A DNA stretch of 64,000 nucleotides from Candidatus Binataceae bacterium (lineage in GTDB: Bacteria > Desulfobacterota > Binatia > Binatales > Binataceae): positions 29,609-93,608 of the forward strand of contig JADMIL010000006.1 in the NCBI GenBank assembly GCA_015478645.1. Reading direction: 5' to 3'. A model generated the notes under the pieces. It made no database searches. It was not told where the DNA came from and was given only the letters and a program-made list of their open reading frames with translations. How positions within the stretch are numbered: position 1 is the first letter of the stretch; every line of letters begins with the position of its first letter. A program made the position numbers and the translations under genes. Positions 1 through 64,000 of this stretch are shown one piece after another.

Positions 1-690
1 AACTCGCCGTCGAATCCGACCGGCGCGGTCTATTCGCCCGGCAAGTTGAGCGAGCTGGCCAAGATTCTGCTCGAGGCCGGCCTCTGGATACTCTCCGATG
101 ACGTCTATGAGCACATCGTTTACGACGGTCCGGTGCCGCACATCTTCCGCATCGAACCGCGGCTGCAGGCGCGTGGTTTCGCGCTGAACTCGCTGTCGAA
201 AGCCTATGCGATGACCGGATGGCGAATCGGCTTTGCCGCCGGCCCCAAGGAAGTGATCGCCGCCGCCGCGCGCCTGCAAGGGCAAAACAGCGGCAATCCG
301 AACTCGATCACCCAGGCCGCCGCGATCGAAGCGCTGAGCGGACCGCAGGACGAAATCAAAACGATGATGGCGGAGTTCCGGCGGCGCCGCGAACTGGTGG
401 TCGAGCGCGTGCGCAAGCTGCCCGGCTTCAAGCTGCCCAACGTGCCGAGCGGCGCGTTCTACGTTTTTCCGAATATCACGGAGCTGATCGGCGCGAGTCT
501 CGGCGACCAGACCATCACGGACGGCAATTCGTTTGCGGAATTATTGCTGGCGGAAGAGCACGTCGCACTGGTCGGCGGCAACGATTTCGGCGCGCCACAT
601 CACGTGCGGATGTCGTACGCGACGTCGATGGAAAATCTCAACGCGGCTTTCGACCGGATCGGGAAGCTGGTCGCGCGCCTCAAGCGCTGA
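1..690 (+). CDS. PLP-dependent class I/II (aspartate-type) aminotransferase, 3' portion; 5' end outside window
   Basis: Frame is open from base 1 to the stop at 688-690. Carries the PLP-lysine motif NSLSKAYAMTGWRIGF plus SGAFYVFP and RMSYA motifs typical of AspC-like fold-type-I aminotransferases. Confidence 0.85.
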   Translation, partial: NSPSNPTGAVYSPGKLSELAKILLEAGLWILSDDVYEHIVYDGPVPHIFRIEPRLQARGFALNSLSKAYAMTGWRIGFAAGPKEVIAAAARLQGQNSGNPNSITQAAAIEALSGPQDEIKTMMAEFRRRRELVVERVRKLPGFKLPNVPSGAFYVFPNITELIGASLGDQTITDGNSFAELLLAEEHVALVGGNDFGAPHHVRMSYATSMENLNAAFDRIGKLVARLKR

Positions 691-779
691 CACGCCCCTG
701 CACGTTCGCGGCCTGCGCGTCGGTGACGGCCGGCCGCGGCAATGCCCGATCTTTTTTTCCGCCGCGGCCGGATCGATCG

Positions 780-1487
780 TCAGTGCTTGAGCAGCCACCA
801 TGAGCCGGTCAGCGGGCCGCGCAGGCCGATCGCCGTCGACGGCTTGATCGCGGCGACGAACTGCTGGCTGGACTCGACGTCCACACCGGCGTCCTTGAGC
901 GACTTGATCGCCGCGTCGCGCGAAGCGTCGCTGGTGCCGGCCAGTGCGTCGCTGATCACGGTGACCTTGTACTTGCGCGCCAAGGCGGCGCGCGCGGTCG
1001 TCAGCACCGAGCGGTCGGCATACGCACCCGCGATCACCAGTTCGCCGATATTCTGCTCGTCGAGCCACGGCTCGAGTTTGGAATTGCAAAACGCGTCCTT
1101 CGAGCTCTTGGCGAAAACCGGTCCGGCGTTGACGTCGGCGCGCTCGTCGAGTTGCGAACCGGCCCACAGGCGCGGCGTCGCGTAGTGGCGCGACCAGTTG
1201 CTGACGAAGGCAAACGGACTCGCCTCGTCCCGCGTGTAAAAGACCAGCATCGCGTTGGCCCGCGCCGCCGTAACGATCGCGTTGGTCGCGTCGATCATCG
1301 GCTGCACCTGATCCTGCGCCACCGGCAGGCGGCCGTTGGCCTCGAGATAGTCGCCCTGGTAGCCCAGCAGCATCACCGCCGTACCGAGGCCGCGGCCCCT
1401 AATCGGCTCCTGATCGCAGCCGCCGAGTAGCATCATCGCGGCGGCAATCGCCACGCCCAGCGTCAATCCGGTCTTCAGACGCGCCAT
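780..1487 (-). CDS. Isochorismatase-family (cysteine hydrolase) lipoprotein
   Basis: Start placed at ATG 1485-1487, giving MARLKTGLTLGVAIAAAMMLLGGC (signal peptide plus lipobox). The body shows the isochorismatase-like pattern VFYTRDE ... ELVIAGAYADRSVLTTA ... VISDA. The upstream part of the 289-aa track ORF is Arg-rich and was discounted. Confidence 0.7.
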   Translation of the reverse strand: MARLKTGLTLGVAIAAAMMLLGGCDQEPIRGRGLGTAVMLLGYQGDYLEANGRLPVAQDQVQPMIDATNAIVTAARANAMLVFYTRDEASPFAFVSNWSRHYATPRLWAGSQLDERADVNAGPVFAKSSKDAFCNSKLEPWLDEQNIGELVIAGAYADRSVLTTARAALARKYKVTVISDALAGTSDASRDAAIKSLKDAGVDVESSQQFVAAIKPSTAIGLRGPLTGSWWLLKH

Positions 1488-1578
1488 CGAATCCCATACC
1501 TCCGAAAAATTGATCCCATCTCTCTTACCATACCGCACGCCAAAAGCATGGCCCCCCCGCGCTCGCCCCGCATCCCGT

Positions 1579-2007
1579 CTACTTGCGCCACGGGGCTGGA
1601 AATTCGCCGGTGCGCAAAAAGCGCAGGTAGTCGGCGAGAATCTCGGCATGATCGAAGGCCAGCGGCGCGGGCGGATCGTCGGGATGATGGAGCGCGATCG
1701 CGCGCGCGTCGTCGCGCGCCTGCGGCGTGCCCCGCGCGCGGCCGACGTAGACCACCGTGATGGTCTGGCCGCGCGGATCGCGATCGGGCCGCGAGTAGAC
1801 CCCGAGCAGTGCGCGCAAATCGACTTCGAGCGAAGTCTCCTCGAGCGCCTCGCGCACGGCGGCCTGCTCGACGGTCTCGCCGAATTCGACGAAGCCGCCC
1901 GGAAACGCCCATCCGGGCGGAAAATTGAGCCGCTCGATGAAGGCGATGCGATCGCCGATTTCCGCGATCACGTCGGCCGCGATCGGCGGGCATACTGGAC
2001 GCGCCAT
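1579..2007 (-). CDS. NUDIX hydrolase
   Basis: NUDIX box GGFVEFGETVEQAAVREALEETSL. Start placed at the internal ATG (MARPVCPP...) rather than the track ORF start at 2073. Confidence 0.8.
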   Translation of the reverse strand: MARPVCPPIAADVIAEIGDRIAFIERLNFPPGWAFPGGFVEFGETVEQAAVREALEETSLEVDLRALLGVYSRPDRDPRGQTITVVYVGRARGTPQARDDARAIALHHPDDPPAPLAFDHAEILADYLRFLRTGEFPAPWRK

Positions 2008-2107
2008 GGGCGCCAGCCTAACACGCGCGCGGACGCGGCACAGCGGCATGCGCGATACGGCGCGAGTTGACATTGCGCGCGACGCGCCACAAAGTTCCTG
2101 CGTGGCT

Positions 2108-3124
2108 ATGCAAGTTGCGCGTCTCTATGATTTCGGCGATATCCGCGTTGAAGCGAGCGCCCGCCCCGAACCCGGACCCAACGAATTGCTGGTGCGCGTG
2201 CGCGCCTGCGGCATCTGCTCGGGCGATATCATGCCGTGGTACATCCGGCGCAAGGCGCCGCTGGTGCTCGGTCACGAGCCGGTCGGCGTGGTCGAGCAGG
2301 CCGGCGCCGCGGTGCGCGACTTCCGGCCGGGCCAGCGGGTCTTCGTCCATCATCATGCGCCGTGCTTCCAATGCGCCGCGTGCCGGCGCGGCGAGTACGT
2401 GCAATGCGCCACGTGGCGCGCGACCAATCTCAACCCCGGCGGCATGGCCGAATATTTTCTCGTCGCCGCGCCCAACCTGGCCGACACGCTCAAGCTGCCC
2501 GACGATCTCGGCGACCTCGACGGCGTGCTGATCGAACCGGCCGCCTGTGTGGTCAAATCGATCCGCCGATCGGGCCTGCGCCCGGGCGAATCGATCCTGA
2601 TTATCGGGCTCGGCATCATGGGCATGATGCATGTGAAGATCGCGCGCAGCCTCGGCGCGGGAACCATCATCGGCGCCGACCTCTTTGCACAGCGGGCGGC
2701 GCGCGCGCGCGAACTCGGGGCGGATTTCGGTCTCGTGGTTTCTGGCGATGATCTGGCCGAACAGGTACGCGGGGTGACCGGCGGCGCGATGGCCGACGTG
2801 GTGATCGTCGGGCCGGGCACCTCGCGCGTAATCGCGAGCGGTATCGCCGCCGCCGGCAAGGGCGCGACGGTCGTGCAATTCACCGCGACCCCGCCCGACG
2901 ATGAACTGCTGGTCAAGCCGCACGATCTCTATTTCAACGAGACCCGGCTGGTGCCGAGCTACTCATGCGGTCCCGACGACACGCGCGAAGCGCTCGACCT
3001 GGTACGCCGCGGCGTGATCAGCGCGCGCGAACTGGTCACGCATCAGTTTCCGCTGGCCCGGATCAACGAGGCGTTCGCGCAGGCGCAGAAACCCGAATCG
3101 CTCAAGGTCGTCGTCACCTTCTGA
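2108..3124 (+). CDS. Zn-dependent alcohol dehydrogenase / medium-chain dehydrogenase-reductase
   Basis: Start at ATG 2108 (MQVARLYDFGDIRVE...). Catalytic Zn motif VRACGICSGD...GHEPVG, structural Zn cysteines CFQCAACRRG, and Rossmann motif IIGLGIMG. Confidence 0.88.
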   Translation: MQVARLYDFGDIRVEASARPEPGPNELLVRVRACGICSGDIMPWYIRRKAPLVLGHEPVGVVEQAGAAVRDFRPGQRVFVHHHAPCFQCAACRRGEYVQCATWRATNLNPGGMAEYFLVAAPNLADTLKLPDDLGDLDGVLIEPAACVVKSIRRSGLRPGESILIIGLGIMGMMHVKIARSLGAGTIIGADLFAQRAARARELGADFGLVVSGDDLAEQVRGVTGGAMADVVIVGPGTSRVIASGIAAAGKGATVVQFTATPPDDELLVKPHDLYFNETRLVPSYSCGPDDTREALDLVRRGVISARELVTHQFPLARINEAFAQAQKPESLKVVVTF

Positions 3125-3152
3125 GTTCGCCCGATCGAAGTCCGTCACGCAT

Positions 3153-3267
3153 TAAGGAACCTCTGCACAAGTTAGGTTGTCATTCTGAGCGCAGCGAAGA
3201 ATCCCGGATCCGGGACCCATGCGCTGCGCTCAGGATGACAGCAGTGCCTTGTGCAGAGGTTCCCTAA
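3153..3267. repeat. Nested-palindrome MITE/REP-like element, copy 1 (orientation A)
   Basis: TAAGGAACCTCTGCACAAG ... GTCATTCTGAGCGCAGCG AAGAA TCCCGGATCCGGGA CCCATG CGCTGCGCTCAGGATGAC ... CTTGTGCAGAGGTTCCCTAA. Near-identical copies at 9197, 30657 and 39648. Lies 29 nt after the ADH stop. Confidence 0.9.
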
Positions 3268-3377
3268 ACCCGCACAACATCGGAACTGAATAATCGCTAG
3301 CCTTTGCAACAGAGAACGTCTCCAAGGAACGAGCTGAGTATAAAAGCAAATACTGAGGTAGAGATAAGGAGGGAGCG

Positions 3378-3414
3378 ATAAAATGAAGAGGGCGCCCATC
3401 GCGGACGCCCTCTT
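3378..3414 (-). terminator. Rho-independent terminator of the Met/His-rich lipoprotein gene
   Basis: 9-bp stem AAGAGGGCG (3386-3394) / CGCCCTCTT (3406-3414) with an 11-nt loop. On the minus strand it is followed by CATTTTAT, and it sits 27 nt downstream of the stop at 3441. Confidence 0.6.
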
Positions 3415-3440
3415 GCCGAATAGTCAGTTGCGACGAGCTA

Positions 3441-3866
3441 TCAGGAAGCCGCCGGAGCAGGAGCCTCCGGTGCCGGCGCTGCCGCCGCAGGAGCCTCAGC
3501 CCCAGGCGCCATCGCCGCCGCGTGATGATGCATGTGCATATGATGATGCATGTGCATATGGTGATGCATATGCATTTCGCCGCCTGAATCGGTCTTGGCC
3601 GCAATCGCTTCCGCACGATCGGCAGCCGCCTTGGCATCGGCTGCCGATTGCTCAACCTTGCTCGCCGAAGCCTGCGCCGAAGCCGCAGCCTGCTGTGCAG
3701 TCTGGCTTGCCGCTTCAGCGCGCTGCGCAGCCGAATCGGCCTGCGTAGCAGCCGCCTGCGCCGACTGGACGTCCTGGTTCGGACTGCAACCGGCCATCAA
3801 TGAAAGGGCGAACACAGCCCCCGCAAGTCCAATCAGTTTAGTCGATTTCGAGATTAACCCTTCCAT
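3441..3866 (-). CDS. Lpp-like Ala/Gln-rich lipoprotein with C-terminal (MHMHHH)x3 Met/His-rich tail
   Basis: ATG 3864-3866 is preceded by AAGGAGGA. Lipobox LSLMAGC. The coiled-coil-like segment AQAAATQADSAAQRAEAASQTAQQAAASAQ is followed by GGEMHMHHHMHMHHHMHMHHH and an Ala/Pro tail. Confidence 0.8.
   Translation of the reverse strand: MEGLISKSTKLIGLAGAVFALSLMAGCSPNQDVQSAQAAATQADSAAQRAEAASQTAQQAAASAQASASKVEQSAADAKAAADRAEAIAAKTDSGGEMHMHHHMHMHHHMHMHHHAAAMAPGAEAPAAAAPAPEAPAPAAS
3522..3575. repeat. In-frame 18-bp x3 tandem repeat encoding MHMHHH units
   Basis: gtgatgatgcatgtgcat / atgatgatgcatgtgcat / atggtgatgcatatgcat, read directly from the sequence. Confidence 0.9.
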
Positions 3867-4117
3867 CCTATCCTCCTTAAGATTTTGCCTGATATCTGGA
3901 CCGGGATCCTGAGATAACCGAACGGCGCAATTCGAATCACCGTGTAAACCCAAAATCCCGCTTACAAACAGATTTGCCTTCTGCAACTGCACTGGCCTTT
4001 CACCAACGTATTTGGCCAATAAACCATACCGTATGAGCGTAAGCACCGCAAACCGCCATCAATACGTTGGCACCACTTGCATTTGACCTAGTCCATTCGC
4101 CGCGCGCGAATTGATTA

Positions 4118-5833
<1,716 letters not shown>

Positions 5834-6042
5834 TGAGCGCTATCTCCAATCGGAAAAATATAATGTTGCGTACGTTAATCGGATCCGGCAGCCCGGGCCG
5901 CCGGACCTTGCGGGCCGCCCGCACTCCTCCCTCAGGGCGCGGTCGGCCATCAGGAACTTAAACATCGCGCGGCACAATGCAAGCGTCGGATACCCTTTTC
6001 GCGCCGCGATCGAGGTGTCAGGATAATCGCCGGAGGACCGCT

Positions 6043-6582
6043 GTGATCGCCAATCCTGTATCTCGTCCCGACGGCCGCCATCCGGCGGTTCGGAGGCTTT
6101 ATCGGACGCTGCACCGCATGGTTCGTATTACGGTCTGCACCGCGCTAATGGTCGCCGGCGCAATCGCCCCGGCGCCGCCCGCCGCGCGTGCCGCCAAACT
6201 GCAGTTGATCGTCCGGCCGATCCGCGAGGGAGCATTGCCCGGCTCACCCGCGATCGCCGCGGCAGCGCCATCAATCGCTATCTCGGAGACCGACCGCGCC
6301 GTTACGACGATTCGCGATCGGCGCTTCGCCCAGAACGACGACTCCGGCGCCGATACCGATATCGCGCCCGACCAGGTCCAGAAGTACATCGCGGTCTACA
6401 AGGACATGCAGCGCGATCGCGGCCTGACGGTCGAGCAGGCGGCGTCCAGGGAGGGGCTTACGCTCAGTGCGTTTCGCGCGCTCGAACGGAAGATCGAACG
6501 CGACGAACCAACCCGCGAGCATGTCCGCGCCGAACTGCAATCGGCGGCGGCCGCCGCTCCGACCCCGGTCACCGCCAAATAG
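6043..6582 (+). CDS. Exported hypothetical protein, DUF4168-like C-terminus
   Basis: GTG 6043 lies 6 nt after GGAGGA; an alternative ATG is at 6118. Hydrophobic signal VCTALMVAGAIAPAPPAARA. The C-terminal QVQKYIAVYKDMQRDRGLTVEQ...FRALERKIERDEPTREHVRAEL resembles DUF4168. Confidence 0.45.
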   Translation: MIANPVSRPDGRHPAVRRLYRTLHRMVRITVCTALMVAGAIAPAPPAARAAKLQLIVRPIREGALPGSPAIAAAAPSIAISETDRAVTTIRDRRFAQNDDSGADTDIAPDQVQKYIAVYKDMQRDRGLTVEQAASREGLTLSAFRALERKIERDEPTREHVRAELQSAAAAAPTPVTAK

Positions 6583-6666
6583 ACTCGCGCGGCGCCCGCT
6601 CCATACGCTGACGCGGCGGGCAGAGCCAGGGCCCACCCGCCGCGCCGCGCAAATTCGCTGCGGTAC

Positions 6667-6945
6667 TTATTTCGTGACCGAACTCGAGAACGCCGCTTCC
6701 AGACGCGCCACCGCGTCATCGGCGCGACGCGCCGAATCAGCCGCATTCTGAGCGCCGGTATCGGCCGCCTGCGCCGCCGTCTGCGCCTGCTGGGCGGCGG
6801 CTTCGGCAGAGGTCGCCGCGCTCCCCGCGCTGCTCGCGTCAGCTTCGGCCTTTTGCTTCGCGGCGGCAATATTGGCGCTATTGGAGCAGGCGGCCACGAA
6901 GGCCACCATCATTACAACCGTAATTAATTTCGCGAACTTCTTCAT
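6667..6945 (-). CDS. Braun-lipoprotein-like (Lpp/alanine-zipper) small lipoprotein ending in Lys
   Basis: ATG 6943-6945 with GGAGGTG upstream. Signal plus lipobox MKKFAKLITVVMMVAFVAAC. Ala/Gln-rich helix and C-terminal ...SSSVTK. Confidence 0.75.
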   Translation of the reverse strand: MKKFAKLITVVMMVAFVAACSNSANIAAAKQKAEADASSAGSAATSAEAAAQQAQTAAQAADTGAQNAADSARRADDAVARLEAAFSSSVTK

Positions 6946-7158
6946 CCTGAGCACACCTCCCATAATGGTTCTGATTCGGTCTCGCCGGCTGGAAATGCCA
7001 GACGCTGAATATCTCCGCTACGCAAGGAGCGGCGGCGAATCGCAGTAAACTGAGCAATAGTGACAAATCGATTTGCACTACGCAAGCTAGCGCGCGCACG
7101 CGGCACCGCTCTCATAGCGTATCGCGCGCATCGCGACCGATTCGCGGATGACTATCGG

Positions 7159-7188
7159 TTGACATCTAATTCCGGCCCCGATTATCGT
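7159..7188 (+). promoter_or_regulatory. Candidate sigma70 promoter of the Hsp20-like gene
   Basis: TTGACA (7159-7164), 18-nt spacer, TATCGT (7183-7188), about 70 nt upstream of ATG 7259. Confidence 0.3.
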
Positions 7189-7258
7189 TCTTTCAAGCTC
7201 ATCGATGGGCGCTCGCCAGATGCCTCGCACGACAAATTTATTCTCGGCTGCTTAGACC

Positions 7259-8005
7259 ATGACACCGGACGACCCGAGCGCACGACCCGCCGACGCGCCA
7301 GCCATCGCGGCGCCGGTTACGCCCGCCGCACCGCCGGTCATCGTGCCGCCCGCCGCGATGCCGACGATGCCAATCACGATGGCCATCGCACCCGAAGAGA
7401 CCGTCGCGAACTCGGCCGGCCTGGCGCGCAAACATTTTCCGGGCGAACTCGAGGGCGACTACGCGGAGATCATGCGGCGTGTCGAATTGATCCGGGCGCC
7501 CGGCTCAGCGCTGCGCCGCCTGGCGCGGGCGATTGTGCAAAGCCTGCCCTTGGCGCGACAGCGCCGGCGCGCCCCCGATTCCGACGATCGCCATGTCGCC
7601 TTCGACGGCTTTGCCCGCGCGGGCCACGAAGACAAGCTCGAGCGCGACCGCCGTTACGGCACCGTCTACCGCGTGACCGAGGCGCGCAACGCCTACCTGG
7701 TGCGGCTCGAGATGCCGCGGCGGACGCCCTACTCCGCACTCAAGCAGGCCTGGAAATTGCCCGATGAGATGCCGGCCTACGACTACACGATCAGTCTGGG
7801 CGACGATTTCCTCGCGATCCGCGCCGGCCTGCGGGGCGAGGCGATACGCCGCGCGGCCTACGTCTCGCCGTCGTTTCCGTCGCAGTTCTTAACCCGAATC
7901 GAATTCGCCCAGCCGGTCGCGGCGTTCAAACATCGGATGGAGGGCAAGCTGCTCGAGGTAATCGTCTTCAAGCGCGCGGCCGACGCGATTCCGAGCGCGG
8001 CCTGA
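7259..8005 (+). CDS. Hypothetical protein with Pro/Ala-rich N-terminus and Hsp20/alpha-crystallin-like C-terminal domain
   Basis: The C-terminal ~110 aa follow the ACD strand pattern: YRVTEARNAYLVRLEMP ... YTISLGDDFLAIRAGLRGE ... FLTRIEFAQPV..FKHRMEGKLLEVIVFKR. GC3-rich codon usage. Confidence 0.5.
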   Translation: MTPDDPSARPADAPAIAAPVTPAAPPVIVPPAAMPTMPITMAIAPEETVANSAGLARKHFPGELEGDYAEIMRRVELIRAPGSALRRLARAIVQSLPLARQRRRAPDSDDRHVAFDGFARAGHEDKLERDRRYGTVYRVTEARNAYLVRLEMPRRTPYSALKQAWKLPDEMPAYDYTISLGDDFLAIRAGLRGEAIRRAAYVSPSFPSQFLTRIEFAQPVAAFKHRMEGKLLEVIVFKRAADAIPSAA

Positions 8006-8030
8006 AATCGATGCGCTGGCAAGGCCGGAG

Positions 8031-8525
8031 ATGAGACGGAGCACGCCCTACGCTATGATTGCCGAGGCGATGGCCGAAGGCGTGAAAATCCGCGACGCGA
8101 CCAATCTCGATCTGCCGGCGATCATGGAGATCGAACGGTTGGCCTTTGCCCAGCCATGGAGTCTGGATTCGTTTGAGCGCGAGCTATCGTTGCCGTTTTC
8201 GCGGCTGATTGTTGCCAGTCCGATGGCTCGCGGCGCGTCCCCTCTGGCCGGCTACCTGTGCCGCTGGCTGGTGGCCGACGAATGCCACATCCTGAACGTC
8301 GCGGTGCGTCCCGGGATGCGGCGGCGAGGTATCGCGGAGCGGATGATGAGTGATGCCATAACCGAAGCAAAAGCAAAAAATGCTCAGGTAGTGACCCTTG
8401 AAGTGCGGCGATCGAATCTCGCGGCGCGGCGCTTGTATCGCAAATTCGCGTTTGAGGAACGACGTTTGAGAATCGGCTATTATGGCTCCGGAGAGGATGC
8501 GATTGTGATGGAACTCAAGCTCTGA
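8031..8525 (+). CDS. rimI: Ribosomal-protein-alanine N-acetyltransferase (GNAT)
   Basis: IMEIERLAFAQPWSLDSFERE ... ILNVAVRPGMRRRGIAERMM ... LEVRRSNLAARRLYRKFAF. Confidence 0.8.
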   Translation: MRRSTPYAMIAEAMAEGVKIRDATNLDLPAIMEIERLAFAQPWSLDSFERELSLPFSRLIVASPMARGASPLAGYLCRWLVADECHILNVAVRPGMRRRGIAERMMSDAITEAKAKNAQVVTLEVRRSNLAARRLYRKFAFEERRLRIGYYGSGEDAIVMELKL

Positions 8526-8704
8526 CCTGACTTTATTAGTACATGAGAACAAGGTTCTAAATTATTGACTTAAGCGAGGGGGTTACAATCTGGCTAAATT
8601 TGTGCAATAGTGGACGCAAGGTTCAGGCCGATCGGAAGCGGTAAGCTCACCGGCATTAGCCACCGCTCCGAAATCCGGTGCCTGCAACCAGGCATCTACC
8701 AACG

Positions 8705-9199
8705 ATGAGTTTGCCGTTCAAAAAGGGTGAAAAAGTCGTCTATCCCGCGCACGGAGTCGCCGTCATCGAGGATATTCAGAGCAAGGTGATCTCCGGAACC
8801 ACGCGGCGCTTTTACATGCTGCGCATCCTCGGTACGGAAAAGATGACGATCATGATTCCGACCGAAAATGTCGAAGCGGTTGGGCTGCGCCGGGTAATCG
8901 GGATGGACACGGTCAGCAAAATCTACAAAATCCTGCGGCAACGCAAAGTCGAGGCCGATTCGCAGACCTGGAATCGCCGGTACCGCGAATATACGGAAAA
9001 GATCAAGACCGGGTCGCCGCTGGAAATCGCCAAGGTATTGCGCGATCTGCTGGTGCTCAAAGGCGACAAGGAACTTTCCTTCGGCGAGCGCAAGATGCTC
9101 GATACGGCGCGCAGCCTGCTGGTCAAGGAATTGTCGATCGCCAAGGCTCATCCGGAAGAGAAGATCATGGAAGAGCTGAAGACCATGTTCGCCACCTAA
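8705..9199 (+). CDS. carD: CarD/CdnL-family RNA-polymerase-binding transcription regulator
   Basis: MSLPFKKGEKVVYPAHGVAVIEDI...RRFYMLRI (Tudor-like RID) followed by a helical C-terminal domain. Sits upstream of ispD, which is a conserved synteny. Confidence 0.88.
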   Translation: MSLPFKKGEKVVYPAHGVAVIEDIQSKVISGTTRRFYMLRILGTEKMTIMIPTENVEAVGLRRVIGMDTVSKIYKILRQRKVEADSQTWNRRYREYTEKIKTGSPLEIAKVLRDLLVLKGDKELSFGERKMLDTARSLLVKELSIAKAHPEEKIMEELKTMFAT

Positions 9200-9312
9200 G
9201 GAACCTCTGCACAAGGCTCTGCTGTCACCCTGAGCGCCAGCGAATGGGTCCCGGATTCGGGATTCTTCGCTGCGCTCAGAATGACAACCTCACTTGTGCA
9301 GAGGTTCCCTAA
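9197..9312. repeat. Nested-palindrome MITE/REP-like element, copy 2 (orientation B)
   Basis: TAAGGAACCTCTGCACAAG...GTCACCCTGAGCGCCAGCGAATGGGTCCCGGATTCGGGATTCTTCGCTGCGCTCAGAATGAC...CTTGTGCAGAGGTTCCCTAA. Its first three bases are the carD stop codon. Confidence 0.9.
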
Positions 9313-9359
9313 GGCGCGTCCCGCCAGGCGCCGCGCGACGTGGGATTTTGCGCCAAAAT

Positions 9360-9391
9360 GGGGCCGGCTTCACTGCCTGGCCCCTTTTCTT
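9360..9391 (+). terminator. Rho-independent terminator downstream of carD
   Basis: GGGGCCGG cttcactg CCTGGCCCC hairpin followed by TTTTCTT. Confidence 0.55.
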
Positions 9392-9471
9392 GCCCCTGAA
9401 CGTGAATACCGCTTAAGTCACGCTATCTCCTTAATTCGCGCGACTCTCGTCAATCGCGCAACCATCCAAAG

Positions 9472-10197
9472 ATGAACGCCTCAGCAATTAACGCTTCAGC
9501 AATTAACGCTTCAGTAATAATTGTGGCGGCCGGCAGCGGCACGCGCCTGGGCTTCGACGCACCGAAGGCTTTCGTCGAGCTCGCCGGACGATCGCTGCTC
9601 GGCTGGACGCTCAGGACGATCGCCGCGGTGCCCGCGATTGACGAGGCGGTGATCGCCGTGCCCGAGGGGATGGAGGCGCGGGCGCGCATCGAGGTAATCG
9701 CCGCCGGCCTCGAGATTCCAGTCAAGCTGACGCCGGGCGGCGCCGAGCGGCAGGATTCGGTGCGCCACGCGCTGGCGCTGACCAGCGCCGCGGCCGCGAT
9801 CGTGGTGGTGCATGACGCGGCGCGGCCATTCGCCACGCCCGCGATGTTTGCCGCGACGATCGCGGCGGCGGCGCGCGCGGGCGGCGCGATCGCCGCGATT
9901 GCACTGGCCGATACGCTCAAGCGCGCGGCGGCCGACGGGCGGACGATCGCGGCGACGATCGCGCGCGCCGGACTATGGCAGGCGCAGACCCCGCAGGCCT
10001 TTCGGCGCGAGTTGCTGAATGCGGCTCATGCGCGCGCGGTGCGTGAAGCGATCGCCGCGACCGACGACGCCGATCTGGTCGAGCGCTGCGGCGGCGTGGT
10101 CGAGCTGATCGAAGCCTCGGCGCTGAATTTCAAGATTACGACCGCCGCCGATTTCAGGCTGGCCGCGGCGCTGGCGAGGTCCCAAGCCCCTCATTGA
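9472..10197 (+). CDS. ispD: 2-C-methyl-D-erythritol 4-phosphate cytidylyltransferase
   Basis: VIIVAAGSGTRLGFDAPKAFVEL...VHDAARPF...QTPQAFR. The N-terminus carries a 15-bp tandem repeat (NASAINASAINAS). Confidence 0.88.
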   Translation: MNASAINASAINASVIIVAAGSGTRLGFDAPKAFVELAGRSLLGWTLRTIAAVPAIDEAVIAVPEGMEARARIEVIAAGLEIPVKLTPGGAERQDSVRHALALTSAAAAIVVVHDAARPFATPAMFAATIAAAARAGGAIAAIALADTLKRAAADGRTIAATIARAGLWQAQTPQAFRRELLNAAHARAVREAIAATDDADLVERCGGVVELIEASALNFKITTAADFRLAAALARSQAPH

Positions 10198-10996
10198 GCG
10201 AGCCCGAGCGGAAACCCTTCAGATCGACTGTCACATAGCGGAAGCCAAACTTTTTCAACTCGCGATCGACCGTCTCGCGCGTCGCCGGTTCGAGCAGGCG
10301 CGCTACCTCGCTCGCTTCGACCTCGAGGCGCGCGACCTCACCGTGATAGCGCACGCGCGCCACGCGAAAGCCCAGCGCATGAAGCAGCCGCTCGCCCCGC
10401 TCGACCATTTGCAGGCCCGCCGGCGTGATCTGCATGCCGTAGGGGAAGCGCGACGACAGGCAGGGCGACGCCGCGCGATCCCAGGTCGGCAGGCCGAGCG
10501 CCCGCGACAGCTCGCGCACGTCAGCCTTGGTCAGCTCGGCCTCGACCAGCGGATGGCGCACGCTTTGCTCGGTCGCGGCCTGGATACCGGGACGATAATC
10601 GTTGAGGTCGTCAAGGTTGAGACCGTCGGCGATCTCGTCGATACCGAGTTCGCGCGCCTTGGCCACGCATACGGTGAATAGGTTGTGCTTGCAGAGGTAG
10701 CATCGGTTGAGCGGATTTTGGGCGTAGCCCGGAATCTCGAGCTCGTTCGATTCGATCACCAGATGGCGCGCGCCGATCAGCCGGCCCATCTCGAGCGCCG
10801 AGAGCCGATCGTCGTCGGGCATGGTCGGCGAAGTGGTGGTCAGGGCGAGCACGCGAGCGCCGAGCGCGTCGCAGGCCGCCTTGAGCACAAAGGTCGAATC
10901 GACGCCGCCGGAAAACGCGACCATCAGGGAGCGCATCGGGCGGAAGATCTCGCTCAGACGCGCGAGCTTTTGTTCGAGCGGATTTTTCATGATCAA
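10154..10996 (-). CDS. PP-loop ATP-pyrophosphatase, LarE / TIGR00268-like sulfur-transferase family
   Basis: PP-loop VAFSGGVDSTF plus the NRCYLCKHNLF cysteine motif. Its 3' end overlaps the convergent ispD 3' end by 44 bp. Confidence 0.65.
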   Translation of the reverse strand: MIMKNPLEQKLARLSEIFRPMRSLMVAFSGGVDSTFVLKAACDALGARVLALTTTSPTMPDDDRLSALEMGRLIGARHLVIESNELEIPGYAQNPLNRCYLCKHNLFTVCVAKARELGIDEIADGLNLDDLNDYRPGIQAATEQSVRHPLVEAELTKADVRELSRALGLPTWDRAASPCLSSRFPYGMQITPAGLQMVERGERLLHALGFRVARVRYHGEVARLEVEASEVARLLEPATRETVDRELKKFGFRYVTVDLKGFRSGSLNEGLGTSPAPRPA

Positions 10997-11027
10997 GGCT
11001 GGCGGAATTGATCGCGCATGCGGCGCG

Positions 11028-11963
11028 TCAAATGCCCTCGGCCTGGAACAGATCGGTCGTCAGATAGCGCTCGCCGGTATCGCAGAACACCACGACGACG
11101 ATTTTGCCGCGGCCCAGCCGCTTAGCAATCTGCAGCGCGGCACAACAATTGGCGCCCGACGAGATGCCGACCAGCAGGCCCTCTTCGCGCGCGAGGCGGC
11201 GCGAGTAGCGGGTCGCGTCCTCGTCGCTGACGGCGATCACTTCATCGTAAATTTTGGTGTCGAGATTTTCCGGGACGAAGCCGGCGCCGATGCCCTGGAT
11301 TTTATGGAAGCCGGCTTCGCCGCCTTCGAGCACGGGCGAGCTTTTGGGCTCGACCGCGACGATCAGCGGACGATTCTTCAGATGTTCGCGCAGGTAGCGG
11401 CCGACGCCGCTGATCGTGCCGCCGGTGCCGACGCCCGAGATGAACGCGTCGATCTGGTCGAGCTGTTCCATCAGCTCGGGACCGGTATGCGCGTAATGTG
11501 CCTCGGGGTTGGCCGAATTGCTGAATTGCTGCGGCATGTAGTAGCCCGGATTGGCGCGCACCAACTCCTCGGCCTTGGCGATCGCACCGTGCATCCCGCG
11601 CGTATCCGGGGTCAGCACGAGCTTGGCGCCGTAGGCGGCGAGCAGCGAGCGGCGCTCCTCGCTCATGGTGTCGGGCATGGTCAGGATGAGGCTGTAGCCT
11701 TTGACCGCGCAGACCAGGGCGAGGCCGATGCCGGTGTTGCCGGAGGTCGGCTCGACGATCGTGTCACCGGGCTTGAGGCGCCCTTCGCGTTCGGCCTTTT
11801 CGACCATCGCCAGACAGATGCGATCCTTGACGCTGCCGCCCGGATTGTAGTTTTCGAGCTTGGCCCAGACCTCGGCGTCGTCCTTGCCCGGCAGACGATT
11901 GAGCCGGACCACCGGAGTATGGCCCACGAGTTCCAACGGTGTATGCGCAACGCTGATCGGCAT
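11028..11963 (-). CDS. cysK: Cysteine synthase A (O-acetylserine sulfhydrylase)
   Basis: Start at ATG 11961-11963 ([21 protein letters not shown]). PLP-lysine motif [14 protein letters not shown], then [10 protein letters not shown] and [10 protein letters not shown]. Confidence 0.92.
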
Positions 11964-12072
11964 GGCGGCAATTCTAACCCGATTACAGCCACCGTTGCGA
12001 CAGATGCGAATGCGGATAAAGTTGCTCGAACCTCCCCGCGCCACGAGCGGACGATGAATCGATGATAGAACG

Positions 12073-13065
12073 GTGATGGTGGATCAGGCGGACTTAAGCG
12101 GCGGGCGCATGCTGATAATCTTTCCGGGCGCGCTCGGCGATCTGATCTGCGCGGCGCCGGCGATGCGCGCGCTGGCCCGGCGTCATGCTGATGCGACGGT
12201 CGATTTCATGGCGCGGGCGGAACTCGCGCGCTTCGCGGCGGAGCATCGCGTCGCGGCGCGCGGCCATTCTCGCGCCTATTCGATCGACCGGCGCGAGGTC
12301 GCCCAATTGTTCGATGCCGCAAGGCCGATCGCGGCCGAGGCGCGCGCATTCTTTGGGGCATTCGCCCAGGTCTATTCGTTTTTCGCCGCCGCCGATGCGG
12401 GTTTTCGCGACGCGCTCGCGGCGGCCACCGCGGGCCGCGCGACCTGCTACCCGTTTCGGCCACCGGGCCTCGATCACGTCGCCATTGGCTACCTGCGCGC
12501 GATCGGCGCCGACTCCGCCGCTGCGCCGGTGTGGACCGTCGAGTTGCGCGACGATCAACTCGCCAGGGCCGCCGCACGACTTGCCGCGGCCGGTCTGGAG
12601 CCGCACAATTTTCTCTTGATCCTGCCGGGCAGTGGCAGCCCGGCGAAGAACTGGCCGGCGGAGAGCTTCGCCGCCGTAACCGATTCGCTGGTCCCGCGGA
12701 TGCGCCCGCTGGTCATCCTCGGACCCGCCGAGGAGGCAATCGCTCCGATTTTTGCCGCGCGCGGACTGGCAATCATGCGCGAACTGGAATTGGGCGAAGT
12801 CGCCGCAATCGCGCGGCTGGCATCCGGCTTTATCGGCAACGATTCCGGCGTGACCCATCTGGCGGCGGCGGCCGGTGCGCCGGGAATCGCGATCTTCGGG
12901 CCGACCGATCCGGAGCGCTGGCGTCCGATCGGCCGGGTGATCGTGATGCGGCACGTGCCGCTCGCTATGCTGGAAGTCGGCGCGGTCGCCGTGCGCCTGG
13001 CGGCGGTGATCGCCGAAAGCTTGCCGGATGGCCCCGCGCAGGTGCGGCAGAGCGGCGAAAAATGA
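12073..13065 (+). CDS. Glycosyltransferase family 9 (heptosyltransferase-like)
   Basis: [21 protein letters not shown] ... [17 protein letters not shown] ... [31 protein letters not shown]. The start may instead be at 12109. Confidence 0.8.
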
Positions 13066-13214
13066 TTAGAATGGGAGATGAATAGGGCGCAGACTGGGAT
13101 CGTTGATCGATATACTGACGAAAGGTAGGTAAAGACGGCGGCCGTCGGACCTAAAGCCAAAACCAATTCCGGTTTTCAGGCAATCGCCCAGACGCGCCCG
13201 CCGCATATAGATTT

Positions 13215-14072
13215 ATGTCGACTATGCTCAAAACAACCTTCCTGATGGGCCTGATGACCGGCTTGATCATCCTGATTGGCGGGATGTTGCACGGGCGCGG
13301 CGGGATGGAGATCGCGTTCGTCTTCGCCGTCGGAATGAACTTCTTCAGCTACTGGTTCTCGGACAAGATGGTCTTGCGCGCCTACAAGGCGCAACCGCTC
13401 GACGCCTCGAGCGCGCCCGATCTGTATGCGATCGTCAACGAGCTAGCGACTTCGGCGGGCATCCCGATGCCGAAGCTCTACCTGATCGACAACGACACGC
13501 CTAACGCCTTTGCCACCGGCCGCAACCCCAAACATGCGGCGGTCGCGGTCACGCGCGGGATCATGCGGATTTGCACGCGCGAGGAGTTGAAAGGCGTTAT
13601 CGGGCACGAGTTGTCGCACGTCATCAATCGCGACATCCTGACCAGCTCGATCGCGGCGACGATGGCCGGCGTGATCATGATGATCGGGACGATGGTGCGC
13701 TGGGGCGCGCTGCTGGGCGGCTTTGGCGGGCGCGACGACGAAAATCGCGGCGGCGCGCTCGGGCTGCTCTTCATGGCGATCCTGGCGCCGGTCGCGGCGA
13801 CGCTGATTCAGCTCGCGATCTCGCGCACGCGCGAGTACCAGGCCGACGCGAGCGGCGCGCATCTGACGCATAATCCGCTGCTGCTGGCCAACGCGCTGCG
13901 CAAACTCGAATCGGCCAACGAGCGGATGCCGCTGTCGGACGCGACGCCCGCCACGGCGCATATGTTTATCGTCAATCCGCTCAGTGCGGGCGGTCTGTCG
14001 CGGCTGTTCTCAACCCATCCGCCGATCGAAGAGCGGATCCGGCGGCTCGAGCAGATGGCGCATAACGGATAA
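13215..14072 (+). CDS. htpX: Membrane zinc metalloprotease HtpX (M48)
   Basis: [14 protein letters not shown] motif [31 protein letters not shown]. Confidence 0.93.
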
Positions 14073-14094
14073 TCGCCTCACGGATAACCGATAG

Positions 14095-14697
14095 ATGGCA
14101 AACGAAGAAGAAAAATCGCCGGGTTTCAAGGTCAACGATCGCCGCCGCTTTTCCGCCGAGGGCGACCTCAAGCCGGAGTTTCGCGGGGATGACGAGGCGC
14201 CCGCCGCGGCCAAGCCGGGCGATACGGTCGCCGACGCCAACGCGCCCAGCGATGCGGACGCGGTCGATGCGGCTCTGCACAGCGCCGCCGAGCACGCCGG
14301 TCATGCGGATGCCGGGCACGCGCACCATGATGCCGCGCACGGTCATCCACATGTTCACGCTGATCACGATGATCATGCAGATCACGCGGCGCATCCGCAC
14401 GAACCTTTGGGGCATGCGCATCACCCGGGCGAGCCGGCAGCCCCGGAGCTGAGCTTCGGCACCTTCCTGGTCGGACTCTCGACCCAGGCGCTGGTGCTGC
14501 TCGGGGATATCGTCGATCCGCAGACCGGCGAAGCGATGCAGGATTTGCGCGGGGCGGAGCAGCTAATCGACATTATCGGGATGCTTCGCGAAAAGACTCG
14601 TGGCAATCTCGATCGCGACGAGGCTCAACTGATCGAGGCGGTGCTCTACGAACTGCGCATGAAGTACGTTGAGCGCGCCCGGCAGGCGCCGCGCTAG
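14095..14697 (+). CDS. DUF1844-domain protein with a ~50-aa His-rich insertion
   Basis: The C-terminal FGTFLVGLSTQALVLLG...DLRGAEQLIDIIGMLREKTRGNLDRDEAQLIEAVLYELRMKY matches my recollection of DUF1844. The mid-region reads HSAAEHAGHADAGHAHHDAAHGHPHVHADHDDHADHAAHPHEPLGHAHH. Confidence 0.7.
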   Translation: MANEEEKSPGFKVNDRRRFSAEGDLKPEFRGDDEAPAAAKPGDTVADANAPSDADAVDAALHSAAEHAGHADAGHAHHDAAHGHPHVHADHDDHADHAAHPHEPLGHAHHPGEPAAPELSFGTFLVGLSTQALVLLGDIVDPQTGEAMQDLRGAEQLIDIIGMLREKTRGNLDRDEAQLIEAVLYELRMKYVERARQAPR

Positions 14698-14806
14698 AGC
14701 AATCGCCGAGGGCGCGGCGCGCGCGGATACGGCGGGCGCTCGATGGCCGTCGCGACGCAGGGTAGCAGACGCCCCAACACGGGTAGTCCGCCGGAACTTC
14801 ATCAGG

Positions 14807-16384
14807 ATGCTGCGCGAGCCGGGATTTGAATGGCGAGTGGCCGGGGTCGCGGCGAGTCTCGCGCTGATGCTGGCCTCGAGCGGTGCGGCGCCGGCGAATT
14901 GCGCCGGGGCGTCCACGGCAAATCCCGCCGGAAATTCCGTCGCCCGCGCCACCGAATCGCGCGCGCCGACGGTCCCGGGCGCGATCATCACCGCGAATCA
15001 ATTATGGAGTGCGCGGCCGGCCGGGCGCATCGGCAAGGCCGCGACGCTACCCGATTTCGTTGCGCTGGCGGCGCAACTGTCGCCGGCGGTGGTCAATATC
15101 TCGACCGAGCAGAAGGTCGATGCGGGGGGCGCCACGACCGACCCCGACGGCGGCTCCGACAGTAATCCGGACCGCAACAGCGACCCATTCGATCGCTTCG
15201 GCCAGCCGTTCGAGCGCTACGACCTGCCCCATCCGCACAGTCTCGGCTCAGGCTTTATCATCAATTCGGCGGGCTATATCCTGACCAACGATCACGTGGT
15301 CGAAGACGGCGGTCCGACGGTGGTGACGCTGCGCGACGGCCATGAATATACCGCGCGCGTGATCGGGCAGGACTCGCGATCGGATATCGCGCTAATCAAG
15401 ATCGACGCGCCGCATCGTCTGCCGGTCGCGCCGCTGGGCGATTCCGACACGGTGCGGGTGGGGCAATGGGTAATCGCGATCGGCAATCCGTTTGGCTTCG
15501 ACCATTCGGTGACGGCCGGAATCGTGAGCGCGAAGGGCCGCTTTATTCCGGGCAATTTCGACGACTATATCCAGACCGACGCGTCGATCAATCCGGGCAA
15601 TTCGGGCGGCCCGCTGATCGATCTGCGGGGCGCGGTGGTCGGCGTCAATTCGGCGATCTATACGCGCACCGGCGCCAGCATGGGGATCGGTTTTGCGATT
15701 CCGGTCAACCTGGTCAAGCAGGAATTGCCGCAGATGCTGAGCCGCGGCAAGGTGGTGCGCGGATGGCTCGGGGTCTATATCGAGCCGGTCTCGGAGGCCG
15801 AGGCGCAGGCGGCGGGACTCGATCCGCCGCACGGCGCGATGGTCAACGAGGTGCTCGACGACAGTCCGGCGGCGCGGGCCGGGCTGCGGCATGGCGACAT
15901 CGTCGTGGGCTTTGACGGTCATGAAATCGGCACCGCGCAGGAGCTGCCGCTGATGGTCGGCACGGTGCCGGTCGGCCACGACGCGACGCTGACCGTAATC
16001 CGGGGCCGGACGGCGCGGCGGATCGCGCTCGTGATCATGCCGTCGCACGAGGAGCAACTGGCCCGGGCCGATGCCGCGGCGTCGGCGGCCGGCGATCCCG
16101 AAGCGTTCGGCCTGACGGTCAAGGACCTCAGTCCGGCCCTGGCACACGAACTCAAGCTCGATGACGCCAGCGGCGTGGTGATCGACGGGGTCGATGCCGG
16201 CAGCCGGGCCGCGGCGGCGGGCCTGCGCGCGCGCGACGTGATCCTGTCAGTCGATCGGCGCGCGGTCGGCACGGTGAGTGCGTTCGACCTGGCGCTGGGA
16301 ACCGCCGCGCCGGATCGGGTGGTGCTGTTGCTCATCCGGCGCGACAAGGGCACGCTGTTTATCCCCTTGCGCCGCCGGGATTGA
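14807..16384 (+). CDS. Periplasmic serine endoprotease DegP/HtrA with two PDZ domains
   Basis: Start at ATG 14807. Catalytic triad contexts TNDHVV, DIALIKI and GNSGGPL, followed by two PDZ-like segments. Confidence 0.9.
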   Translation: MLREPGFEWRVAGVAASLALMLASSGAAPANCAGASTANPAGNSVARATESRAPTVPGAIITANQLWSARPAGRIGKAATLPDFVALAAQLSPAVVNISTEQKVDAGGATTDPDGGSDSNPDRNSDPFDRFGQPFERYDLPHPHSLGSGFIINSAGYILTNDHVVEDGGPTVVTLRDGHEYTARVIGQDSRSDIALIKIDAPHRLPVAPLGDSDTVRVGQWVIAIGNPFGFDHSVTAGIVSAKGRFIPGNFDDYIQTDASINPGNSGGPLIDLRGAVVGVNSAIYTRTGASMGIGFAIPVNLVKQELPQMLSRGKVVRGWLGVYIEPVSEAEAQAAGLDPPHGAMVNEVLDDSPAARAGLRHGDIVVGFDGHEIGTAQELPLMVGTVPVGHDATLTVIRGRTARRIALVIMPSHEEQLARADAAASAAGDPEAFGLTVKDLSPALAHELKLDDASGVVIDGVDAGSRAAAAGLRARDVILSVDRRAVGTVSAFDLALGTAAPDRVVLLLIRRDKGTLFIPLRRRD

Positions 16385-16422
16385 GGCGCGGGGCATCACG
16401 GACGCGCGGCGGCGGCTTAGCC

Positions 16423-18861
16423 ATGCAACTTGGGCGGACGATAAAATTCGGACTGATCGGCCTGGGCGCCATCGCGCTGTTTGCGATGGCCCCGCTGGTC
16501 TACAGCTTCATCAATTATTATAACGCGCTGCAGCAAGAGGTGATCACGCGCTTCGCCGGCCAGCGCTGGACGATTCCGTCGCGCATCTATTCCGATTCGA
16601 CGGTCATTTATCCGGGGCAGAAGCTCGGCGATCTGGGCTTTTTCCAGCGCCTGGCGCGGCTTAACTATCATCGCGTGGAGACGCCGGGCGAGGTCGTTGC
16701 GCGCGGCGAATACTCCTACGATCAGAAGCATGGCAGGCTGCTGATCTTCCTGCACAGCTTCGGCTATCCGTACAAGAATTACCCGGGCCAACTGATCGGG
16801 CTCAAGCTCGCCGCCGACGGCACGATCACGGCGATGTACGACGGCATCGGGCACGACCCGATCTATTCGATCGAACTCGAACCGGAACTGCTGGGCGCAA
16901 TCTTCCAGGGCGACTGGGAGCAGCGCCGGCTGGTGCCGATCAGCGAGATTCCGCCGGCCTTCATCGACGCGATCCTGGCCGCCGAGGACCATCGCTTTTA
17001 CGAGCATCACGGCATCGACGTGGTGCGCACGCTCAAGGCCGGATGGATCGATTTCACCACCGGCCACGTGGTCCAGGGCGGATCGACGCTGACCCAGCAG
17101 TTGATGAAGAACTTCTTCCTGACCAGCAAGCGCGACTGGCATCGCAAGGTCAAGGAAGCGCTGATGGCGTATATCGCGGAGCGCCAATACTCGAAGGACG
17201 AGATCCTCGAGAACTACATCAACGATATCTACCTGGGCCAGCGCGGCCAGGAGGGTATCTACGGCATCTGGGAGGCCTCGCAATTCTACTTCTCGAAGGA
17301 TCCGCGCGACTTGACGATCGCCGAGATGGCGACGATCGCCGGCATGATCCGATCGCCCAATCGCTACAATCCGATTCGCCATGCCAACGCCGCCCGCCAG
17401 CGGCGCAACGAAGTACTGTCGGCGATGCTCGCCGACGGCTACGTGAGCAAGGCGGCCTATGACGTGGCGGCGACCGAAGCGCTGCGCGCGCGCGAACCGT
17501 TTCTCGAGACCAACGACGCGCCGTATTTCGTCGACTACGTCAAGCATGAACTGGCCGAGCGCTATCCGGCGACCGTGCTGACCGGCGAGGGTTTGCGGGT
17601 CTTCACCACGCTCGACGTGCATATGCAGAAGGAGGGCGAGCACGCGGTGGTCAACAATCTGGTCAACCTGGAGACCCGGCATCCGTCGCTCAAGCGCAAG
17701 GAAAAAAGCGAGCAGCTCGAGTCGTGCCTGGTCTCGATCGAGCCGCAGACCGGCAAGATCCGCGCGATGGTCGGCGGACGCGACTATCAGCAGAGCCAGT
17801 TCAACCGGGTTACCCAGTCGGTGCGCCAGCCGGGATCGGCCTTCAAGCCGGTGACCTATCTGGCCGCACTGCAGGAGACGCTCGACGGCGGCCCGCAGCA
17901 TTACCTGCCGAGCAGCTATATCGACGACACGCCGTTCACCTGGCAGATCGGCGAGACCTCGTGGACCCCGCGCAACTTCAAGAATCGCTACTTCGGCCGC
18001 GTCACGCTGGAATTCGCCCTCGAGGAGTCGCTCAACTCGGCGACCTCGCGGCTGGCCAACTCGATCGGACTCGACCGGGTGATCGCGATGGGGCAAAAGC
18101 TCGGCTTCGGCAATCTGCCAGCCTATCCGTCGATTATCCTGGGCGGGATCGAGGTCTCGCCGATGCAGCTCGCCAGCGCCTACACCATTTTGGCCAACGA
18201 GGGCCTCGAGGTGCCGCCCTACGCGGTGACTGCGGTGGTTGACAAGAACAACCAGGTGATCGAGGGCCACGAACTCAAGGCCTCCACGGTGCTGTCGCCC
18301 GAACTGGCCTACATGATGGACTACATGCTCGAGCAGGTGATCAATCATGGCACCGGCGAGGGCGCCCGCCGCGCCGGCTTCACGCAGCCGGCCGCCGGCA
18401 AGACCGGCACCACCAACGATTCCGTGGACGCGTGGTTCGCCGGCTTCACGCCCAACCTGCTGTGCGTCGTATGGACCGGGTTCGATCAGAAAGAGGCGCT
18501 CGACCTGACCGGCGCCGACGCGTCCCTGCCGGCGTGGACCAACTATATGAAGGCGGCCAGCGCGTCGCGTCCGGTGCTCGACTTTGCGATGCCCGCGGAC
18601 CTCGTGATGGCGACGGTCGACCCGCTGACCGGCTACCTCGCCGGACCCTACTGTCCGGTGACTGTGCAGGGTATATTCCCGCGCGCGATGGCGCCGACCG
18701 AGACCTGTCCGTTTCATACGGCGGCGGGGTCGGACGCGACGCCAGCCTCGGCCAGCGGTGACGGCGGCGGTGTGCATTGGGAGGCGGTGCCCAACTCGGC
18801 AACCCCTAACGCCGCAACCCCCGACGCCGCAGCTCCCAACCCGCCGACCCCCAACGATTGA
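16423..18861 (+). CDS. Class A penicillin-binding protein (PBP1A-type transglycosylase/transpeptidase)
   Basis: Glycosyltransferase motifs EDHRFYEHHGID, GGSTLTQQL and RKVKEAL. Transpeptidase motifs SAFKP, SLN and KTGTT. N-terminal TM anchor. Confidence 0.93.
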   Translation: MQLGRTIKFGLIGLGAIALFAMAPLVYSFINYYNALQQEVITRFAGQRWTIPSRIYSDSTVIYPGQKLGDLGFFQRLARLNYHRVETPGEVVARGEYSYDQKHGRLLIFLHSFGYPYKNYPGQLIGLKLAADGTITAMYDGIGHDPIYSIELEPELLGAIFQGDWEQRRLVPISEIPPAFIDAILAAEDHRFYEHHGIDVVRTLKAGWIDFTTGHVVQGGSTLTQQLMKNFFLTSKRDWHRKVKEALMAYIAERQYSKDEILENYINDIYLGQRGQEGIYGIWEASQFYFSKDPRDLTIAEMATIAGMIRSPNRYNPIRHANAARQRRNEVLSAMLADGYVSKAAYDVAATEALRAREPFLETNDAPYFVDYVKHELAERYPATVLTGEGLRVFTTLDVHMQKEGEHAVVNNLVNLETRHPSLKRKEKSEQLESCLVSIEPQTGKIRAMVGGRDYQQSQFNRVTQSVRQPGSAFKPVTYLAALQETLDGGPQHYLPSSYIDDTPFTWQIGETSWTPRNFKNRYFGRVTLEFALEESLNSATSRLANSIGLDRVIAMGQKLGFGNLPAYPSIILGGIEVSPMQLASAYTILANEGLEVPPYAVTAVVDKNNQVIEGHELKASTVLSPELAYMMDYMLEQVINHGTGEGARRAGFTQPAAGKTGTTNDSVDAWFAGFTPNLLCVVWTGFDQKEALDLTGADASLPAWTNYMKAASASRPVLDFAMPADLVMATVDPLTGYLAGPYCPVTVQGIFPRAMAPTETCPFHTAAGSDATPASASGDGGGVHWEAVPNSATPNAATPDAAAPNPPTPND

Positions 18862-18991
18862 GCGCGCTGCACCGGCCACGCATCGGATGCGAGGTTGCTG
18901 CGCCAACGTCGCGAACGCGATATTAATATCCGGGCGCGCTTGCGCGGCGAGGGTTGCCCCAAAGCCGTGAGCGCGGCATTTTTATTGGCCG

Positions 18992-20281
18992 ATGGTCGCG
19001 AACTTCATAATGCGGATAGCGGTGGCGCCAGCGGCGCTGGCCATTGCGATCACTTTGGCGGCGCCCGCCCGGGCGAGCGTCGCGGATACGCCCGTGCAAG
19101 TTGCCCGCACGACGCACCGAGCCCACGCCGTGCTGGCCCATCTCGACGAGGAAACCCTGCCCCCTGCGGAAGCGTCGGGGGGCGGCGCGCCAGCGGCAGG
19201 CGGATCCGCGCCGGGAGCCAGTTCCGCGCCAGCAGCAAGCCCCGCTACCGGAGACGACTGGCAGCAGGTTCCGTCCAACGAGAATTCCTCGGCGGCGCTC
19301 CCCCCTGCGCCGGGGCCATTGCCCGCGGCGACGCTTCCACCAGCGGCGACGCTTCCACCAGCGGCGACGCTGCCGCCAGCGACGGCACCCGGCGCGGCCG
19401 GCGGCGCTTCTGACAGCGCTAGTACAGGATCGCACGGCGCATCGAGCGCGCCCTCGAACAGGACGGCCACCGCGGGATCGGAAAACGCGGCCAGCGCGGG
19501 ATCAAGTGACGCGAACGACGCCGCGCCGACGGCCAGCGCCGCAGCGTCCGCGATGCCGCCGGCCGGCGGCCAGCGCACGGCCAGCGCCGCGATCAATCCC
19601 GACGCGCCCGCGCTGCACAATGCCAGCGTCGAAGCGCCGGAAAATGGACCGCCGCCCGCGCTCGACGTGGGCACTATCGCGGCGGGCCCCGATCTGAGCG
19701 ACTCTTCGCTGGCGCCGGAAATCAGCCGCGCGCCAACGCCGGCGATGGCCGCCTCGCTGCGCGTGACCGAAGAGGCGCGCAAAGAGCTGATGGCGGGTCA
19801 CGCCGACAACGCGATTCGCGATCTCGGCCGCGCGGTCTCAATCGATCCGGGCGATCCGTTCGAGTATTTCTATCTCGGGCGATCGTACATGGCGGAGAAC
19901 AACTACGATCAGGCGCTGACCTTCCTCGAACGGGCCGAAATCGGCTTCGCCGCGCGCCCCGAATGGCTGGGCGAGACGGTGGGCTTCGAGGGCGCCTGTT
20001 ACGAGGAGCAGGGCAAGCTGTCCGAGGCGGCCCTGGCCTATCAGCGCGCGGTCGGCGCAGCGCCCGCCAATCTGATGGCGCGGGTCGGCTACAGCCGGCT
20101 GGCGGCCAATCTGCCGCCGCCGAACCCCAATCCGCCCGCCGCGCCGGCCGAGGAATCGGCCGCACCGCCCAACGGCGACGCCGCCGAGCCTGCGCCCGAG
20201 GAGCTGCCGCCGCCCCCGCCGCCGCACGCCAATGAGGCGCCCGGGGTCGCGCCCGCCGCAAACGATCCGGGTACCGATTGA
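18992..20281 (+). CDS. Secreted Ala/Pro-rich low-complexity protein with C-terminal TPR repeats
   Basis: Signal peptide IAVAPAALAIAITLAAPARA, an (ATLPPA)x3 repeat, and the TPR-like AIRDLGRAVSIDPGDPFEYFYLGRSYMAENNYDQALTFLERA...GKLSEAALAYQRAV. Confidence 0.7.
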   Translation: MVANFIMRIAVAPAALAIAITLAAPARASVADTPVQVARTTHRAHAVLAHLDEETLPPAEASGGGAPAAGGSAPGASSAPAASPATGDDWQQVPSNENSSAALPPAPGPLPAATLPPAATLPPAATLPPATAPGAAGGASDSASTGSHGASSAPSNRTATAGSENAASAGSSDANDAAPTASAAASAMPPAGGQRTASAAINPDAPALHNASVEAPENGPPPALDVGTIAAGPDLSDSSLAPEISRAPTPAMAASLRVTEEARKELMAGHADNAIRDLGRAVSIDPGDPFEYFYLGRSYMAENNYDQALTFLERAEIGFAARPEWLGETVGFEGACYEEQGKLSEAALAYQRAVGAAPANLMARVGYSRLAANLPPPNPNPPAAPAEESAAPPNGDAAEPAPEELPPPPPPHANEAPGVAPAANDPGTD

Positions 20282-20308
20282 GGGGGCCGTCGGCGCGCCC
20301 ACACCACC

Positions 20309-21309
<1,001 letters not shown>

Positions 21310-21313
<4 letters not shown>

Positions 21314-22239
21314 CGCGTCCGCGCGCAGCGCCAAGGGTCGCCCGGCGCCTCGCCGGTCCCGCGGCCGACGGACCTATGGGCGCCGCCGCGCCGGCCGGAG
21401 CGCTCGCAATCGCCGGCGTGCAGCCGCACAAGTCGAAGGGCCAGAACTTTCTCGTCCAGCCGCGGGTCGCCGATCGGATCGTCGCGGCCGCCGCGATCGC
21501 GCCGGGCGACGCGGTGCTCGAGATCGGGCCGGGGCTCGGGATGCTCACCGAACGAATTGCCGCGCTCCCGGTCAGCCGCATCGTGCTGGTGGAACTCGAC
21601 GAGCGGCTCGCCGCCCGGCTTGCCGCGCGCTATGCGGACGACCGCCGTGTAACGATCGTCAACCGCGATTTCCTGGCGATCGACGCGCACGAGCTCGGCG
21701 GCACCGCGCCATATCGCGTGGTCGCGAACCTGCCATTCAACGCCGCCGCCGCGATCCTCGAGCGGCTGTGCGCGATGCATCCGCGGATCAGCCGGATGGT
21801 CCTGATGTTTCAGCGCGAGGTCGGCGAGCGGATTCGCGCCGCCACCGGCACGTCGGCCTATGGCGCGCTCAGCGCCTATACCGCGATCTACTGGAAGATC
21901 GCGGGCCATTTCCGGGTCGCCGCCGGCAGCTTCCACCCGCGGCCCAAGGTCGACGCCGAAGTCCTGAGCTTCGCGCCGCGCGATCCGCTGCCGTTCCATT
22001 CACTGGCCGGGGAACAGGCGCTACTGACGACGATTCGCGCGGCCTTTTGCGCCCCGCGCAAGACCTTGCGCAACGCGCTTGCGACGGCGCTCGCGCTCGA
22101 CGGGCCGGCGCTCGAGGCAGCGCTGGCGCGCGCCGCGATCGATCCGGCCGCGCGCGCGGCGACCCTCGCACTCGGCGATCTGATCCGGCTGGCGCACGCC
22201 CTGCCGCAGCCGCTGACGCTGAACCATCGCGATGCCTGA
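21310..22239 (+). CDS. rsmA: 16S rRNA (adenine1518/1519-N6)-dimethyltransferase
   Basis: KSKGQNFLVQPRVADRIV ... VLEIGPGLGMLTERI ... VANLPFN. GTG 21310 overlaps the tsaD stop (GTGA); an alternative ATG is at 21376. Confidence 0.88.
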
Positions 22240-23065
22240 GCTGCCGGAAGTCGAATCGCTGCGGCGGATTCTGGCCGCCTCCGCGACCGGCCGCAGCTTC
22301 ATTGCCGCGATCGTCCGCGAGCCGCGCCTGCGCCGCGCGGTCACGCCCGATTTTGCCGCGTCGATTATTGGCCGCACGATCGAGACGGTCGGCCGCCGCG
22401 CGAAATACCTGATGATCGAACTGGGCGGCGGCGATCTGCTGATGGTCCATCTCGGGATGAGCGGCAGCCTGACCCATCGGCGCGCCGGCCGCGACAACGA
22501 GCCGTTCGATCCGCGCCACGACCATCTCGAGTTCACACTCGACGACGGCAGCCGGCTGGTCTACAACGACCCGCGCCGCTTCGGCCTGATCAAACTGGTG
22601 GCGCGCGCCGACCTCGCGGCGATCGCGGAGCTGCGCGGACTCGGCCCCGAGCCGTTCGCCGCCGAATTCTGCACAGACTATTTGTGGCGCGTCACGCGCG
22701 GGCGCAGGGGCGCGATCAAGAACCTGCTGATGGACCAGCGGATCGTCGCCGGCGTGGGTAATATCTATGCCTCCGAGATTCTGTTCCGCGCCCGCGTGCG
22801 GCCGACACGCCGGGCCGGCAAGGTCACCCGCGCCGAGCTCGCGCGGATCGCCGCGATTACGCCCGCCGTGCTGCACGAAGCGATCGGCAGCGGCGGCACC
22901 ACCTTTCGCAGCTATCGCGACGGGCGCGGCCAGCCCGGCCGCTATGCGCCGCGCCTGCTGGTCTACGATCGCGAGGGCCAGCCATGCCGCGAATGCGCCA
23001 CGCCGATTCGTGCGGTGACGGTCGGCCAGCGCTCGAGCTTCTATTGCCCGCACTGCCAGAAATAG
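22232..23065 (+). CDS. mutM: Formamidopyrimidine-DNA glycosylase
   Basis: N-terminal MPELPEVE and C-terminal zinc finger CRECATPI...FYCPHCQ. Overlaps the rsmA end by 8 bp. Confidence 0.93.
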   Translation: MPELPEVESLRRILAASATGRSFIAAIVREPRLRRAVTPDFAASIIGRTIETVGRRAKYLMIELGGGDLLMVHLGMSGSLTHRRAGRDNEPFDPRHDHLEFTLDDGSRLVYNDPRRFGLIKLVARADLAAIAELRGLGPEPFAAEFCTDYLWRVTRGRRGAIKNLLMDQRIVAGVGNIYASEILFRARVRPTRRAGKVTRAELARIAAITPAVLHEAIGSGGTTFRSYRDGRGQPGRYAPRLLVYDREGQPCRECATPIRAVTVGQRSSFYCPHCQK

Positions 23066-23068
23066 CGC

Positions 23069-23148
23069 CGGGCATGGGGTGCGGGCGAGTCTGCGCAGCC
23101 GCGGTTTACGGGCATGGGGTGCGGGCGAGTCTGCGCAGCCGCGGTTTA
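23069..23148. repeat. Perfect 40-bp x2 tandem repeat (repeat family 2)
   Basis: CGGGCATGGGGTGCGGGCGAGTCTGCGCAGCCGCGGTTTA occurs at 23069-23108 and again at 23109-23148. Related inverted copies lie at 35146-35184 and 35265-35291. Confidence 0.92.
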
Positions 23149-23284
23149 AAAGAGAGCGCGAGACATCATGGAACTATCCCCGCCGCGCACGTAAGCTTGA
23201 CCGCGTGATCGCAAACCGCGCCGAAATTTCCCCCGCTGCGCGCGCCGCCCGCGCAGATCGGCACTCCCGCCAAGGGCCGACGGC

Positions 23285-24163
23285 ATGATCGATCTCCCGC
23301 GCGGCCTCGGCGCACTGTTCGCCTTTGCGATCGGCGCCTGCATCGGCAGCTTCGTCAACGTGGTGGCCTACCGGATCCCGCGCGAGATCTCGATCGCCGC
23401 ACCGCCCTCGTACTGTCCGCATTGCAACCAGCCGCTTCCATGGCGCGCCAACATCCCGATATTCGCCTATCTCGGCCTGCGCGGACGCTGCCTGATGTGC
23501 GGCGGGCCGATCGCCGCGCGCTACTTCGTGACCGAAATCGCGCTTGCGAGCGCCGCACTCGCCCTGTTCCTCACCTATGCGCCGGCCGACGCCGCGGCGC
23601 GCTTCGTGCTGATCGCGGCGCTTTACACGATTGCCCTGATCGATTACGACTGGCGCGTCATTCCCAACTTCATCACCTTCGCCGGAATCCCGATCGGCAT
23701 CGCCGCGGCGTGGCTCGCGATCCCCGAGGTCGGCCTGCGCAGTTCGCTGATTGGCGTCGCGGTCGGCGCCGGCTTTCTCTTCCTCACCGGCGAGGCCTAC
23801 CTGTTGATTCGCGGACAGGAGGGCGTCGGGATGGGCGATGTATGGCTGCTCGGGATGGTCGGTGCGTTCATCGGCTGGCCGGGCGTGATCTTCACGATTT
23901 TCACCGGCTCGATCCTGGGCGCGATCGGTGGCCTCGCCTTCGCGATGACCGGAGGTGCGCCGGTGCCGCCCGAAGCGGTCGTGCCCGAGGCGATCGCGGA
24001 GGTCACCGCCGAGCGGCGCGGCACGCGTCCGGCAGCCACGGAGGAGGGCGGCGAAGCCTCGCTGATGCAGACCGAGGTGCCGTTCGGACCGTTTCTGGCG
24101 CTGGCCGCGTCGATCTACACGATGTTTCAGCCGGCGCTGGCGCACTGGTATCTTTCTCAATGA
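23285..24163 (+). CDS. pilD: Prepilin peptidase / N-methyltransferase (A24 family)
   Basis: Zn-ribbon CPHCNQPLPWRANIPIFAYLGLRGRCLMCG, multiple TM segments, GMGDVWLLG and FGPFLALA motifs. Confidence 0.85.
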   Translation: MIDLPRGLGALFAFAIGACIGSFVNVVAYRIPREISIAAPPSYCPHCNQPLPWRANIPIFAYLGLRGRCLMCGGPIAARYFVTEIALASAALALFLTYAPADAAARFVLIAALYTIALIDYDWRVIPNFITFAGIPIGIAAAWLAIPEVGLRSSLIGVAVGAGFLFLTGEAYLLIRGQEGVGMGDVWLLGMVGAFIGWPGVIFTIFTGSILGAIGGLAFAMTGGAPVPPEAVVPEAIAEVTAERRGTRPAATEEGGEASLMQTEVPFGPFLALAASIYTMFQPALAHWYLSQ

Positions 24164-24801
24164 TGGCAACCGGTCGATTTATCACGCTCGAGGGCGTCGA
24201 GGGCTCCGGCAAGACCACCCAGGCCGCGCTGGTGGCCGACGCGCTGCGCGCCCGCGGACGGCGCGTGACGGTCACTCATGAGCCGGGTGGCACGCGCGCC
24301 GGCGAAGCGATACGCGCGATCTTTCTTGACCCCGCCGTATCGCTGGTGGTCGCCGCCGAACTGCTGCTGGTGCTGGCCGATCGCGCCCAGCATGTGCGCG
24401 AACGGCTCCAGCCGGCGATCGCCGCGGGCGATGTCGTGATCTCGGACCGCTACTCGGATTCCACCGTCGCCTACCAGGGCTACGGCCGCGGCTTCGACCT
24501 GAAGCTGCTCGCTGATTTGAACGCGCTGGCGAGCGACGCGATGCGTCCCGACGCGACCTTCGTGCTCGATTGCGACGTCGAGACCGGGCTGGCCCGCACC
24601 CGCGCGCGGGTCCGCGGCGGAGTGCGCGCGCCCGACCGCTTCGAGGGCGAGGTGGTCGAGTTCCATCGCCGCGTGCGCGAGGGCTTTCTGGCGATCGCGC
24701 GGGCCGAACCCGGCCGCGTCACGGTGCTCGACGCGACCGCCGAGATCGCCATAATCACGGCGCGTATCGCCGACGCGATCGACGCCCTAATGGCGCACTG
24801 A
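24160..24801 (+). CDS. tmk: Thymidylate kinase
   Basis: P-loop FITLEGVEGSGKTTQ, then THEPGGT and DRYSDSTVAYQG. The start overlaps the pilD stop. Only the 3' part of track ORF 23422..24801 is used. Confidence 0.9.
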   Translation: MMATGRFITLEGVEGSGKTTQAALVADALRARGRRVTVTHEPGGTRAGEAIRAIFLDPAVSLVVAAELLLVLADRAQHVRERLQPAIAAGDVVISDRYSDSTVAYQGYGRGFDLKLLADLNALASDAMRPDATFVLDCDVETGLARTRARVRGGVRAPDRFEGEVVEFHRRVREGFLAIARAEPGRVTVLDATAEIAIITARIADAIDALMAH

Positions 24802-25883
24802 TGCCGCTTGCGGGAATCGCCGGTAATCGCGAGCTGATCGGCGGGCTCGAAGCCGAATTCGCGCGCCGCCCGGCGCATGCCTACCTCTTCGCCGGGCCAC
24901 GCGGCGTGGGCAAAGTGCTGGTCGCCAAGGGTCTCGTGCATAATTTGCTGTGCGAGCGCGCACCCGGCCCCGGCTTCTGCTGCGATCCCGCGCGCTGCCC
25001 GACGCGGCTTGCGATCGGCGCGCCGGCGGCCCGCGCCCGCGCCAACGCCCCGGCCCCGCCGCGCTGCGGATGCTGCTCCGGATGCGTGCAGGTGGCGCTC
25101 GGCGTTCATCCGGATTTCATCAGCGTGGCGCGCCAGCCCAATCGCACCGATCTGCTGATCGAGCAGGTCCGCGACCTGATCGATCGGCTGGGCGTGCGGC
25201 CGGCTCGCGGCCCGCGCCGTGTCGCGGTTATCGACGACGCCGAGACGCTCAATCTGCCGGCGCAAAACGCCCTGCTCAAAACGCTCGAGGAGCCGCCCGG
25301 CCACACCATGATAATCATGGTCACGCAAAGCGAACGCGCGCTGCTCGATACCGTGCGCTCGCGGACCCGTCCGGTGCGCTTCGGACCGCTGACGCCGGCC
25401 GAGATCGCCGGCGTGCTGACCGCGGATCATCAGGTTGACGCGGCCCGCGCCGCGACGATTGCACCGCTCGCCCGCGGCAGCATGAGTATTGCGCTCGCGC
25501 TGGCCGGGGGCGCCGCGCCGCCGGCCGCCGCGATGATCGACGCGCTCGGCCAGGCGCCTGCGCTGGATTTTGCCGCGATCCAGGCACTGGCCCAGGAATT
25601 CTTTGGTGCACGCGATCAGGCGGTGGGAAATTTCGAGCTAATCGCACGGCTGCTTGAGGAAATGCTATGCTTCAAGCTGATCGCGGCGGAAATCACCGCG
25701 CCCTCGCCCGAGGCCGCCCGCGCGATGGCGGAGATCGCCGTGCGCAGTGACGCGGCGGCGCTTGCGCGGCTGGCCGAGGCGGCGCTCGGCGCGGCCGGCG
25801 CGGTTGACGCGATGGCAAATTCGCGCCTCCAGGCGGAGCAATTCTGGATCGCCGCGGGGCGCGAGCTGGGCGCGCGATCGTAA
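24801..25883 (+). CDS. holB: DNA polymerase III delta-prime subunit
   Basis: AHAYLFAGPRGVGK, Zn-module cysteines, IDDAETLNLPAQNALLKTLEEPP, and SRTRPVRF (sensor). ATGA overlap with tmk. Confidence 0.8.
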   Translation: MPLAGIAGNRELIGGLEAEFARRPAHAYLFAGPRGVGKVLVAKGLVHNLLCERAPGPGFCCDPARCPTRLAIGAPAARARANAPAPPRCGCCSGCVQVALGVHPDFISVARQPNRTDLLIEQVRDLIDRLGVRPARGPRRVAVIDDAETLNLPAQNALLKTLEEPPGHTMIIMVTQSERALLDTVRSRTRPVRFGPLTPAEIAGVLTADHQVDAARAATIAPLARGSMSIALALAGGAAPPAAAMIDALGQAPALDFAAIQALAQEFFGARDQAVGNFELIARLLEEMLCFKLIAAEITAPSPEAARAMAEIAVRSDAAALARLAEAALGAAGAVDAMANSRLQAEQFWIAAGRELGARS

Positions 25884-25907
25884 GTGCCCGATAGCAGGGG
25901 GTAAGCA

Positions 25908-26762
25908 GTGGCCGGCGACATTGATCCTTTTGAGAGCGGCAGCGACGGCACCCGGATCGTCGCCGTCAGCATGCAGCACGCGGGCCACCTGCTGAACTAC
26001 CTGGCCGGTACGCTCGCCCTCAAGCGCGGCGATCGCGTGCTGGTCGAAAGTGAAGCCGGCACCCGTATCGGAATCGTCGAAGTCGAGCCGCACGAACCGG
26101 CCCAGACGCTTGATCTCAGCTCGATGCGCCCGGTCGTGCGCCTGGCCGACGATCGCGACTTCCGCCTCGAGGAAGACACGCTTAGCCGCGAGCAGCAGGG
26201 CGAGCGCCTGTGCGTCACGCGCATCCGCGAGCGCGGCCTGGCGATGAAGCTGGTGCGGGTTGATTACACCTACGACGGACGCAAGGCGATCTTTTATTTC
26301 ACCGCCGAAAACCGCGTCGACTTCCGCGACCTGGTGCGCGACCTGGCCAACACCCTGCGCGTGCGCGTCGAGATGAAACAGATTGGCGCGCGCGACGAGA
26401 CCAAGGTCACCGGCGGGATCGGTCCGTGCGGACGCGAGTTGTGCTGCTCGTCATGGCTGCGCGACTTCGAGGCGGTCACCGTCAAGATGGCGCGCGACCA
26501 GGGGCTGGCGCTCAATCCGTCGCGGCTGGCCGGGATGTGCGGACGGCTCAAGTGCTGCCTGCGCTATGAATATGCCACCTATGTCGAACTCAAGCGCGCG
26601 CTGCCCAATCTCGGCCGGCGCGTCGAATCGGTCCAGGGCGCCGGCAAGGTCATTCGCCAGAATATCCTCAAGCAGACCGTGCTGATTCAGCGCGAGGAAG
26701 ACGGCGGCGTGGTCGAGGCCACGCTCGACGACCTGGTCGACAACCGTCCGGCGCGCAACTGA
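25908..26762 (+). CDS. PSP1-domain protein (YaaT/RicT-like)
   Basis: KLVRVDYTYDGRKAIFYFTAENRVDFRDLVRDLANTLRVRVEMKQIGARDE...GPCGRELCCSSWL. GTG start preceded by AGGGGG. Confidence 0.85.
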   Translation: MAGDIDPFESGSDGTRIVAVSMQHAGHLLNYLAGTLALKRGDRVLVESEAGTRIGIVEVEPHEPAQTLDLSSMRPVVRLADDRDFRLEEDTLSREQQGERLCVTRIRERGLAMKLVRVDYTYDGRKAIFYFTAENRVDFRDLVRDLANTLRVRVEMKQIGARDETKVTGGIGPCGRELCCSSWLRDFEAVTVKMARDQGLALNPSRLAGMCGRLKCCLRYEYATYVELKRALPNLGRRVESVQGAGKVIRQNILKQTVLIQREEDGGVVEATLDDLVDNRPARN

Positions 26763-26813
26763 CGCGCGGCCGTCCGCCGCCGCGTCCGCGCAATTGCCCA
26801 TCGATCAATCCTC

Positions 26814-28403
26814 ATGGCCGAACCGATCCATCTCACCACCGCGATTTTCTACTGCAACGGCACGCCGCATGTCGGCAGCGCCTACGAAGCCTTGGCCGCC
26901 GACGTGTTTGCGCGATGCCAGCGGCGGCGCCGCGGACGCGCCCAGGTCTCGTTCCTCAGCGGCACCGACGAGCATGGCGACAAGATTCGCCGTGCGGCGA
27001 TCGCCGAGGGCCTCACGCCCAAGGCCTACACCGACAAGATGTCGGTGCTGTTCCGCGACGCCTTCGCCGGCCTCAATATCGATCTCGACTACTGGGTGCG
27101 CACCACCGACGCGGTGCACGAAAAGTTCGTTCAGCAGATGCTCCTGGCGACGCGCGCGCAGGGGAATATCGAATTCAAGGAGTACGAGGGGCTCTACTGC
27201 GTCGGCTGCGAGCGCTTCTACACCGAAAAGGAATTGCTGCCGGGCAACCTCTGCCCCACCCATAACACGCCGGTCGAACTGATCCGCGAGAGCAATTATT
27301 TTCTCAAGATCGATCGGTTTCGCGAGCAGGTGCGCGATCTGATCAAGCGCGACCAGCTCCTGATCCGTCCCGAGCGCTACAAGAACGAGGCGCTCAACAT
27401 GCTCGCCGAGCCGCTCAGCGATCTGTGCATCTCGCGGCCCAAGGCGCGCATGGATTGGGGTATCGAGCTGCCGTTCGACGGCAACTACGTCACCTACGTC
27501 TGGTACGACGCCTTCTGGGCGTACGTCAGCGAGCCGGCCAGCCGCCTGGGCCTCGACGAGTTTATGCGCGATCGCTGGCCGCATACCGAACACTTCATCG
27601 GCAAGGATATTCTCAAGACGCATGCGGTCTACTGGCCGGCCATCCTGATGGCCGCCGGGCTCCCGCTGTTCCGCAGCCTCAACGTTCACGGATGGCTGAA
27701 TTTCGGCGGCTCGCGGATGTCGAAAAGCTCCGGCAACGTGCGCGATCCCGTCACCTACGAGCAGGCCTTCGGACCCGACGTGCTGCGCTACTTCGTGATG
27801 CGCGAGGTGGTCTATGGGCTCGACGGCGATTTCTCCGAGGAGCGGCTGACCGATCGCTACAACGCCGACCTGGCCAACGATCTCGGCAACTTCACCAGCC
27901 GCGTCCTCGCGATGGCGCAGCGCTATTTCAATGGCGAAATCACCCAGGTGCCCAAACTCGAAAGCGCCGCCGACGCGACCGATCTGATCGGTACGGCCGC
28001 GCATAAGCTCTCCGCCTGCTTCGGCGTCGACGGGGCCGCACTGGATCGTAAAGTCATTGCGGCCGTTGACAATCTGGACTTCAAGGGGGCACTCGAAACA
28101 ATTTGGCAGACGCTCGACGCGGCCAACAAATATATCGTCGCGACCGCGCCATTCAGTCTCGCAAAAGATCCGGAAAAGATGCCGCAGGTCGCGCAGATCC
28201 TCGCCAATCTGCTCGAAGCGCTGCGCGTAATCGCCGATGCACTCGAACCGTTCATGCCGGTCACCGCACGCAAGATCTTCGCGATGCTCAAGGTCGACGA
28301 CGCGACCGCGCGCCTGCCCTATGGCGAGGGGCTCAAGCCCGGCCATCAGGTTAATCCGCCGGTCGCGCTCTTTCCGCGCCGCGAGAAGCCCGCCGCCGCC
28401 TGA
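26814..28403 (+). CDS. metG: Methionine--tRNA ligase (short form)
   Basis: HIGH-region GTPHVGSAYE, Zn knuckle CVGCERFY...CPTH, and KMSKS variant SRMSKSSGN. Confidence 0.95.
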   Translation: MAEPIHLTTAIFYCNGTPHVGSAYEALAADVFARCQRRRRGRAQVSFLSGTDEHGDKIRRAAIAEGLTPKAYTDKMSVLFRDAFAGLNIDLDYWVRTTDAVHEKFVQQMLLATRAQGNIEFKEYEGLYCVGCERFYTEKELLPGNLCPTHNTPVELIRESNYFLKIDRFREQVRDLIKRDQLLIRPERYKNEALNMLAEPLSDLCISRPKARMDWGIELPFDGNYVTYVWYDAFWAYVSEPASRLGLDEFMRDRWPHTEHFIGKDILKTHAVYWPAILMAAGLPLFRSLNVHGWLNFGGSRMSKSSGNVRDPVTYEQAFGPDVLRYFVMREVVYGLDGDFSEERLTDRYNADLANDLGNFTSRVLAMAQRYFNGEITQVPKLESAADATDLIGTAAHKLSACFGVDGAALDRKVIAAVDNLDFKGALETIWQTLDAANKYIVATAPFSLAKDPEKMPQVAQILANLLEALRVIADALEPFMPVTARKIFAMLKVDDATARLPYGEGLKPGHQVNPPVALFPRREKPAAA

Positions 28404-28406
28404 ACC

Positions 28407-29186
28407 GTGCTGGTCGATACGCACTGCCATCTCGCCGACCCGAAACTGCGCGGCGAAGTTGACGCGATCGTCGCGCGCGCACACGCCGCTGGCGTTGGCC
28501 GGATGATCTCGGTTGGCGCGATCGGCACCATCGAAACCGATCGCGCGACGGTCGCGATCGCCGAAGCCAATCCCGGCGTCTTCGCGGCGATCGGCGTGCA
28601 TCCCCATGACGCCAAGGATTGCGACGCCGCACGTATAGCGGCGTTGCGCGAGCTGGCACGGTCGCCCAAAGTGGTCGCGATCGGCGAGAGCGGCCTCGAC
28701 TTCCATTACCTGCATTCGCCGACCGCCGCGCAGGAAGATGCGCTACGCCGCCATCTCGAACTCGCCGCCGAACTCGACCGCCCGATCGTCATCCATTGCC
28801 GCAACGCCGAGGCGCGGCTGGCCGCGATCGTGGGCGCGGCCGGGATACCGCCGCGCGGCGGCGTGATCCATTGCTTCACCGGCGACAGCGCCGCGGCGCG
28901 CGACTTTCTCGCGCTCGGCTTTTACCTTTCGTTCGCGGGCATCCTGACCTTCAAAAACGCCGCGGCATCTCGCGCGGCGGCGGCGATCGTGCCCAACGAT
29001 CGCCTGCTGATCGAGACCGACTCACCCTATCTGGCGCCCGAGCCGATACGCGGGCGGACCAATGAACCGGCCTTCGTCGGGCGCACGTTTGACGCGCTGG
29101 TGCGGGTGCGCAACGCCGACCGCGGCGCGCTGGCCGCGATGCTTGCCGCCAACGCGGCGCGCCTGTTCCACCTCGGCGCCGAGTAG
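28407..29186 (+). CDS. tatD: TatD-family metal-dependent hydrolase
   Basis: VDTHCHL, GESGLDFHY, PIVIHCR, IHCFTG and ETDSPYL motifs. Confidence 0.9.
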   Translation: MLVDTHCHLADPKLRGEVDAIVARAHAAGVGRMISVGAIGTIETDRATVAIAEANPGVFAAIGVHPHDAKDCDAARIAALRELARSPKVVAIGESGLDFHYLHSPTAAQEDALRRHLELAAELDRPIVIHCRNAEARLAAIVGAAGIPPRGGVIHCFTGDSAAARDFLALGFYLSFAGILTFKNAAASRAAAAIVPNDRLLIETDSPYLAPEPIRGRTNEPAFVGRTFDALVRVRNADRGALAAMLAANAARLFHLGAE

Positions 29187-29338
29187 CCCGGCGCGGCGCC
29201 GCCGGCGGTGCAATTCGTTTACGCGAAGCGCCCGGCCCGGCAACTTGCTTCGCCGCCCGCGAACCAATCCTGTGCGCCGCGAAATTCCGCGCGTGCGATA
29301 CTTCACGCCCGAACCGACGCGGGGTTATAACCCGGTGG

Positions 29339-29845
29339 ATGGCCGTGTCGAATTCCATTGAGTTGCCGCCGCCCTTTGAGGAGGCGGTGGCGCGCCACGA
29401 GCGCGAGATCATGCGCTTTCTGGTGCGCACGACGCGCGATCGCGAAGACGCGCTCGATCTCTTTCAGGAGACCTGGCTGCGCGCCTACCGCGCCTATCCC
29501 AAGCTCGATTCGGCGGCCGGCCTGCGGCCGTGGCTGTTTCGCATCGCGACCAATCTCTGTCTTAACCGCGCGCGCGGGCGGATGCGGCGGGCGCGCGTCT
29601 TTGCCGACGAGCAGCCCGATATCGGCCGCTGGAGCGCGTCCGCCAACGGCGATCACACGGCCGTGCTCGAACTCAAGTCGGCGATTGCGGGACTGCCCGA
29701 CAAGCAGCGCCAGGCGCTGGTGATGCGCAAGTTCGGCGGCCTCGAGTACGCCGCGATCGCCGCCGCCCTGGATTGCTCGCCGGAGAGTGCGCGGGCCGGC
29801 GTTTACCAGGCGCTCAAGAAACTCAAGGCCGCAACGGAGAGATAG
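29339..29845 (+). CDS. ECF-type sigma-70 family RNA polymerase sigma factor
   Basis: Region 2 DALDLFQETWLRAYRAY...LRPWLFRIATNLCLNRAR. Region 4 LPDKQRQALVMRKFGGLEYAAIAAALDCSPESARAGVYQALKKL. Confidence 0.87.
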   Translation: MAVSNSIELPPPFEEAVARHEREIMRFLVRTTRDREDALDLFQETWLRAYRAYPKLDSAAGLRPWLFRIATNLCLNRARGRMRRARVFADEQPDIGRWSASANGDHTAVLELKSAIAGLPDKQRQALVMRKFGGLEYAAIAAALDCSPESARAGVYQALKKLKAATER

Positions 29846-29849
29846 GATC

Positions 29850-30659
29850 ATGAAAGCATCCCACCAGCCCGGCGTAACGGAATTTGCCGACGGCGAAGCC
29901 TCCGCCGCGGCGATCGACGAGATGATCGGCGCGGCCCATGCGCGCCTGGTGCATGACTTCGCGATCGTCAGGCGCCCGCCGGCGCGGGTCGGCGTGGTCG
30001 AGTCGCGCCTGGGCCCGCTGCTGGCCGCCGAAAGTCCGCGCGGACTGCTCGCGCTGAGCTTTCTCGATCATTCCGACGGCGGCGCGACGGTCGCCGCCAT
30101 CCGCCAGCTTTTCGATCCGGTCGAGGATCGCGCTGTGGCCGTCCGGGCCGGCGCGGAAATCGATCGCCTGCTCGACGGCGACGCCAGCGCGGTGACCGGG
30201 CGGGTGGTCGACTTCAGCCTGGTGCCGAGTCCGTTTCGGCGCCGCGCTTTCCAGCGTCTGCGCACCGTGCCGGCCGGCGCGGTGGTCACCTACCAGGCGC
30301 TCGCCGCGGCGATCGGAGCGCCCTCGGGTCAGCGCGCGATCGGCAATACAATGGCGACGAATCCGGTGGCCATCTACGTCCCGTGCCATCGCGTGATTCG
30401 CTCCGACGGCAGCGTTGGCAATTACGGCGGCGGCGTCGATCGGAAACTGATGCTGTTGCGGAGCGAGGGGTTCAAGGTGGACCGCGGCAATCGCGTACCG
30501 GCCGGCGCGGTCTACGGCCATTGGCTATCGCGCATCTTCTGCCGCCCGGATTGTTCGGCCGTGCGCCGCGCCGAACGCCGCCAATGGATCATCTTTGGCG
30601 ACGCCGAGCACGCCCGCCACGCCGGGATGCGCGCGTGCAAACTCTGCCGTCCGGCCTAG
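29850..30659 (+). CDS. ogt: Methylated-DNA--protein-cysteine methyltransferase fused to a C-terminal Ada-type zinc-binding module
   Basis: ATG lies 4 nt after the sigma-factor stop. MGMT motifs TYQALAAAIGAPSGQRAIGNTMATNP and PCHRVIRSDGSVGNYGGG. C-terminal FCRPDCSAVRR...FGDAEHARHAGMRACKLCRP resembles Ada_Zn_binding. Confidence 0.85.
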   Translation: MKASHQPGVTEFADGEASAAAIDEMIGAAHARLVHDFAIVRRPPARVGVVESRLGPLLAAESPRGLLALSFLDHSDGGATVAAIRQLFDPVEDRAVAVRAGAEIDRLLDGDASAVTGRVVDFSLVPSPFRRRAFQRLRTVPAGAVVTYQALAAAIGAPSGQRAIGNTMATNPVAIYVPCHRVIRSDGSVGNYGGGVDRKLMLLRSEGFKVDRGNRVPAGAVYGHWLSRIFCRPDCSAVRRAERRQWIIFGDAEHARHAGMRACKLCRPA

Positions 30660-30771
30660 GTAACCTCTGCATAAGTCAGGTTGTCATTCTGAGCGCAGCG
30701 AAGAATCCCGGATCCGGGACCCATGCGCTGCGCTCAGGGTGACCCCAGAGCCTTGTGCAGAGGTTCCCTAG
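30657..30771. repeat. Nested-palindrome MITE/REP-like element, copy 3 (orientation A)
   Basis: TAGGTAACCTCTGCATAAG...GTCATTCTGAGCGCAGCGAAGAATCCCGGATCCGGGACCCATGCGCTGCGCTCAGGGTGAC...CTTGTGCAGAGGTTCCCTAG. Its first three bases are the ogt stop codon. Confidence 0.9.
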
Positions 30772-30895
30772 CCGTCATGCGCGGCGCGCCGGACGGCCGA
30801 AATTGTCCGGCGGCCGATCGCCGGCGCGCCGATCGGCCACGGCGGGGAAGCCCGTTGACACCCCCGCCGCCTGATCATGCGTCTCGCCGATCATT

Positions 30896-31243
30896 TCATT
30901 CGGTGTTCTGCTGACCCTGCATCTGATCGATCTGCCGGCGCTGCGATTCGATCTCCTGCTGCTGCTGCTCAAGCTGGCCCTGAGTCTGATCGTTCTGCAC
31001 CTGCTGGTTTTGCATCTCGTTGCCTACCGCATAGCCGCCGAGGGCGCCCATCCCGCCGCCGATTGCCGCACCCGCGCCCGGAGCGCCAACGGCCGCACCG
31101 ATTATCGCACCGGTACCGGCGCCCAGCACGGCGCCCACGCCGGTGCCCTTCTCACGGTCGGTCAACGGTTGTCCCGAACATCCGCCGACCAAAAGTACCA
31201 CGGCAAGCGCGATTCCCGCCGTGGCCATCCATTTCGTGCGCAT
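30896..31243 (-). CDS. Glycine-zipper lipoprotein with Gln-rich coiled-coil tail
   Basis: ATG 31241-31243 after GAGGAGGA. Lipobox LLVGGC. Glycine zipper GVGAVLGAGTGAIIGAAVGAPGAGAAIGGGMGALGGYAVG. Tail QNQQVQNDQTQGQLEQQQQEIESQRRQIDQMQGQQ. Confidence 0.8.
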   Translation of the reverse strand: MRTKWMATAGIALAVVLLVGGCSGQPLTDREKGTGVGAVLGAGTGAIIGAAVGAPGAGAAIGGGMGALGGYAVGNEMQNQQVQNDQTQGQLEQQQQEIESQRRQIDQMQGQQNTE

Positions 31244-31389
31244 TACCCTATCCTCCTCTCCTCGTGCTCCCTGACTTGACGCTTGCAATTCCAGGCGGCC
31301 GCCCGGCCGCCGATCGAATTCTCTCTATAGATATACTGTCGCGCGCCGATTCGGTTTCACCGCCTCGCGCGCGCCTGCTCGAGCGCGGA

Positions 31390-31737
31390 CTATTCGGTCT
31401 CCTGCGTTTGCTGCAACTGCCGAATCTCGCGGCGCTGTTGCTCGATTTCCCGCTGCTCCGCGCCCAGCGCTCGCTGGTTGGCATAGTTGGCGTTCTGCTG
31501 ATGTTGCAGCTCGCTGCCGACCGCATAGCCGCCCACTCCGCCGACGCCCGCACCGATTAACGCCCCGGCTATCGGATGATGCACGGCAGCACCGACGATC
31601 GCACCGGTACCCGCGCCCAACAACGCTCCAACTCCCGTACCCTTCTGGGTCTCGCTAAACTGCGCCGACGCCACCGCCGGCAGCGCGATCAGTGCGGCGC
31701 TCAGCCCGACCGCTATGATCCAGTTTTTGCGCATCAT
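31390..31737 (-). CDS. Glycine-zipper secreted protein, paralog of 30896..31243
   Basis: Start at ATG 31735-31737 (MMRKNWIIAVGLSAALIALPAVASA). GVGALLGAGTGAIVGAAVHHPIAGALIGAGVGGVGGYAVG, then a Q/R-rich tail ending QQTQETE. The 247-aa track ORF extension was rejected. Confidence 0.8.
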   Translation of the reverse strand: MMRKNWIIAVGLSAALIALPAVASAQFSETQKGTGVGALLGAGTGAIVGAAVHHPIAGALIGAGVGGVGGYAVGSELQHQQNANYANQRALGAEQREIEQQRREIRQLQQTQETE

Positions 31738-32165
31738 TCCGTCCCTCCAGCCATGCTTGCCGCCATACCTCTCCTGAGCCGCCGCTGCTCCCTTGTATGC
31801 GGGGTTAAAGCAGGTGTTGTGCCGGAGGCCGGGGACAAGAAAACTCAGCAAAAATGCCTTATATCTATTAGAGTGATTCGTTCGACGCTTCGTTTCGTCG
31901 AGTAATCGACGCTTTCGTACAAACAACTCAAAAGGCGTCACGTGCCGATCTCGGCCGTCTTCGTCGCCTATTCGCACCTCATATGTAGGTGTGGATCGGT
32001 TTGACGCGCACTTGCGAGCACCCTCCCGCCGCTTGAGCGATCGGCCACGGCGACCGCGCGCGCCGATCGAATCACGCTGGCACGGACGATCAGGGCAAAA
32101 GGGCGAAGATCCGCGCGGGTGCACCGCTGCCATCGCCGATCTTCATTGCCCGACTCCCGATGCCG

Positions 32166-33935
32166 CTACCAGCCAATCGCCTGCGCCGGCATCACCACCG
32201 CCAATTGTCCACGTGGGTCGGCGCCGCCCTCGAGCAGCCGGCGCTCCGGATCGAAGCGGATACCCAGCACGTGGCCCTCACACCACGGCGGCCGGGTCTC
32301 CACCGTATGCCCGCGCGCGGCGAGTTCGTCGCGCACGGCGGGCGCGATCCGATCCTCCACGCGCAGTACGCCGGGCTGCGCGTTATGCGGGTAGAAGGTC
32401 GAGGGGAAATGCGCGGTGGAAAAGCGCGGCGCTTCGATCGCCTCCTGCACCGACATGCCAAATTCGATGAGGTTGAGAAAAAATTGCAGCGTCCACTGAT
32501 CCTGCTGATCGCCGCCCGGCGTGCCAAAGGCCAGGTACGGCGCGCCGTCGCGCGTCGCGATTGAGGGCGTCAGCGTGGTCCGCGGCCGTTTGCCGGGACG
32601 CAGCGCGTTGGCGTGGCTCTCGTCGAGAAAAAAAGTCTGCATGCGCGAGCCCAGCGGAAAGCCGAGGGTGTCGATCACCGGCGAACTCGGAATCCATCCG
32701 CCGCTCGCCGTCACCGCGATCAGGTTGCCGCGCCCGTCGGCCGCCGTAACGTGAATCGTCCCCGGACCCCATGAGCGCGGCTCGCCGCCGCCGCCCTCGA
32801 GCAGCGCGCGGAGACCGTTGGGATCGCCCGGCCGCTGCTCCATCGAGGCGCGCCGCGGATCGATCAGTTCCCGGCGCATCGCGGCGTAGCGCGGCGCGAG
32901 CAGCCGATCGATCGGCACCGGCGTGAAATCGGGGTCGCCGTAGTATTGCTCGCGATCGGCAAAGGCGAGCTTGGCCGCCTCGACCAGGTGATGGATATAG
33001 TCGGCCGAGTTGAGGCCCATCGCGCGCAGATCAAATCCCTCGAGCAGGCGCAGTTGCTGCAAAAACACCGGCCCCTGCGACCACGGCTGGCATTTATGCA
33101 CCGTGACGCCGCGATAGTCGGCGGTCACCGGCTCCTCGACCTTGGTCGTGAAGGCGGCCAGATCGCGCTCGGCAAGCAGGCCGCCGTTGGCCTCGGACCA
33201 CTTGACGATCTGATGCGCGATATCGCCGCGGTAGAAGCGATCGCGCGCCGTGTCGATCGCCGATTCGCGGCCGCGATTGCGCGCACCGGCCTCGGCGTCG
33301 GCCAGCCGGCGAAAGAAGCTGGCGAGCGCCGGGTTGCGGATGATCTCGCCGGTATGCGGGACTTCACCGCGCGGCATGTAGACCTGCGCGGTGGTCGGCC
33401 ATTTCTCGCGAAATTTCTTTTCGTTGCTGCGAATCGACGCCGTGCCGATCAGCCCCGACAGATCCTCGGGCGTCTCGCCGTCGCCGGCCAGCCCGTGATG
33501 CATCGGCATGCCGTCTTCGCACAGCGCCATCGCCGGCGCGATCACTTCAGCCAGCGTCATCGTGCCGAATTGCTTGAGCGCCACCGCCAGCGCGTCGAAT
33601 GCGGCGGGAACGCCCGCCGCGAGTAATCCCTGGCCCGGAATGAGTTTGAGGCCGAGGCCGCGATAATGCGCAATCGTCGCCCGCGCCGGCGCGGTCATGT
33701 TGCCGTTAATCGCGACGACCCGGCGGGCATCTGCAAGATAAATGAGCATCGGCGCCTCGCCGCCGATCGTATGCATATGCGGATTGACCACCCCTTCGAC
33801 GAAGGTCGCGGCTACGGCGGCGTCGATCGCGCTGCCGCCACGCGCGAAGATCCGCGCTCCGGCCGCCGCCGACAGATAGTGCTCCGTCGCGACCATCGCC
33901 TCGCGACCCATCACCAGTGGATAAAGAGTGGTCAT
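32166..33935 (-). CDS. ggt: Gamma-glutamyltransferase family protein
   Basis: Start at ATG 33933-33935 after GGGAGA. AMVATEHYLSAAAGARIFARGGSAIDAAVA, nucleophile region GTIHVTAADGRGNLIAVTASGG, and GTPGGDQQ. Confidence 0.88.
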   Translation of the reverse strand: MTTLYPLVMGREAMVATEHYLSAAAGARIFARGGSAIDAAVAATFVEGVVNPHMHTIGGEAPMLIYLADARRVVAINGNMTAPARATIAHYRGLGLKLIPGQGLLAAGVPAAFDALAVALKQFGTMTLAEVIAPAMALCEDGMPMHHGLAGDGETPEDLSGLIGTASIRSNEKKFREKWPTTAQVYMPRGEVPHTGEIIRNPALASFFRRLADAEAGARNRGRESAIDTARDRFYRGDIAHQIVKWSEANGGLLAERDLAAFTTKVEEPVTADYRGVTVHKCQPWSQGPVFLQQLRLLEGFDLRAMGLNSADYIHHLVEAAKLAFADREQYYGDPDFTPVPIDRLLAPRYAAMRRELIDPRRASMEQRPGDPNGLRALLEGGGGEPRSWGPGTIHVTAADGRGNLIAVTASGGWIPSSPVIDTLGFPLGSRMQTFFLDESHANALRPGKRPRTTLTPSIATRDGAPYLAFGTPGGDQQDQWTLQFFLNLIEFGMSVQEAIEAPRFSTAHFPSTFYPHNAQPGVLRVEDRIAPAVRDELAARGHTVETRPPWCEGHVLGIRFDPERRLLEGGADPRGQLAVVMPAQAIGW

Positions 33936-34179
33936 CGGATTCTCCCTGCCTGATCGCAAATAGTACGCACGATGCGGGCATTACAAGCGCGTCGGCCGGC
34001 GCGCGCCGAGGATGCCTGTAATGGTGTACCAAACCGGGGCGCTCCACGCACCGAAAATAGTTCGCATTTCGCGCGAGCACTTCGCATCAGGTGTGTAGAA
34101 AGGTTGGTTTACGCGTCAGCGTGCCAAGCAATTGAATAGAGATCGTATCAAACGGCGTCTAACTATTAGGCCTGAACCT

Positions 34180-34188
34180 TGCTATAAT
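34180..34188 (+). promoter_or_regulatory. Candidate extended -10 promoter element (TGcTATAAT)
   Basis: TG at 34180-34181 and a perfect TATAAT at 34183-34188, 58 nt upstream of ATG 34246. No good -35 element. Confidence 0.35.
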
Positions 34189-34245
34189 CCTTGCAGGTGG
34201 TTGCGGTCGCCCGGTTTCCTTCCCGGGCTAAAGGTGGAAGTGACT

Positions 34246-34446
34246 ATGGAAACCTTGAACTCAGCCTCAGTTGTCGGTCGGCATTGTCGAATCATCGGAT
34301 CGGTTCGCGACAGCCAGGGTCGCGGCCGCTTCAACGAAGAACCCCTGATCGTGCGCGAGGTCGATAATCTTGGCCGCCACATGTATCTGGTGCAATTCGA
34401 CGACGGCAGCACGACCTTTCTGTTTCCGTCCGAAGTAGTCGTCTAA
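34246..34446 (+). CDS. Small hypothetical protein (66 aa)
   Basis: ATG preceded by AAGGTGGAAG. METLNSASVVGRHCRIIGSVRDSQGRGRFNEEPLIVREVDNLGRHMYLVQFDDGSTTFLFPSEVVV, possibly a beta-rich SH3/Tudor-like fold. No family recognised. Confidence 0.5.
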   Translation: METLNSASVVGRHCRIIGSVRDSQGRGRFNEEPLIVREVDNLGRHMYLVQFDDGSTTFLFPSEVVV

Positions 34447-34838
34447 GCCCGTCGGGCTCAGGAAGGCGGTCGGACTCCGAAACGCCGTCAGGTTCCCCAC
34501 CGGCGTTGGGATTGCCGCCGCGTACCATTGATGCGGCTCTGCGGCCTGTTCCGCCGCCGACGGTAGCGCGCCCATGCCTCAAGCCGCGATGATGGCGGCG
34601 GCCGTTCCGCGCGATCCGCTCCCCTAAAAATCCGATCGAACGATCGTTATCCAAGCGTTATTGCGGCGCCATTGATTTGGCGCTGCGCGCGTCCGATCGC
34701 CCCGTCCGTGTGACCGTTCGCGGCGGCCATGCCGGACCGCGCTCTTGCCTGCGCGCTGCCGCACGTCGATGATTAGGTTTTGGTGCGTCCGGCGCGCGGA
34801 GAAATCCGGCGCAACCGTGACGCAACCCAGGAGAGACG

Positions 34839-35141
34839 ATGCCAGCATACGTAATCGGCGCCCGGCGAACCGAAAAGGGCCATCAGAACCTCAAGGAATT
34901 CTCCGCCGTCCTCGAACGCTTCAGCCGCGTCCGTGAAGCCAACGGCGGTACGCTAATCAAGTGCTACGCGACGTTCGGCCGTTTCGACATGATCATTATC
35001 GCCGAGTATCCCAGCGGCACCGCGATGCAACGCGCGATGACCACGATGCTCGGCGAGGGCGTCTTTACCATCGAAGTGTCCGAAGCGATGCCAATGTCGG
35101 AGTTTCTCGCGATTCTCAAAGAGGAAGAACAGGAACACTGA
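34839..35141 (+). CDS. GYD-domain protein
   Basis: About 100 aa. MPAYVIG...GTLIKCYATFGRFDMIIIAEYPSGTAMQRAMTTMLGEGVFTIEVSEAMPMSEF, with the GxxD core GRFD. Confidence 0.7.
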   Translation: MPAYVIGARRTEKGHQNLKEFSAVLERFSRVREANGGTLIKCYATFGRFDMIIIAEYPSGTAMQRAMTTMLGEGVFTIEVSEAMPMSEFLAILKEEEQEH

Positions 35142-35145
35142 TTTT

Positions 35146-35291
35146 TAGCCGCGGCTTCGCAGACTCGCCCGCACCCCATGCCCGCCGCGCCCGATTCACC
35201 CGCTTAATTTTTGCGGGAGGTGTGGAACCTCTCAGAGGTTCCACTTGCTGCTACTCTCTTTTTATAGCCGCGGCTTCGCAGACTTGCCCGG
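35146..35291. repeat. Composite repeat patch: family-2 copy, collapsed family-1 terminal palindrome, and partial family-2 copy
   Basis: 35146-35184 TAGCCGCGGCTTCGCAGACTCGCCCGCACCCCATGCCCG is the reverse complement of the 23069 unit. 35222-35244 is GTGGAACCTCTCAGAGGTTCCAC. 35265-35291 is TAGCCGCGGCTTCGCAGACTTGCCCGG. Confidence 0.85.
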
Positions 35292-35298
35292 AGTCTCC

Positions 35299-35820
35299 CT
35301 AGCGTGCGAGCAGTTCGCGCGTATGATGCAATGCGACGATCGTCTTGGCGTCGATAATCTCGCCGCGGGCGATCATCCTGAACGCCTCATCGAGCATCAC
35401 CCGATCGACGTCGATCACTTCGTCGTGGTCGAGTTCGCGCGGCGCCCCCTTTAGATCGCGCGCCAGGTAGAGTGTGATCCGCTCGTCGCAGAAGCTCGGA
35501 ATCGTGACGATCGTGCCGAGCTCATCCCAGCGCGCGGCAACCAGGCCGGCCTCCTCGCGCAACTCGCGCTCGGCGCATTGACGGGGCGTCTCGCCCGGGT
35601 TGATACAGCCGGCCGGTATCTCGCGCAGCCATCCGCCCGCCGCGTGGCGATACTGCGTGAGCAGCGGAATCGATCCGTCACGGTCGAGCGCGACGATCGC
35701 GCTGGCCCCGGGATGGCGGATGACGGCGAGGTCGATCGTCAGGCCATTGGGCAGCTCCGCCTGTTCGACGCCGACATCGACCACGCCCAGCTTGAGCACG
35801 GGGCGGCGCTTGATAGCCAT
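35299..35820 (-). CDS. NUDIX hydrolase (ADP-ribose pyrophosphatase-like)
   Basis: Start at ATG 35818-35820 (MAIKRRPVLKLGVV...). NUDIX box PAGCINPGETPRQCAERELREEAGL. Confidence 0.8.
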   Translation of the reverse strand: MAIKRRPVLKLGVVDVGVEQAELPNGLTIDLAVIRHPGASAIVALDRDGSIPLLTQYRHAAGGWLREIPAGCINPGETPRQCAERELREEAGLVAARWDELGTIVTIPSFCDERITLYLARDLKGAPRELDHDEVIDVDRVMLDEAFRMIARGEIIDAKTIVALHHTRELLAR

Positions 35821-36190
35821 GCCCTCAAGGATGCGGCCGGCGACGGCGGCGGGCAAGCGCCCGCGCGATCGATCGGGCTCGCGATCGCCAATGTCGCGGC
35901 CCGGATCGATGAATTCGCATAGGGCGGCCGATCCTTCTCGCTCCGCTCGGGTGGGGGCGGCGATCGATGTCTCAGACTCGGACAATCGCGCGCCGCGACA
36001 TCGCCGATTTTGACGCGAGTTTTCCCGTCCGGCCGGCGCTGCGCGCAATCGCGGCAGAATACCGATTCATCGCGCGACAAGGATCCCGGCACCGTAGTTG
36101 CTGTTCTGCCAATAGCAGATGCGTCCGCGGCGCCATTCCGATCGGATCGACAAGCACGGCGCGGACCAAATCAAGGTTCGGGAAATCCAC

Positions 36191-39103
36191 ATGGAAGTTG
36201 AACAGGAACAGGAATCCGCCGTCCGCGAGAGCGAGCTGCGCATGCTCGCGGCCATCGTCAACGCCTCGGAAGACGCGATTGCCAGTATGTCGCTCGACCA
36301 TACCATGACCAGTTGGAACCGCGGCGCCGAGAAACTCTTTGGCATCACCCCGGACGAAGCGCTCGGCCGCAATATGCTGGACTTCGTGCTGCCCCAGGAT
36401 CACGCACGCGTGCTTGATTCGGTGGCCCAATTGGCGCGCACCGGCACCCCGATGAGCTTCAGCTTGCATGGCGTACGGAAAGACGGTGCCGCATTCGACC
36501 TCTGGGTAAATATTTTTTCGATCTTTGACGCGCGCGGCAACCTCAGCCGCTTCGGCGCGATCGCGCGAAATATAACCGACGTGGCCCTGCTGCTGCGCGA
36601 ACAGGCCTTGCTCGCGGCCATCGTGCAGTCCTCGGACGACGCCATCGTCAGCATCTCGCTGGACTACCGGGTTACGACCTGGAACAACGGCGCGCAGAAG
36701 CTGTTCGGCTACACCGCCGGCGAAGCAATCGAGTCGACCATCCTGGATCTTTTCGTGCAACCGGAAAACCGCGCACGAGTGATCGGAGTGATCCGCGAAG
36801 ATCTGGCCGCGCTGCGCGACGATCCGACTTTCGTCCGGCATGTCGAAGCTACCTGCCGGAGAAAAGATGGCAGCCTCGTCGAGGTCGCGATGGTAGTTAC
36901 CGGAATTCCCGATACCGCCGGCAACATTATGGGGATAGCGCTGATCGTGCGCGACGTCACCGCCCACAATCGCGCCGCCCGCGAAGCCGCGATTCTCGCC
37001 ACGGTGGTAAATGCCTCGCAGGACGTAATCGTCTACACGACCCCGGAGGCCCGGATCACCACGTGGAACCCGGCGGCGGAGAGAACCTTGGGCTATACCG
37101 CGGCCGAGGCCATCGGGCAGGGTATCGAACTCTTTGTTCCGCCGGAAAAACTCGCAGCGACCATGGCGGCAATCCGGCTTGCGGCCCAGAGCGGCCAACC
37201 AGGAACCTGGGAGCAACATGGCCATCGGCCGGACGGCGCGGCGTACATTTCCGCCGTCAATATTTTTCCCGTCCGCGACGCGGCCGGGAAGATCACCGGC
37301 GTCGCCGGCATCGGCCGCGATATCACTTCGCTCAAGGAGACCGAGCGCCAGTTGATCGACGCGCGCGAGGCAGCGCTGGCCGCGTCGCAGGCCAAATCAG
37401 AATTCCTCTCGAGCATGTCGCACGAGATCCGCACACCGATGACCGCGATTCTGGGCATGGCGGAACTGCTCGCCGACGGCCAGACCAACGAAGAGCAGCG
37501 CCGCTATCTCGAGATCCTGCGCAACAACGGCCACGCGCTGCTCGACCTGATTAACAGCATCCTCGATCTCGCCAAGGTCGAGAGCGGCCGCCTGACGCTC
37601 GAACACGTCGGTTTCGATCTCGCCGAGGTCGTCGAAAAATCGGCCCAGACGCTCGCGATCCGCGCGCACGCCAAGCGCCTGGAGCTGATCGTCAGCATCG
37701 CGCCCGACGTCCCGCTAGCCGTGATGGGCGATCCGCTGCGCCTGCGCCAGGTGCTGATCAATCTGATCGGCAACGCGATCAAGTTTACCGAGCGCGGCGA
37801 GGTGCTGGTTGCCGTCGAGCGCGAGAGCGCCCCGGACCGGCCCTTGCGCCTCAAATTTCTGGTCCGCGATACCGGCATCGGTATCGCCCAAGAAAAGCTG
37901 CCGGCCTTGTTTGCGGTCTTCTCCCAGGCCGACTCGTCGACCGCCCGCAAATACGGCGGCAGCGGCCTGGGCCTCGCGATCGTCAAGCGCCTGGTCGGTC
38001 TGATGCGCGGTGAGGTCACGGTCCAGAGCGCGGCCGGCATGGGCAGCACCTTCAGCTTCTCCGCGCCCTTCGATGCGCAGCCGCATCCGCCCGCAAGCGC
38101 GTGCTGGCCCGACCTCGCCCAGGTACCCATCCTGATCGTCGAAGGCAACGCAACCGCCCGCGCGGTCCTGCGCCAGACCTTGAGCAGCCGCGGCGCGCGC
38201 CTTACGGAAGCCGCCGCGTATGCGGCCGGCCTGACCGCCATCAAGCGGGCGATCGCAGACGGACGGCCGCCACGTATCGTACTGCTCGACGATCCGCTCC
38301 CGGCACCGCAACCTCACGAGTTGACGGAACTGATCGCGGCAGCGGCGCAATGTGACGCGTCGATTATCATGCTCATCCGATGTGACAACCTGGGCGCCGA
38401 TGTTGCGCGGCTGCGATCGTTGAAGCTCGAACGCTATCTGCTCAAACCGCTCGAAATGAGCGACCTGGCCAACGAAATATGCCACGCGATCGCCGCCGAC
38501 AGCGCTACGCCGACCGCCGCCGACCACCACTGCCTGCCCGCCGCGACCGACGACCATTCGCCGATCGCCGGTCGGCCGCTGCGGATTCTCTTCGCCGACG
38601 ATTCGACCGACAACCGGATTCTGATCCGCGCCTTCCTCAAGGAGACCCCTTATCTTCTTGACGAAGTCGAAAACGGCCGCCAGGCCGTCGCTAGCTTTGT
38701 CGCCGGCCACTACGACCTGGTCCTGATGGACATCCAGATGCCTGAAGTCGACGGCTACGCCGCGACGCGCGCGATTCGTGCTTGGGAGTGCCATCATGAT
38801 CGCGCCCATACTCCAATCATTGCGCTGACCGCCTCGGTCTTCAGCGAAGCGGTCCGCCTTGCGCGGATCGCCGGATGTGACGCGCACGTCGGTAAGCCGA
38901 TTAATCGGGCGACCCTGCTGCGGACGATCTACGATGCGGTCCGCACCGTCACCCCGGAGCGCTCGAATTTTGTGGAGCGCACCGATCTTGCGGAGCGCGC
39001 CGATTTTGTGGAGCGCGCCGATCTTGCGCGGCGAGCGGTCATCGCGGATGACGACGTTCGCGCCGCCCACGACGCGCCGCGGGACCGTCCGACGCGGGCG
39101 TAA
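36191..39103 (+). CDS. Multi-PAS hybrid sensor histidine kinase (4 PAS, HisKA, HATPase, pseudo-receiver, receiver)
   Basis: Four repeated PAS-like modules (...SW/TWNxGAEKLFGYT...). H-box SHEIRTPMTAILG. N/G boxes NLIGNAIKFT, DTGIGI and GGSGLGLAIV. Receiver DLVLMDIQMPEVDG...GKP. An 18-bp x4 repeat lies at the 3' end. Confidence 0.9.
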   Translation: MEVEQEQESAVRESELRMLAAIVNASEDAIASMSLDHTMTSWNRGAEKLFGITPDEALGRNMLDFVLPQDHARVLDSVAQLARTGTPMSFSLHGVRKDGAAFDLWVNIFSIFDARGNLSRFGAIARNITDVALLLREQALLAAIVQSSDDAIVSISLDYRVTTWNNGAQKLFGYTAGEAIESTILDLFVQPENRARVIGVIREDLAALRDDPTFVRHVEATCRRKDGSLVEVAMVVTGIPDTAGNIMGIALIVRDVTAHNRAAREAAILATVVNASQDVIVYTTPEARITTWNPAAERTLGYTAAEAIGQGIELFVPPEKLAATMAAIRLAAQSGQPGTWEQHGHRPDGAAYISAVNIFPVRDAAGKITGVAGIGRDITSLKETERQLIDAREAALAASQAKSEFLSSMSHEIRTPMTAILGMAELLADGQTNEEQRRYLEILRNNGHALLDLINSILDLAKVESGRLTLEHVGFDLAEVVEKSAQTLAIRAHAKRLELIVSIAPDVPLAVMGDPLRLRQVLINLIGNAIKFTERGEVLVAVERESAPDRPLRLKFLVRDTGIGIAQEKLPALFAVFSQADSSTARKYGGSGLGLAIVKRLVGLMRGEVTVQSAAGMGSTFSFSAPFDAQPHPPASACWPDLAQVPILIVEGNATARAVLRQTLSSRGARLTEAAAYAAGLTAIKRAIADGRPPRIVLLDDPLPAPQPHELTELIAAAAQCDASIIMLIRCDNLGADVARLRSLKLERYLLKPLEMSDLANEICHAIAADSATPTAADHHCLPAATDDHSPIAGRPLRILFADDSTDNRILIRAFLKETPYLLDEVENGRQAVASFVAGHYDLVLMDIQMPEVDGYAATRAIRAWECHHDRAHTPIIALTASVFSEAVRLARIAGCDAHVGKPINRATLLRTIYDAVRTVTPERSNFVERTDLAERADFVERADLARRAVIADDDVRAAHDAPRDRPTRA

Positions 39104-39140
39104 CGGCGAGGGCTGGCGAAAGGATCAGGAGGTAAGATCG

Positions 39141-39581
39141 ATGGCCGTCACGACACTTATAGTCGACGATTCCGGGGAAACGCGGGCCTGGCTGAAAGTC
39201 AAGCTTGGTACGATCGGATGCGAGGTCGTCGGCGAGGCTGAGGACGCCGCGGCCGCGCTGCCACTGTTCGAGGCTTTGCGCCCGCGGCTGGTCATCCTCG
39301 ACATCGTGATGCCCGACGTGGACGGACTGACCGCGATCGATCTGTTCCGCCACATCATCGGGCTGGACCCCGAAGTGGCGGTGCTCGTGGTCAGTGCGCG
39401 GCCCGTTGCGGATTCCCACAGGTTCCTGAAGCTGGGCGCCATCGGCTATCTCGAAAAGCCGTTCATCGATTTCGATAAGGTTGCCAAGCTGCTCACGGCT
39501 TGTTTCCCCGAACTCGACGCCAGCCGCCCGGCCGCCGGCGCAAAACGCGGCTTGTCGGCGCGCCTCGGCCGCCATTCCTGA
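39141..39581 (+). CDS. Single-domain CheY-like response regulator
   Basis: AGGAGG RBS. LIVDDSGETR...LVILDIVMPDVDG...VVSAR...YLEKPF. Confidence 0.85.
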   Translation: MAVTTLIVDDSGETRAWLKVKLGTIGCEVVGEAEDAAAALPLFEALRPRLVILDIVMPDVDGLTAIDLFRHIIGLDPEVAVLVVSARPVADSHRFLKLGAIGYLEKPFIDFDKVAKLLTACFPELDASRPAAGAKRGLSARLGRHS

Positions 39582-39647
39582 GTTTCCAGCTCCCGCTCCT
39601 CGCGCGACAGCGGTCTCCCGCCGCGTCTTGCTCCCGGTGCTTGCCCA

Positions 39648-39763
39648 TTAGGGAACCTCTGCACAAGGCTCTGCTGTCACCCTGAGCGCAGCGAATGGGT
39701 CCCGGATCCGGGATTCTTCGCTGCGCTCAGAATGACAACCTAACTGGTGCAGAGGTTCACTAG
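39648..39763. repeat. Nested-palindrome MITE/REP-like element, copy 4 (orientation B on the plus strand)
   Basis: TTAGGGAACCTCTGCACAAG...GTCACCCTGAGCGCAGCGAATGGGTCCCGGATCCGGGATTCTTCGCTGCGCTCAGAATGAC...CTGGTGCAGAGGTTCACTAG. The terminal CTA (39760-39762) is the stop codon of the minus-strand usp gene. Confidence 0.9.
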
Positions 39764-40596
39764 CGCGACATGAAGACCGGGCACGGCGCGTTGCGCAGCA
39801 GATACTCGGTATTCGATCCGATCACCATCTCGATAATCCGGCTGTGCCCGTAGGCGCCGATAAACAGCAGGTCGGCGTCGAAGCTCTTGAGCGACGCGAT
39901 AATACCCTCATGCGCATGGCCCGGGACCAGCTTGAATTCGGCCTTGAGCGCGTAGGGCTCCAGGTAGCTGCGGGCCTGCGCCAGGGTGCGCTCGCCGAGT
40001 TTCAGATCGCGCGCAACGGTGATTACCGCCAGCGGCACCTCGAGCGTGCTGGCGAACTCAGCCGCCGCGCGCATCGCGCGGGCCGCGCGATCGCTGCCAT
40101 CGTAGGCCAGCAGCGGGCGGCGAATCTCGCGCATCCGCACCGGCGAGACCATCAGCGGACGCGGCGACTTGCGCGCCACGCTCTCGGTGGTCGATCCGAG
40201 CAGGCCGGTCGAAAAGCGCTCGTTGAGCCCGCGATGCCCGATCATCACGAGGTCGGCTAATTTGGCCCGCTCGCAGATCTGATTGGCCACCACGCCGATC
40301 TCCATCACGGTCTCGGCCGGCAGATTTTCGCGCTGCGCGGCGGCGGCAAATTCGTCGAGCACCGCGGTCCCGCGGGCGCTCAGCACCTGGCGCATTTTCG
40401 AGGAAAAATCGAGGTAGGGTTCAAGTCCCAGCGAACCTGATATATCATGCAGCAGAGACCCCTCGATCGACACGATATCGATTACATGAAGGCCAATCAG
40501 GGTTGCCCCGAAACGGCGCGCGAGATGAAAGGCGTAGGCCTGCGCGGTGCGCGCATGCTCGGACGTGTCGATGCCGACCAGGATACGTTTGATCAT
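39760..40596 (-). CDS. Tandem-domain universal stress protein (UspA family)
   Basis: Start at ATG 40594-40596 after GGAGG. MIKRILVGIDTSEHARTAQAYA...LIGLHVID. Second domain GSTTESVARKSPRPLMV and GSNTEYLLRNAPCPVFM. Confidence 0.85.
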   Translation of the reverse strand: MIKRILVGIDTSEHARTAQAYAFHLARRFGATLIGLHVIDIVSIEGSLLHDISGSLGLEPYLDFSSKMRQVLSARGTAVLDEFAAAAQRENLPAETVMEIGVVANQICERAKLADLVMIGHRGLNERFSTGLLGSTTESVARKSPRPLMVSPVRMREIRRPLLAYDGSDRAARAMRAAAEFASTLEVPLAVITVARDLKLGERTLAQARSYLEPYALKAEFKLVPGHAHEGIIASLKSFDADLLFIGAYGHSRIIEMVIGSNTEYLLRNAPCPVFMSR

Positions 40597-40756
40597 CGGC
40601 CGGACCTCCGTCGGTCGATCGGCGATACCATGCGCGACGCGGACCACTCAAGCGGATGCGCCTCCGGCCGGCGCGGCGCGCCCGGCGCAATCGCGATGCG
40701 ACCTTCCGGCGGGCGGCAGCAGCGCCTTCAGCCCCAACCAGCGGCGGTAACCGTCT

Positions 40757-41044
40757 ATGAGCGATAACAAGAGTGCGCGCCTGCTCCGGCTGGTCGACGA
40801 ACTGGCCGAGGCGGCCAAGCGCGTCGGCCTCGAGGTGCGCCGGGAACGAATCCTGCGCGAAATCGGCTATCGCGCGCGCGGCGGCGCCTGTCGCCTGCGC
40901 GAAACCGACATGATCATCATCGATCGCGATCAGCCGCCCGCCGAGCAGATCGAAGTACTGGCCGAAGCGCTGCGCGCCCGCGACCTCGAGGCCGTCTACC
41001 TGTCGCCCGCGGCGCGCCGGGTGCTGCAGACGGGTCCCGATTAG
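40757..41044 (+). CDS. Hypothetical 95-aa protein upstream of fur
   Basis: GC3-rich codon usage. MSDNKSARLLRLVDELAEAAKRVGLEVRRERILREIGYRARGGACRLRETDMIIIDRDQPPAEQIEVLAEALR... No family recognised. Lies 16 nt before the fur ATG. Confidence 0.5.
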   Translation: MSDNKSARLLRLVDELAEAAKRVGLEVRRERILREIGYRARGGACRLRETDMIIIDRDQPPAEQIEVLAEALRARDLEAVYLSPAARRVLQTGPD

Positions 41045-41060
41045 GGCGGGGGAGCCGGCC

Positions 41061-41558
41061 ATGCCGCGCGCCGACGAACTGAGCGAAGCGGGCCGTCCCG
41101 TCCACGCCCGCCCGCGCCGGCTGACGGCCAGCGACCGCATGGCGACGTTCCATTCGCGGCTGCGCGAGCGCGGGCTCAAATCGACCGCGCCGCGCGACGA
41201 TATCGCGCGGGTGTTTTTCGGCCTCGGCCGCCATATCAGCGCCGAGGAACTGTTCGCCGAGGTCAAGAAGGTTAACCAGCACGTTGGCTATGCGACTATT
41301 TACCGCACGCTCAAACTGTTGAAGGAATGCGACCTGGTGTTCGAGCGCCATTTCGACGAAGGACAGGCGCGGTACGAGGTCGCTGGCGAGCATCATCACG
41401 ACCATTTTATCTGCGAGCGCTGTGGCAAGATTCTGGAATTCGAGAACAATGATATCGAGCGCATGCAGCAGGCGATTGCGAGCAAGCTCGGCGTCATCCT
41501 GACCCATCACAAGATGGAATTGTACGGGCTGTGCGCCGACTGCCGGACCGCGCAGTAG
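41061..41558 (+). CDS. fur: Fur-family metalloregulator
   Basis: GLKSTAPRDDIARVFF...HISAEELF...VGYATIYRTLKLLKECDLV, metal site HHHDHFICERCGKILEF and C-terminal LYGLCADC. GGGGGAG RBS before 41061; an alternative ATG is at 41139. Confidence 0.85.
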   Translation: MPRADELSEAGRPVHARPRRLTASDRMATFHSRLRERGLKSTAPRDDIARVFFGLGRHISAEELFAEVKKVNQHVGYATIYRTLKLLKECDLVFERHFDEGQARYEVAGEHHHDHFICERCGKILEFENNDIERMQQAIASKLGVILTHHKMELYGLCADCRTAQ

Positions 41559-41632
41559 ACCGGCGCGCTCATCGACTTTCGTTAGCCTCGCCCGTGGAAA
41601 ATCGAAAACACCAACTGATGCCGCCTTGGACC

Positions 41633-42421
41633 TCATTGCGATTGGGCTCCGTCCGCGGTCACGATCCAGGTAGGCGCGTGGTCGCTCGCTCTTTCCCAGC
41701 CGCGGACTTCGCGATCGACCCCCGCGGTAACCAGACGTGCGGCCGCGGACGGGCTCAGGAGCAGATGATCGATACGCAGGCCCGCATCTCGCACATAGTT
41801 GTTTCGAAAGTAATCCCAAAAAGTGAAGATGCGCTCATGCGGATGGAGCTTGCGCAAAGCGTCAGTCCAGCCCATCGCGACCAGGTTGGCGAACGCGGTT
41901 CGTACTTCCGGAAGAAAGAGCGCATCATTAAGCCAGCGTTCGGGCTTGTATACATCGATATCCGTTGGGATAACGTTGTAGTCGCCGGCGAGAACGACCG
42001 GCTCCGCCGCGGCGAGTAGTTCTTGCGCGTGTTTCGTGAAGCGCTCCAACCATCGCAGTTTGTAATCGAATTTCGGGCCGGGTGCTGGATTACCGTTGGG
42101 TAGATAAAGACATCCTATGCGCATGCCATTAATCAGCGCCTCAATATAGCGGCTGTGTAGGTCCTCTGGATCGCCGGGCAGGCCACGACGAATCTCGACT
42201 GGATCTGCGCCGCGCGCGAGGATTGCGACACCGTTCCAGCTCTTTTGCCCATGCCAGACCACGCCATAGCCGGCTTCACGAATAGCGGCTTCCGGAAATC
42301 TCTCCTGCGGCGCCTTCAATTCCTGAAGACACGCAACGTCCGGCTTGGATTCGGCGAGCCAGCGCAGAAGCGCCGATAGGCGAGCACTGATGCCGTTGAC
42401 GTTGAAGGTCGCTATTTTCAT
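41633..42421 (-). CDS. xthA: Exodeoxyribonuclease III (AP endonuclease)
   Basis: MKIATFNVNGISARL...PDVACLQELK...GDYNVIP...RIDHLLLSP...SDHAP. Confidence 0.92.
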   Translation of the reverse strand: MKIATFNVNGISARLSALLRWLAESKPDVACLQELKAPQERFPEAAIREAGYGVVWHGQKSWNGVAILARGADPVEIRRGLPGDPEDLHSRYIEALINGMRIGCLYLPNGNPAPGPKFDYKLRWLERFTKHAQELLAAAEPVVLAGDYNVIPTDIDVYKPERWLNDALFLPEVRTAFANLVAMGWTDALRKLHPHERIFTFWDYFRNNYVRDAGLRIDHLLLSPSAAARLVTAGVDREVRGWERASDHAPTWIVTADGAQSQ

Positions 42422-42492
42422 TAGGCTTCCGATTAGTCCGTGACGAGCTGAACAAAACCTGCCAAATCGCGCTAATCGTGTAGACTTAGCTT

Positions 42493-43797
42493 ATGGGGAA
42501 AAAAGACGCCATCGAGTTGCTCTCCATCAACGGACGCGAAGTCCGAGTCACTAATCCGGGCAAGCTGTATTTCGCGCAGCAGACAAAGCTCTCCAAAATC
42601 GAATTGGTTCGCTACTACTTGTCAGTCGCCACGGGCGCGCTCGTCGGAATCCGGGACCGTCCGCTTGTTCTCAAGCGCTACGTTAAGGGCGCCGACGGTG
42701 AGGCGTTCTATCAGAAACGCGCACCAGCGCAGCGCCCCTCGTGGCTGCGAACGATAACCCTCGCGTTCCCTTCGGGGCGCAGTGCGGAGGAAATCGTTGT
42801 CGATGACGCGGCGGGGCTTGCGTGGATCGTCAATCTGGGTTGCCTCGAGCTCCATCCGCATCCTGTGCGCGCCGGCGATCTTGATCATCCGGACGAGTTG
42901 AGGGTCGATCTCGATCCTGGTCCTGGCGTCAGTTGGGCCGACGTGCGCGCAGTGGCGCTCGAGGTAAAATTCCTGCTGGAAGAAATGGGACTTCGTGGCT
43001 GGCCCAAGACCAGCGGGTCGCGGGGGCTGCACATCAATGTGCGTATTTATCCGCGATGGACCTTCGACGAGGTGCGTCGCGCGGCGCTAGCTCTGGCGCG
43101 GGCGGTCGAACGGCGCGCGCCCAGCCTGGCCACTTCGAAATGGTGGAAAGAGGAGCGCCATGGCGTGTTCCTCGACTACAACCAGAATGCGAAGGACCGT
43201 ACGACCTGCTCGGCATATTCTGTGCGCCCGCTCCCCGACGCCCGTGTCTCTGCGCCGCTTCACTGGCACGAGGTTGCCGACTGCGAGCCGTCGGACTTTA
43301 CCGTGCGCACAATGCCCAAACGCTTTCTTGCGATCGGCGATCCGCAGGAAGGCATTGACGGAGCGGCCGGTTCGCTCAAAAAATTGCTCGAGCTTGCAGC
43401 ACGAGACGAAGCCGCGGGTCTCGGCGACGCGCCCTGGCCACCGCATTTTCGCAAGATGGAGAGCGAACCGCGCCGGGTCGCTCCTTCGCGTGCCAAGTCC
43501 GTCGCAACCGCGCCGCGAACGAAGATGCTGATAGTTGTTGCCAACTCACCAAACAAAGAGGCCGCGCTCTCGGGTTTGGAAAGATGGAAGCGCAAACATG
43601 GCGCGGTTGTGGACCTTCTCGCCGCCGATGACGTGCTGATCGATTCGATGCGGGGAAGATCATCCACCTGGACGCGGATCCGAATAAACTTGCGCCATGT
43701 GCCCAAAGACTTACGGCCTCTTCAGGAAACTCCTGATCCTGACGACGACCCAACTCGCGAAGGGCGTAAAATACGTGCGTCAAAGAAGGGTATCTGA
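42493..43797 (+). CDS. Stand-alone LigD-type primase-polymerase domain protein (Prim-PolC-like) with ~130-aa C-terminal extension
   Basis: VRVTNPGKLYF..., KRYVKGADGEAFYQKRAP, catalytic RVDLDPGP, and KTSGSRGLHINVRI. Length 434 aa versus roughly 300 aa for a bare Pol domain. Confidence 0.85.
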   Translation: MGKKDAIELLSINGREVRVTNPGKLYFAQQTKLSKIELVRYYLSVATGALVGIRDRPLVLKRYVKGADGEAFYQKRAPAQRPSWLRTITLAFPSGRSAEEIVVDDAAGLAWIVNLGCLELHPHPVRAGDLDHPDELRVDLDPGPGVSWADVRAVALEVKFLLEEMGLRGWPKTSGSRGLHINVRIYPRWTFDEVRRAALALARAVERRAPSLATSKWWKEERHGVFLDYNQNAKDRTTCSAYSVRPLPDARVSAPLHWHEVADCEPSDFTVRTMPKRFLAIGDPQEGIDGAAGSLKKLLELAARDEAAGLGDAPWPPHFRKMESEPRRVAPSRAKSVATAPRTKMLIVVANSPNKEAALSGLERWKRKHGAVVDLLAADDVLIDSMRGRSSTWTRIRINLRHVPKDLRPLQETPDPDDDPTREGRKIRASKKGI

Positions 43798-43809
43798 TCG
43801 CGTACCGGC

Positions 43810-44892
43810 TCAAATGTCCCGGGCAAAAATGGCTTTCAGCTCGTGCGGCGGAACAACTTCAAGCTGCTCGTAGGTGCAATCGCGTGGTTTCTTGTCGGTA
43901 CGCCATCTGCGGAACTGCGCCATATGACGGAAGCGCGTGCCCTGCATATGCTCATATGCGATTTCCACTACTAGCTCCGGTCTGAGCGGCTCCCACGCTA
44001 GGTTCTTGCCGTGGCTCCAACGGCTCTGACTACCCGGCATCCGACGTGGTGCATCACTTGAAGTGGGCTCCGCCCACGACTTCCATGGATGATCGGCTAG
44101 AGCGTTGTTACGATAGGGAGCCAGCAATCTCACCAGCTCCTGACGGTTAATTTGCGTGAAGCTCGCGCATACGCCGACGTGTTGCAGCGCCCCCGAGCCG
44201 TCAAACAGGCCGAGTAGAAGCGAGCCGATAGCCGTGCCGTCACCGCCTTTGTGCCATCGAAAGCCAGCCACGACACAATCGCAGTCGCGCTCATGCTTGA
44301 CCTTGAACATCACGCGCTTGTCAGGCTGATAGGTGTCGGAAATCGGCTTGGCTATAACCCCGTCGAGGCCCGCGCCCTCAAAACGCCTGAACCAATCCGA
44401 CGCGACATTTAACTCACGCGTCGCCGGAGTCAGATAAATTGGCGGTACCGCACTGGCCAGCAGCGACTCCAGCTTTTCGCGCCGCTGCTCGAACGGTTCG
44501 CTCCGCCAATCGCGGTTTCCTTCGCACAGCAAGTCGAAAAAGACCATCGATGCAGGACTCTGCCGGGAAAGCAGTTTCACCCGCGAGGCCGCTGGATGAA
44601 TCCGGAGCTGCAATTCCTCGAAGTCGAGCCCATCGTTCTTTGCGACAACGATTTCACCGTCGAGAACACATCGAGCGGGCAGCTGTGCATTCAGCGGCTC
44701 GAGCAACTCGGGAAAGTATCGATTGAGCGATTTCGCATCGCGGCTCTGAATAAGGATTTCGTCCCGGTCGCGGAAGATCACCGCGCGAAACCCGTCCCAC
44801 TTCGGTTCGAAGATCCAATCTTGGCCCACCGGTAACTCGTCAATTCGCTTCGCGAGCATCGGCAGTATCGGCGGGTTCACGGGAAGATTCAT
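43810..44892 (-). CDS. ligC: ATP-dependent DNA ligase, LigC-type (about 360 aa, ligase domain only)
   Basis: Start at ATG 44890-44892 (MNLPVNPPILPMLAKRIDELP). Adenylation motif I FEPKWDGFRA, then DGEIV, LDGVIAK and KVKH motifs. Confidence 0.87.
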   Translation of the reverse strand: MNLPVNPPILPMLAKRIDELPVGQDWIFEPKWDGFRAVIFRDRDEILIQSRDAKSLNRYFPELLEPLNAQLPARCVLDGEIVVAKNDGLDFEELQLRIHPAASRVKLLSRQSPASMVFFDLLCEGNRDWRSEPFEQRREKLESLLASAVPPIYLTPATRELNVASDWFRRFEGAGLDGVIAKPISDTYQPDKRVMFKVKHERDCDCVVAGFRWHKGGDGTAIGSLLLGLFDGSGALQHVGVCASFTQINRQELVRLLAPYRNNALADHPWKSWAEPTSSDAPRRMPGSQSRWSHGKNLAWEPLRPELVVEIAYEHMQGTRFRHMAQFRRWRTDKKPRDCTYEQLEVVPPHELKAIFARDI

Positions 44893-45155
44893 ACTTCCAA
44901 CGCCAATGCGACGCGTGACCACGAGCTTTGCGGCGCTCGATCTCTCATTGAGGTGCAGGGCCGGGAACGCACGTAAGTACCGGCGGTTAACCAAGTACTA
45001 TCCGGCTGGCCGCACGCACCGTCGCAAGCACAGCCGGAGCCAGGAGTAATGGCGCTTGGAGGCACACCCAATAGATAAGTCATCGTACTTTGCGCCATGC
45101 AAGTCCCGGAACTAGCTAAAATTAAAAACAGTGCAAGTATCAACTGGTTTCCCAT
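44889..45155 (-). CDS. Small Cys-rich secreted hypothetical protein (88 aa)
   Basis: GAGG RBS 6 nt upstream. Signal MGNQLILALFLILASSGTCMA. GSGCACDGACG. Its stop overlaps the ligC start (ATGA). AT-rich 5' half. Confidence 0.4.
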   Translation of the reverse strand: MGNQLILALFLILASSGTCMAQSTMTYLLGVPPSAITPGSGCACDGACGQPDSTWLTAGTYVRSRPCTSMRDRAPQSSWSRVALALEV

Positions 45156-45258
45156 TTTAGACCTCGAAAAAGAGATGACCGACTCTGCGGTCGCCTCTTA
45201 TTGAATAAACGCTGTAAGTACATCCTTGGCTGATCTATCCACGCGACATTTTCCTGAA

Positions 45259-46002
45259 TCATCGCTTATAAGTCGCTACATGTTTAAAAGCATCGGCGAC
45301 GAGCTTCATTGGACCTTTCCCGATTCTTCCTAAACAATATTTGGCAAAAATCATAACTTCTGGATTCGGATCTTGAGAAAGCTTCTCCAAGTAATCGCGC
45401 ACCCTTGGAGTACCGATGGCGCCAAGCAGTTCCGTTGCAAACTGGCGATCCTCCGGGCTCTTGCTACCGGCCAGCCTGATCGCCTGATCCAGCCCGGCAT
45501 CACGTATTTGAGCCGAAACGTCGCCGGACCGGTGACGACTACACAAATGTAAGTAACCAATTTAAAAACTTCTATGCGCAGAAACTCGATTCCCTAAGGA
45601 AAATAATTCCGGCTCTGCAGAATAGAATTCAAACCCCTGCTTGGTCCCATCGATGATTACGATCCCGGCGCAAGAGGGCCTGTCAACGATTCCTAGTCCT
45701 GCCACCAGCGACAGAAACCCTTGACGGCGAAGATCCGCAAATTGGAACGAGCACACATACACTCCGCCCGGTTCGATAGCCGAAAAACCGCTCTTGGCAA
45801 TTTGAAGCGAACGAATAAAGCCCTCGACAACACTTTTTGCCGGCGGATTGCTGGCTAAGTTCCGTGGCGCCGTAGAGGACCAATCGGATGAGGCCAACCT
45901 CGAGCGTGGCAGCTGGATCGGAGGACGCGCCCAGACCTTCAAAGGCAGCAAGAAGAAAAAAACCGCGATGAGTATACTTAAAATTCTTATGCTCAGTTTC
46001 AT
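45259..46002 (-). pseudogene. Signal-peptide / HEAT-repeat protein gene interrupted by a single in-frame TAA (45562-45564)
   Basis: Track ORFs 45562..46071 (true ATG 46002, MKLSIRILSILIAVFFFLLPLKVWA) and 45259..45546 (TTG-initiated, HEAT-like ATELLGAIGTPRVRDYLEKLSQDPNPEVMIFAKYCLGRIG) are in the same frame. They are separated by one stop and 5 sense codons, and the second part has no RBS. Confidence 0.5.
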
Positions 46003-46152
46003 TGTGGGTATATGCGGAAGCCGCTGTCGACGCGGTAAACGAGAAGACCGAGAAATTTCCGCGCTCATCAAAGCGCGGACCGCCTGAGCAACATTATCGA
46101 CGCGAGCGGCGCAGGCATGCGCGATCGCCCGGGCACCCTCACCGGCCGCCCC

Positions 46153-47760
46153 TCAATGGGCGCCGGCGGGCGCTTTGCCGCGTGTGCGCGGAAGTAAGAA
46201 GCACATCGCCAGCCCGACCAGCATCAGGTACGCGAGCATCCGGTAGATGCTGTTGAGCGACAGGATCATCGCCTGCGCCTGCACCTGGCTGTAAAGCATG
46301 CCGAGGCCCTGCTTCTGTCCGTTGACCATCTCGTGCATGTAATTGAAAGTCATTCCGCCGGGCATGCTGGCCGGTGTGCGGCTCAGGCGCCAGGCGTCGA
46401 AGACCGTCACGTGCTCGACCAGCCGGCTCTGCTGCACCTGCTCGCGCCGCACCAGCATGGTGGTGAGCACGGAGGTGCCGATCGACCCGCCGATATTGCG
46501 TGACATCGAAAACAGGCTCGCCCCGTAGCCCATCTGCTCGCGCGGGATCGAGCTCAGCGCGGCGGCCGAGAGGTTGGGAAAGATCAGGCCCATCCCGACG
46601 CCCTGGACGATGGTCGGTCCGACGAAGTTCCAGGTCGACATGTTGAGATCGAGGCTGCCCAACTGCCAGCTTGCCAGGCCGATCAGGATAAAGCCAAAGC
46701 CGACCAGCGGCCGCGTATCGACGCCGCGCTTGGCGATACCGCCGAGAAAGAACATCGCGACCATCAGGCCGATCCCGCGCGGCGCCATCGCCAGTCCGGC
46801 CTTCGACGCGGTGTAGCCAAGCAGGCTTTGCAGGAAGACCGGATTGAGAATCTGCATGCCGTAGGCGGTAAACGTCATCATGATCAGCAGGATGGTCGGC
46901 ACGCTGAACTTGCGATTGTTGAGGATGCGCACCTGGACGATCGGCTCCGGCGTGCGCCATTCATGGACGATCAGGATGATGAAGGCGGCTCCCGCGATGA
47001 AGGAGAAGTACCAGACCCACGGGGTGGCGAACCAATCCGCGCGGTCGCCGCGGTCCATCACGATTTCGCCCATCCCGAGCGCAAGCACCAGGCAGACGAT
47101 TCCGATCCAGTCGGCGCGGCCCTGGCCTTTGAGTTTCTTCAGGTAGGGCGGATCGTGGACGAAGGTCGAGACCATGAAGGCCGCCGCGATTCCGATCGGC
47201 AGGTTGATATAGAAATTCCAGCGCCAGTTCCAGTTGTCGGTGATATAGCCGCCGACCGTCGGACCCATGATCGGCGCGACCATCATGCCGATGCCCCATA
47301 CCGCCATCGCCAGCGTCTGTTCGTTGGGCGGAAAGGTCTCCATCAGGATGGCTTGCGAGAGCGGCTGCAAGGCGGCGCCGGCGATGCCCTGGATAAAGCG
47401 GAACGCGACCATCTGGTTGAGGGTCTGCGCCGCGCCGCACAGCGCCGACGAAGCGACGAAGGTCGCGATCGAGATCATGAAGTAGCGTTTGCGGCCGAAC
47501 TGCCCGGCGATCCATCCGGTGGTCGGGATCATGATGCCGGCGGCGACCAGATAGGTGGTCACGACCCAGGTGATCTCGTCGACGGTCGCCGAGAAGCTGC
47601 CCTGCATGTGGGGCAGGGCGACGTTGACGATCGAGCTGTCGAGCACTTCGAGGATCGTGCAGAGAATTACCGACGCGGCAATGATCCATTTGCGCGCCGA
47701 TTCGGCAGCACTGTGATGAGCCGGCGCGGTGATCGCCGCCGCTGAGGCACCATCCTCCAT
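46153..47760 (-). CDS. MFS transporter, DHA2 (EmrB/QacA, 14-TMS) drug:H+ antiporter family
   Basis: LDSSIVNVALPHMQGSF, GWIAGQFGRKR, and about 14 hydrophobic segments over 535 aa. Confidence 0.9.
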   Translation of the reverse strand: MEDGASAAAITAPAHHSAAESARKWIIAASVILCTILEVLDSSIVNVALPHMQGSFSATVDEITWVVTTYLVAAGIMIPTTGWIAGQFGRKRYFMISIATFVASSALCGAAQTLNQMVAFRFIQGIAGAALQPLSQAILMETFPPNEQTLAMAVWGIGMMVAPIMGPTVGGYITDNWNWRWNFYINLPIGIAAAFMVSTFVHDPPYLKKLKGQGRADWIGIVCLVLALGMGEIVMDRGDRADWFATPWVWYFSFIAGAAFIILIVHEWRTPEPIVQVRILNNRKFSVPTILLIMMTFTAYGMQILNPVFLQSLLGYTASKAGLAMAPRGIGLMVAMFFLGGIAKRGVDTRPLVGFGFILIGLASWQLGSLDLNMSTWNFVGPTIVQGVGMGLIFPNLSAAALSSIPREQMGYGASLFSMSRNIGGSIGTSVLTTMLVRREQVQQSRLVEHVTVFDAWRLSRTPASMPGGMTFNYMHEMVNGQKQGLGMLYSQVQAQAMILSLNSIYRMLAYLMLVGLAMCFLLPRTRGKAPAGAH

Positions 47761-48112
47761 CCGTTACCCCAAAATGCCGCCGCGGCCGGCGCAAATTATC
47801 ACGCGGGCGGGCGCATCACGCATTCTTAACACTGCAAAGACTTATCGGCGATCGGGCGGCAGGCCTAGCCGGGAACTCCGGTCGCGTCCGGCGGTCCGGA
47901 GGTGGCGGGAAGCGATCCTCGGCTGGCGCGGCGCCGCCGCTAACCAACCAGCGAGCGTAACACGCAACCGCCTTTAGTCAACCATCGGAGACGGTGGCAT
48001 GGGCGGCAGCGATCCGGGTCCGATTTCCGGGGAGGGAAGCGCGCTTTACCGATTGTCGATCGAGGCGAGCCTCAGGAGGTCGACGGAGGCGAGCGCGGCC
48101 GGATGGGGCGGT

Positions 48113-48355
48113 CTACCGCGATTGCATCGAGAGCGCGACGGACAGCCCGATCGGCCGCTGATTCGCGGCGGATCGCGTCATGGGGGCGGGCGTCGTATGA
48201 CTCATCGAGCCGATCGTCATCAGGCTGGGGACGAGTCGCGTGCCGTAATCGCGCAGGTCGAGGGCGAGCAGCGCGAACAGGAAAACCAGGACGGCGAATC
48301 CCAGGGTGAGCAGTTGGCGCTGCTCTTCGATCATAATTGCCCGAGCCCTATCCAT
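48113..48355 (-). CDS. Small hypothetical membrane protein (80 aa)
   Basis: AAGGAG RBS 9 nt upstream of the ATG. One clear TM helix LLTLGFAVLVFLFALLALDL. No family recognised. Confidence 0.35.
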   Translation of the reverse strand: MDRARAIMIEEQRQLLTLGFAVLVFLFALLALDLRDYGTRLVPSLMTIGSMSHTTPAPMTRSAANQRPIGLSVALSMQSR

Positions 48356-49090
48356 CTTCGGTCGCTCCTTTCGCGGCGCGCTGCCCGAGCGCGTTAATTA
48401 ACGCTCGCCGGCGTGCGGTGAGAATCATTCGCTCTCGCTTGAACGCATGAATCATGTGCGAATGACGTGCCAAGGAGCACGGCCGCAAACTAATCGAAAA
48501 CCCCAACGAAATCAGAGCGGCTATGAACTAAGCCGGAGACCCGATGCAATTCCGTCGATCGCGATGTAGCCGGCTGAAACAATTCTGTTTCGCGGATGGA
48601 ACATCGCCGCAGGGCCGTTCCGAGCGCTCGCGTGCGGCACTCGCGTAGCGGATGAGTGGTCGGACGAGGCCAGCGCCGCGACTACTATTTGCTATCCGAT
48701 CGCTACCGCGAGGCGACTGCGCCCTTGCGGCGATCCGCACGGCAGGGGCTCGGTGGCGATGGGCGCTAGCGTCGGCGGCGGGCTGAACGTCGGATGAATG
48801 TTGCAGAGCAGCCACCTCGAGGGCGACCTTGCAACGTAAATTTGCGTCAAGTGGCGATTGGATGACCGCAACCGACTCTCAGTTGCAATTCTGCGCCAGA
48901 TATTCTCAGCAATAGCACAATTGATGCTATTTTATCGGGACGATAACTCTTGTCTCCAACTTCATCCAATGAAATTCAGATGCGCGATGCTGGTCGAGGC
49001 ATATTTCAGTTAATCGATCCTTGCGCAACGCTGGAACACCTCTTGCTCACTGCCTTATCCGCCGAACACGCATCGGTCGGGGGCAAGATT

Positions 49091-49936
49091 ATGAACCTGA
49101 AACTCGAAGAACTGCGCAAGCGACTGCTTGAACCGGTGCCGACGTCAAATGGCTCTGGAACCTCGGTCTACAAGCGGAGTTCGGCCGAGATCTTCGTCGC
49201 CAGCCAGAAAACCGGTGAAGCGGTCAGGAACGCCGCTAGCGAGACGGCACCGGCCAGCGTGATGGTTGAGAGTGCCACGCATTACGAGCCGCTCATCGCT
49301 CCGCCGATCGGTAACGATTATGTCTCTGCGGCCAACACGCCGAACGGCGTGCGCGAGGCCGTGCTGCGATATGCGGAAAAGGCCACGATCAATTCCACCA
49401 TCGGGGAAGATGCCATGGATTCGAACAGCCAGTACCAGGTCGCCCAGGCCGTCGCCAAAGTCTTCGAGCAGGTCAAGGTCTTCGAAGATCGCTTTGCCGA
49501 ATTGACCAAGACTTTCGAGCCGGTCGAGTGTCTGGCGCAGTCCGCGGCTAAATCGTTCACGCCGCTGCGCACCTTTCAGGAGCAGCTTGCACAGCTCTCG
49601 CGATCGTTCGAACCGATGCGGACCTTCCAGGCCCAGCTCGCCGAACTGGCGCAGAGCTTCGAGCCGATGAAGGGCTTGCAGCGTCAGCTCGCGCTGCTCT
49701 CCGACGCTTTCGAAATCAATATCGGGCAACTGGTGCGCTCGCTCGATCCGGCGCGCGAATTTCAACTCTCGCTGCTCAAGCTGGCGCGTTCGTTCGAGCC
49801 GGCGATCGATCTGCAGAGCGATTTCGCGCTGCTCGCGGACACCTTCCGCAGCGCGCGCCCCGAGTTGGCGATCAATAGCAACGGCATTGGTAATGGCAAC
49901 GGCGTCGCGCCGGCGATCGCCGACGCTCAGCATTAA
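49091..49936 (+). CDS. 'FEP-repeat' protein, paralog A (unrecognised family)
   Basis: Start at ATG 49091 (MNLKLEELRKRLLEP). The C-terminal ~130 aa are ~17-residue repeats: FEPVECLAQSAAKS / FTPLRTFQEQLAQLSRS / FEPMRTFQAQLAELAQS / FEPMKGLQRQLALLSDA / ... / FEPAIDLQSDFALLADT. Collinear with 59353..60297. Confidence 0.75.
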   Translation: MNLKLEELRKRLLEPVPTSNGSGTSVYKRSSAEIFVASQKTGEAVRNAASETAPASVMVESATHYEPLIAPPIGNDYVSAANTPNGVREAVLRYAEKATINSTIGEDAMDSNSQYQVAQAVAKVFEQVKVFEDRFAELTKTFEPVECLAQSAAKSFTPLRTFQEQLAQLSRSFEPMRTFQAQLAELAQSFEPMKGLQRQLALLSDAFEINIGQLVRSLDPAREFQLSLLKLARSFEPAIDLQSDFALLADTFRSARPELAINSNGIGNGNGVAPAIADAQH

Positions 49937-50003
49937 GCCGACGCCCGGCATCAAGCCAACGTATCCGGTGGTGGTCTTAAGGTAAGGGTGGGGGATACGT
50001 TGC

Positions 50004-50042
50004 CGCGCCGCACGGTGATCGCCGTGCGGCGCGTTTTCTTTT
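50004..50042 (+). terminator. Rho-independent terminator of FEP-repeat paralog A
   Basis: 12-bp perfect stem CGCGCCGCACGG (50004-50015) / CCGTGCGGCGCG (50022-50033), 6-nt loop, then TTTTCTTTT. Confidence 0.8.
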
Positions 50043-50211
50043 GGCGCCGCCGCTCACCGGCGCGGACAATCCGCTGAGCGTCTTCTTCAAATCATTCGCA
50101 CATCAATCCGCGCGTGCGACCCCGACGTTCAGCGTTGGACAGCGACCGGCGCAGTTTCGTAGAGTCGCCGGAGATGAAACGATCGCGCCGCGGACGATGG
50201 CCGCAAGCCCC

Positions 50212-51381
50212 ATGTTGAATATGAAAGATCGCACGGCGATCGCCGGCGCAGGCAGTTCCGTCTACGGCCGGCGCCTGATGCGCAGTCCGATCGATCTTGC
50301 CGCCGACGCGCTGGCCGCCGCACTCGACGACGCCGGCCTGGGCCGCGCCGAACTCGACGGCCTGGTGGTCAGCTTTGGCACGCCGATCGGCGCCGACGGC
50401 GACACCATCGCGCAGGTTCTCGGGCTTAAGCTGCGCGCCTTCAACCAGACCTGGGCGCACGGCCGCTTCACCGCAAGCTGTATCCAGTGGGCGGCCCTGA
50501 TGGTCGCGGCGGGTATGGCCAGCGCCGTCGCCTGCATGGCGTCGGTGAGCTTCTCGGGGCTGCGCAAGCCGGCGATGGGCGGGGCGGGCGATGCCGAAGG
50601 CGCGCGCGAAGCCGGCGGCAGCCACGGCCAGGATCCGGCGTACGGCATGACCTCGCCCGGCGCCGGCGCGGCGCTGGTCGCACGGCGCTACTTCGAGCGC
50701 TACGGCGCGACCGCCCGCGACCTTGCCGCGATCCCGGTCGCGTTTCGCAAACACGCCGCGCTCAACCCCGGCGCGATGATGCGCGAGCCGATGTCGATCG
50801 ACGACCATCAACGCTCGCGCTTCATCTGCGAGCCGCTGCGGCTGCTCGACTATTGCCTGATCAACGACGGCGCGGCCTGCGTGATCGTGACCAGCGCGGA
50901 GCGCGCGCGCGATTTGAAAAAGCCCCCGGTGTACATCGGCGGGATGCAGCCGCTGCCGGCCGGACGCGAGGAGTTCATCTGGGCCTATCCCGGCTTCGGC
51001 GTGCTGCAGCAGGCGGTCGCCGACTATGATGCCGGTCTGCAACCGGTCTACAAAATGGCGGAGGTGGCGCCCAAAGATCTTGACGCGCTGTTCAGCTACG
51101 ACGCCTTTTCGATCCTGCCATGGATCGCGCTCGAGCGCTTTGGCTTCTGCAAGCCGGGCGAAGCGGCCGGCTTCACCGCCGGCGGACGGATCGAACTGGG
51201 CGGCGCGCTGCCGATGAACACCAACGGCGGACTGCTCTCCGAGGGGCATATCATGGCCTGGAATCATCAGGTCGAGATCGTGCGCCAGTTGCGCGGCGAA
51301 TGCGGCGCGCGCCAGATCAAGGACGCGGCGCTGATCCAGTGGGCCAACTGTTACGGCGATTCGTTGATCTATCACCGCTGA
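50212..51381 (+). CDS. Thiolase-like protein (SCP-x / lipid-transfer-protein type)
   Basis: MLNMKDRTAIAGAGSSVYGRR... (start at 50212 or 50221). Thiolase-fold C-terminus NTNGGLLSEGH...GxN. Followed by a DUF35 gene, the usual partner. Confidence 0.78.
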   Translation: MLNMKDRTAIAGAGSSVYGRRLMRSPIDLAADALAAALDDAGLGRAELDGLVVSFGTPIGADGDTIAQVLGLKLRAFNQTWAHGRFTASCIQWAALMVAAGMASAVACMASVSFSGLRKPAMGGAGDAEGAREAGGSHGQDPAYGMTSPGAGAALVARRYFERYGATARDLAAIPVAFRKHAALNPGAMMREPMSIDDHQRSRFICEPLRLLDYCLINDGAACVIVTSAERARDLKKPPVYIGGMQPLPAGREEFIWAYPGFGVLQQAVADYDAGLQPVYKMAEVAPKDLDALFSYDAFSILPWIALERFGFCKPGEAAGFTAGGRIELGGALPMNTNGGLLSEGHIMAWNHQVEIVRQLRGECGARQIKDAALIQWANCYGDSLIYHR

Positions 51382-51418
51382 GCGATCGAACGAGCCGCCA
51401 GCCAAGCCGGATGCGACG

Positions 51419-51844
51419 ATGAAGATGGCCAACCCCAACTACAGCAAACCGCTGCCCGCGATCTCGGAGCTCAATCGGCCCTACTGGGACGGGCTTAAGA
51501 ATCATCGGTTGCGCCTGCAGCAATGCGCGGCGTGCGCCACGATCTGGTCGCCGCCGGCGCCGCTATGCCCGCGCTGCTGGTCGCGCGAGATCGTCTGGAC
51601 CGATCTGAGCGGCCGCGGCCGGGTTAATTCGTGGGTGATCTTCCATCAATCGTATTTCCGCGGCTTCGAGGGCGAACTGCCCTACAATGTCGCCGAAGTC
51701 GAACTCGACGAGGGACCGCGCCTGCTGACCAACCTGGTCGGCGTCGACCACGCCGCGATCCGCGCCGGGATGCGCGTCGAGATTGTCTTCGACGAAGTGA
51801 CCGAGGCGATCACGCTGGCCAAATTTCGCCCAATCGCCGAGTAG
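51419..51844 (+). CDS. DUF35 Zn-ribbon / OB-fold protein
   Basis: YWDGLKNHRLRLQQCAACATIWSPPAPLCPRCWS...GRGRVNSWVIFH...PYNVAEVELDEGPRLLTNL. Confidence 0.82.
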   Translation: MKMANPNYSKPLPAISELNRPYWDGLKNHRLRLQQCAACATIWSPPAPLCPRCWSREIVWTDLSGRGRVNSWVIFHQSYFRGFEGELPYNVAEVELDEGPRLLTNLVGVDHAAIRAGMRVEIVFDEVTEAITLAKFRPIAE

Positions 51845-51969
51845 CCGCCCGCGCGCCGAATGAACCGCGCCGGGATGCCGGTTGGACAATCCGCGGCACA
51901 TTTTGTAGTTTAACTCCAAAGCCCATTCTGGCTGATACGCTTTTTCGTCGTCACGGGGAGGTGCAATTG

Positions 51970-53223
51970 ATGGCCGACAAACCGCGCATGCTTGAAGGTT
52001 TCCGCGTTCTGGATTTCACCCAATTCGTCGCTGGTCCGACCTGCACCCGGCTGCTCGCCGAGATGGGCGCCGAGGTGGTCAAACTCGAACTCGCACCCGA
52101 GGGTGATCGGGTCCGCGGCGGCGGGCTTAAGCCGATGAAGCCCGAGCTCAAGGATTCCAGCCACAGCACCTATTACATGCAGCACGACCACAGCAAGCTC
52201 AGCCTGGCGATCGATATGAAGAAGCCCGGCGCGCGCGATCTGATCATGTCGATGCTGCCGAAGTTCGACGTGCTGGTCGAAAATTTCGCCCCCGGCGTGA
52301 TCAAGCGCCTGGGCTTCTCCTACGAGGACGTGAAAAAGGCTAATCCGCAGATCATCATGTGCTCGATCTCGATGGCCGGGCAGACCGGACCGCTATCGGA
52401 TAAGGCCGGCTACGATTATATCGGGCAGGCCTACGCCGGCATCACCGACGGTATCGGCGAGCTCGATCGCGCGCCGTCGGTCACCACCATGGCGATCGGC
52501 GACGTCTCGACCGGCGTGGCGGCCGCGATGGCGGTGGGTTTCGCGCTGATTCATCGCGAGCGCACCGGCGAAGGCCAATACCTCGACGCCTCGCTGCTCG
52601 ACACCTATTTCCATATGCATGAGGCCAACGTGCCGCAGGTTTCGCTGCGCGGCGAAAAGTACCGGCCGACGCGCAACGGCTCACAGCATCCGGGCGGCGG
52701 TCCGACCGGCATCTATCATTACCGCGGCGAGCAGTACGTCTATCTGTGCGTGCCGACGGCGCATCAGTGGGTCCAGCTCTGCCGCGCGATGGGGATGCCC
52801 GATCTGGCGACCGATCCGCGCTTCAAGCATGCGCGCGGCCGGCGCGACAACAACGCCGAGCTGCAGCGGATTATCGAGGACTGGCTCGCCACGCACGACC
52901 AGCGCGACGACGCGATCGCGGCGCTGGACAAAGAGCGCGTGCCTTGCGCTCCCGTGCTGACGGTCAACGAGGCGGTCAACCATCCGCATCACAACGAACG
53001 CAAGACCGTGCGCTGGATCGCAGATCCGCTGCTCGGCAAGGTCGCGATTCCCGCCGTGCCGGTCAAGTTTTCGGCGTGGCCCGATCGCATGGAACTGCGT
53101 TCGGCGCGCCTGGGCGAGGACAACGAGCGCGTGCTGCACGATTTTGCCGGACTGTCGAAGGAGCAGATCGAGAAGCTCTACGGCGAGGGCGTGCTGGTCC
53201 GGGACGCGACGCTGCCCAAGTAG
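51970..53223 (+). CDS. Family III CoA-transferase (CaiB/BaiF)
   Basis: ATG 51970 after GGGGAGG. MLEGFRVLDFTQFVAGPTCTRLLAEMGAEVVKLE...DVLVENFAPGV...AGYDYIGQAYAG. Confidence 0.88.
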   Translation: MADKPRMLEGFRVLDFTQFVAGPTCTRLLAEMGAEVVKLELAPEGDRVRGGGLKPMKPELKDSSHSTYYMQHDHSKLSLAIDMKKPGARDLIMSMLPKFDVLVENFAPGVIKRLGFSYEDVKKANPQIIMCSISMAGQTGPLSDKAGYDYIGQAYAGITDGIGELDRAPSVTTMAIGDVSTGVAAAMAVGFALIHRERTGEGQYLDASLLDTYFHMHEANVPQVSLRGEKYRPTRNGSQHPGGGPTGIYHYRGEQYVYLCVPTAHQWVQLCRAMGMPDLATDPRFKHARGRRDNNAELQRIIEDWLATHDQRDDAIAALDKERVPCAPVLTVNEAVNHPHHNERKTVRWIADPLLGKVAIPAVPVKFSAWPDRMELRSARLGEDNERVLHDFAGLSKEQIEKLYGEGVLVRDATLPK

Positions 53224-53280
53224 CGGCTACCGGCCGGCCGACTGACTATTCGTTTCGGCTGACGACTGACTAATCAAACA

Positions 53281-53320
53281 GGGGCGGTGCGGGTTCTCCC
53301 GCTCCGCCCCTGACTTTTTT
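53281..53320 (+). terminator. Rho-independent terminator after the CoA-transferase gene
   Basis: GGGGCGGTGCGGG ttctc CCGCTCCGCCCC hairpin followed by TGACTTTTTT. Confidence 0.7.
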
Positions 53321-53321
53321 C

Positions 53322-53372
53322 CGCCGGGACGCGCGCGGCGCCGCGGTTAGCGCCGCCTCTTGCCGCCGGACG
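53322..53372. repeat. 51-bp direct repeat, left copy (duplicate of the 3' end of the MaoC gene at 54000)
   Basis: CGCCGGGACGCGCGCGGCGCCGCGGTTAGCGCCGCCtCTTGCCGCCGGACG matches 53975-54025 at 50 of 51 positions. Confidence 0.92.
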
Positions 53373-53389
53373 AACGGCATCATGACCCG

Positions 53390-53701
53390 TCAGGCCGCAT
53401 GCCCGCGCGGTTGCACCTGCCGTTCGACCTCCTCTTCGAGTTCTCCGCGCGTGCTTTCAAGGTCGTAATGGGCCTGAAGGTTGATCCAGAATTCCGGACC
53501 AGTGCCAAAGTAGCGTCCCAGGCGCAGCGCGGTGTCGGGGCTGATACCGCGCTCGCCCTGTACGATGGCGTAGAGCCGGTTGCTCGGTACTCGCAGCGCG
53601 AGCCCGAGCGCATTGATCGTCATGCCGAGCGGCTTGAGAAATTCCTCGTTCAGGATCTCGCCCGGAGGGGCCGGCGGAAGCTGCCGTTTGTTTCGCGCCA
53701 T
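53390..53701 (-). CDS. higA: HigA-family antitoxin (XRE HTH)
   Basis: PPAPPGEILNEEFLKPLGMTINALGLALRVPSNRLYAIVQGERGISPDTALRLGRYFGTGPEFWINLQAHYDL. Confidence 0.82.
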   Translation of the reverse strand: MARNKRQLPPAPPGEILNEEFLKPLGMTINALGLALRVPSNRLYAIVQGERGISPDTALRLGRYFGTGPEFWINLQAHYDLESTRGELEEEVERQVQPRGHAA

Positions 53702-53720
53702 TGTCCGCACTCCATGATGC

Positions 53721-53900
53721 TCAAGCGTAATGATTGGTGATCTCGACGTCGTATGCGTCGGGCGGAGTCCATCGAAAGCAAAGCCGCCACTTATCGTTGA
53801 TGCGCAAGCTGTGCTGGCCGCTGCGATCGCCCGTCAGCTTCTCCAGCTTGTTACCCGGCACCGCGACGAGCACCGCCAGCGATAGAGCCGCGTCGAGCAT
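53721..53900 (-). pseudogene. higB: N-terminally truncated HigB/RelE-family toxin remnant (59 codons)
   Basis: My translation: MLDAALSLAVLVAVPGNKLEKLTGDRSGQHSLRINDKWRLCFRWTPPDAYDVEITNHYA. This matches the C-terminal two thirds of ~92-aa HigB toxins. TAA lies two codons upstream of the ATG. Below the track's 60-aa cutoff. Confidence 0.6.
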
Positions 53901-53974
53901 CTGAAGTTAAACGTCAAGGCACCCGCAAATACAGTCCGCAGTCCTGGATTTCCAGGTTGCGGCCACCACCGGTT

Positions 53975-54025
53975 CGCCGGGACGCGCGCGGCGCCGCGGT
54001 TAGCGCCGCCGCTTGCCGCCGGACG
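53975..54025. repeat. 51-bp direct repeat, right copy (native 3' end and stop of the MaoC gene)
   Basis: Same sequence as 53322-53372 with one mismatch. Contains the stop codon (54000-54002) and the last 8 codons (...PSGGKRRR). Confidence 0.92.
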
Positions 54026-54764
54026 GCCGCTGGCCTTTGGACGGCTTGGCGAGCTTGAGCAGTTTGCCCGGTTTGGCGCGATTGACGGTTTTGACCGATT
54101 TCAGTTTGCGCCCGCCCGCGGCCGCTTTGACGGCTTTCAGCGCGACCGATTTTTTCGCCACCGGCAGCATCCGCATCACCGCGCGCGCGCCCGACCGCGA
54201 CGATCCGACCGACTTCATCCGCGTCCGCGCCGGCGGCGCCGCGGCCTCGTCCTCAAGCTCGAGTCCGGCGGTGGTAAACGATCGCTTCTTGATCAGCGCG
54301 CGCCGCTCGCCCTCGAAGACCGTCTCGCCGCGCTGATTCACACCCCAGTGCTTGAAGTGCACTTCGCCGACTTCGCGATGGCCGCGCAGTACGTCCGCAC
54401 TATCGTTTTTGCCCAGCACCTCGGTGAACGCGTAGAGCGTGTCGCCGTGGATCACCGAGATGCGAAAGCGGACCTGGTCGAGCGCGACCTCTTCGACCGC
54501 CTGCTCGCCCGTATCCTGCATCGCGAGGCCGATGACCAGCGAGGCGGTGACGCCGCCGAAGGTGATGCGATGTTTTTGCGCGGCGACGCGTTCGGCCAGA
54601 TCCTCGTTGAAATGAAGCTGCGCGGTATTCAGCACGAGATTGGTCAGCAGGACGTTTTCGAGCGCCTCCATGGTCTTGCCGCGCGCATGCTCATAGACGT
54701 CGCCGACGATGAAATCCTCGTAGTAATTGCCGCGCCCGGTCAGCGCCGCCGCGTCAATACTCAT
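54000..54764 (-). CDS. MaoC-like (hot-dog) dehydratase with ~75-aa Lys/Arg/Ala-rich histone-H1-like C-terminal tail
   Basis: Start at ATG 54762-54764 (MSIDAAALTGRGNYYEDFIVGDVYEH...), an ATGA overlap with the ACAD stop. Tail KKSVALKAVKAAAGGRKLKSVKTVNRAKPGKLLKLAKPSKGQRPSGGKRRR. Confidence 0.8.
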   Translation of the reverse strand: MSIDAAALTGRGNYYEDFIVGDVYEHARGKTMEALENVLLTNLVLNTAQLHFNEDLAERVAAQKHRITFGGVTASLVIGLAMQDTGEQAVEEVALDQVRFRISVIHGDTLYAFTEVLGKNDSADVLRGHREVGEVHFKHWGVNQRGETVFEGERRALIKKRSFTTAGLELEDEAAAPPARTRMKSVGSSRSGARAVMRMLPVAKKSVALKAVKAAAGGRKLKSVKTVNRAKPGKLLKLAKPSKGQRPSGGKRRR

Positions 54765-55915
54765 TCGCCACCTCCTCCGAGCAGCCGATCGGAAATGATC
54801 CGCAACTGGATTTGCGAGGTGCCCTCGAATATCTTGGTCAGCCGCGCGTCGCGCCAGTAGCGCTCGATGGGGAAATCTTTCGTATAGCCATAGCCGCCGT
54901 GGATCTGGAGCGCGTCGCTGGTCACCCGCTCGGCCATCTCGGAGGCGAAATACTTGACCATCGAGGCCTCCTTGTCGCAGCGCCGCTTGCTGTCGACCTC
55001 GGTCGCGACGAAGTACATCAACTGGCGCGCCGCCTCGATATTGGCGGCCATGTCGGCCAGCTTGAAGCGAATCGCCTGGAACTCCGCGATCGGCCGCTTG
55101 AATTGCACGCGCCGCCCGGCGTAGACGATCGAATCCTCCAGCGCGCCGCGCGCCAATCCGATCGCGCGGGCCGCCGTATGCACGCGGGCAAGCTCCAGAA
55201 ACGACATCATGCTGTAAAAACCGCGGCCCTCTTTGCCCACCATCGTGGTCGCCGGGATGCGGAAGTTGTCGAAATGCAGGTCCCAGGTCTTCCAGCCGAA
55301 ATAGCCAATCTTGCGGATCGGCGAGCCGCTCACGCCCTCGGGCAGCGCGCCGCGCTCCTTCTCGATCAGGAACTGGGTAATGCCGACGTGGCGGCGCTTT
55401 TCCTCCGGCGGCGAGGTGCGCGCGAACAGATGGATAAAGTCCGCGCCGTCGGCAAACGTGCACCAGGTCTTGGCCCCGTTGATCACGTAGTAGTCGCCGT
55501 CGCGCGTGGCGCGGCAGGCGACGTTGGCGAGGTCCGACCCGGCGTCGGGCTCGGAGAGCGAAAACGCCCCGAGGAACTCGCCGCGCGCCATCCGCGGAAA
55601 GTACTTGCGCTTCTGCTCGAGGCTCGGGTCGCCGTAGATGCCGTTGCCGCGCGCGATAATGCTCGCGACGCTCATCCAGCCGCGCGCCAGCTCCTCGGCC
55701 ACCAGCGCATACTCGAACGCGCCCAGCCCCAGGCCGCCAAATTCCTCGGGAATCAGGATGCCGAAGTAGCCCAGCTCGCCCATCTTGTTGCGCAGATCCA
55801 TCGGGATCTCGCCTTCGACCGGGTCGAGCTTGTTGGCCACCGGCAGCACTTCGTTGATCGCGAAGTCGCGCGCCGCCTGCTGAATCATCGTGCGCTCTTC
55901 TGTCATGAAGCTCAT
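54761..55915 (-). CDS. Acyl-CoA dehydrogenase
   Basis: EERTMIQQAARDFA..., GAFSLSEPDAGSD, YVINGAKTWCT, QIHGGYGYTKDFPIERYWRDARLTKIFEGTSQIQ. Confidence 0.92.
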   Translation of the reverse strand: MSFMTEERTMIQQAARDFAINEVLPVANKLDPVEGEIPMDLRNKMGELGYFGILIPEEFGGLGLGAFEYALVAEELARGWMSVASIIARGNGIYGDPSLEQKRKYFPRMARGEFLGAFSLSEPDAGSDLANVACRATRDGDYYVINGAKTWCTFADGADFIHLFARTSPPEEKRRHVGITQFLIEKERGALPEGVSGSPIRKIGYFGWKTWDLHFDNFRIPATTMVGKEGRGFYSMMSFLELARVHTAARAIGLARGALEDSIVYAGRRVQFKRPIAEFQAIRFKLADMAANIEAARQLMYFVATEVDSKRRCDKEASMVKYFASEMAERVTSDALQIHGGYGYTKDFPIERYWRDARLTKIFEGTSQIQLRIISDRLLGGGGE

Positions 55916-56424
55916 TGGGCCATGCCTCGCTTGGGAACCAGGTTGGAGCGCCGGAAGTCGATCACCAGGTCGCCGCGGCCGTCGTTGCGCGCGCCGTCGC
56001 TCAGAAAGCCCTCCGTATGCCAGGTCACGATCCCGCTTTCGGGCCGGCTCTGTGACTCGCGCTTGTCGACCACCGTACTGCGCGCGACCAGGGTCGCACC
56101 GGGGTAGATCCGCTGATGAAAGGTCAGATTGTCGACGCCCAGGAACAGTCCGCCCGCCTCACTCAAGTCTTCGACCGAAAGCCCGAAGACGGTCAGAAAC
56201 ACCAGCATCGGATTGATCAGGATCTTGCGATGCCCATGAGCGCGCGCATACGGCGCGTTGAAGTAGAGTGGGTTGTAGCTCAGCGTCAGAGTCGAGAACA
56301 GGGTATTGTCGCCTTCGTTCAGCGTGCGGCCCCAGTGATGCTGAAAGACCTGCCCGATTGCGAAATCGTCGAACAGATTGCCTTTCGGCAGCTTCCTGGC
56401 CCGCGCGCGCCAGTCGTCGCTCAT
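55912..56424 (-). CDS. MaoC-like (hot-dog) dehydratase subunit
   Basis: FDDFAIGQVFQHHWGRTLNEGDNTLFSTLTLSYNPLYFN...HGHRKILINPMLVF. A 4-bp overlap with the ACAD start. Confidence 0.8.
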   Translation of the reverse strand: MSDDWRARARKLPKGNLFDDFAIGQVFQHHWGRTLNEGDNTLFSTLTLSYNPLYFNAPYARAHGHRKILINPMLVFLTVFGLSVEDLSEAGGLFLGVDNLTFHQRIYPGATLVARSTVVDKRESQSRPESGIVTWHTEGFLSDGARNDGRGDLVIDFRRSNLVPKRGMAQ

Positions 56425-56500
56425 ATGCGGTGCTCCGTCGTCATCGTAATATAGTCATATAGTCAGTCGCACATCCCGTTATATATCAGTTGCCACGATA

Positions 56501-56541
56501 CCGGACATGAACCGGACACGATACCGGACGTGACGCCGGAC
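56501..56541. promoter_or_regulatory. Four phased CCGGAC direct repeats in the divergent MaoC-operon / rhodanese intergenic region
   Basis: CCGGAC at 56501, 56512, 56524 and 56536 (spacing 11, 12 and 12 bp), 77-117 bp upstream of ATG 56424. Adjacent ATAGTCA x2 at 56451-56466. Confidence 0.4.
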
Positions 56542-56823
56542 ACGCTACTCGACTTCGGCCGCGCGGGCCGCGCCCTGCCTGGCGTCACGCGCGACGCGAT
56601 CGCGTCGTGCCCGTCGCTGCGCCACGCCGCGATTGCGCGGCATCCGCGCGTGTTAATCTGCCACCGCGAGCGGCTCCGCTGCAATCCGCGACGGGCCGCA
56701 TGGCGACCGGGTTGGCGCGCCAGCGTCGTCAACCGGGTGCCGGCGGTCATGGCCGATTCGCGTGGCTCGTCGAGCCGGGCCTATGCTAGGATTAGCCGAG
56801 CTTATCTCCGCCGGAGGACTCTC

Positions 56824-57306
56824 ATGCGTATCCGATTGTTGTCGCTGACGATCGCCCTCGCGGGACTCGCATTGGCGGCTTCACCCGCGCTGTCGTTCGA
56901 CTTGAGCAAAATGCTTGGCGGGCCGGGCGAGGCGCAGAGTCTCAACACCTTCAAGCTGATTCACGTCGCCGATCTGGCGGCGATGGTCGTCAATCAGCCG
57001 AGCGGCGTGCAGATCTACGACGCCAACGAGCCGGAAACGCGCACCCGGTACGGCGTGATCCCGGGCGCTCATCTGCTGCTGAGCGACGACGGCTACAACG
57101 TGGCGACGACGCTGCCGGCGAATAAGCAGGCCAAGCTCGTCTTCTATTGTGCCAACACGGCCTGCATGGCTTCGCATGAGGCGGCGCGCCGCGCGGTCGG
57201 CGCGGGCTACACCAACGTCAGCGTGATGGGCGACGGAATTATGGGCTGGAAGGCGGCCGGTGAGCCGACCGTGAGCGCCGCGAGCATCCCCGGCGCCAAT
57301 TCCTGA
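56824..57306 (+). CDS. Secreted rhodanese-like domain protein
   Basis: ATG 56824 after GGAGGA. Signal MRIRLLSLTIALAGLALAASPALS. IPGAHLL...LVFYCANTACMASHEAARRAV..GY.NV..M.GG..W pattern. Confidence 0.7.
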   Translation: MRIRLLSLTIALAGLALAASPALSFDLSKMLGGPGEAQSLNTFKLIHVADLAAMVVNQPSGVQIYDANEPETRTRYGVIPGAHLLLSDDGYNVATTLPANKQAKLVFYCANTACMASHEAARRAVGAGYTNVSVMGDGIMGWKAAGEPTVSAASIPGANS

Positions 57307-57408
57307 GCCGTGCGTCGCGCCTGACGGAATTGATCGCGCCGCCGATGCGTCCGCCGGGGCTGAACGCGGCGGTGGGAGTCAGGCGCCGCGATCGATTATA
57401 GTTGCGGC

Positions 57409-59214
57409 GTGCCGCCATCCGCATCCGAGCCGTCCCCGTCGCCCGCCGGCGCGGAAATCCGCGAACTCACGCCGCGCGCCTTCGTCCTCGGCGCGATCCT
57501 GGCGCTGATCCTGGGCGCGGCCAACGCCTATCTCGGCCTCTACGCCGGCCTGACGGTCTCGGCGAGTATCCCGGCCGCGGTGATCTCGATGGCGGTGCTG
57601 CGCGCCCTGGGCCGCGCGACGATCCTGGAGAACAACGTCGTCCAGACCATCGCCTCGGCCGGCGAAGCGGTCGCCGCGGGCGCGATCTTTACCTTTCCGG
57701 CAATCGTGATTCTCGGCTATACGGGCCCGCTCCCCTACTGGGACGTGACGCTGCTGTGTCTGGCCGGCGGCACGATGGGCAGCCTGCTGGTGGCGTTTTT
57801 GCGCCGCGCCTATATCGTCGAAGAGCGGCTGCCGTTTCCCGAAGGATTGGCCTGCGCCGAAGTTCTGCGCGCCGGCGCCAGCAACGAGGCGAGCGCCGCG
57901 CCGCTGGCGTGGGGCGGAGCGATCGCGGCGGCGCTCAAGGCCGCGCAGGATATTTTCGGCTGGATCCCGGGGACGATCGCGGGCGCGCGCTGGATCGGAT
58001 CGGCGGCGGTCGCCGGGTCGTTCAACGTCTCGGCCGCATTGCTTGGCGTCGGCTATATCGTGGGCCCGGCGATCGCCGGCCTGGTCTTTGCGGGCGGCGC
58101 CTTCGCCTGGCTGGTCGCGATTCCGATCGTCGCCACCCGCCGTCCCGAATTGCGTGCGCTCCCGCCCGCCACCGCGGCCCTTCAGATCTGGGGCACGCAG
58201 ACTCGCTACCTGGGCGTTGGCGCGATGCTGGTGGGCGGCGCCGCGACGCTCTGGCGCCTGCGCGGAGCGATCGCGAATGGCCTGGCCGAAAGCGCCCGGA
58301 TGTTTCGCGCGCCGGCCGGCGCGGCCGTGCGCCGCGAGGATCGCGACCTCGCGGCCCGCACCGTGATCACCGCCGTGGCGCTCTGCATCCCGGTGATCTT
58401 CTTACTCTGCTACCGCCTCAGCGGCCGGCTGTGGCTCAGTCTTGCGCTGGCGATAGCGCTGGTCGCGATCGGATTTTTCGCCACCGCGATCGCCGGGTAC
58501 CTCACCGGGATCGTCGGCGCGTCGAACAATCCGGTCTCCGGCGTTACAATTATCGTGCTGCTCGCCATCGCGATCATCCTCGAAGCCCTGGGCGTCGATG
58601 CCAAGGTCGGGCCGCGCCTGGCGATCATGGCGGGCGCGGTGGTCTGCACGGCGGCCGCGATGGCCGGGGATTCGCTGCATGATCTGGCCACCGGCTATCA
58701 CGTCGGGGCGACTCCGCGATCGCTCGAAATCGCGGTGCTGTTCGGCGCCGCGCTGTCGGCCTTCGTGATGGCCCCGGTGCTCAATCTGTTGATTCGCGGC
58801 TACGGAATCGCCGGGACGCCGACGGCGCATGCGCAGGCGCTTGCCGCGCCGCAGGCCTTCCTGATGGCGAAGGTTGCGCTTGGCGTGTTCCGTGGCGGAC
58901 TGCCGATCGGGACGATCGCGGCCGGCGCCGCGATTGCGGCCGGCCTCGCCGCCTGCGACGCGCGATTACGCCGTCGCGGCGCGCGCTGGAGCACGCCCGT
59001 GATGCCGGTCGCGATCGGGCTTTACCTGCCGTTCGGCCTGAGCGTCGCGATGTTCGCTGGCGCGCTGCTGCGCGCTCGCCGCGAATCGGCGGACGACCGG
59101 ACCGGCGGCGGCGCGGGAATTCTGTTTGCCGCCGGACTGGTCGCGGGCGAGGCGCTGATGGGCGTGGCGGGCGGCGCGCTGGTCACGCTCGGTATCAAGC
59201 TACCGCTGTTCTGA
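57409..59214 (+). CDS. OPT-family oligopeptide transporter
   Basis: ELTPRAFVLGAILALILGAANAYLGLYAGLTVSASIPAAVISMAVL...ILENNVVQTIASAGEAVAAGAIFTFPA...PFPEGLACAEVL. More than 14 TM segments. Confidence 0.88.
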   Translation: MPPSASEPSPSPAGAEIRELTPRAFVLGAILALILGAANAYLGLYAGLTVSASIPAAVISMAVLRALGRATILENNVVQTIASAGEAVAAGAIFTFPAIVILGYTGPLPYWDVTLLCLAGGTMGSLLVAFLRRAYIVEERLPFPEGLACAEVLRAGASNEASAAPLAWGGAIAAALKAAQDIFGWIPGTIAGARWIGSAAVAGSFNVSAALLGVGYIVGPAIAGLVFAGGAFAWLVAIPIVATRRPELRALPPATAALQIWGTQTRYLGVGAMLVGGAATLWRLRGAIANGLAESARMFRAPAGAAVRREDRDLAARTVITAVALCIPVIFLLCYRLSGRLWLSLALAIALVAIGFFATAIAGYLTGIVGASNNPVSGVTIIVLLAIAIILEALGVDAKVGPRLAIMAGAVVCTAAAMAGDSLHDLATGYHVGATPRSLEIAVLFGAALSAFVMAPVLNLLIRGYGIAGTPTAHAQALAAPQAFLMAKVALGVFRGGLPIGTIAAGAAIAAGLAACDARLRRRGARWSTPVMPVAIGLYLPFGLSVAMFAGALLRARRESADDRTGGGAGILFAAGLVAGEALMGVAGGALVTLGIKLPLF

Positions 59215-59275
59215 TTGGCTGAATGCGCGCCGCAAGACTTCTCCCCGGATCGTCGCCCGCCGGATTAACGTGACG

Positions 59276-59304
59276 AAAAAAATCCGCTTCGCACCTGAGC
59301 GGAT
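59276..59304 (-). terminator. Rho-independent terminator of FEP-repeat paralog B
   Basis: Stem ATCCGCT (59282-59288) / AGCGGAT (59298-59304). The plus-strand A-run 59276-59282 becomes a T-tract after the hairpin on the minus strand. Confidence 0.6.
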
Positions 59305-59352
59305 CGTTATTGCTGAGACGATCGATTGATCGCGTGCCGATATACGGCGGCT

Positions 59353-60297
59353 CTAATGCGCGGCCGCGGATTCGACCTCGGCGCCGTTGGCAGACGTCCC
59401 GGGGCGCGCGGCCGGACGCGCAAATGACGACTGCAACTCACTGAAGCGATCCTGCAGCTCGCCCGCCTGGTCAAACGCGATCGCGAGTTGCTCGAGCCGC
59501 TCGCGGAACTGCTTGGCCGGCTCGAGCGCCTGCACCAGTTCCGCCAGATGGTTCTCGAACGAGTCGCCCAACTGCGACACCTGCTCGCGCAGCCCCGTCA
59601 TCGGCTCGAAGGTCTCGGCGAGCTGCGCCAACAGCACTTGGAACGCGCGCAGCGGCTCGAAGGAACGCGCCACCTGCTGCATCTGCTGATGAAACGCGCG
59701 CAGCGGCGCAAACACCCGCGCCACCGAATTGCCCATCCGCTCGACCTGCTCAAAGGTCCGCGTCAGATCGTCGAAGTGGAGATGAAAGGCCTTGGCCGGT
59801 TCGAAGACCTTGGCCACCGCGTCGCTCAATTCGTTCGGATTCTGGCCGTCGATGTTGCTCGGCGCGGCGCTCGCGGGTGCTGCCGCATTGCTGCTCGCGG
59901 GCGCGGGGGAGGTTGCGGCCTCGCGAGCCGCGGCGGGTAGCGATGCGGATTCGGCGACGCGCGGCGCGATTGGCTCAGGCGCGGATGGCGCCGGGATCGG
60001 GGCTGATTCCGGGACTTTGGAAAATTCTGGCGAGGCGGGCGCGGCCTGCGCCATCGGCGCCTCGGGGGCCGGCGCGACAATGGGTCGCGCTTCGACCGGC
60101 GGCGCCTCGTCGATCGTGGCGGGTTGCATCCGCGGGCGCGGTGCAAAGGGCGACTCGGCTCCTCGGGCGGTAAGCGCGTCTCCGGCCCGGCCGGTCACAA
60201 CCGTCACCTCGCTCGCCCCCGCATCTCGCGCTCCCGCCGCTGGGGTTGCGGACTGTTGCAGGAGCCGCTTGCGAAGTTCATCGAGCTTTAGACTCAT
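59353..60297 (-). CDS. 'FEP-repeat' protein, paralog B (unrecognised family)
   Basis: MSLKLDELRKRLLQQ, an Ala/Pro-rich linker, then AVAKVFEPAKAFHLHFDDLTRT / FEQVERMGNSVARV / FAPLRAFHQQMQQVARS / FEPLRAFQVLLAQLAET / FEPMTGLREQVSQLGDS ... Position-for-position parallel to paralog A. Confidence 0.78.
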   Translation of the reverse strand: MSLKLDELRKRLLQQSATPAAGARDAGASEVTVVTGRAGDALTARGAESPFAPRPRMQPATIDEAPPVEARPIVAPAPEAPMAQAAPASPEFSKVPESAPIPAPSAPEPIAPRVAESASLPAAAREAATSPAPASSNAAAPASAAPSNIDGQNPNELSDAVAKVFEPAKAFHLHFDDLTRTFEQVERMGNSVARVFAPLRAFHQQMQQVARSFEPLRAFQVLLAQLAETFEPMTGLREQVSQLGDSFENHLAELVQALEPAKQFRERLEQLAIAFDQAGELQDRFSELQSSFARPAARPGTSANGAEVESAAAH

Positions 60298-60620
60298 GAC
60301 AATTCCCCGGAGGTGGTTGCAAAACCGTGAGAAAGCGGAGCAAAAGACGTTCCATCCGTAAGCCTTGGCTGGACGGGAGGCGTCGCGGAGGGCGAATTTG
60401 CGCCTTTAGGACTAATATCAACTGAAATAAACCAACCTTCGCCCGAGTGCTCAGCGACGCTTGATCGATAGTTTACGCAGCGATATGCCATCCGATGCGT
60501 TGCGGAATCGCGCATTGGGTCTCCTCAATGCAACAGGAAATGACCAAAAACAAACTTTGAGTGGTTGATTTTGTCATAATGAGTCAAATCTAGTGATTTC
60601 ATTGATTGACCTGAATTTTA

Positions 60621-60649
60621 ATTATAAAACTAAGAAAAGCATCATACAA
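60621..60649 (-). promoter_or_regulatory. Candidate sigma70 promoter for FEP-repeat paralog B
   Basis: On the minus strand: TTGTAT (60644-60649), 17-nt spacer, perfect TATAAT (60621-60626), within a 27-32% G+C stretch. Implies a roughly 315-nt leader. Confidence 0.4.
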
Positions 60650-60874
60650 GCAACAATACGCCAGTGAAACAGTCGAAGGTCTCGATTTGGTACAACCGGG
60701 GCAAGAGATCCCGATTGATCAGCCAATCCGTCCGTGCCTGGAGCCGACGTCGCCTGCTTTTGCTTGAAATTCCGAGGGCGCGTAATCGTCCGGCTGGGGT
60801 ATGAATCGGGGAGCTCGGCTGCACGGCTGGGCGATACGTCCCCGCCGCCACTAGATCAGATCGGCGCGGCCAGC

Positions 60875-61681
60875 TCAGAAGGTCTGGCGCAGGGTCCGCC
60901 GGACCCGCGCCACCAGTTCCATCGGACTGAACGGTTTGCTCACGTAATCTTCCGCGCCGAGCGAAAACCCACGCATCACGTCGGTCTCATGCTGGCGTCC
61001 CGAGAGCATCAGTACGCGGATCGCCCGCGTCGCCGGATTCGCCTTGAGCGCGGCCAGCACCTCGAAGCCGTCCATGCGCGGCATGTTGATATCGAGCACC
61101 ATCGCGTGCGGCATGATCGATTGAACCATCTCGAGCGCTGCGGCGCCGTCGCCCGCGACTTCGCATTTAATATGGTAGTTGCGCAGGATCGTCGAAACCA
61201 TCGTGCGCACGGTGGGGTCGTCGTCGGCGACGATTACGCTCGCGCCGCCATCGGCCCCGCTGGCGGCGGCCACTCTGTCACCGGCGCGGACCAGCACGCG
61301 AAACGAGCGCATCAGCAGGTCGCCCGGCTCCCACGGCTCGACCAGGAAATCGTGCGCGGCCGCCCGCAGCGTCAGCATCTGCCCCATCACTTCGTCGCGC
61401 GTGCCGATCAGGACCACTGCCTTGCCGCTACGCGCGATCAAATCCGCCGCCGCGATCAGCGCCCCGGCCGGCTCCCGCGTCGCGCGAATCACGCAGATGT
61501 CGTAAGGCGCCAGCTGCATCAGGGCGACGGACGGATCCGGCGGGGCGACGACCCGGCCGAAGGCGTTGACGCTCTCGCAGATGGCGATGATTTTCTCCGC
61601 CGCCTCGCGCTCGAAGCCGACGATCGCGAAGCGCTTGCCGGCCAGCGTGCCGCTGATCGCCGAGGGTACGATAATTTCCAT
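60875..61681 (-). CDS. Response regulator with N-terminal pseudo-receiver and C-terminal canonical receiver; no output domain
   Basis: Start at ATG 61679-61681 (MEIIVPS...). The C-terminal half reads VIVADDDPTVR...MVLDINMPRMDG...MLSGR...YVSKPF. The N-terminal half is receiver-like but lacks the acidic pocket. Confidence 0.8.
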   Translation of the reverse strand: MEIIVPSAISGTLAGKRFAIVGFEREAAEKIIAICESVNAFGRVVAPPDPSVALMQLAPYDICVIRATREPAGALIAAADLIARSGKAVVLIGTRDEVMGQMLTLRAAAHDFLVEPWEPGDLLMRSFRVLVRAGDRVAAASGADGGASVIVADDDPTVRTMVSTILRNYHIKCEVAGDGAAALEMVQSIMPHAMVLDINMPRMDGFEVLAALKANPATRAIRVLMLSGRQHETDVMRGFSLGAEDYVSKPFSPMELVARVRRTLRQTF

Positions 61682-61763
61682 AGGATTCGGTGCGGAATGG
61701 CGGCAGCGGCCGACCTCTTGAGCCTGGCGCGGTCCGTCGGCGACGCGGCCCTGGCGGCGCGCC

Positions 61764-64000
<2,237 letters not shown>

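Follow-up and report, generated by a model that had tools for sequence, protein, structure and literature searches.

Our analysis of a 64,000-nucleotide stretch of Binataceae DNA (the window) indicates that each of four dispersed palindromic copies within it is very probably a non-autonomous MITE of the IS5 family, IS5 group. The copies are short, non-coding and dispersed, they are bounded by inverted repeat ends (TIRs) and a target-site duplication, and they are polymorphic for insertion, all of which are marks of a MITE; their ends are those of IS5-family DDE insertion sequences and the duplication is the 4-bp YTAR of the IS5 group. Literature searches returned no named family with this consensus, and the element is a new, unnamed family member of the IS5-type MITEs, a kind already known. 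What is less ordinary about it is a TIR that is invariant across phyla, the way in which the duplication regenerates stop codons, and its hairpin cargo. The element accounts for the dispersed palindromes in this genome, and it explains both the breaks in short-read assemblies of this lineage at these points and the spurious ORF calls across the copies.

According to the mechanism we propose, an IS5-group DDE transposase (DUF772 plus DDE_Tnp_1) would move the element in trans by binding its terminal repeats, inserting it at YTAR and duplicating those four bases. Insertions at gene 3′ ends would be tolerated and would accumulate, since the duplication keeps the stop codon on the gene side. A cognate transposase would be, or would once have been, encoded in this genome; searches of the window and of the related and metagenome contigs L110-L209 (some 1.1 Mb, with close relatives confined to L110-L129) recovered none of the IS5 type.

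The four copies and their anatomy

With their duplications included, the four full copies occupy positions 3152-3267, 9196-9312, 30656-30771 and 39648-39763 of the window, which agrees with the boundaries of the original prediction to within one base. A profile HMM built from them detected no fifth copy, whole or fragmentary, elsewhere in the window at E<1e-3. With the same profile, each copy reaches about 132-136 bits in its true orientation and about 62-73 bits in the opposite one, so that copies 1 and 3 (plus strand) are indeed inverted relative to copies 2 and 4 (minus strand), as had been claimed. Between the duplications, the element proper measures 108-109 bp, which is too short for a transposase gene, and the ORFs that cross the four copies are spurious only; the predicted lack of coding capacity therefore stands. 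The elements proper are 93-95% identical in pairwise comparisons, in keeping with the near-identity first judged by eye. When the copies are aligned together with short flanks, mean column identity is 89% and the likeness stops abruptly at YTA...TAR.

Copy 1 (3156-3263, plus strand, 108 bp) is flanked by TTAA on the left (3152-3155) and CTAA on the right (3264-3267), copy 2 (9200-9308, minus strand, 109 bp) by CTAA on both sides (9196-9199 and 9309-9312), copy 3 (30660-30767, plus strand, 108 bp) by CTAG on both sides (30656-30659 and 30768-30771), and copy 4 (39652-39759, minus strand, 108 bp) by TTAG on the left (39648-39651) and CTAG on the right (39760-39763). The 4-bp duplication is thus perfect in copies 2 and 3 and differs by one base in copies 1 and 4. 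Just inside it, both ends of every copy carry the 16-bp TIR GGAACCTCTGCACAAG with zero to two mismatches per end; in copy 1 the left TIR lies at 3156-3171 on the plus strand and its partner, CTTGTGCAGAGGTTCC, at 3248-3263. Allowing up to three mismatches, we counted the 20-mer end sequence eight times in the window, two occurrences to a copy, where shuffled sequences led us to expect none.

Between the TIRs and 7-nt linkers, the interior consists of a 25-nt hairpin, GTCAYYCYGAGCGNAGCGARGRATC, present twice in inverted arrangement. In copy 1, module A (GTCATTCTGAGCGCAGCGAAGAATC, 3179-3203, plus strand) has the stem ATTCT/AGAAT, a tandem G-A and a GC-GNA-GC tip, and module B (3214-3239, minus strand, reading GTCATCCTGAGCGCAGCGCATGGGTC on that strand) is a diverged, inverted copy of it. 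Owing to this doubling of an inverted module, the element as a whole is very nearly palindromic, and its description changes accordingly. The original prediction saw three concentric inverted repeats; the anatomy is instead a duplication, a 16-bp TIR and two hairpin modules, although the innermost palindrome is real and is formed where the modules join (3202-3215 in copy 1). That 14-bp centre, TCCCGGATCCGGGA, had been called perfect, which holds for three copies but not for copy 2, where it has one mismatch. Similarly, the middle arms belong to the two hairpin modules, and so do the asymmetric AAGAA and CCCATG bases that flank the centre; these bases do mark orientation as was proposed, but in each module they form the 3′ half of its stem.

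Four further copies are present in the sister MAG DAHVFB ('Deltaproteobacteria bacterium clean291'; loci L006, L067, L073 and L087). Together with those of the window, the eight copies lie zero to six substitutions from one consensus and do not cluster by genome, a star-like divergence pattern, as in a transposon family. The family may no longer be active in this genome, because the window copies have diverged from each other by 5-7%. For the same strain (SRR12886061), Logan contigs end some 25 nt into copies 2 and 4, the behaviour expected of a multi-copy repeat. As a separate observation on the window, which has a G+C content of 65%, its positions 1-15833 are 100% identical to part of DAHVFM010000018.1 (GCA_027317005.1, an uncultured MAG).

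Insertion sequences with the same ends and empty sites

Scanning one representative genome per species with the end sequence TARGGAACCTCTGCACAAG returned more than 100 loci, in hosts that include Acidobacteriaceae/Terracidiphilus, Ca. Binatia, Gemmatimonadota, Thermoanaerobaculia, Burkholderiales, Pseudomonadales, Dehalococcoidia, Longimicrobiales, Luteimonas, Woeseia and others; many of the matches lie about 100 bp from contig ends. When bounded elements were defined in the window and at loci L002-L107 by pairing forward and reverse GGAACCTCTGCACAAG with at most three mismatches, we obtained 59, which fall into two size classes of 90-302 bp and 1166-1207 bp. Next to the TIRs, on the outer side, the adjoining four bases are mostly the same at both ends and read CTAG, CTAA, TTAG or TTAA. 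Because these bases match as YTAR across the elements, the terminal repeat first described as a 20-bp TIR resolves into a 4-bp target-site duplication and a TIR of only 16 bp; the inverted repeat ends are real, but their outer four bases belong to the target. The same GGAACCTCTGCACAAG and YTAR duplication also bound many unrelated MITEs of 90-302 bp in several phyla. Mobility had been tied to occurrence beyond the loci of the window, and the sister-MAG copies together with this wider family of elements in other genomes satisfy that expectation.

The larger size class contains full insertion sequences. We scanned two of its members for transposase ORFs, L088:915-2087 from Acidobacteriaceae and L022:300-1465 from Pseudomonadales, and each has one ORF of about 320 aa. 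Both proteins match NCBIfam NF033581 'IS5 family transposase' (326 and 335 bits against a cut-off of 140) as well as Pfam DUF772 and DDE_Tnp_1, and the two transposases are 46% identical to each other. Both elements have an exact 16-bp TIR at one end and one to two mismatches at the other. Tblastn with the two proteins found homologous coding sequence in most of the other elements of 1.17-1.21 kb. In a related lineage, Ca. Binatus (L049), this TIR precedes the N-terminal 96 aa of a transposase that is 78% identical to that of L022, and the TIR copies of Ca. Binatus are located at contig ends, as is usual for multi-copy insertion sequences. The suggestion that a transposase would be found flanked by the same TIR is thus borne out by full IS5-family insertion sequences in other genomes and by a partial one in Ca. 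Binatus. One 16-bp end remains unchanged across several phyla while the transposases diverge to 46% identity, and this same end serves many unrelated MITE interiors.

The likeness between the window element and the full insertion sequences ends at the 16-bp TIR, and the interior does not derive from the transposase gene. For the transposases that carry this TIR, 56% is the highest identity reached in the PLSDB plasmid collection, and the TIR 19-mer is absent from IMG/VR. The L088 gene has 67% nucleotide identity to E. coli IS5-family genes; the E. coli match was rejected as the classical IS5 for comparing TIRs, being a different IS5-family member. Locus L082, considered as a full Binatus-type insertion sequence, was also rejected and proved to be a scaffold gap.

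Members of the IS5 group are characteristically about 1.2 kb long, have 16-bp TIRs that run GGAA...AAG, and duplicate a YTAR target of 4 bp. The window element resembles the prototype, IS5 of E. coli, in having a 16-bp TIR that begins with GGAA and ends with AAG and in its YTAR duplication; it differs from insertion sequences of the group, which carry a transposase gene, in being 108-109 bp long without one and in having an unrelated interior. MITEs with TIRs that match resident IS5-family insertion sequences have been described before, as MITE239, MITE464 and BrickBuilt in P. gingivalis and as the Neisseria ATR, which comes from ISNme1 (PMC4596501), and a recent review frames the general properties of prokaryotic MITEs (PMC10969869). 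Like the window element, those of P. gingivalis and Neisseria are short and non-coding with IS5-family-matching TIRs. They differ from it in TIR sequence, host phylum and interior, the TIR of the window element being common to many phyla and its interior a double hairpin.

In order to find filled and empty alleles of the same site, we chose relatives at site 2 by CarD, as the identical protein is encoded on ten other public contigs. Site 2 is empty in L113 and L119, which read ...GCCACCTAAGGCG... with a single CTAA, and also in L118, with CTAG. The window at this site reads CTAA, then 109 bp of element, then CTAA-GGCG, and with L113 and L119 it forms a clean filled/empty pair with a 4-bp duplication. 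Three other contigs (L110, L112 and L115, from JGI samples 3300031670-72 and ENA assemblies) carry a clearly different MITE subfamily here, at the same CTAA and in the same orientation, which could reflect either repeated use of one target or the later conversion of an old insertion.

Site 1 is empty in L123 and L126, where a reconstruction of the left flank, CTAA and the right flank aligns gap-free across the junction. The reverse situation was found as well: L123 and L124 have a 111-bp MITE (CTAA/CTAA) on the stop of a DUF1844 gene, where the window has CTAG only. At sites 3 and 4, exact-protein look-ups returned same-strain contigs only, and a metagenome scan with the 994-aa histidine kinase encoded between copies 3 and 4 returned only paralogues at no more than 50% identity. 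The presence of empty alleles at sites 1 and 2 in relatives, and of a MITE in one relative that the window lacks, answers the earlier question of filled versus empty sites; this presence/absence polymorphism, together with the IS5-type ends, upholds the proposal of a mobile, MITE-like unit rather than a conserved terminator.

Gene ends, stop codons and folding

All copies had been described as intergenic at gene 3′ ends. Copies 2-4 do adjoin stop codons, whereas copy 1 lies between the convergent genes for ADH (2108-3124, plus strand) and a 141-aa ORF (3441-3866, minus strand) and touches neither stop. In copy 2 the TAA at 9197-9199, within the left duplication, is the stop of carD (8705-9199, plus strand); in copy 3 the TAG at 30657-30659, also in the left duplication, is that of an Ada/MGMT-like gene (29850-30659, plus strand); and in copy 4 the minus-strand TAG at 39762-39760, in the right duplication, ends a Usp gene (39760-40647, minus strand, start uncertain). 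The stop codon is therefore supplied by the duplication in three of the four window copies, and the genes are Pfam-supported. Since TAA or TAG forms part of YTAR, the targets available in a genome of 65% G+C include stop codons, and as the tetranucleotide is duplicated, the gene keeps an intact stop after insertion. A YTAR-targeting transposon can in this way occupy stop codons harmlessly, regenerating the stop from its own duplication, and the insertion puts a hairpin of about 110 nt at the start of the 3′ UTR. Considering all loci, an ORF of at least 100 codons ends in the duplication of 20 of 44 MITEs, compared to 22.5% of 1982 unoccupied YTAR sites. This enrichment is only about two-fold, and it could be due to targeting or to the survival of harmless insertions under purifying selection.

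Each copy folds on either strand into one long hairpin at -72 to -83 kcal/mol (z -10 to -14), so that computed folding of all four copies agrees with the long hairpin that had been predicted for a transcript. A very stable hairpin on both strands, in four of four copies at gene 3′ ends, is also what could be expected if the copies were a conserved cis-acting RNA or DNA structure (a terminator, a 3′-end stabiliser or a protein-binding hairpin) kept at gene ends and immobile. We regard this explanation as very improbable. Two of the four sites have empty alleles in relatives with an identical CarD. The orientation of the copies relative to the upstream gene is mixed, and reading the flanks directly we found no T run after the hairpin at any copy, in contrast to the T/U tract of an intrinsic terminator; a terminator scan of both strands called none of the four.

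Two further results weigh against a conserved structure. Downstream of copy 2 there is a GC hairpin with a T run after it (GGGGCCGGCTTC.CTGCCTGGCCCCTTTTT). Relatives conserve it whether or not they carry the MITE, and we read it as the putative terminator of carD itself, though the same terminator scan did not flag it. Further, RNAalifold on the eight copies gives a covariation term of +0.84, with substitutions that break pairs or alter one side only; the only pair changed on both sides lies within the duplicated target bases. At gathering score, no Rfam family matches the window; under a permissive E-value, the MITE and the free-standing double hairpin match only miRNA-precursor models, far below threshold. 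As an origin of the copies, a conserved structure is thus largely refuted. If GGGGCCGGCTTC.CTGCCTGGCCCCTTTTT is the carD terminator, then the element at this site is probably co-transcribed into the 3′ UTR. Under the reading that we prefer, an IS5-group MITE, the element would be co-transcribed into 3′ UTRs and might have some effect at the RNA level, and any such role would be a by-product.

The inner hairpin and comparison with known repeats

The inner hairpin is the part of the element that could be of wider interest. We found no explanation for its breadth and strict covariation. In its general form the module has a 5-bp stem (ATYCY/RGRAT) followed by a tandem G-A and the GC-GNA-GC tip, and it is self-foldable; d(GCGNAGC) is a very stable DNA mini-hairpin. 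Across 138 distinct instances, the two variable stem pairs show Watson-Crick pairing in 137 cases, G-U in one and a mismatch in none, where arithmetic from the base counts gives about 31 C-A mismatches expected at one of the pairs if its sides were independent. Roughly a quarter of these instances have an inverted partner 2-83 nt away. Covarying variants stand free, without IS5 ends, in Acidobacteriaceae and at other loci, and variants also occur inside IS5-TIR MITEs of Binataceae, with more diverged forms in MITEs of Thermoanaerobaculia, Luteimonas and Burkholderiales. An exact 25-27-mer is found on two Calothrix plasmids, and the degenerate 25-mer matches at least 120 environmental viral contigs in IMG/VR. 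Genomes of cultured phages essentially lack the hairpin. Literature searches with the hairpin DNA strings and with peptide strings of its translation returned no description of it.

These properties raise the question of whether the whole element might be of the REP/REPIN type, spread by a RAYT (HUH, Y1) transposase reading ssDNA hairpins, with the outer repeats incidental. The inner 61 bp of the window element are, as in REPINs, a doublet of inverted short hairpins, in this case two imperfect 25-nt hairpins with a short spacer, and such an origin is favoured both by the near-perfect stem covariation and by the hairpins of Acidobacteriaceae, Calothrix and IMG/VR contigs, which stand free of IS5 ends. 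The polymorphic unit, however, is the whole TIR-bounded element with its 4-bp duplication, which is the signature of a DDE transposase and not of RAYT, and IS5-family insertion sequences have identical TIRs. In addition, the GTAG-type 5′ tetranucleotide that heads REP/BIME and REPIN elements is lacking, and the hairpin crosses phyla and appears in viral contigs, unlike REP/RAYT systems, which are lineage-specific. We therefore give little credence to a REPIN-type origin of the copies as mobile units and retain the IS5-group MITE.

A separate matter is what the interior is. REPIN-like elements, HUH-recognised ssDNA hairpins and RNA elements are all possible candidates for the hairpin. We tentatively suggest, as an idea more doubtful than probable, that the interior might be a captured, uncatalogued hairpin, structurally constrained and cross-phylum in distribution, that has a function or mobility of its own (as HUH-recognised ssDNA or as RNA), in which case the Binatia-like MITEs would be its chimeric vehicles.

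The original prediction had compared the element to REP/BIME, ERIC and Correia elements, and this affinity did not hold up: the TIR, the 4-bp YTAR duplication and the transposase family all place it among IS5-group MITEs instead. The analogy is understandable, as Correia elements of Neisseria and ERIC/IRU of Enterobacteria are also intergenic palindromes of about 100-150 bp that form long hairpins, and they are co-transcribed. Correia elements have a TA duplication and 26-bp TIRs and are Neisseria-specific, and we know of no transposase for ERIC. Compared by these general features, the window element differs from Correia in its 4-bp duplication and 16-bp TIR, and probably also in TIR sequence, and it has no likeness to anything catalogued in Rfam.

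The least credible origin, which we consider next to impossible, is a MITE of the Tc1/IS630 type, such as Correia or RUP, in which the duplication covers no more than the central TA of NTAN: all ends do read YTA...TAR and are compatible with a TA duplication, yet the bases around the TA vary by site while matching on both sides of each copy (CTAA/CTAA, CTAG/CTAG, TTAG/TTAG and TTAA/TTAA among the 59 elements), the flanking 4-mers equal the single tetranucleotide at empty sites, so that four bases and not two are duplicated, and the scanned autonomous elements encode IS5-family rather than IS630-family transposases, the empty-site sequences and the transposase family together ruling out a TA duplication.

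Two MITE subfamilies at the carD stop codon

In the relatives L110, L112 and L115, whose CarD protein is identical, a different MITE subfamily occupies site 2, the insertion point of copy 2 (positions ~3493-3608, equivalent to L123:10493-10608). This diverged MITE shares with window copy 2 both its orientation and its precise insertion point, the CTAA of the carD stop codon. The presence of two MITE subfamilies at one CTAA suggests either that this is a recurrent target or that conversion has occurred between subfamilies. At site 1, the insertion point of copy 1, the empty relatives L123 and L126 carry an unrelated, GC-rich insertion of ~140 bp (L123:4420-4560 and L126:869-1010), which lies 14 nt downstream of the CTAA and is missing from the window.

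Shared ends and a shared inner hairpin

Many unrelated MITE interiors are bounded by the identical 16-bp IS5-type TIR and a YTAR duplication, at loci that include L045, L047, L061, L099, L019, L057, L059, L075, L100 and L107, among others. These interiors include GC-rich hairpins and GGTCGGAATCGG-type microsatellite-like cores, and their hosts are Thermoanaerobaculia, Binatia, Gemmatimonadota and Dehalococcoidia. At two loci, L031 and L045, both duplications terminate long convergent ORFs.

The unit copied in both inner arms of the window MITE is a 25-nt hairpin, GTCAYYCYGAGCGNAGCGARGRATC, found at 3179-3203 and 3214-3239 and at equivalent positions in the other copies. Stem covariation is near-perfect, with 137 Watson-Crick pairs, one G-U pair and no mismatches in 138 instances. 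Outside the MITE the hairpin is free-standing in other phyla; Calothrix plasmids and at least 120 IMG/VR contigs carry it (loci L043:2535-2605, L108:303-390 and L210-L329), and it is essentially absent from cultured phages. The hairpin had no match in Rfam, and we found no description of it in the literature.

Other repeats in the window

A second dispersed repeat family, GGGCATGGGGTGCGGGCGAGTCTGCGCAGCCGCGGTTTA, forms two tandem units at ~23.1 kb (23065-23151) and is inverted and partly repeated at ~35.2 kb (35142-35188 and 35261-35290), its 22-nt core giving five matches compared to 0.02 expected. Similar CGCAGACTCGCC strings are contained within Binataceae MITEs (L071, L101). Between two direct copies of this family lies GGAACCTCTCAGAGGTTCC, a 19-bp perfect palindrome (35224-35242; chance expectation 0) built from two head-to-head copies of the IS5-type TIR's outer 9 nt. 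YTAR flanks are missing, and the palindrome may be a collapsed MITE or other TIR relic.

Elsewhere, a 51-nt direct repeat (53322-53372 and 53975-54025; 98% identical, 653 bp apart) lies on either side of a short segment that separates two large ORFs. The minus-strand GroEL gene (4118-5833; Cpn60_TCP1, 248 bits) contains a 9-bp tandem repeat at 4145-4210, which encodes an unusually long C-terminal GGM-type repeat; the length of the protein differs among relatives (562-575 aa).

Follow-up and report, generated by a model that had tools for sequence, protein, structure and literature searches.

The locus analyzed here raises a question about how genes end: do the ends of a repeated element supply the stop codons of unrelated host genes, or do these genes keep their own stops beside an element that happens to insert there? 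The first-pass annotation of the window (the whole stretch of 64,000 nucleotides that was analyzed) had favored a role of the element, stating that its termini provide the stops of carD, ogt and usp. This work replaces the statement that the termini supply the stops by another one: the duplicated target of the element contains the host's own stop. The ORF ends of ogt, carD and usp were confirmed, and copies 3, 2 and 4 of the element directly adjoin these three stops, respectively. Copy 1 does stand clear of its gene, with 27 nt between the ADH stop and the flank of the element. The features concerned are the following:

3122-3124: stop TGA of the ADH gene, 27 nt ahead of the copy 1 flank
3152..3155, no strand: copy 1 left flank TTAA, 27 nt past the ADH stop, forming with the right flank CTAA a target-site duplication that has decayed
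3156..3263, plus strand: copy 1 MITE core, 108 bp, nhmmer score of 125.8 bits, ends GGAACCTCTGCACAAG...CTTGTGCAGAGGTTCC
3264..3267, no strand: copy 1 right flank CTAA
8678..9199, plus strand: carD (CarD_TRCF_RID and CarD_C domains), stop TAA at 9197-9199 within the copy 2 left duplication
9196..9199, no strand: copy 2 left target-site duplication CTAA, which holds the native carD stop
9200..9308, minus strand: copy 2 MITE core in opposite orientation (end-motif scan, alignment and profile)
9309..9312, no strand: copy 2 right target-site duplication CTAA, identical to the left one
29787..30659, plus strand: ogt/Ada-Zn (Ogt DNA-binding and Ada_Zn domains), stop TAG at 30657-30659 within the copy 3 left duplication
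30656..30659, no strand: copy 3 left target-site duplication CTAG, which holds the native ogt stop (one CTAG in the empty site of the closest relative, G003)
30660..30767, plus strand: copy 3 MITE core (profile)
30768..30771, no strand: copy 3 right target-site duplication CTAG, identical to the left one
35142..35298, no strand: patch of a second repeat family, not the MITE, adjoining the NUDIX stop, with the mini-palindrome GTGGAACCTCTCAGAGGTTCCAC at 35222-35244
35299-36048, minus strand: NUDIX ORF, stop being the complement of 35299-35301
39648..39651, no strand: copy 4 distal flank TTAG, one base off the gene-side CTAG
39652..39759, minus strand: copy 4 MITE core (end-motif scan and profile)
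39760..39763, no strand: copy 4 gene-side target duplication CTAG, with the usp stop as the complement of 39760-39762
39760..40647, minus strand: usp (tandem universal stress protein domains), stop being the complement of 39760-39762

The conserved unit of the element is a core of 108 bp (108-109 bp among copies) that reads GGAACC...GGTTCC. Its ends, GGAACCTCTGCACAAG and CTTGTGCAGAGGTTCC, belong to terminal inverted repeats (TIRs) of ~16-20 bp conserved over 84 copies, and the 16-nt end motif GGAACCTCTGCACAAG has eight matches in the window, arranged as inverted pairs, compared to 0.17 expected. The TA(A/G) stop triplet that had been taken for the element terminus lies outside this core; it is host sequence, included in a 4-bp YTAR duplication. 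A profile built from the four aligned copies of the window was run on the whole assembly (3.06 Mb, 98 contigs, 65.3% G+C) and retrieved 98 copies in full length, another 58 truncated at contig ends and 38 that are partial. The copy number in the genome is ~100-125, roughly one per 25 kb, and truncated copies sit at ~30% of all contig ends. For the 84 best copies, the median identity to their own consensus is 96.3%. The core has no coding capacity, the ORFs that overlap it being only spurious extensions of neighboring genes. Its central ~64 nt (positions about 22-87) form a palindromic hairpin repeat that also occurs alone in the genome; found alone, this inner repeat extends to relatives as distant as other families of the class.

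The target of the element is the tetranucleotide YTAR (C/T-T-A-A/G), which is duplicated on insertion, CTAG being used more than CTAA or TTAG (48, 18 and 11 flanks, respectively). Exact 4-bp flank repeats border 42 of the 84 high-scoring copies, and nearly all of them are CTAG, CTAA or TTAG. If the flanking tetramers were part of the inverted repeat, a CTAA on the left would be matched by a TTAG on the right, whereas a duplication predicts CTAA on both sides; the informative copies are those whose two flanks are non-palindromic (CTAA or TTAG). The repeats are direct in all 19 informative copies and inverted in none. Therefore, the flanks result from duplication and do not belong to the inverted repeat. 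Where the two flanks of a copy differ, it is repeatedly on the gene side that the tetramer has stayed intact (for example CCAG...CTAG when the gene lies to the right, or CTAG...CTGG when it lies to the left), a pattern that would be expected from selection on the stop.

Comparison of the window's own genome (G000) with its closest relative (G003, a member of the same genus that is 95-98% identical in the gene ends compared) reveals the sites as they are without the element. At the ogt locus, G003 is empty and shows a single CTAG at the same stop (...ccggcCTAGCCGTCATGCG...), compared to ...ccggcCTAG[108 bp]CTAGCCGTCATGCG... in the filled site of the window's genome; a second excerpt opposes ...ctgccgtccggcCTAGCCGTCATGCGCGG... 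in G003 to ...ctgccgtccggcCTAG[108 bp]CTAGCCGTCATGCGCGG... in the window. The pre-insertion sequence was rebuilt for all 33 stop-abutting copies and then searched in G003. Eleven of these 33 sites are uninterrupted across the junction, and at least nine of the 11 have a single YTAR at the same place (eight identical CTAG and one CTAG where the window's genome has TTAG). At six or more further sites, both genomes are filled. Larger inserts, found at three G003 sites that were examined, are neither the MITE nor the insertion sequence (IS) described below. Taken together, these filled and empty sites imply that the element has moved since the two lineages split. Target-site duplications, which the first-pass annotation had envisaged in relation to empty sites, do exist in the form of the 4-bp YTAR duplication, empty G003 sites having the single tetramer. 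This small, non-coding element with TIRs, a 4-bp duplication, dispersed copies and filled versus empty sites is a MITE.

The same annotation had suggested that the insertions trimmed and re-terminated the host ORFs. The alignment of orthologues, named beforehand as a refuting test, goes against it. C-termini were compared in the congeners that have a match, i.e., 11 for CarD and 12 for Ogt and Usp. The CarD end ...KT(I/M)FA(N/T)* is at the identical position in 11/11 congeners, which use CTAA, CTAG, TTAG, TTAA, TTGA or CTGA there; the Usp end ...PCP(V/I)F(M/L)SR* (...FMSR*) is at the same position in 12/12, and the Ogt end ...KLC(R/H/A/G)P(A/S/G) (...CRPA) in 11/12, the sole exception being the protein of G004, which is 12 codons longer. 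Orthologues devoid of the element therefore end at the same residue with their own stops, the stop codons themselves varying among congeners (TGA, TAG, TAA), and carD, ogt and usp were not trimmed. Furthermore, the Pfam domains of the host proteins of the window extend to their C-terminal ends. The stop codon is host sequence, namely the gene-side copy of the duplicated target.

What could have moved the MITE? When loci with DDE_Tnp_1 were searched across the genus and then scanned for the end motif, an IS of 1171-1174 bp emerged that has the same terminal repeats and is present in about 25 copies in G004 and in one copy in G010. Its two ends read GGAACCTCTGCACA(A/G)... and ...TGTGCAGAG(G/C)(C/T)TCC, and its flanks in these two genomes are CTAA/CTAA, CTAG/CTAG and TTAG/TTAG. 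The single ORF encodes a transposase that carries DUF772 (PF05598) and DDE_Tnp_1 (PF01609) and reaches 328.9 bits with the NCBIfam model NF033581 (IS5 family transposase), the cut-off of which is 140. The IS resembles IS5 from Escherichia coli in having a single DDE transposase gene (DUF772 + DDE_Tnp_1; NF033581) in ~1.2 kb and in its 4-bp Py-T-A-Pu duplication with CTAG as commonest target, as established for IS5 (PMC5493358). The assembly of the window's genome is 92% complete; the transposase was not found in it by searches with PF01609, by a terminal-repeat scan of transposase contigs or by tblastn with the G004 transposase. One end of contig C78 of this assembly, however, shows CTAG and then 66+ nt that match the left end of the IS well past the terminal repeat, and a full copy of the IS probably exists in this genome outside the assembled contigs. 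The transposase was not found either in G003, G005, G009 or G002, and G001 yielded fragments only. Past the first 16-18 nt, the interior of the MITE is unrelated to the IS; the MITE is not a simple deletion derivative of it. The 1.17-kb IS5-family IS is the likely mobilizer of the MITE.

According to the mechanism that we propose, the DDE transposase of the IS5-family IS would act in trans on the 108-bp core through the identical terminal repeats. The core would insert at YTAR (CTAG being preferred, then CTAA/TTAG), favoring G/C-rich flanks and duplicating 4 bp. In this gene-dense genome with 65% G+C, YTAR is scarce outside reading frames; since this tetramer contains TAA or TAG, many tolerated targets are stop codons, and the stops of genes ending in Y-TAA or Y-TAG make up a large share of them. 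An insertion at a stop does no damage to the gene, which keeps its original stop in the gene-side copy of the duplication; the element becomes the first 108 nt of the 3′ UTR and can form a long hairpin. Because the window's own genome shows only an end fragment of the IS at a contig break, mobilization in trans by the IS transposase within this very organism is a step that we infer. The anatomy of the element, the duplication, the empty and filled sites, the unchanged C-termini and the partner IS in congeners are observed. We give a probability of roughly 90% to this explanation as a whole, i.e., an IS5-type MITE that targets YTAR, is mobilized in trans and meets stops as a by-product.

The association with stops extends well beyond the window. 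Genes were called by our own crude codon-usage finder, which gives 2250-2600 genes according to the threshold and 82% coverage with the ~2500-gene set. With these calls, 33-34 of 79-84 high-scoring full copies are at a distance of exactly 0 from a predicted stop; the enrichment anticipated by the first-pass annotation was thus recovered by a genome-wide tabulation, about 40% of the copies being at distance 0, far above chance. The 79 classified copies include 31-34 that abut a stop, 42-46 that are intergenic and 2-3 that lie inside a called ORF, compared to unused YTAR sites numbering ~470-524 at stops, ~2630-2880 in intergenic regions and ~2430-2630 inside genes. With 34 used sites at stops and 42 in intergenic regions, compared to ~514 and ~2660 unused ones, respectively, pooling all tetramers gives an odds ratio of about 4 in favor of stops over intergenic sites (p about 1e-8); it amounts to 2.2-2.5 within CTAG (2.4 with these counts) and 2.8-3.0 within CTAA/TTAG (2.9). 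The composition of the flanks also matters: G/C at positions -3 and -2 characterizes 85-87% of the used sites compared to 55% of the unused intergenic sites and 74-76% of the unused stop sites. Once sites are stratified on both tetramer and flank G/C, the Mantel-Haenszel odds ratio is ~1.75, and in the richest G/C stratum 12% of the stop sites are used compared to 8.7% of the intergenic ones. A residual ~1.75-fold excess at stops thus remains after these controls.

The association with stops has three sources: (i) a target that contains TAA or TAG, (ii) a preference for G/C-rich flanks, which the 3′ end of a coding sequence supplies, and (iii) tolerance of insertions just past a stop. The 25 full-length IS copies of G004, clustered in IS-rich regions with a lower GC3, share the target of the MITE and are seldom next to convincing gene ends. 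Therefore, site choice alone does not account for the distribution of the MITE, and selection or genomic compartment must contribute. The excess at stops is mostly a by-product of target preference and of the tolerance of insertions at 3′ ends. What remains of it is best attributed to purifying selection, 3′ ends tolerating insertions that promoters and ORFs do not, and not to a recognition of stops.

Alternatively, copies adjacent to stops could be retained by selection because they are useful, their hairpin acting as a stabilizer of mRNA 3′ ends or as a barrier to transcription or RNases. Such roles have been proposed for REP, ERIC and Correia elements. Folded as RNA, copy 3 with both CTAG flanks (116 nt, 30656-30771) is predicted to form a single and very stable hairpin (-75 kcal/mol, z = -10.9), which makes a 3′-UTR role possible. 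The residual odds ratio of about 1.75 would also fit such a retention, and so would the fact that full-length IS copies, which share the target, show no accumulation at stops. The same applies to the region of the usp stop, which harbors different elements in the window's genome and in G003 and, 4 nt further downstream, a third subfamily in G002. However, several results do not favor this alternative. The residual excess is small and could be explained by imperfect gene calls or by selection on the promoter side. The 11 of 33 sites that are empty in G003 fit neutral and recent insertion. The first-pass annotation had noticed that three of the four copies share the orientation of the upstream transcript, which is correct in the window; genome-wide, no preference relative to the terminated gene appears (12:21, p = 0.16), and the likeness seen in the window is chance. 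Furthermore, no U/T run follows the window copies (the sequence continues with CTAGCCGTC, CTAAGGCGC, CTAAACCCG or the like), and the hairpin is therefore not an intrinsic terminator. No Rfam family reaches its gathering score on it, the best one obtaining 22.9 bits compared to 80. All in all, we regard selection for useful hairpins as unlikely; it would add to YTAR targeting and not replace it.

A bolder version of the same idea is that, in Binataceae, an IS5-type MITE has been domesticated into a modular 3′-UTR hairpin that would determine the mRNA 3′ ends or the mRNA stability of dozens of housekeeping genes. We consider such a domestication quite improbable. In this scenario, YTAR together with G/C-rich flanks would deliver the element to the first base after TAA or TAG.

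Another alternative is that the transposase or a host factor specifically recognizes translation stops or gene 3′ ends. The copies at distance 0 and the pooled odds ratio given above would agree with it, and the first-pass proposal that the element targets TA(A/G) stops holds in the limited sense that its YTAR target contains TAA or TAG. However, about 55% of the copies lie at YTAR sites that are not stops. Stops of the TGA type, which terminate about 54% of the genes, are absent from the used sites apart from cases of decayed flanks, most of the excess vanishes once tetramer and flank composition are controlled, and the 25 autonomous IS copies rarely adjoin real stops. To our knowledge, DNA transposition has no access to reading-frame information. 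We found no grounds for a dedicated sensor of stop codons, and a specific recognition of stops appears very unlikely.

The trimming of gene 3′ ends by insertions whose TA(A/G) termini would give new stops is scarcely credible. It would find support in a single copy of the window's genome (C1:124841-124949), in which a histidine-kinase-like ORF ends 20 nt inside the element (...GNLCTS*). However, G003 has a related element there, with the TAA of the CTAA flank in frame, and the window's genome differs from G003 by a 1-nt indel just upstream. From these two sequences, the case resembles a frameshift that arose later and was rescued by the next stop within the element, and not an insertion that remodeled the gene. 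The refutation from carD, ogt and usp orthologues, the same single CTAG at empty sites and the direct repeats of all informative flanks speak against trimming. Finally, a repeat of the REP/BIME type, spread by the tyrosine transposase RAYT and not by a DDE transposase, would explain that the inner 64-nt palindrome occurs alone here and in relatives, as REP-like repeats do, but Y1_Tnp (PF01797) has no match in the genome and the full copies have IS5-type TIRs and 4-bp duplications, which REPs lack, leaving this possibility next to negligible.

Coming back to the IS5-type MITE, the element is a further member of a known category that behaves in an ordinary way for such elements, in a little-studied, uncultured soil lineage of Binataceae. 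The closest described element is MITEPsy1, related to ISPsy2, from Pseudomonas syringae pv. phaseolicola (PMC3189936). MITEPsy1 measures 100 nt, with 18-nt ends that read GGAAGGTCTGAAAAAGCC, and duplicates 4 nt of the CTAG/YTAA type; it is linked to the IS5-family ISPsy2, and its transposition was trapped in vivo, including an insertion in the 3′ end of an effector gene (PMC3189936). Both elements are thus non-coding, ~100 nt in size and bounded by ~18-nt TIRs that start with GGAA, with 4-nt duplications of the CTAG/YTAA type and ends near-identical to those of an IS5-family IS, which in the case of MITEPsy1 co-occurs with it. However, their sequences are unrelated beyond the end pattern GGAA...CTG...A.AAG. 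MITEPsy1 has only six copies, compared to about 100-125 for the Binataceae element, and no association with stop codons has been reported for it. The Binataceae element also differs in its modular interior, which is built of a separately dispersed hairpin repeat, and in its uncultured host.

Unlike IS5 itself, the Binataceae element is a non-autonomous derivative. Its target flanks are G/C-rich, whereas easily melted (SIDD) regions have been proposed for E. coli IS5. With the Correia/NEMIS, RUP and ERIC-type MITEs (PMC2229807), it shares a small size, a palindromic and non-coding sequence, TIRs and short duplications that contain TA; these MITEs are often co-transcribed downstream of genes as hairpins (PMC2229807). 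They are, however, A+T-rich and target the dinucleotide TA (IS630-like), whereas the Binataceae element is G+C-rich, with a 4-bp YTAR target and IS5-type ends. Our literature search retrieved no explicit report of IS5-type MITEs abutting stop codons, which is no proof of novelty.

The apparent supply of stops by the ends of the element is an arithmetic result of a 4-bp target that contains a stop in a G+C-rich genome; annotators therefore need not invoke a remodeling of ORFs to explain the pattern. This work also documents a highly amplified MITE family in uncultured Binataceae, which is responsible for about 30% of the breaks between contigs of the assembly and whose insertions are presence/absence markers between close relatives. 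If its hairpins do affect mRNA 3′ ends, about 34 genes of the genome would be concerned.

The NUDIX gene had been added to the list on account of a degenerate copy thought to supply its stop. This does not hold: the MITE profile has no match at 35142-35301, and the stretch belongs to the second repeat family, which consists of dispersed, sometimes tandem units of ~40-55 nt, with a full version of ~135-143 nt at three places. Its mini-palindrome GTGGAACCTCTCAGAGGTTCCAC (35222-35244) looks like two MITE tips joined head to head. This same patch lies 3′ of the usp stop in G003.

In the genome from which the window comes, 58 of the 196 contig ends (~30%) break off about 50 nt inside a copy of the MITE, the 108-bp non-coding element with IS5-type ends, which makes this repeat a main reason why the assembly is fragmented. 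Its true copy number in this genome is probably about 125. Another contig starts (C78:1-72) inside the left end of the autonomous IS5-family element (the partner IS, likely mobiliser of the MITE), adjoining CTAG, and its match to this left end reaches 66 nt or more past the terminal repeat. Judging from this contig start, the partner IS is probably present in the source organism though absent from the assembly. Of the 61 DDE_Tnp_1 matches in the congener G004, about 25 belong to copies of this partner IS and about 18 to another element, whose frame is 441 aa long. The matches form clusters, among them C1:18-118 kb, C9:17-25 kb and C3:570-590 kb, in regions where third-position G+C is lower.

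Some MITE copies of the window's own genome are integrated back to back and have one CTAG in common, as would be expected if each insertion made a new target beside itself. Examples of such tandem copies are:
C75:41680-41787 and 41792-41902, tandem MITE copies
C7:54, tandem MITE copies
C28:55, tandem MITE copies
C55:3315, tandem MITE copies

The inner palindrome of the MITE (~64 nt, positions ~22-87, GTTGTCATTCTGAGCGCAGCGAAGAATCCCGG...) is also found alone, devoid of IS5-type ends, at about 10 loci of the same genome, for example:
C35:56714-56777, solo inner palindrome
C98:13572-13634, solo inner palindrome
C33:88664-88719, solo inner palindrome
No RAYT gene was found in this genome. Many more solo palindromes occur in relatives (G001, G003 and G039), including other families of the class.

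Joined MITE tips may occur in the window itself:
35222-35244, GTGGAACCTCTCAGAGGTTCCAC, inside the repeat patch 35142-35298, without YTAR flanks
This sequence resembles a head-to-head junction of the two MITE ends, with 9 outer nt from each, and its surroundings belong to a second repeat family. In G003 (locus L035), which is the closest relative, the same patch comes after the stop codon of usp. The 3′ end of usp thus carries different repeats in three lineages: the MITE in the window's own genome, the family-2 patch in G003 and, in G002 (locus L043), a divergent subfamily (GGAAGCTCTGCACAAGGTCC...) inserted downstream of the gene at a second CTAG, 4 nt past the usp stop CTAA.

Only one MITE copy of the window's own genome (C1:124841-124949) is entered, 20 nt deep, by a convincing ORF, which is histidine-kinase-like (555 aa). 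In its G003 counterpart, the TAA of the flank is in frame; a 1-nt indel upstream appears to account for this difference between the two genomes.

Other congeners have hairpins similar to the sequence at 35222-35244 of the window, TGAA(A)CCTC...GAGGTTTCA, and these are situated 3′ of carD, ogt and usp.

Follow-up and report, generated by a model that had tools for sequence, protein, structure and literature searches.

The window analysed here, a stretch of 64,000 nucleotides from a Candidatus Binataceae bacterium, contains two real paralogous genes, A and B, of a family with tandem F-E-P (FEP) units that, as far as the searches below reach, appears to be without known relatives and limited to Binataceae-type MAGs. 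Both genes have sigma-54 promoters, which suggests inducible proteins of a signalling pathway that act as a helical coat or scaffold. It is tentatively proposed here, with a little less than even confidence, that the proteins are cytoplasmic and amphipathic, are made on induction, associate with themselves to coat or scaffold a lipid surface, and carry a docking peptide on a tether. The two genes are as follows:

49091..49936, + strand: CDS of paralogue A, 281 aa plus stop (ORF translation).
59353..60297, - strand: CDS of paralogue B, 314 aa plus stop (ORF translation and alignment to A).

Both ORFs exist and translate as given in the preliminary description of this DNA, which had also recognised 59353-60297 as a second copy with a common N-terminal peptide and repeat layout; its strand (-) is added here. 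The product of A is 100% identical to 'MAG: hypothetical protein IVW56_03685 [Candidatus Binataceae bacterium]' and starts at the same Met used by its homologues. A and B can be aligned end to end (34% identity, E=6e-47), free of gaps in the N-terminal 13 and the C-terminal 150 residues. A longer start of A (in-frame TTG, 48950) was rejected because all homologues begin with MNLKL and the promoter lies 3' of that codon; also discarded was a 73-aa ORF (60294-60515, - strand) overlapping the start of B, which is not conserved, has no Pfam match and contains the sigma-54 promoter. Long spurious ORFs are common in GC-rich DNA and many overlap the region of A and B, as would be expected if the two were chance ORFs of such DNA or functionless low-complexity repeats. 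However, this explanation, which retains virtually no probability, is already refuted by the conservation of the homologues, hundreds of which keep the start, length and layout, and by an omega far below 1 in both conserved modules; promoter, ribosome-binding site and terminator are all present as well.

The sequence search gave 163 matches, and the family comprises about 250 (246) representatives among 1.84 billion, of 80-401 aa and all labelled hypothetical. In the GTDB species genomes there are 36 family loci, all in MAGs labelled Binataceae, Deltaproteobacteria or similar, with several paralogues per genome, and every placeable homologue comes from a MAG labelled Binataceae or with an older Deltaproteobacteria-type label. 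The family is under purifying selection, with omega of 0.12-0.34 in the C-domain and about 1 in the tail. Searches of Pfam, NCBIfam, PDB sequences and Foldseek gave no significant or curated-threshold match to a characterised family for A or B, in agreement with their earlier listing as an unrecognised family; a confident match of that kind and a loss of conservation in the repeats were both looked for, and the repeats proved to be conserved. Scans of A, B and 24 C-domains against Pfam, NCBIfam, PADLOC and PHROGs returned, among the matches listed, sub-threshold coiled-coil noise only (Spectrin_Anc-1, DASH_Dam1, SpiroCoCo, JetC, tape-measure), and the sole PDB sequence match was a designed antiparallel coiled-coil bundle (E=1.9e-5). 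Foldseek gave 0 matches with the full-length model and, with the C-domain model, a best E of 0.22 to non-significant antiparallel coiled coils (chemoreceptor, SMC arm, iSH2). When a diversified profile of the C-domain was run against a large database in a second search, no fusions, Pfam domains or informative names came up, and the literature on 17-residue repeats or Binatia yielded nothing about the FEP family.

The family protein is predicted to be soluble, cytoplasmic and built of three parts, a short N-terminal peptide, a linker and a repetitive helical C-domain:

49091..49132, + strand: N-terminal peptide of A, MNLKLEELRKRLLE, aa 1-14, with a predicted helix at 3-13 (alignment, omega, AF2).
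49133..49420, + strand: linker of A, aa 15-110, variable and predicted disordered, with a short conserved helix at aa 86-100.
49421-49855, + strand: conserved helical C-domain of A, aa 111-255, which encloses the F-E-P units.
49463..49843, + strand: eight F-E-P units of A, aa 125-251, spaced 17-14-17-17 then 17-11-17-17 (lag-17 z, consensus, AF2).
60256-60297, - strand: N-terminal peptide of B, MSLKLDELRKRLLQ (alignment to A).
Within 59353..60297, - strand: linker of B, aa 15-150, Pro/Ala-rich.
59425..59805, - strand: eight F-E-P units of B, aa 165-291 (lag-17 z, gap-free alignment to A).

A and B have in common the almost invariant N-terminal peptide M[NS]LKL[ED]ELRKRLL, in which M1, K4, L5, E7, L8, R9, L12 and L13 are conserved at 90% or more in the homologue alignment, and which no other ORF of the DNA examined was found to carry. 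Its omega is 0.02-0.07, with synonymous sites saturated. It has four basic and three acidic residues, a muH of 0.30 and a mean hydrophobicity of -0.37. The linker that follows differs in length and sequence among homologues, with 30-44% identity to orthologues versus 56-81% for the C-domain, and the AF2 model of A has pLDDT <50 at residues 17-86 and 102-109. The N-terminal peptide most likely docks onto one conserved partner. Some other ideas for its role, or for that of the protein, were set aside: neither the shell genes expected with a microcompartment encapsulation peptide nor a ParA-like gene, expected with a ParA-activating peptide, were seen, the match to an ESCRT-III MIM-like motif is partial, and the DxxxQ motif of a CheZ-type phosphatase is lacking.

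The units of A start at residues 125, 142, 156, 173, 190, 207, 218 and 235 and those of B at 165, 182, 196, 213, 230, 247, 258 and 275, so that the spacing 17-14-17-17-17-11-17-17 is the same in both, bearing out the position-for-position identical layout of the preliminary description. Its tandem 17-residue FEP units hold as a repeat (lag-17 z of about 10, pooled consensus) but not as uniform 17-mers, one unit having 14 and one 11 residues. The lag-17 BLOSUM score reaches z=10.5 in A and z=9.1 in B versus 500 shuffles; in the self-comparison of A and B the significant lags were 17, 14, 28, 31, 34, 45 and 48, and no 11- or 22-residue periodicity was found in this lag analysis. The unit consensus pooled from 40 homologues (numbers are percentages) is F72-E69-P72-[MALV]-[KR]72-x-[FL]94-Q67-x-Q63-[LF]86-A-x-L90-[AS]79-x-[TAS]. 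The two halves of the C-domain are homologous to each other (35% identity, E=4e-9).

The AF2 model of A is helical at 3-13, disordered at 17-86 and again helical at 111-254, with a break at each Pro (pLDDT 80-94), and the C-domain modelled alone forms a long helical hairpin with its turn at the unit 4/5 boundary; as tertiary models these are weak (pTM 0.26 and 0.40, five models spanning pLDDT 53-74). Pro recurs at position 3 of most units, where AF2 breaks or continues the helix depending on the model. Together with the consensus and the hydrophobic moments, this upholds the earlier view of the units as amphipathic helices broken or kinked at each Pro. Every unit is amphipathic, with a moderate muH of 0.26-0.51, a range equally in keeping with helices packed against each other in a soluble bundle. 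In a hand-drawn helical wheel of the unit consensus the hydrophobic face is about 160 degrees wide, with K/R of unit position 5 at its boundary and E2/E9 at the polar centre. The hydrophobic spacing is heptad-like (3-3-4-3-4), and across the whole C-domain the hydrophobicity has a coherent peak at about 3.46 residues, with a moment of 0.345 at 104 degrees versus 0.03-0.08 at 98-100 degrees and no domain-wide signal at 3.6-3.67 residues; this domain-wide periodicity is a weak discriminator because the 17-residue repeat itself forces a peak near 5/17. Single units have their best angles at 100-107 degrees, except the short 11-residue unit at 124 degrees, angles that allow for helix packing and surface binding alike. 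The C-domain carries a net negative charge (-3.5 in A and -6.8 in B, pI about 5), so that binding to anionic bacterial membranes is not favoured. The maximum 19-residue Kyte-Doolittle hydropathy is <=0.95, and no signal peptide was found in A or B, the N-terminus being a charged helix, MNLKLEELRKRLL.

Tandem amphipathic helices punctuated by proline, in which basic residues border the hydrophobic face and acidic ones occupy the polar centre, also characterise the exchangeable apolipoproteins (ApoA-I/A-IV/E) and the 11-mers of perilipin and synuclein; the units had been compared before with the repeats of apolipoproteins and perilipins. However, the FEP unit has 17 residues (one 14, one 11) and not 11 or 22, its hydrophobic period is 3.4-3.46 and not 3.67, there is no signal peptide, and the family is bacterial and found in one lineage only. 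PF01442 was not matched by A or B at E<=1, nor was it among the best 25 of the 94 Pfam families matched by 24 C-domains at E<=0.1. The resemblance is thus generic, there being no 11- or 22-residue periodicity, signal peptide or profile match.

Each gene appears to be monocistronic, as had been described, with its own predicted sigma-54 (RpoN) promoter and an intrinsic terminator at its end:

49032..49047, + strand: sigma-54 type -24/-12 element of A, TGGAACACCTCTTGCT, 59 nt 5' of the ATG.
60339..60354, - strand: sigma-54 type -24/-12 element of B, TGGAACGTCTTTTGCT, 57 nt 5' of the ATG.
60355..60874, - strand: non-coding region upstream of B, with an AT-rich tract at about 60540-60700 (26-44% GC).
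50004..50043, + strand: intrinsic terminator of A, a 13-bp stem (50004-50033) with 11 G-C pairs, then the T-run TTTTCTTTTG.
59304-59275, - strand: intrinsic terminator of B, ATCCGCT-loop-AGCGGAT then TTTTTTT; the same hairpin is also called on the + strand.

Promoters of the sigma-54 class have GG at -24 and GC at -12 with a spacing of ten bases, within TGGCAC-N5-TTGC placed a short and constant distance before the gene, and by its sequence each of the two elements can be assigned to it. The pattern TGG[CA]A[CT]-N5-TTGC (TGGMAYN5TTGC) has two matches only on both strands of the 64-kb window, namely those at -59 of A and -57 of B. An equivalent element is present at -52 to -61 of the A orthologues, and with at most 2 mismatches to TGGCAC-N5-TTGC one is found at -42 to -65 in 34 of 38 family genes versus 5% of random 120-nt segments; four B-type loci have no recognisable -24/-12 element. 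In a third paralogue type (C/D-type) the element is invariant, preceded about 200 nt 5' by an AT-rich tract and an invariant palindrome, GTTGCG-N4-CGCAAC, a candidate upstream activator site. These promoters, like the B-side regulatory cluster described below, had been missed in the preliminary description.

That description's strong terminators stand, on the stem and T-run of A and the hairpin and TTTTTTT of B. Its long AT-rich upstream regions stand in full for B only, where the intergenic region has 577 bp and 50-nt stretches as low as 26-44% GC; the region of A is long (about 735 bp to a probable small gene) but AT-rich only in the proximal ~150 nt (38-50% GC vs a background of 63-70%). 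Since they carry -24/-12 promoters, these long regions can be read as enhancer-dependent promoter regions, and that of B is presumed to provide the enhancer and DNA-bending region. Upstream of A and B no strict IHF consensus, no activator site, whether individual or shared, and no convincing inverted repeat was recognised, this DNA has no conservation with orthologous loci except a small minus-strand ORF, and Rfam gave no RNA family over 44000-64000.

On the B side the window includes two signalling genes:

60875-61834, - strand: response-regulator protein, directly 5' of B (Pfam Response_reg match).
61764-63965, - strand: hybrid histidine kinase, upstream of B, running towards the window end.

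The hybrid kinase is orthologous (56-60% identity) to the one upstream of B-type genes in related loci (L021, L023, L031, L042), where the order is enhancer-binding protein (bEBP), CHASE3/PAS kinase, 80-aa ORF, hybrid kinase and B-type gene. The bEBP near B-type genes is NtrC-type (Response_reg, Sigma54_activat and HTH_8); no bEBP gene was found within the window, nor close to genes of the A or C/D type. At 7 loci an MlaC paralogue that stands alone (Pfam E=3e-47) and has a sigma-54 promoter of its own is divergent from B-type genes or their bEBP cluster, and the C/D-type is next to mlaA-C-D-F-E in 16 of 16 loci, in a convergent and not operonic arrangement. Some indirect support for a role at a lipid surface comes from this proximity to MlaC and the mla operon; since all genomes are from one lineage, the conserved synteny may reflect relatedness only.

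Between A and B lies a cluster for acyl-CoA metabolism (thiolase-like, DUF35, CoA-transferase, ACAD and two MaoC hydratases), and this is one of the points that would suit a strict storage-inclusion coat of the phasin, perilipin or apolipoprotein kind, whose FEP repeats would spread flat over PHA granules or over droplets of neutral lipid or wax ester formed in carbon excess, the paralogues coating the same inclusion. Proline-punctuated amphipathic helices with Phe/Leu faces, several monocistronic paralogues per genome with strong terminators, and a sigma-54 control that would suit nutrient-limitation signals point the same way, and the phasins (PhaP/PhaF/PhaI) and lipid-droplet coats are likewise small, acidic, helical and amphipathic, with several paralogues per genome that are often monocistronic and strongly regulated. 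Nevertheless, such a coat is considered unlikely. No apolipoprotein or perilipin profile is matched, and neither A nor B matched PF09361, PF05597, PF09602 or an NCBIfam phasin model at E<=1, which leaves the phasin-type likeness of the preliminary description as an analogy only. The 11-/22-residue periodicity and a 3.6-3.67 signal across the C-domain are lacking, phaC, phaR and WS/DGAT were not identified among the annotated genes flanking A and B or in the annotated related loci, and the genomic survey of the Binatota does not mention storage polymers (PMC8262859). Moreover, the regular 17-mer FEP repeat and the invariant N-terminal peptide are not phasin features, and a phasin would not need an invariant, tethered docking peptide.

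The signalling genes are also what would be expected of a non-lipid scaffold, adaptor or feedback regulator, in which the C-domain is a soluble antiparallel coiled-coil hairpin or oligomerisation module and the N-terminal peptide docks onto a signalling protein, for example a receiver or the bEBP AAA+ domain, or in which the protein is a PopZ-like hub. We hold this to be possible, at somewhat under one chance in three. The heptad-like spacing with its coherent 3.46-residue period, the AF2 hairpin, the antiparallel coiled coils among the (non-significant) Foldseek neighbours and as the sole PDB sequence match, the invariant terminal peptide on a disordered tether, and the B-type gene directly 3' of a bEBP and multi-receiver phosphorelay all argue for it. 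Against it, the signalling neighbours accompany the B type only, while the A and C/D types bear the same peptide without them; one identical docking peptide across several paralogues is unusual for pathway-specific regulators; and Pro every 17 residues is atypical of a stable long coiled coil. Such a protein would exert negative feedback, the way PspA acts on PspF, or serve as a tether in the manner of CheZ, FliM and SspB. PopZ-type and McdB-type hubs show the same order of parts, in which a brief conserved helix at the N-terminus is followed by a disordered linker rich in Pro/Ala/Glu and then by a helical module for self-association at the C-terminus; however, no sequence relationship to them was detected, no ParA-like or polarity genes are nearby, and the FEP C-domain is much longer and repetitive.

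For the preferred reading, a coat or scaffold at a lipid surface, PspA/IM30/Vipp1 offers close parallels: a sigma-54-dependent promoter type with a long upstream region (the PspA system having the bEBP PspF), an acidic, all-helical, coiled-coil-type product of roughly 220-300 aa, an N-terminal helix distinct from the body, and a genomic link to envelope or lipid genes. PspA has a dedicated bEBP; in the FEP family the -24/-12 element is present and an NtrC-type bEBP adjoins B-type genes only, in related genomes. The differences are that PF04012 was not matched by A or B, nor was it among the best 25 of the 94 families matched by the 24 C-domains, that Foldseek of the C-domain against the PspA rod is non-significant (E=3.6, probability 0.20), that the FEP N-terminal helix is charged and not membrane-seeking (muH and mean hydrophobicity as above), that FEP proteins have a disordered linker of 100-140 residues and Pro every 17 residues, and that pspBC-like partner genes are absent. 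By these comparisons, the FEP family would not be a member of the apolipoprotein, phasin or PspA families; the protein resembles PspA or a phasin by logic, not homology, as a sigma-54-induced helical coat.

In the proposed mechanism, a signal sensed by the two-component phosphorelay would activate the NtrC-type enhancer-binding protein, which would turn the genes on. The C-domain, whose 145 residues would make 4+4 proline-punctuated amphipathic helices with a Phe/Leu-rich face, would self-associate as a helical hairpin or coiled coil and line a hydrophobic surface facing the cytoplasm, that of the inner membrane or of a lipid inclusion. There the tethered N-terminal peptide would recruit or regulate its partner, the linker acting as a fast-evolving disordered tether. 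We infer the activation by the B-adjacent bEBP, the self-assembly, the lipid-surface binding and the docking of the peptide. A more speculative and rather improbable extension is that FEP proteins are a new bacterial class of hydrophobic-surface or membrane-remodelling coats, with no sequence relationship to PspA/ESCRT-III, phasins or apolipoproteins and co-induced with an MlaC-type lipid carrier by a sigma-54/NtrC-type phosphorelay, whose 17-residue proline-kinked helices wrap a curved lipid surface while the N-terminal peptide recruits one partner, in a lineage-specific envelope-lipid stress or lipid-inclusion system of uncultured Binatia.

The Binatia are abundant in soils and sediments, have never been brought into culture, and are predicted to use hydrocarbons and C1 compounds. 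The FEP family, being conserved, multi-copy and provided with a regulatory handle in its sigma-54 promoters, the nearby enhancer-binding protein and phosphorelay, and the co-regulated MlaC paralogue, is a defined entry point into an inducible response of this group, and about 250 'hypothetical protein' clusters could be brought under one family annotation with a predicted RpoN-dependent promoter. Should the C-domain bind lipid surfaces, the family would be an independent addition to the few known helical lipid coats (apolipoproteins, perilipins, phasins and PspA); if it does not, the family would still illustrate clearly how a tethered docking peptide can be combined with a repetitive helical module.

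Two paralogous genes for proteins with FEP repeats, A and B, were found in the window, as the preliminary description had reported, except that the second copy is on the minus strand:

49091-49936, plus strand: ORF A, 281 aa, N-terminal sequence MNLKLEELRKRLL
59353-60297, minus strand: ORF B, 314 aa, N-terminal sequence MSLKLDELRKRLL

The products align over their full length (34% identity, E=6e-47), having the identity concentrated in the N-terminal 13 and C-terminal 150 residues, both of them gap-free. When BLOSUM62 scores were autocorrelated and compared with 500 shuffles, lag 17 gave z=10.5 (A) and z=9.1 (B), and lags 11 and 22 were not significant. The repeat units start at these residues:

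A: 125, 142, 156, 173, 190, 207, 218, 235
B: 165, 182, 196, 213, 230, 247, 258, 275

The starts give the same spacing in both paralogues, 17-14-17-17-17-11-17-17, so the shared layout with 17-residue periodicity was described correctly, but only six of the eight units reach the full 17 residues. Pooling the units gives the consensus F-E-P-[MALV]-[KR]-x-[FL]-Q-x-Q-[LF]-A-x-L-[AS]-x-[STA]. The two halves of this repeat region, the C-domain (17-14-17-17 and 17-11-17-17), align to each other (35% identity, E=4e-9), and the domain is an old 4+4 duplication.

The family is narrow and its genes are real. Among 5.8 billion clustered proteins, 163 relatives were found, none of them informatively named or with a Pfam domain; the best relative of A is 100% identical ('MAG: hypothetical protein IVW56_03685 [Candidatus Binataceae bacterium]'). 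A profile search of all 1.84 billion 50%-identity representatives retrieved 246 proteins of 80-401 aa, and when one genome was scanned for each GTDB species, 36 loci emerged, every one in a MAG labelled Binataceae or carrying an older label (Deltaproteobacteria, uncultured delta proteobacterium). The 40-member alignment shows a near-invariant N-terminal peptide (N-peptide), a linker variable in length and sequence, and a well-kept C-domain; in some distant members the repeats are retained with different N-termini. Pairwise Nei-Gojobori comparisons with seven orthologues of the A type and six of the B type gave omega values, rough because synonymous sites are near saturation, of 0.02-0.07 for the N-peptide, 0.12-0.34 for the C-domain, 0.2-0.55 for the linker and about 1 for the C-terminal tail. 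The C-domain is thus under purifying selection in related genomes, and since the synonymous sites of the N-peptide are saturated, conservation there is at the level of the protein, not of the mRNA. At the tip of the otherwise neutrally evolving tail, A has AQH (residues 279-281) and many members have [AVIL]-Q-H, or A-[RH]-N in the C type, which may be a terminal recognition motif. Some genomes hold at least three or four paralogues, as a third copy, with a short linker and an N-peptide that has diverged (MSSKLEELRRRV), follows the B-type gene directly in tandem (locus L033, 9122-9778, plus strand; also L026, ~9299-9679).

The earlier statement that the family is unrecognised was upheld. Neither a confident match to a family nor a lack of purifying selection, either of which would have told against the preliminary description, was found. 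Searches of Pfam, NCBIfam, PADLOC and PHROGs returned only sub-threshold coiled-coil noise, and the sole PDB sequence match was a designed antiparallel coiled-coil bundle (E=1.9e-5). With Foldseek against PDB the full-length model had no match; the C-domain matched a chemoreceptor, an SMC arm and PI3K iSH2 (best E 0.22) and the PspA rod (E=3.6), all generic long antiparallel coiled coils. A further database search, using a diversified profile of the C-domain, turned up no domain fusions. By these searches the family is unannotated and without detectable relatives; as regulated helical proteins, amphipathic or coiled-coil, its members are of a familiar kind, and what is distinctive is the 17-mer repeat with a fixed 14 and 11 in the 4+4 layout, together with the invariant N-peptide.

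The protein is soluble and three-part, with no signal peptide or membrane segment (maximum 19-residue hydropathy 0.95), and A and B are acidic (pI about 5.1). AlphaFold2, run with the 40-sequence alignment, gave for A a short helix (3-13), disorder (17-86), a helix (86-100) and C-domain helices at 111-141, 143-155, 157-172, 174-189, 191-217, 219-234 and 236-254 (pLDDT 80-94), with one-residue breaks adjoining prolines; the full-length pTM was low (0.26). The C-domain alone was modelled, with only moderate confidence (pTM 0.40; five models spanning pLDDT 53-74), as a long helical hairpin turning at residues 188-190, the unit 4/5 boundary. Large hydrophobics occupy unit positions 1, 4, 7, 11 and 14 (spacing 3-3-4-3-4), and on a hand-drawn helical wheel of the consensus they form a face of ~160 degrees, with K/R at position 5 on the edge and E2/E9 opposite. 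The analogy drawn before with apolipoproteins and perilipins is only generic: these proteins and synucleins have an 11/3 periodicity as their signature, which is ruled out here, as the hydrophobic moment of the whole domain peaks sharply at 104 degrees (3.46 residues) and is flat at 98-100 degrees, although a peak near 5/17 is imposed by any 17-residue repeat. Because of this, and because the best angles of individual units are 100-107 degrees (the short 11-residue unit, at 124 degrees, excepted), single helices could still bind a surface.

The key feature overlooked by the preliminary description is predicted sigma-54 control. When the 120 nt 5' of the start codons were lined up for all members, nearly all contained TGG[CA]A[CT]-N5-TTGC with a GG-GC gap of exactly ten bases, the -24/-12 signature of RpoN-dependent promoters. 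With both strands searched, this pattern occurs only twice in the 64-kb window:

49032-49046, plus strand: sigma-54 -24/-12 element of A, 59 nt 5' of the ATG
60340-60354, minus strand: sigma-54 -24/-12 element of B, 57 nt 5' of the ATG

When the sequence is shuffled, the whole window yields 0.54 matches on average, and the chance of both falling at the same short distance from two paralogues would be negligible. The literature consensus for sigma-54 promoters, TGGCAC-N5-TTGC, which was not derived from the alignment, is matched with at most two mismatches, always between -42 and -65, upstream of 34 of 38 genes, compared with 5% of random 120-nt segments of the same DNA (0.7% with at most one mismatch). 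In the third paralogue type (C/D), the element is invariant in ten genomes while the remaining intergenic region barely aligns. About 200 nt 5' of it, an invariant palindrome, GTTGCG-N4-CGCAAC, is accompanied by a second one, GCTAAT-N6-ATTAGC, and by an AT-rich tract, as is classic for enhancer-dependent promoters. The first palindrome, with a variable spacer, lies ~252-268 nt before the family ATG, just after lipA (L010-L017, L028, L037); it is a candidate binding site for an NtrC-type enhancer-binding protein (bEBP), or may instead be the lipA terminator hairpin. Such a layout accounts for the 'unusually long AT-rich upstream regions' noted before, a description that stands for B but in A applies only to the promoter-proximal ~150 nt. 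Upstream of A and B neither an activator site nor, with Rfam, an RNA element was found. Between A and the MFS gene, in a gap of 1.3 kb, is an 80-aa ORF (48113-48355, minus strand) with a hydrophobic N-terminal half and no Pfam match, whose first ~40 residues are kept in L001 and L002 (58-63% identity) and L003 (32%); it probably encodes a small membrane protein, and the true non-coding region 5' of A is thereby cut to ~735 bp. A 73-aa ORF at 60294-60515 (minus strand), whose stop overlaps the ATG of B (ATGA), is probably not a gene, being unconserved, without a Pfam match and containing the sigma-54 promoter.

Synteny defines at least three paralogue types:

A type: divergent from a DHA2-type MFS transporter (10/10 loci)
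B type: convergent with an OPT transporter (most B-type loci)
C/D type: downstream of lipB-lipA, convergent with mlaA-C-D-F-E (16/16 loci)

No family gene is co-transcribed with these neighbours, and each is provided with a promoter and a terminator of its own; the genes are monocistronic and under selection. In the window and at least three other genomes, an A-/B-type pair lies on one contig, 10-16 kb apart in opposite orientation, with a conserved acyl-CoA metabolism cluster and a HigBA pair in between. In the window this cluster (50041-56424) encodes SCP-x-type thiolase-like, ChsH2-type OB-fold/zinc-ribbon, family III CoA-transferase, acyl-CoA dehydrogenase and two MaoC/mesaconyl-CoA-hydratase-like proteins. 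The thiolase start listed as TTG at 50041 falls inside the T-run of A's terminator (50034-50043), so the true start is probably further downstream. Inside the cluster, a toxin-antitoxin pair is encoded at 53390-53900 (minus strand). Its toxin is HigB-like (PF05015) and, with an ORF of only 59 aa, may be truncated; its antitoxin is a HigA-type HTH protein. L021 and L040 have the pair in the same position, while L001 and L023 keep only a 29-residue HigA remnant.

The B-type genes lie directly downstream of a signalling cluster on the same strand:

Gene 1: NtrC-type bEBP (Response_reg, Sigma54_activat, HTH_8; GAFTGA motif)
Gene 2: CHASE3/PAS histidine kinase
Gene 3: 80-aa ORF
Gene 4: hybrid kinase with Hpt domain
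In the window, 61764-63965, minus strand: hybrid kinase upstream of B, running towards the window end
In the window, 60875-61834, minus strand: extra receiver protein

For B in the window, the bEBP gene would be located past the window end. Another hybrid histidine kinase (36959-38905, plus strand) is ~37-39% identical to the kinase upstream of B. Adjacency to the bEBP and phosphorelay is seen in related genomes, and the neighbouring bEBP would activate the family promoters. The invariant N-peptide, held on a flexible tether, would serve as a docking motif. As an alternative to the lipid-surface proposal below, and with somewhat lower probability, the protein may be a coiled-coil scaffold of a non-lipid kind or a feedback regulator docking onto the signalling proteins.

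Related genomes also place the family beside Mla genes. In seven loci a stand-alone MlaC paralogue (PF05494, Pfam E=3e-47), ~50% identical to the MlaC of the operon, is arranged divergently to the B-type gene (~450 bp between promoters) or to the bEBP cluster; it has a near-consensus sigma-54 promoter of its own (TGGCATCGCAATTGCC). To our knowledge, sigma-54 control is unusual for a periplasmic lipid carrier. Copies on the minus strand lie at:

L024: ~7507
L027: ~7494
L029: ~6375
L032: ~7487
L023: ~1228
L031: ~949

With the mla operon beside the C/D type, the family thus meets Mla-type genes in two unrelated genomic places. The C-domain would self-associate and/or line a hydrophobic surface on the cytoplasmic side, and here it is tentatively proposed, by analogy, that the protein could be an inducible amphipathic coat or scaffold at a lipid surface, resembling PspA and phasins in logic while being a member of neither family. 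Against this proposal, the C-domain is net acidic, hydrophobic moments are moderate, the AlphaFold2 tertiary models are weak, and the C/D type adjoins the mla operon convergently, within a single lineage. A strict storage-granule coat seems improbable, as does some function outside these readings. The coat or scaffold proposal concerns a well-defined orphan family, open to test, from an uncultured but abundant lineage.

Follow-up and report, generated by a model that had tools for sequence, protein, structure and literature searches.

A decaying higBA islet bracketed by a duplicated gene end in a Binataceae genome

Introduction

How two-gene addiction modules move without a transposase or an integrase is poorly understood. 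The question is raised by a locus in the window, by which we mean the whole 64,000-nt stretch of Binataceae DNA that was analyzed. Here a higBA toxin-antitoxin (TA) cassette lies at the 3' end of a MaoC gene between two copies of that gene end, with a truncated toxin gene beside a whole antitoxin gene. HigB is a RelE-fold mRNA interferase and HigA a helix-turn-helix (HTH) antitoxin. The original prediction, made from the window alone, read the locus as a clean insertion in which the host gene end was duplicated and the toxin had since decayed. Comparison with the same site in relatives leads us to an account in which the bracketed cassette arose without a recombinase, exchanges sequence between its repeats (R) and lost its toxin first; taken as a whole, we consider this account to have an even chance of being right.

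Locus organization

The higBA cassette is wedged between the MaoC stop codon and a terminator that the MaoC gene otherwise shares with a convergent CoA-transferase gene. The features, in window coordinates, are as follows.

51970–53223, plus strand: family III CoA-transferase gene (PF02515, E = 2e-103), the left flank, convergent with the cassette.
53279–53320, unstranded: terminator hairpin (53279–53312; 15-bp arms, 4-nt loop, located by inverted-repeat search) and T6 run.
53322–53376, minus strand: R_left, orphan copy of the MaoC gene end, with 9 codons, TAA at 53347–53349 and 25 nt of 3'UTR.
53377–53389, minus strand: 13-nt spacer from the higA stop to R_left; its joint, ...GGACGGACG followed by GCATC, is common to L051 and L057.
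53390–53701, minus strand: higA, 103-aa HTH antitoxin gene (TIGR02607; HTH_3), intact and now an orphan.
53721–53906, minus strand: higB remnant, codons 34–94 and stop, containing a 59-aa ORF from an ATG at 53900.
53906–53907, unstranded: junction of a 167-nt deletion (±1 nt), from alignment with L051.
53907–53974, minus strand: native MaoC 3'UTR leading into the retained -35 region of the higBA promoter (TTGACG at 53912–53917, then TTTAAC).
53975–54029, minus strand: R_right, the MaoC gene end in use, with its stop codon (54000–54002).
54000–54764, minus strand: MaoC/mesaconyl-CoA-hydratase-type gene (PF19315, E = 8e-22), the right flank.

The host assembly is metagenome-derived, with 3.06 Mb in 98 contigs at 92% completeness. 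We found 417-aa orthologues of the CoA-transferase in all relatives examined, and an equivalent terminator hairpin in six of them (G005, G006, G004, L034, L054, and L062), although it is much diverged at sites that lack the cassette. The MaoC protein ends in a Lys/Ala/Arg-rich tail that reads KRRR* in the window. This tail was found in 10/11 genus genomes checked, with a basic terminal run that reads KKRR* in six, and its conservation within the genus identifies R_right as the native copy. The duplication of its end leaves MaoC whole. The 598–602 nt between the repeats contain only higA, the higB remnant, and UTR. No integrase, transposase, or recombinase gene was found within ±3.5 kb at the approximately ten relatives' loci examined, which extends to the relatives the earlier observation that the locus has no integrase or transposase. 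In other species the same slot holds a DUF169 gene (PF02596; five species) or a small lipoprotein-like ORF (one species). The MaoC/CoA-transferase interval is a variable slot between conserved flanks.

The repeat

The predicted 51-bp duplication was verified, with 50/51 positions identical between 53322–53372 and 53975–54025, and comparison with relatives extended it by 4 nt to a 55-nt repeat (53322–53376 and 53975–54029) with 52/55 matches. The single mismatch in the core is synonymous (AGG vs CGG, both Arg). The right copy is the MaoC gene end, as had been proposed, and holds the last nine codons, the TAA, and 25 nt of 3'UTR. The left copy, described originally as an orphan behind the CoA-transferase terminator, begins 1 nt beyond the T6 run. 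R occurs exactly twice in the 3.06-Mb assembly (blastn-short, E about 1e-21 to 1e-23), all remaining matches being <27 nt, GC-rich, and at chance level. A dispersed repeat of the REP or MITE type was rejected, as R and the 68-nt stretch beside R_right (53907–53974) are each unique in the genome. Unrelated palindromic repeat families do occur in the host genome. An exact-pattern scan with the R core and the 3'UTR stretch returned zero matches in metagenome contigs and only chance matches in unrelated phyla among genome contigs.

A search with the MaoC protein led to a close relative whose MaoC is 94% identical over its full length and whose flanking DNA is 95.9% identical. Contigs of the window's lineage were collected through MaoC (L051, L052, L053, L056, L057, and L058) or the CoA-transferase (L061). 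Both R copies are also present in L051, L052, L056, L061, L057, and L058, and the inner joint between the spacer and the left repeat is identical in the window, the L051-type contigs, and the L057-type contigs. Since three sub-lineages share the same joint, the bracket was inherited and predates their split (flank dS about 0.16).

The two copies have not diverged independently. At four sites within R the copies agree within a genome and differ between the window and L051; polarized with the single gene end of L054 as outgroup, each lineage has at least one derived change among them. Lineage-specific changes present in both copies indicate concerted evolution by gene conversion between copies 650–760 nt apart. 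That the copies evolve in concert in this way is well supported by the pattern of shared changes, read from the 55 nt on which all R-based inferences rest. The R copies would now permit RecA-type gene conversion as well as precise excision, in which a crossover between them would remove the cassette exactly and leave MaoC intact.

Decay of the toxin

The higB remnant corresponds to positions 35–86 of the 91 in PF05015 (E = 1.9e-8, 35.1 bits against a cut-off of 27) and aligns to codons 34–94 of the intact HigB of G005 and L051. Two codons ahead of its ATG stands a TAA, no alternative start restores a full-length HigB, and the earlier description of a C-terminal remnant behind a stop codon was correct. 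The suggested search for intact source cassettes was productive, as 94-aa HigB proteins are encoded in L051, G005, L034, and L039. The G005 protein matches PF05015 over positions 2–88 (49.3 bits), and its best match among solved structures is PDB 6F8S chain B (E = 5e-20), deposited as 'Putative Killer protein'. Within the R bracket itself, the higB of L051, L052, L056, and L061 is complete at 94 aa and starts with GTG. A 64-aa gene call had made the L051 toxin appear truncated; this was a start-codon artefact and was discarded, the GTG-start ORF being 94 aa.

These four bracketed relatives have a promoter, TTGACG-17-TACGAT, and the palindrome TCGTAGTACGA spans its -10 box in L051-type relatives. 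Relative to L051 the window is missing 167 nt, a loss seen only in this one metagenome-derived assembly and comprising 67 nt upstream of higB and 100 nt of the gene. The lost 67 nt held the -10 box TACGAT, the putative operator TCGTAGTACGA, and the 5'UTR with the RBS, and the lost 100 nt held codons 1–33. The window retains TTGACGTTTAAC, identical in L051, and then continues at codon 34. The predicted loss of the toxin with retention of the antitoxin is thus borne out against intact relatives, and we regard it as confirmed at the sequence level that the window toxin is dead through this single deletion. No other HigB was found in the 92%-complete assembly.

The 68 nt between the deletion junction and R_right are native MaoC 3'UTR plus the higBA -35 box, and the entire stretch is present in L057 and L058. 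We considered and rejected the idea that these 68 nt are foreign filler, a rejection based on close relatives only; alignments of the stretch to distant relatives were not significant (p = 0.15–0.37). L057 and L058 carry a separate deletion of ~325 nt, with ACGT microhomology, whose upstream end lies within 4 nt of the window's and which reaches codon ~84 while sparing higA. This is a second, independent predicted kill of the toxin that leaves higA in place. Decay of this kind is common across the family, with orphan higA genes in L046, L047, L049, and L050 and broken higB genes, frameshifted or truncated, in L043 and L045. The toxin is probably lost first because its loss is harmless, while losing the antitoxin first would be lethal.

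The orphan antitoxin

The prediction that HigA is intact held, with 99.8 bits against the TIGR02607 equivalog (cut-off 47.7) and 25.9 bits against HTH_3 (cut-off 23). The higB remnant stops at 53721, 19 nt ahead of the higA ATG at 53701 on the same strand, and the same toxin-then-antitoxin order occurs in L051, G005, L034, and L039. HigA is 92–93% identical in amino acid sequence to its G005 and L034 orthologues, and an exact look-up of the window sequence returned no record, in collections from which records very close to this genome may be absent. No sigma-70 promoter was predicted between 53150 and 54150. Since the cassette's own promoter is gone as well, read-through out of the maoC operon is the probable source of higA transcripts.

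The surviving gene could be kept by selection, as an anti-addiction antitoxin or as a re-used HTH regulator, and not simply be a remnant that has yet to decay. Its intact state in the window, L057, and L058, the recurrence of orphan higA in the family, and a long-term dN/dS of 0.05–0.06 are all in keeping with selection, and anti-addiction has an experimental precedent for ccd (PMC2654758). Against it, dN/dS on the recent branch, measured against L051, is 0.25, and the changes peculiar to the window (I8L and H12P) and to L057 (L43P, in the HTH region) argue in the same direction, as do the loss of higA's own promoter and the lack in the assembly of any HigB homologue to neutralize. The asymmetry in lethality would also predict toxin-first loss without any benefit from HigA. 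The recent-branch pattern fits relaxed constraint, on small numbers (77 synonymous sites underlie the higA comparisons), and we consider selection for the orphan antitoxin doubtful.

The site in relatives

The original prediction called for an empty site with the terminator near the MaoC stop, and such sites were found in L054, L055, L060, and L063. Each has a single gene end, laid out as terminator, about 30–31 nt, and then the MaoC stop; no cassette-less relative carried both copies. R_left keeps this layout of terminator followed by gene end. The coding half of R matches the L054 target at 24/29 and 23/29 positions, and the 3'UTR half gave no significant alignment to that target (p = 0.67).

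In other relatives higBA lies at this gene end with no duplication around it. G005 and L034 are intact, G006 and G004 bear deletion scars, and L039 has a rearranged operon. A sixth is L062, whose flanks are closer to the window than those of any other relative from outside the window's lineage; it has a different spacer between terminator and higA and no R_left. A search for an equivalent of R_left in G005, L034, and L062 found no significant similarity. Between L062 and L034, the spacers that separate terminator and higA match over 18 nt (15/18, p = 0.02). Every major branch of the flank tree includes cassette carriers. The reading of the locus as a clean insertion is therefore plausible in part: the empty sites that it implies exist, but unbracketed higBA occupies the same gene end in other lineages.

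We compared the divergence of the cassette with that of its flanks. Between L062 and the window, dS was 0.26 for the flanking CoA-transferase gene and 0.70 for higA (Fisher p = 0.0003). The L039 cassette was likewise discordant, and both cassettes were 2–3 times more diverged than their flanks, while those of three other relatives were about as diverged as their flanking genes. The discordance in L062 and L039 indicates that at least two swaps of cassette alleles have taken place at this gene end. For the window against G005 and L034, the ratio of higA to flank dS was 0.7–1.35 and not significant, and in an AU test the cassette was compatible with the flank topology (p = 0.32).

Two specific histories were set aside. 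Recent import of the cassette from a G005-like donor is suggested by 87.1% cassette identity against 83.8% flank identity, but neither the AU test (p = 0.32) nor the dS ratio of 0.73 (p = 0.27) was significant. A duplication older than the L054 split, with L054 emptied by excision between the R copies, is weakened by L062, which is closer and has no R_left. The flank of the empty-site lineage L054 (dS 0.54) is more distant from the window than that of L062 (0.26), so that L054 does not represent the direct pre-insertion state.

Origin of the bracket

The history we favor, at slightly below an even chance, is re-insertion of the cassette into an empty allele. A cassette would have been put back into an allele consisting of terminator and gene end by recombination among close relatives. 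One end would have joined by a homologous crossover within or next to maoC, the other by an illegitimate joint nine codons inside the recipient's gene end. R_left would then be the gene end retained from the recipient and R_right the one brought in by the donor, and neither an integrase nor a transposase would have taken part in forming the bracket. The steps that followed are well supported under any origin: the repeats underwent gene conversion, and deletions then killed the toxin, in the window leaving a dead stub beside an intact orphan higA. In favor of an insertion are the empty sites, the likeness to long target duplication, and the allele exchange seen in L062 and L039. Several observations count against re-insertion: the same gene end is occupied without a bracket in G005, G006, G004, and L034, the empty-site lineage L054 is more distant than L062, the 3'UTR half of R gave no significant alignment to the L054 target, and no microhomology is visible at either outer joint.

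A local origin is somewhat less probable and also fits. In this alternative the cassette was already in place before the genus diversified and has descended vertically, R_left was copied later from the MaoC end within one lineage, and the bracket is no insertion footprint, the empty sites being independent deletions. A tandem duplication of cassette and gene end, with the left cassette then deleted, could have produced the copy, as could a template switch during replication or repair. Equal divergence of cassette and flank relative to G005 and L034, together with the AU result, means that a resident vertical cassette fits these data equally well, and the similar divergence together with the unbracketed higBA at the same gene end means that the bracket need not mark the cassette's first arrival. 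The spread of cassette bearers over all major branches of the flank tree favors a local origin too, as does the native, contiguous right side (MaoC stop, 3'UTR, and -35 box), and the spacer match between L062 and L034 hints at an older unbracketed state. The cost is either a templated copy from about 650 nt away, itself a rare event, or a series of two to three non-homologous events. A local origin also leaves unexplained why R_left lies at the terminator T-run, roughly as the gene end does at empty sites, and the discordance of L062 and L039 points to cassettes moving in and out of the site. No Ku gene was found in the genome, and end-joining with a templated patch, which we considered as a separate route, is accordingly unlikely, as is its classical form within a local origin.

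Direct repeats that duplicate a gene 3' end are typical of tyrosine-recombinase elements. With R as an att site, the cassette would represent what is left of an integrase-driven island targeting the maoC 3' end, or a cis-mobilizable rider on it (CIME-like). The repeat does duplicate a gene 3' end, and the window R contains a perfect 12-bp palindrome, CGCGGCGCCGCG. This palindrome is not conserved in L051 or L057, R is absent elsewhere in the genome, no integrase lies at the locus in about ten relatives, and the 598–602 nt between the repeats are all cassette or native UTR. We regard site-specific integration as highly improbable, and the same low probability applies to a recombinase acting at R in trans. 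An assembly artefact or a chance repeat is scarcely credible, even in a 98-contig metagenome-derived assembly, given that the bracket appears in five to six other relatives' assemblies from different samples or bins, that a 52/55 match is unique in 3 Mb, and that a de Bruijn graph path should be unable to produce the joint of R and spacer without reads containing it.

Comparison with known systems

The locus resembles type II HigBA systems in having the toxin gene upstream of the antitoxin gene, proteins of 94 aa (toxin) and 103 aa (antitoxin) that score above the thresholds for PF05015 and TIGR02607, and, in the relatives, a promoter with a palindrome over its -10 box. It differs in that the window toxin lacks residues 1–33 and the operon promoter and operator are gone. 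Without codons 1–33, the -10 box, and the palindrome, the window holds a decayed member of HigBA and not a working system.

For the bracket, the relevant precedent comes from restriction-modification complexes and is known as 'insertion with long target duplication' (Nobusato et al. 2000, as cited in Furuta, Abe & Kobayashi 2010, PMC2853133). Such insertions are recognized by genome-unique repeats of >30 bp that often span a stop codon, an insert of <20 kb without a mobility gene, and an empty site in a relative whose one target aligns with both repeats; they were inferred from genome comparison, and their mechanism is unknown (PMC2853133). Our locus likewise has a killing module, unique >30-bp repeats over a stop codon, and no mobility gene. 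Relatives have empty sites with one gene end, and the target in L054 aligns with the coding half of R and not significantly with its 3'UTR half. The locus differs in four respects: the cargo is a TA pair and not a restriction-modification module, other lineages have cassettes without a bracket at the same gene end, L062, which is nearest by flank, has a different allele and not an empty site, and the repeats show concerted evolution. As far as sequence can tell, the Binataceae bracket has most of the defining features of long target duplication, which is its closest precedent, and under re-insertion it would be the TA counterpart of that process. Our literature search found no paper describing long target duplication for TA modules.

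The anti-addiction model comes from Saavedra De Bast et al. 2008 (as cited in PMC2654758), and the decay has a parallel in the ccdO157 islet, which in E. coli lies between folA and apaH (Mine et al. 2009, as cited in PMC2654758). Both loci are small TA islets at a fixed intergenic site, are present, degenerate, or absent among relatives, and have a toxin that degenerates. At our locus the decay proceeded through deletions whose upstream ends nearly coincide directly behind the -35 box, and cross-neutralization is only putative. Integrase att sites and cis-mobilizable elements share with our locus a direct repeat that duplicates a gene 3' end and leaves the gene intact, but our locus lacks an integrase in cis as well as any conserved core or palindrome, and its site is the only one in the genome.

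Significance

At this locus a chromosomal TA islet is decaying within an architecture previously reported for restriction-modification modules. Beyond displaying the long-target-duplication architecture for a TA pair, it adds evidence that the repeats recombine with each other and that alleles are swapped at one fixed gene end. As a tentative generalization, which we think more doubtful than the history proposed for this bracket, TA cassettes might spread and leave without a recombinase of their own by carrying or creating a gene-end duplicate of ~50 nt that then becomes a RecA substrate. Through it, gene conversion and exact excision would become possible, as would a return to empty alleles within a population, and the route would be the one proposed for restriction-modification modules with long target duplication. 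The site offers a natural allele series of intact, Δ167, Δ325, swapped, and empty states that would be suited to testing recombinase-free cassette mobility, if that route is true. It is also a clean case of toxin-first decay to an orphan antitoxin, and we see in it a well-documented instance that introduces no new principle and with which current views stand.

Other occupants of the maoC-terminator slot

The position held by higBA between maoC and the terminator is occupied by other genes elsewhere in the genus. In five species a DUF169 gene (PF02596, 268 aa) replaces the cassette, while the slot of G001, another genus genome, contains a 97-aa ORF that is rich in His, Asp, and Tyr and lipoprotein-like.

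DUF169 gene in the maoC-terminator slot: L025 1187-1993 (G007); also G009, G002, G011, and G012

The neighboring MaoC hydratase is 254 aa long in the window and 263 aa in the closest relatives. A Lys/Ala/Arg-rich MaoC tail of variable length (70-100 aa; window 54000-54260) was found in 10/11 genus genomes checked. It was missing in L039, a relative with a diverged cassette, and truncated in G010. In L062, a relative that carries a different higA allele and no R_left (the left copy of the maoC gene end), a 21-nt stretch adjoining the higA stop (2460-2490) resembles the reverse complement of the R_left/spacer joint of L051, a close relative with intact higBA. The 21 aligned columns hold 19 matches and 2 mismatches with a 2-nt gap (p 0.008, uncorrected for 8 tests), and the match is possibly due to chance.

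Repeats and HigA-like genes elsewhere in the genome

Outside the window, its own genome contains a dispersed palindromic repeat family whose core is ...TGTCATTCTGAGCGCAGCGAAGAATCCCGGATCC...; contigs C61 and C94 carry another family (AACCGCGGCTTCGCAGACTCGCCCGCACCCCATGCC...). The two families resemble MITE or REP elements, and the 55-nt copies of the maoC gene end that bracket the cassette are unrelated to either.

TGTCATTCTGAGCGCAGCGAAGAATCCCGGATCC repeat family: C55:55909, C87:36427, C96:30037, C91:32287, C85:39537, and C37:103041

Contig C91 also carries a 256-nt perfect direct repeat (6961-7216) with a spacing of 615 nt. The genome has two more HigA-like genes, C93:32742-33020 and C61:59613-59897 (47% and 28% identity), and no HigB of the window cassette's family was detectable near them.

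Deletion of higB

Two independent deletions killed the toxin, one of 167 nt in the window and one of about 325 nt in the relatives L057 and L058, with start points no more than 4 nt apart. Both start directly 3' of the -35 box (TTGACGTTTA/AC), bordering operator palindromes. These near-coincident starts could reflect a mutational hot spot or, alternatively, selection for this end-point.

Deletion start region, window: 53906-53917
Deletion start region, L057: around 3384-3404
Deletion start region, L051: 4315-4340

L058 agrees with L057 in its MaoC protein and at the deletion junction, and its higA differs at only three sites from that of L051 vs nine from that of L057; the L058 locus looks like an internal recombination mosaic.

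In L057 (around 3425-3455) and at the equivalent position in L058, both without higB, the short stretch preceding higA now reads ...TTGAATATAATGGAG... and contains a perfect TATAAT 12 nt 5' of the higA ATG. The same position is GCATCATGG in the window and ACATAGTGG in L051. This TATAAT may be a new promoter for the orphan antitoxin gene.
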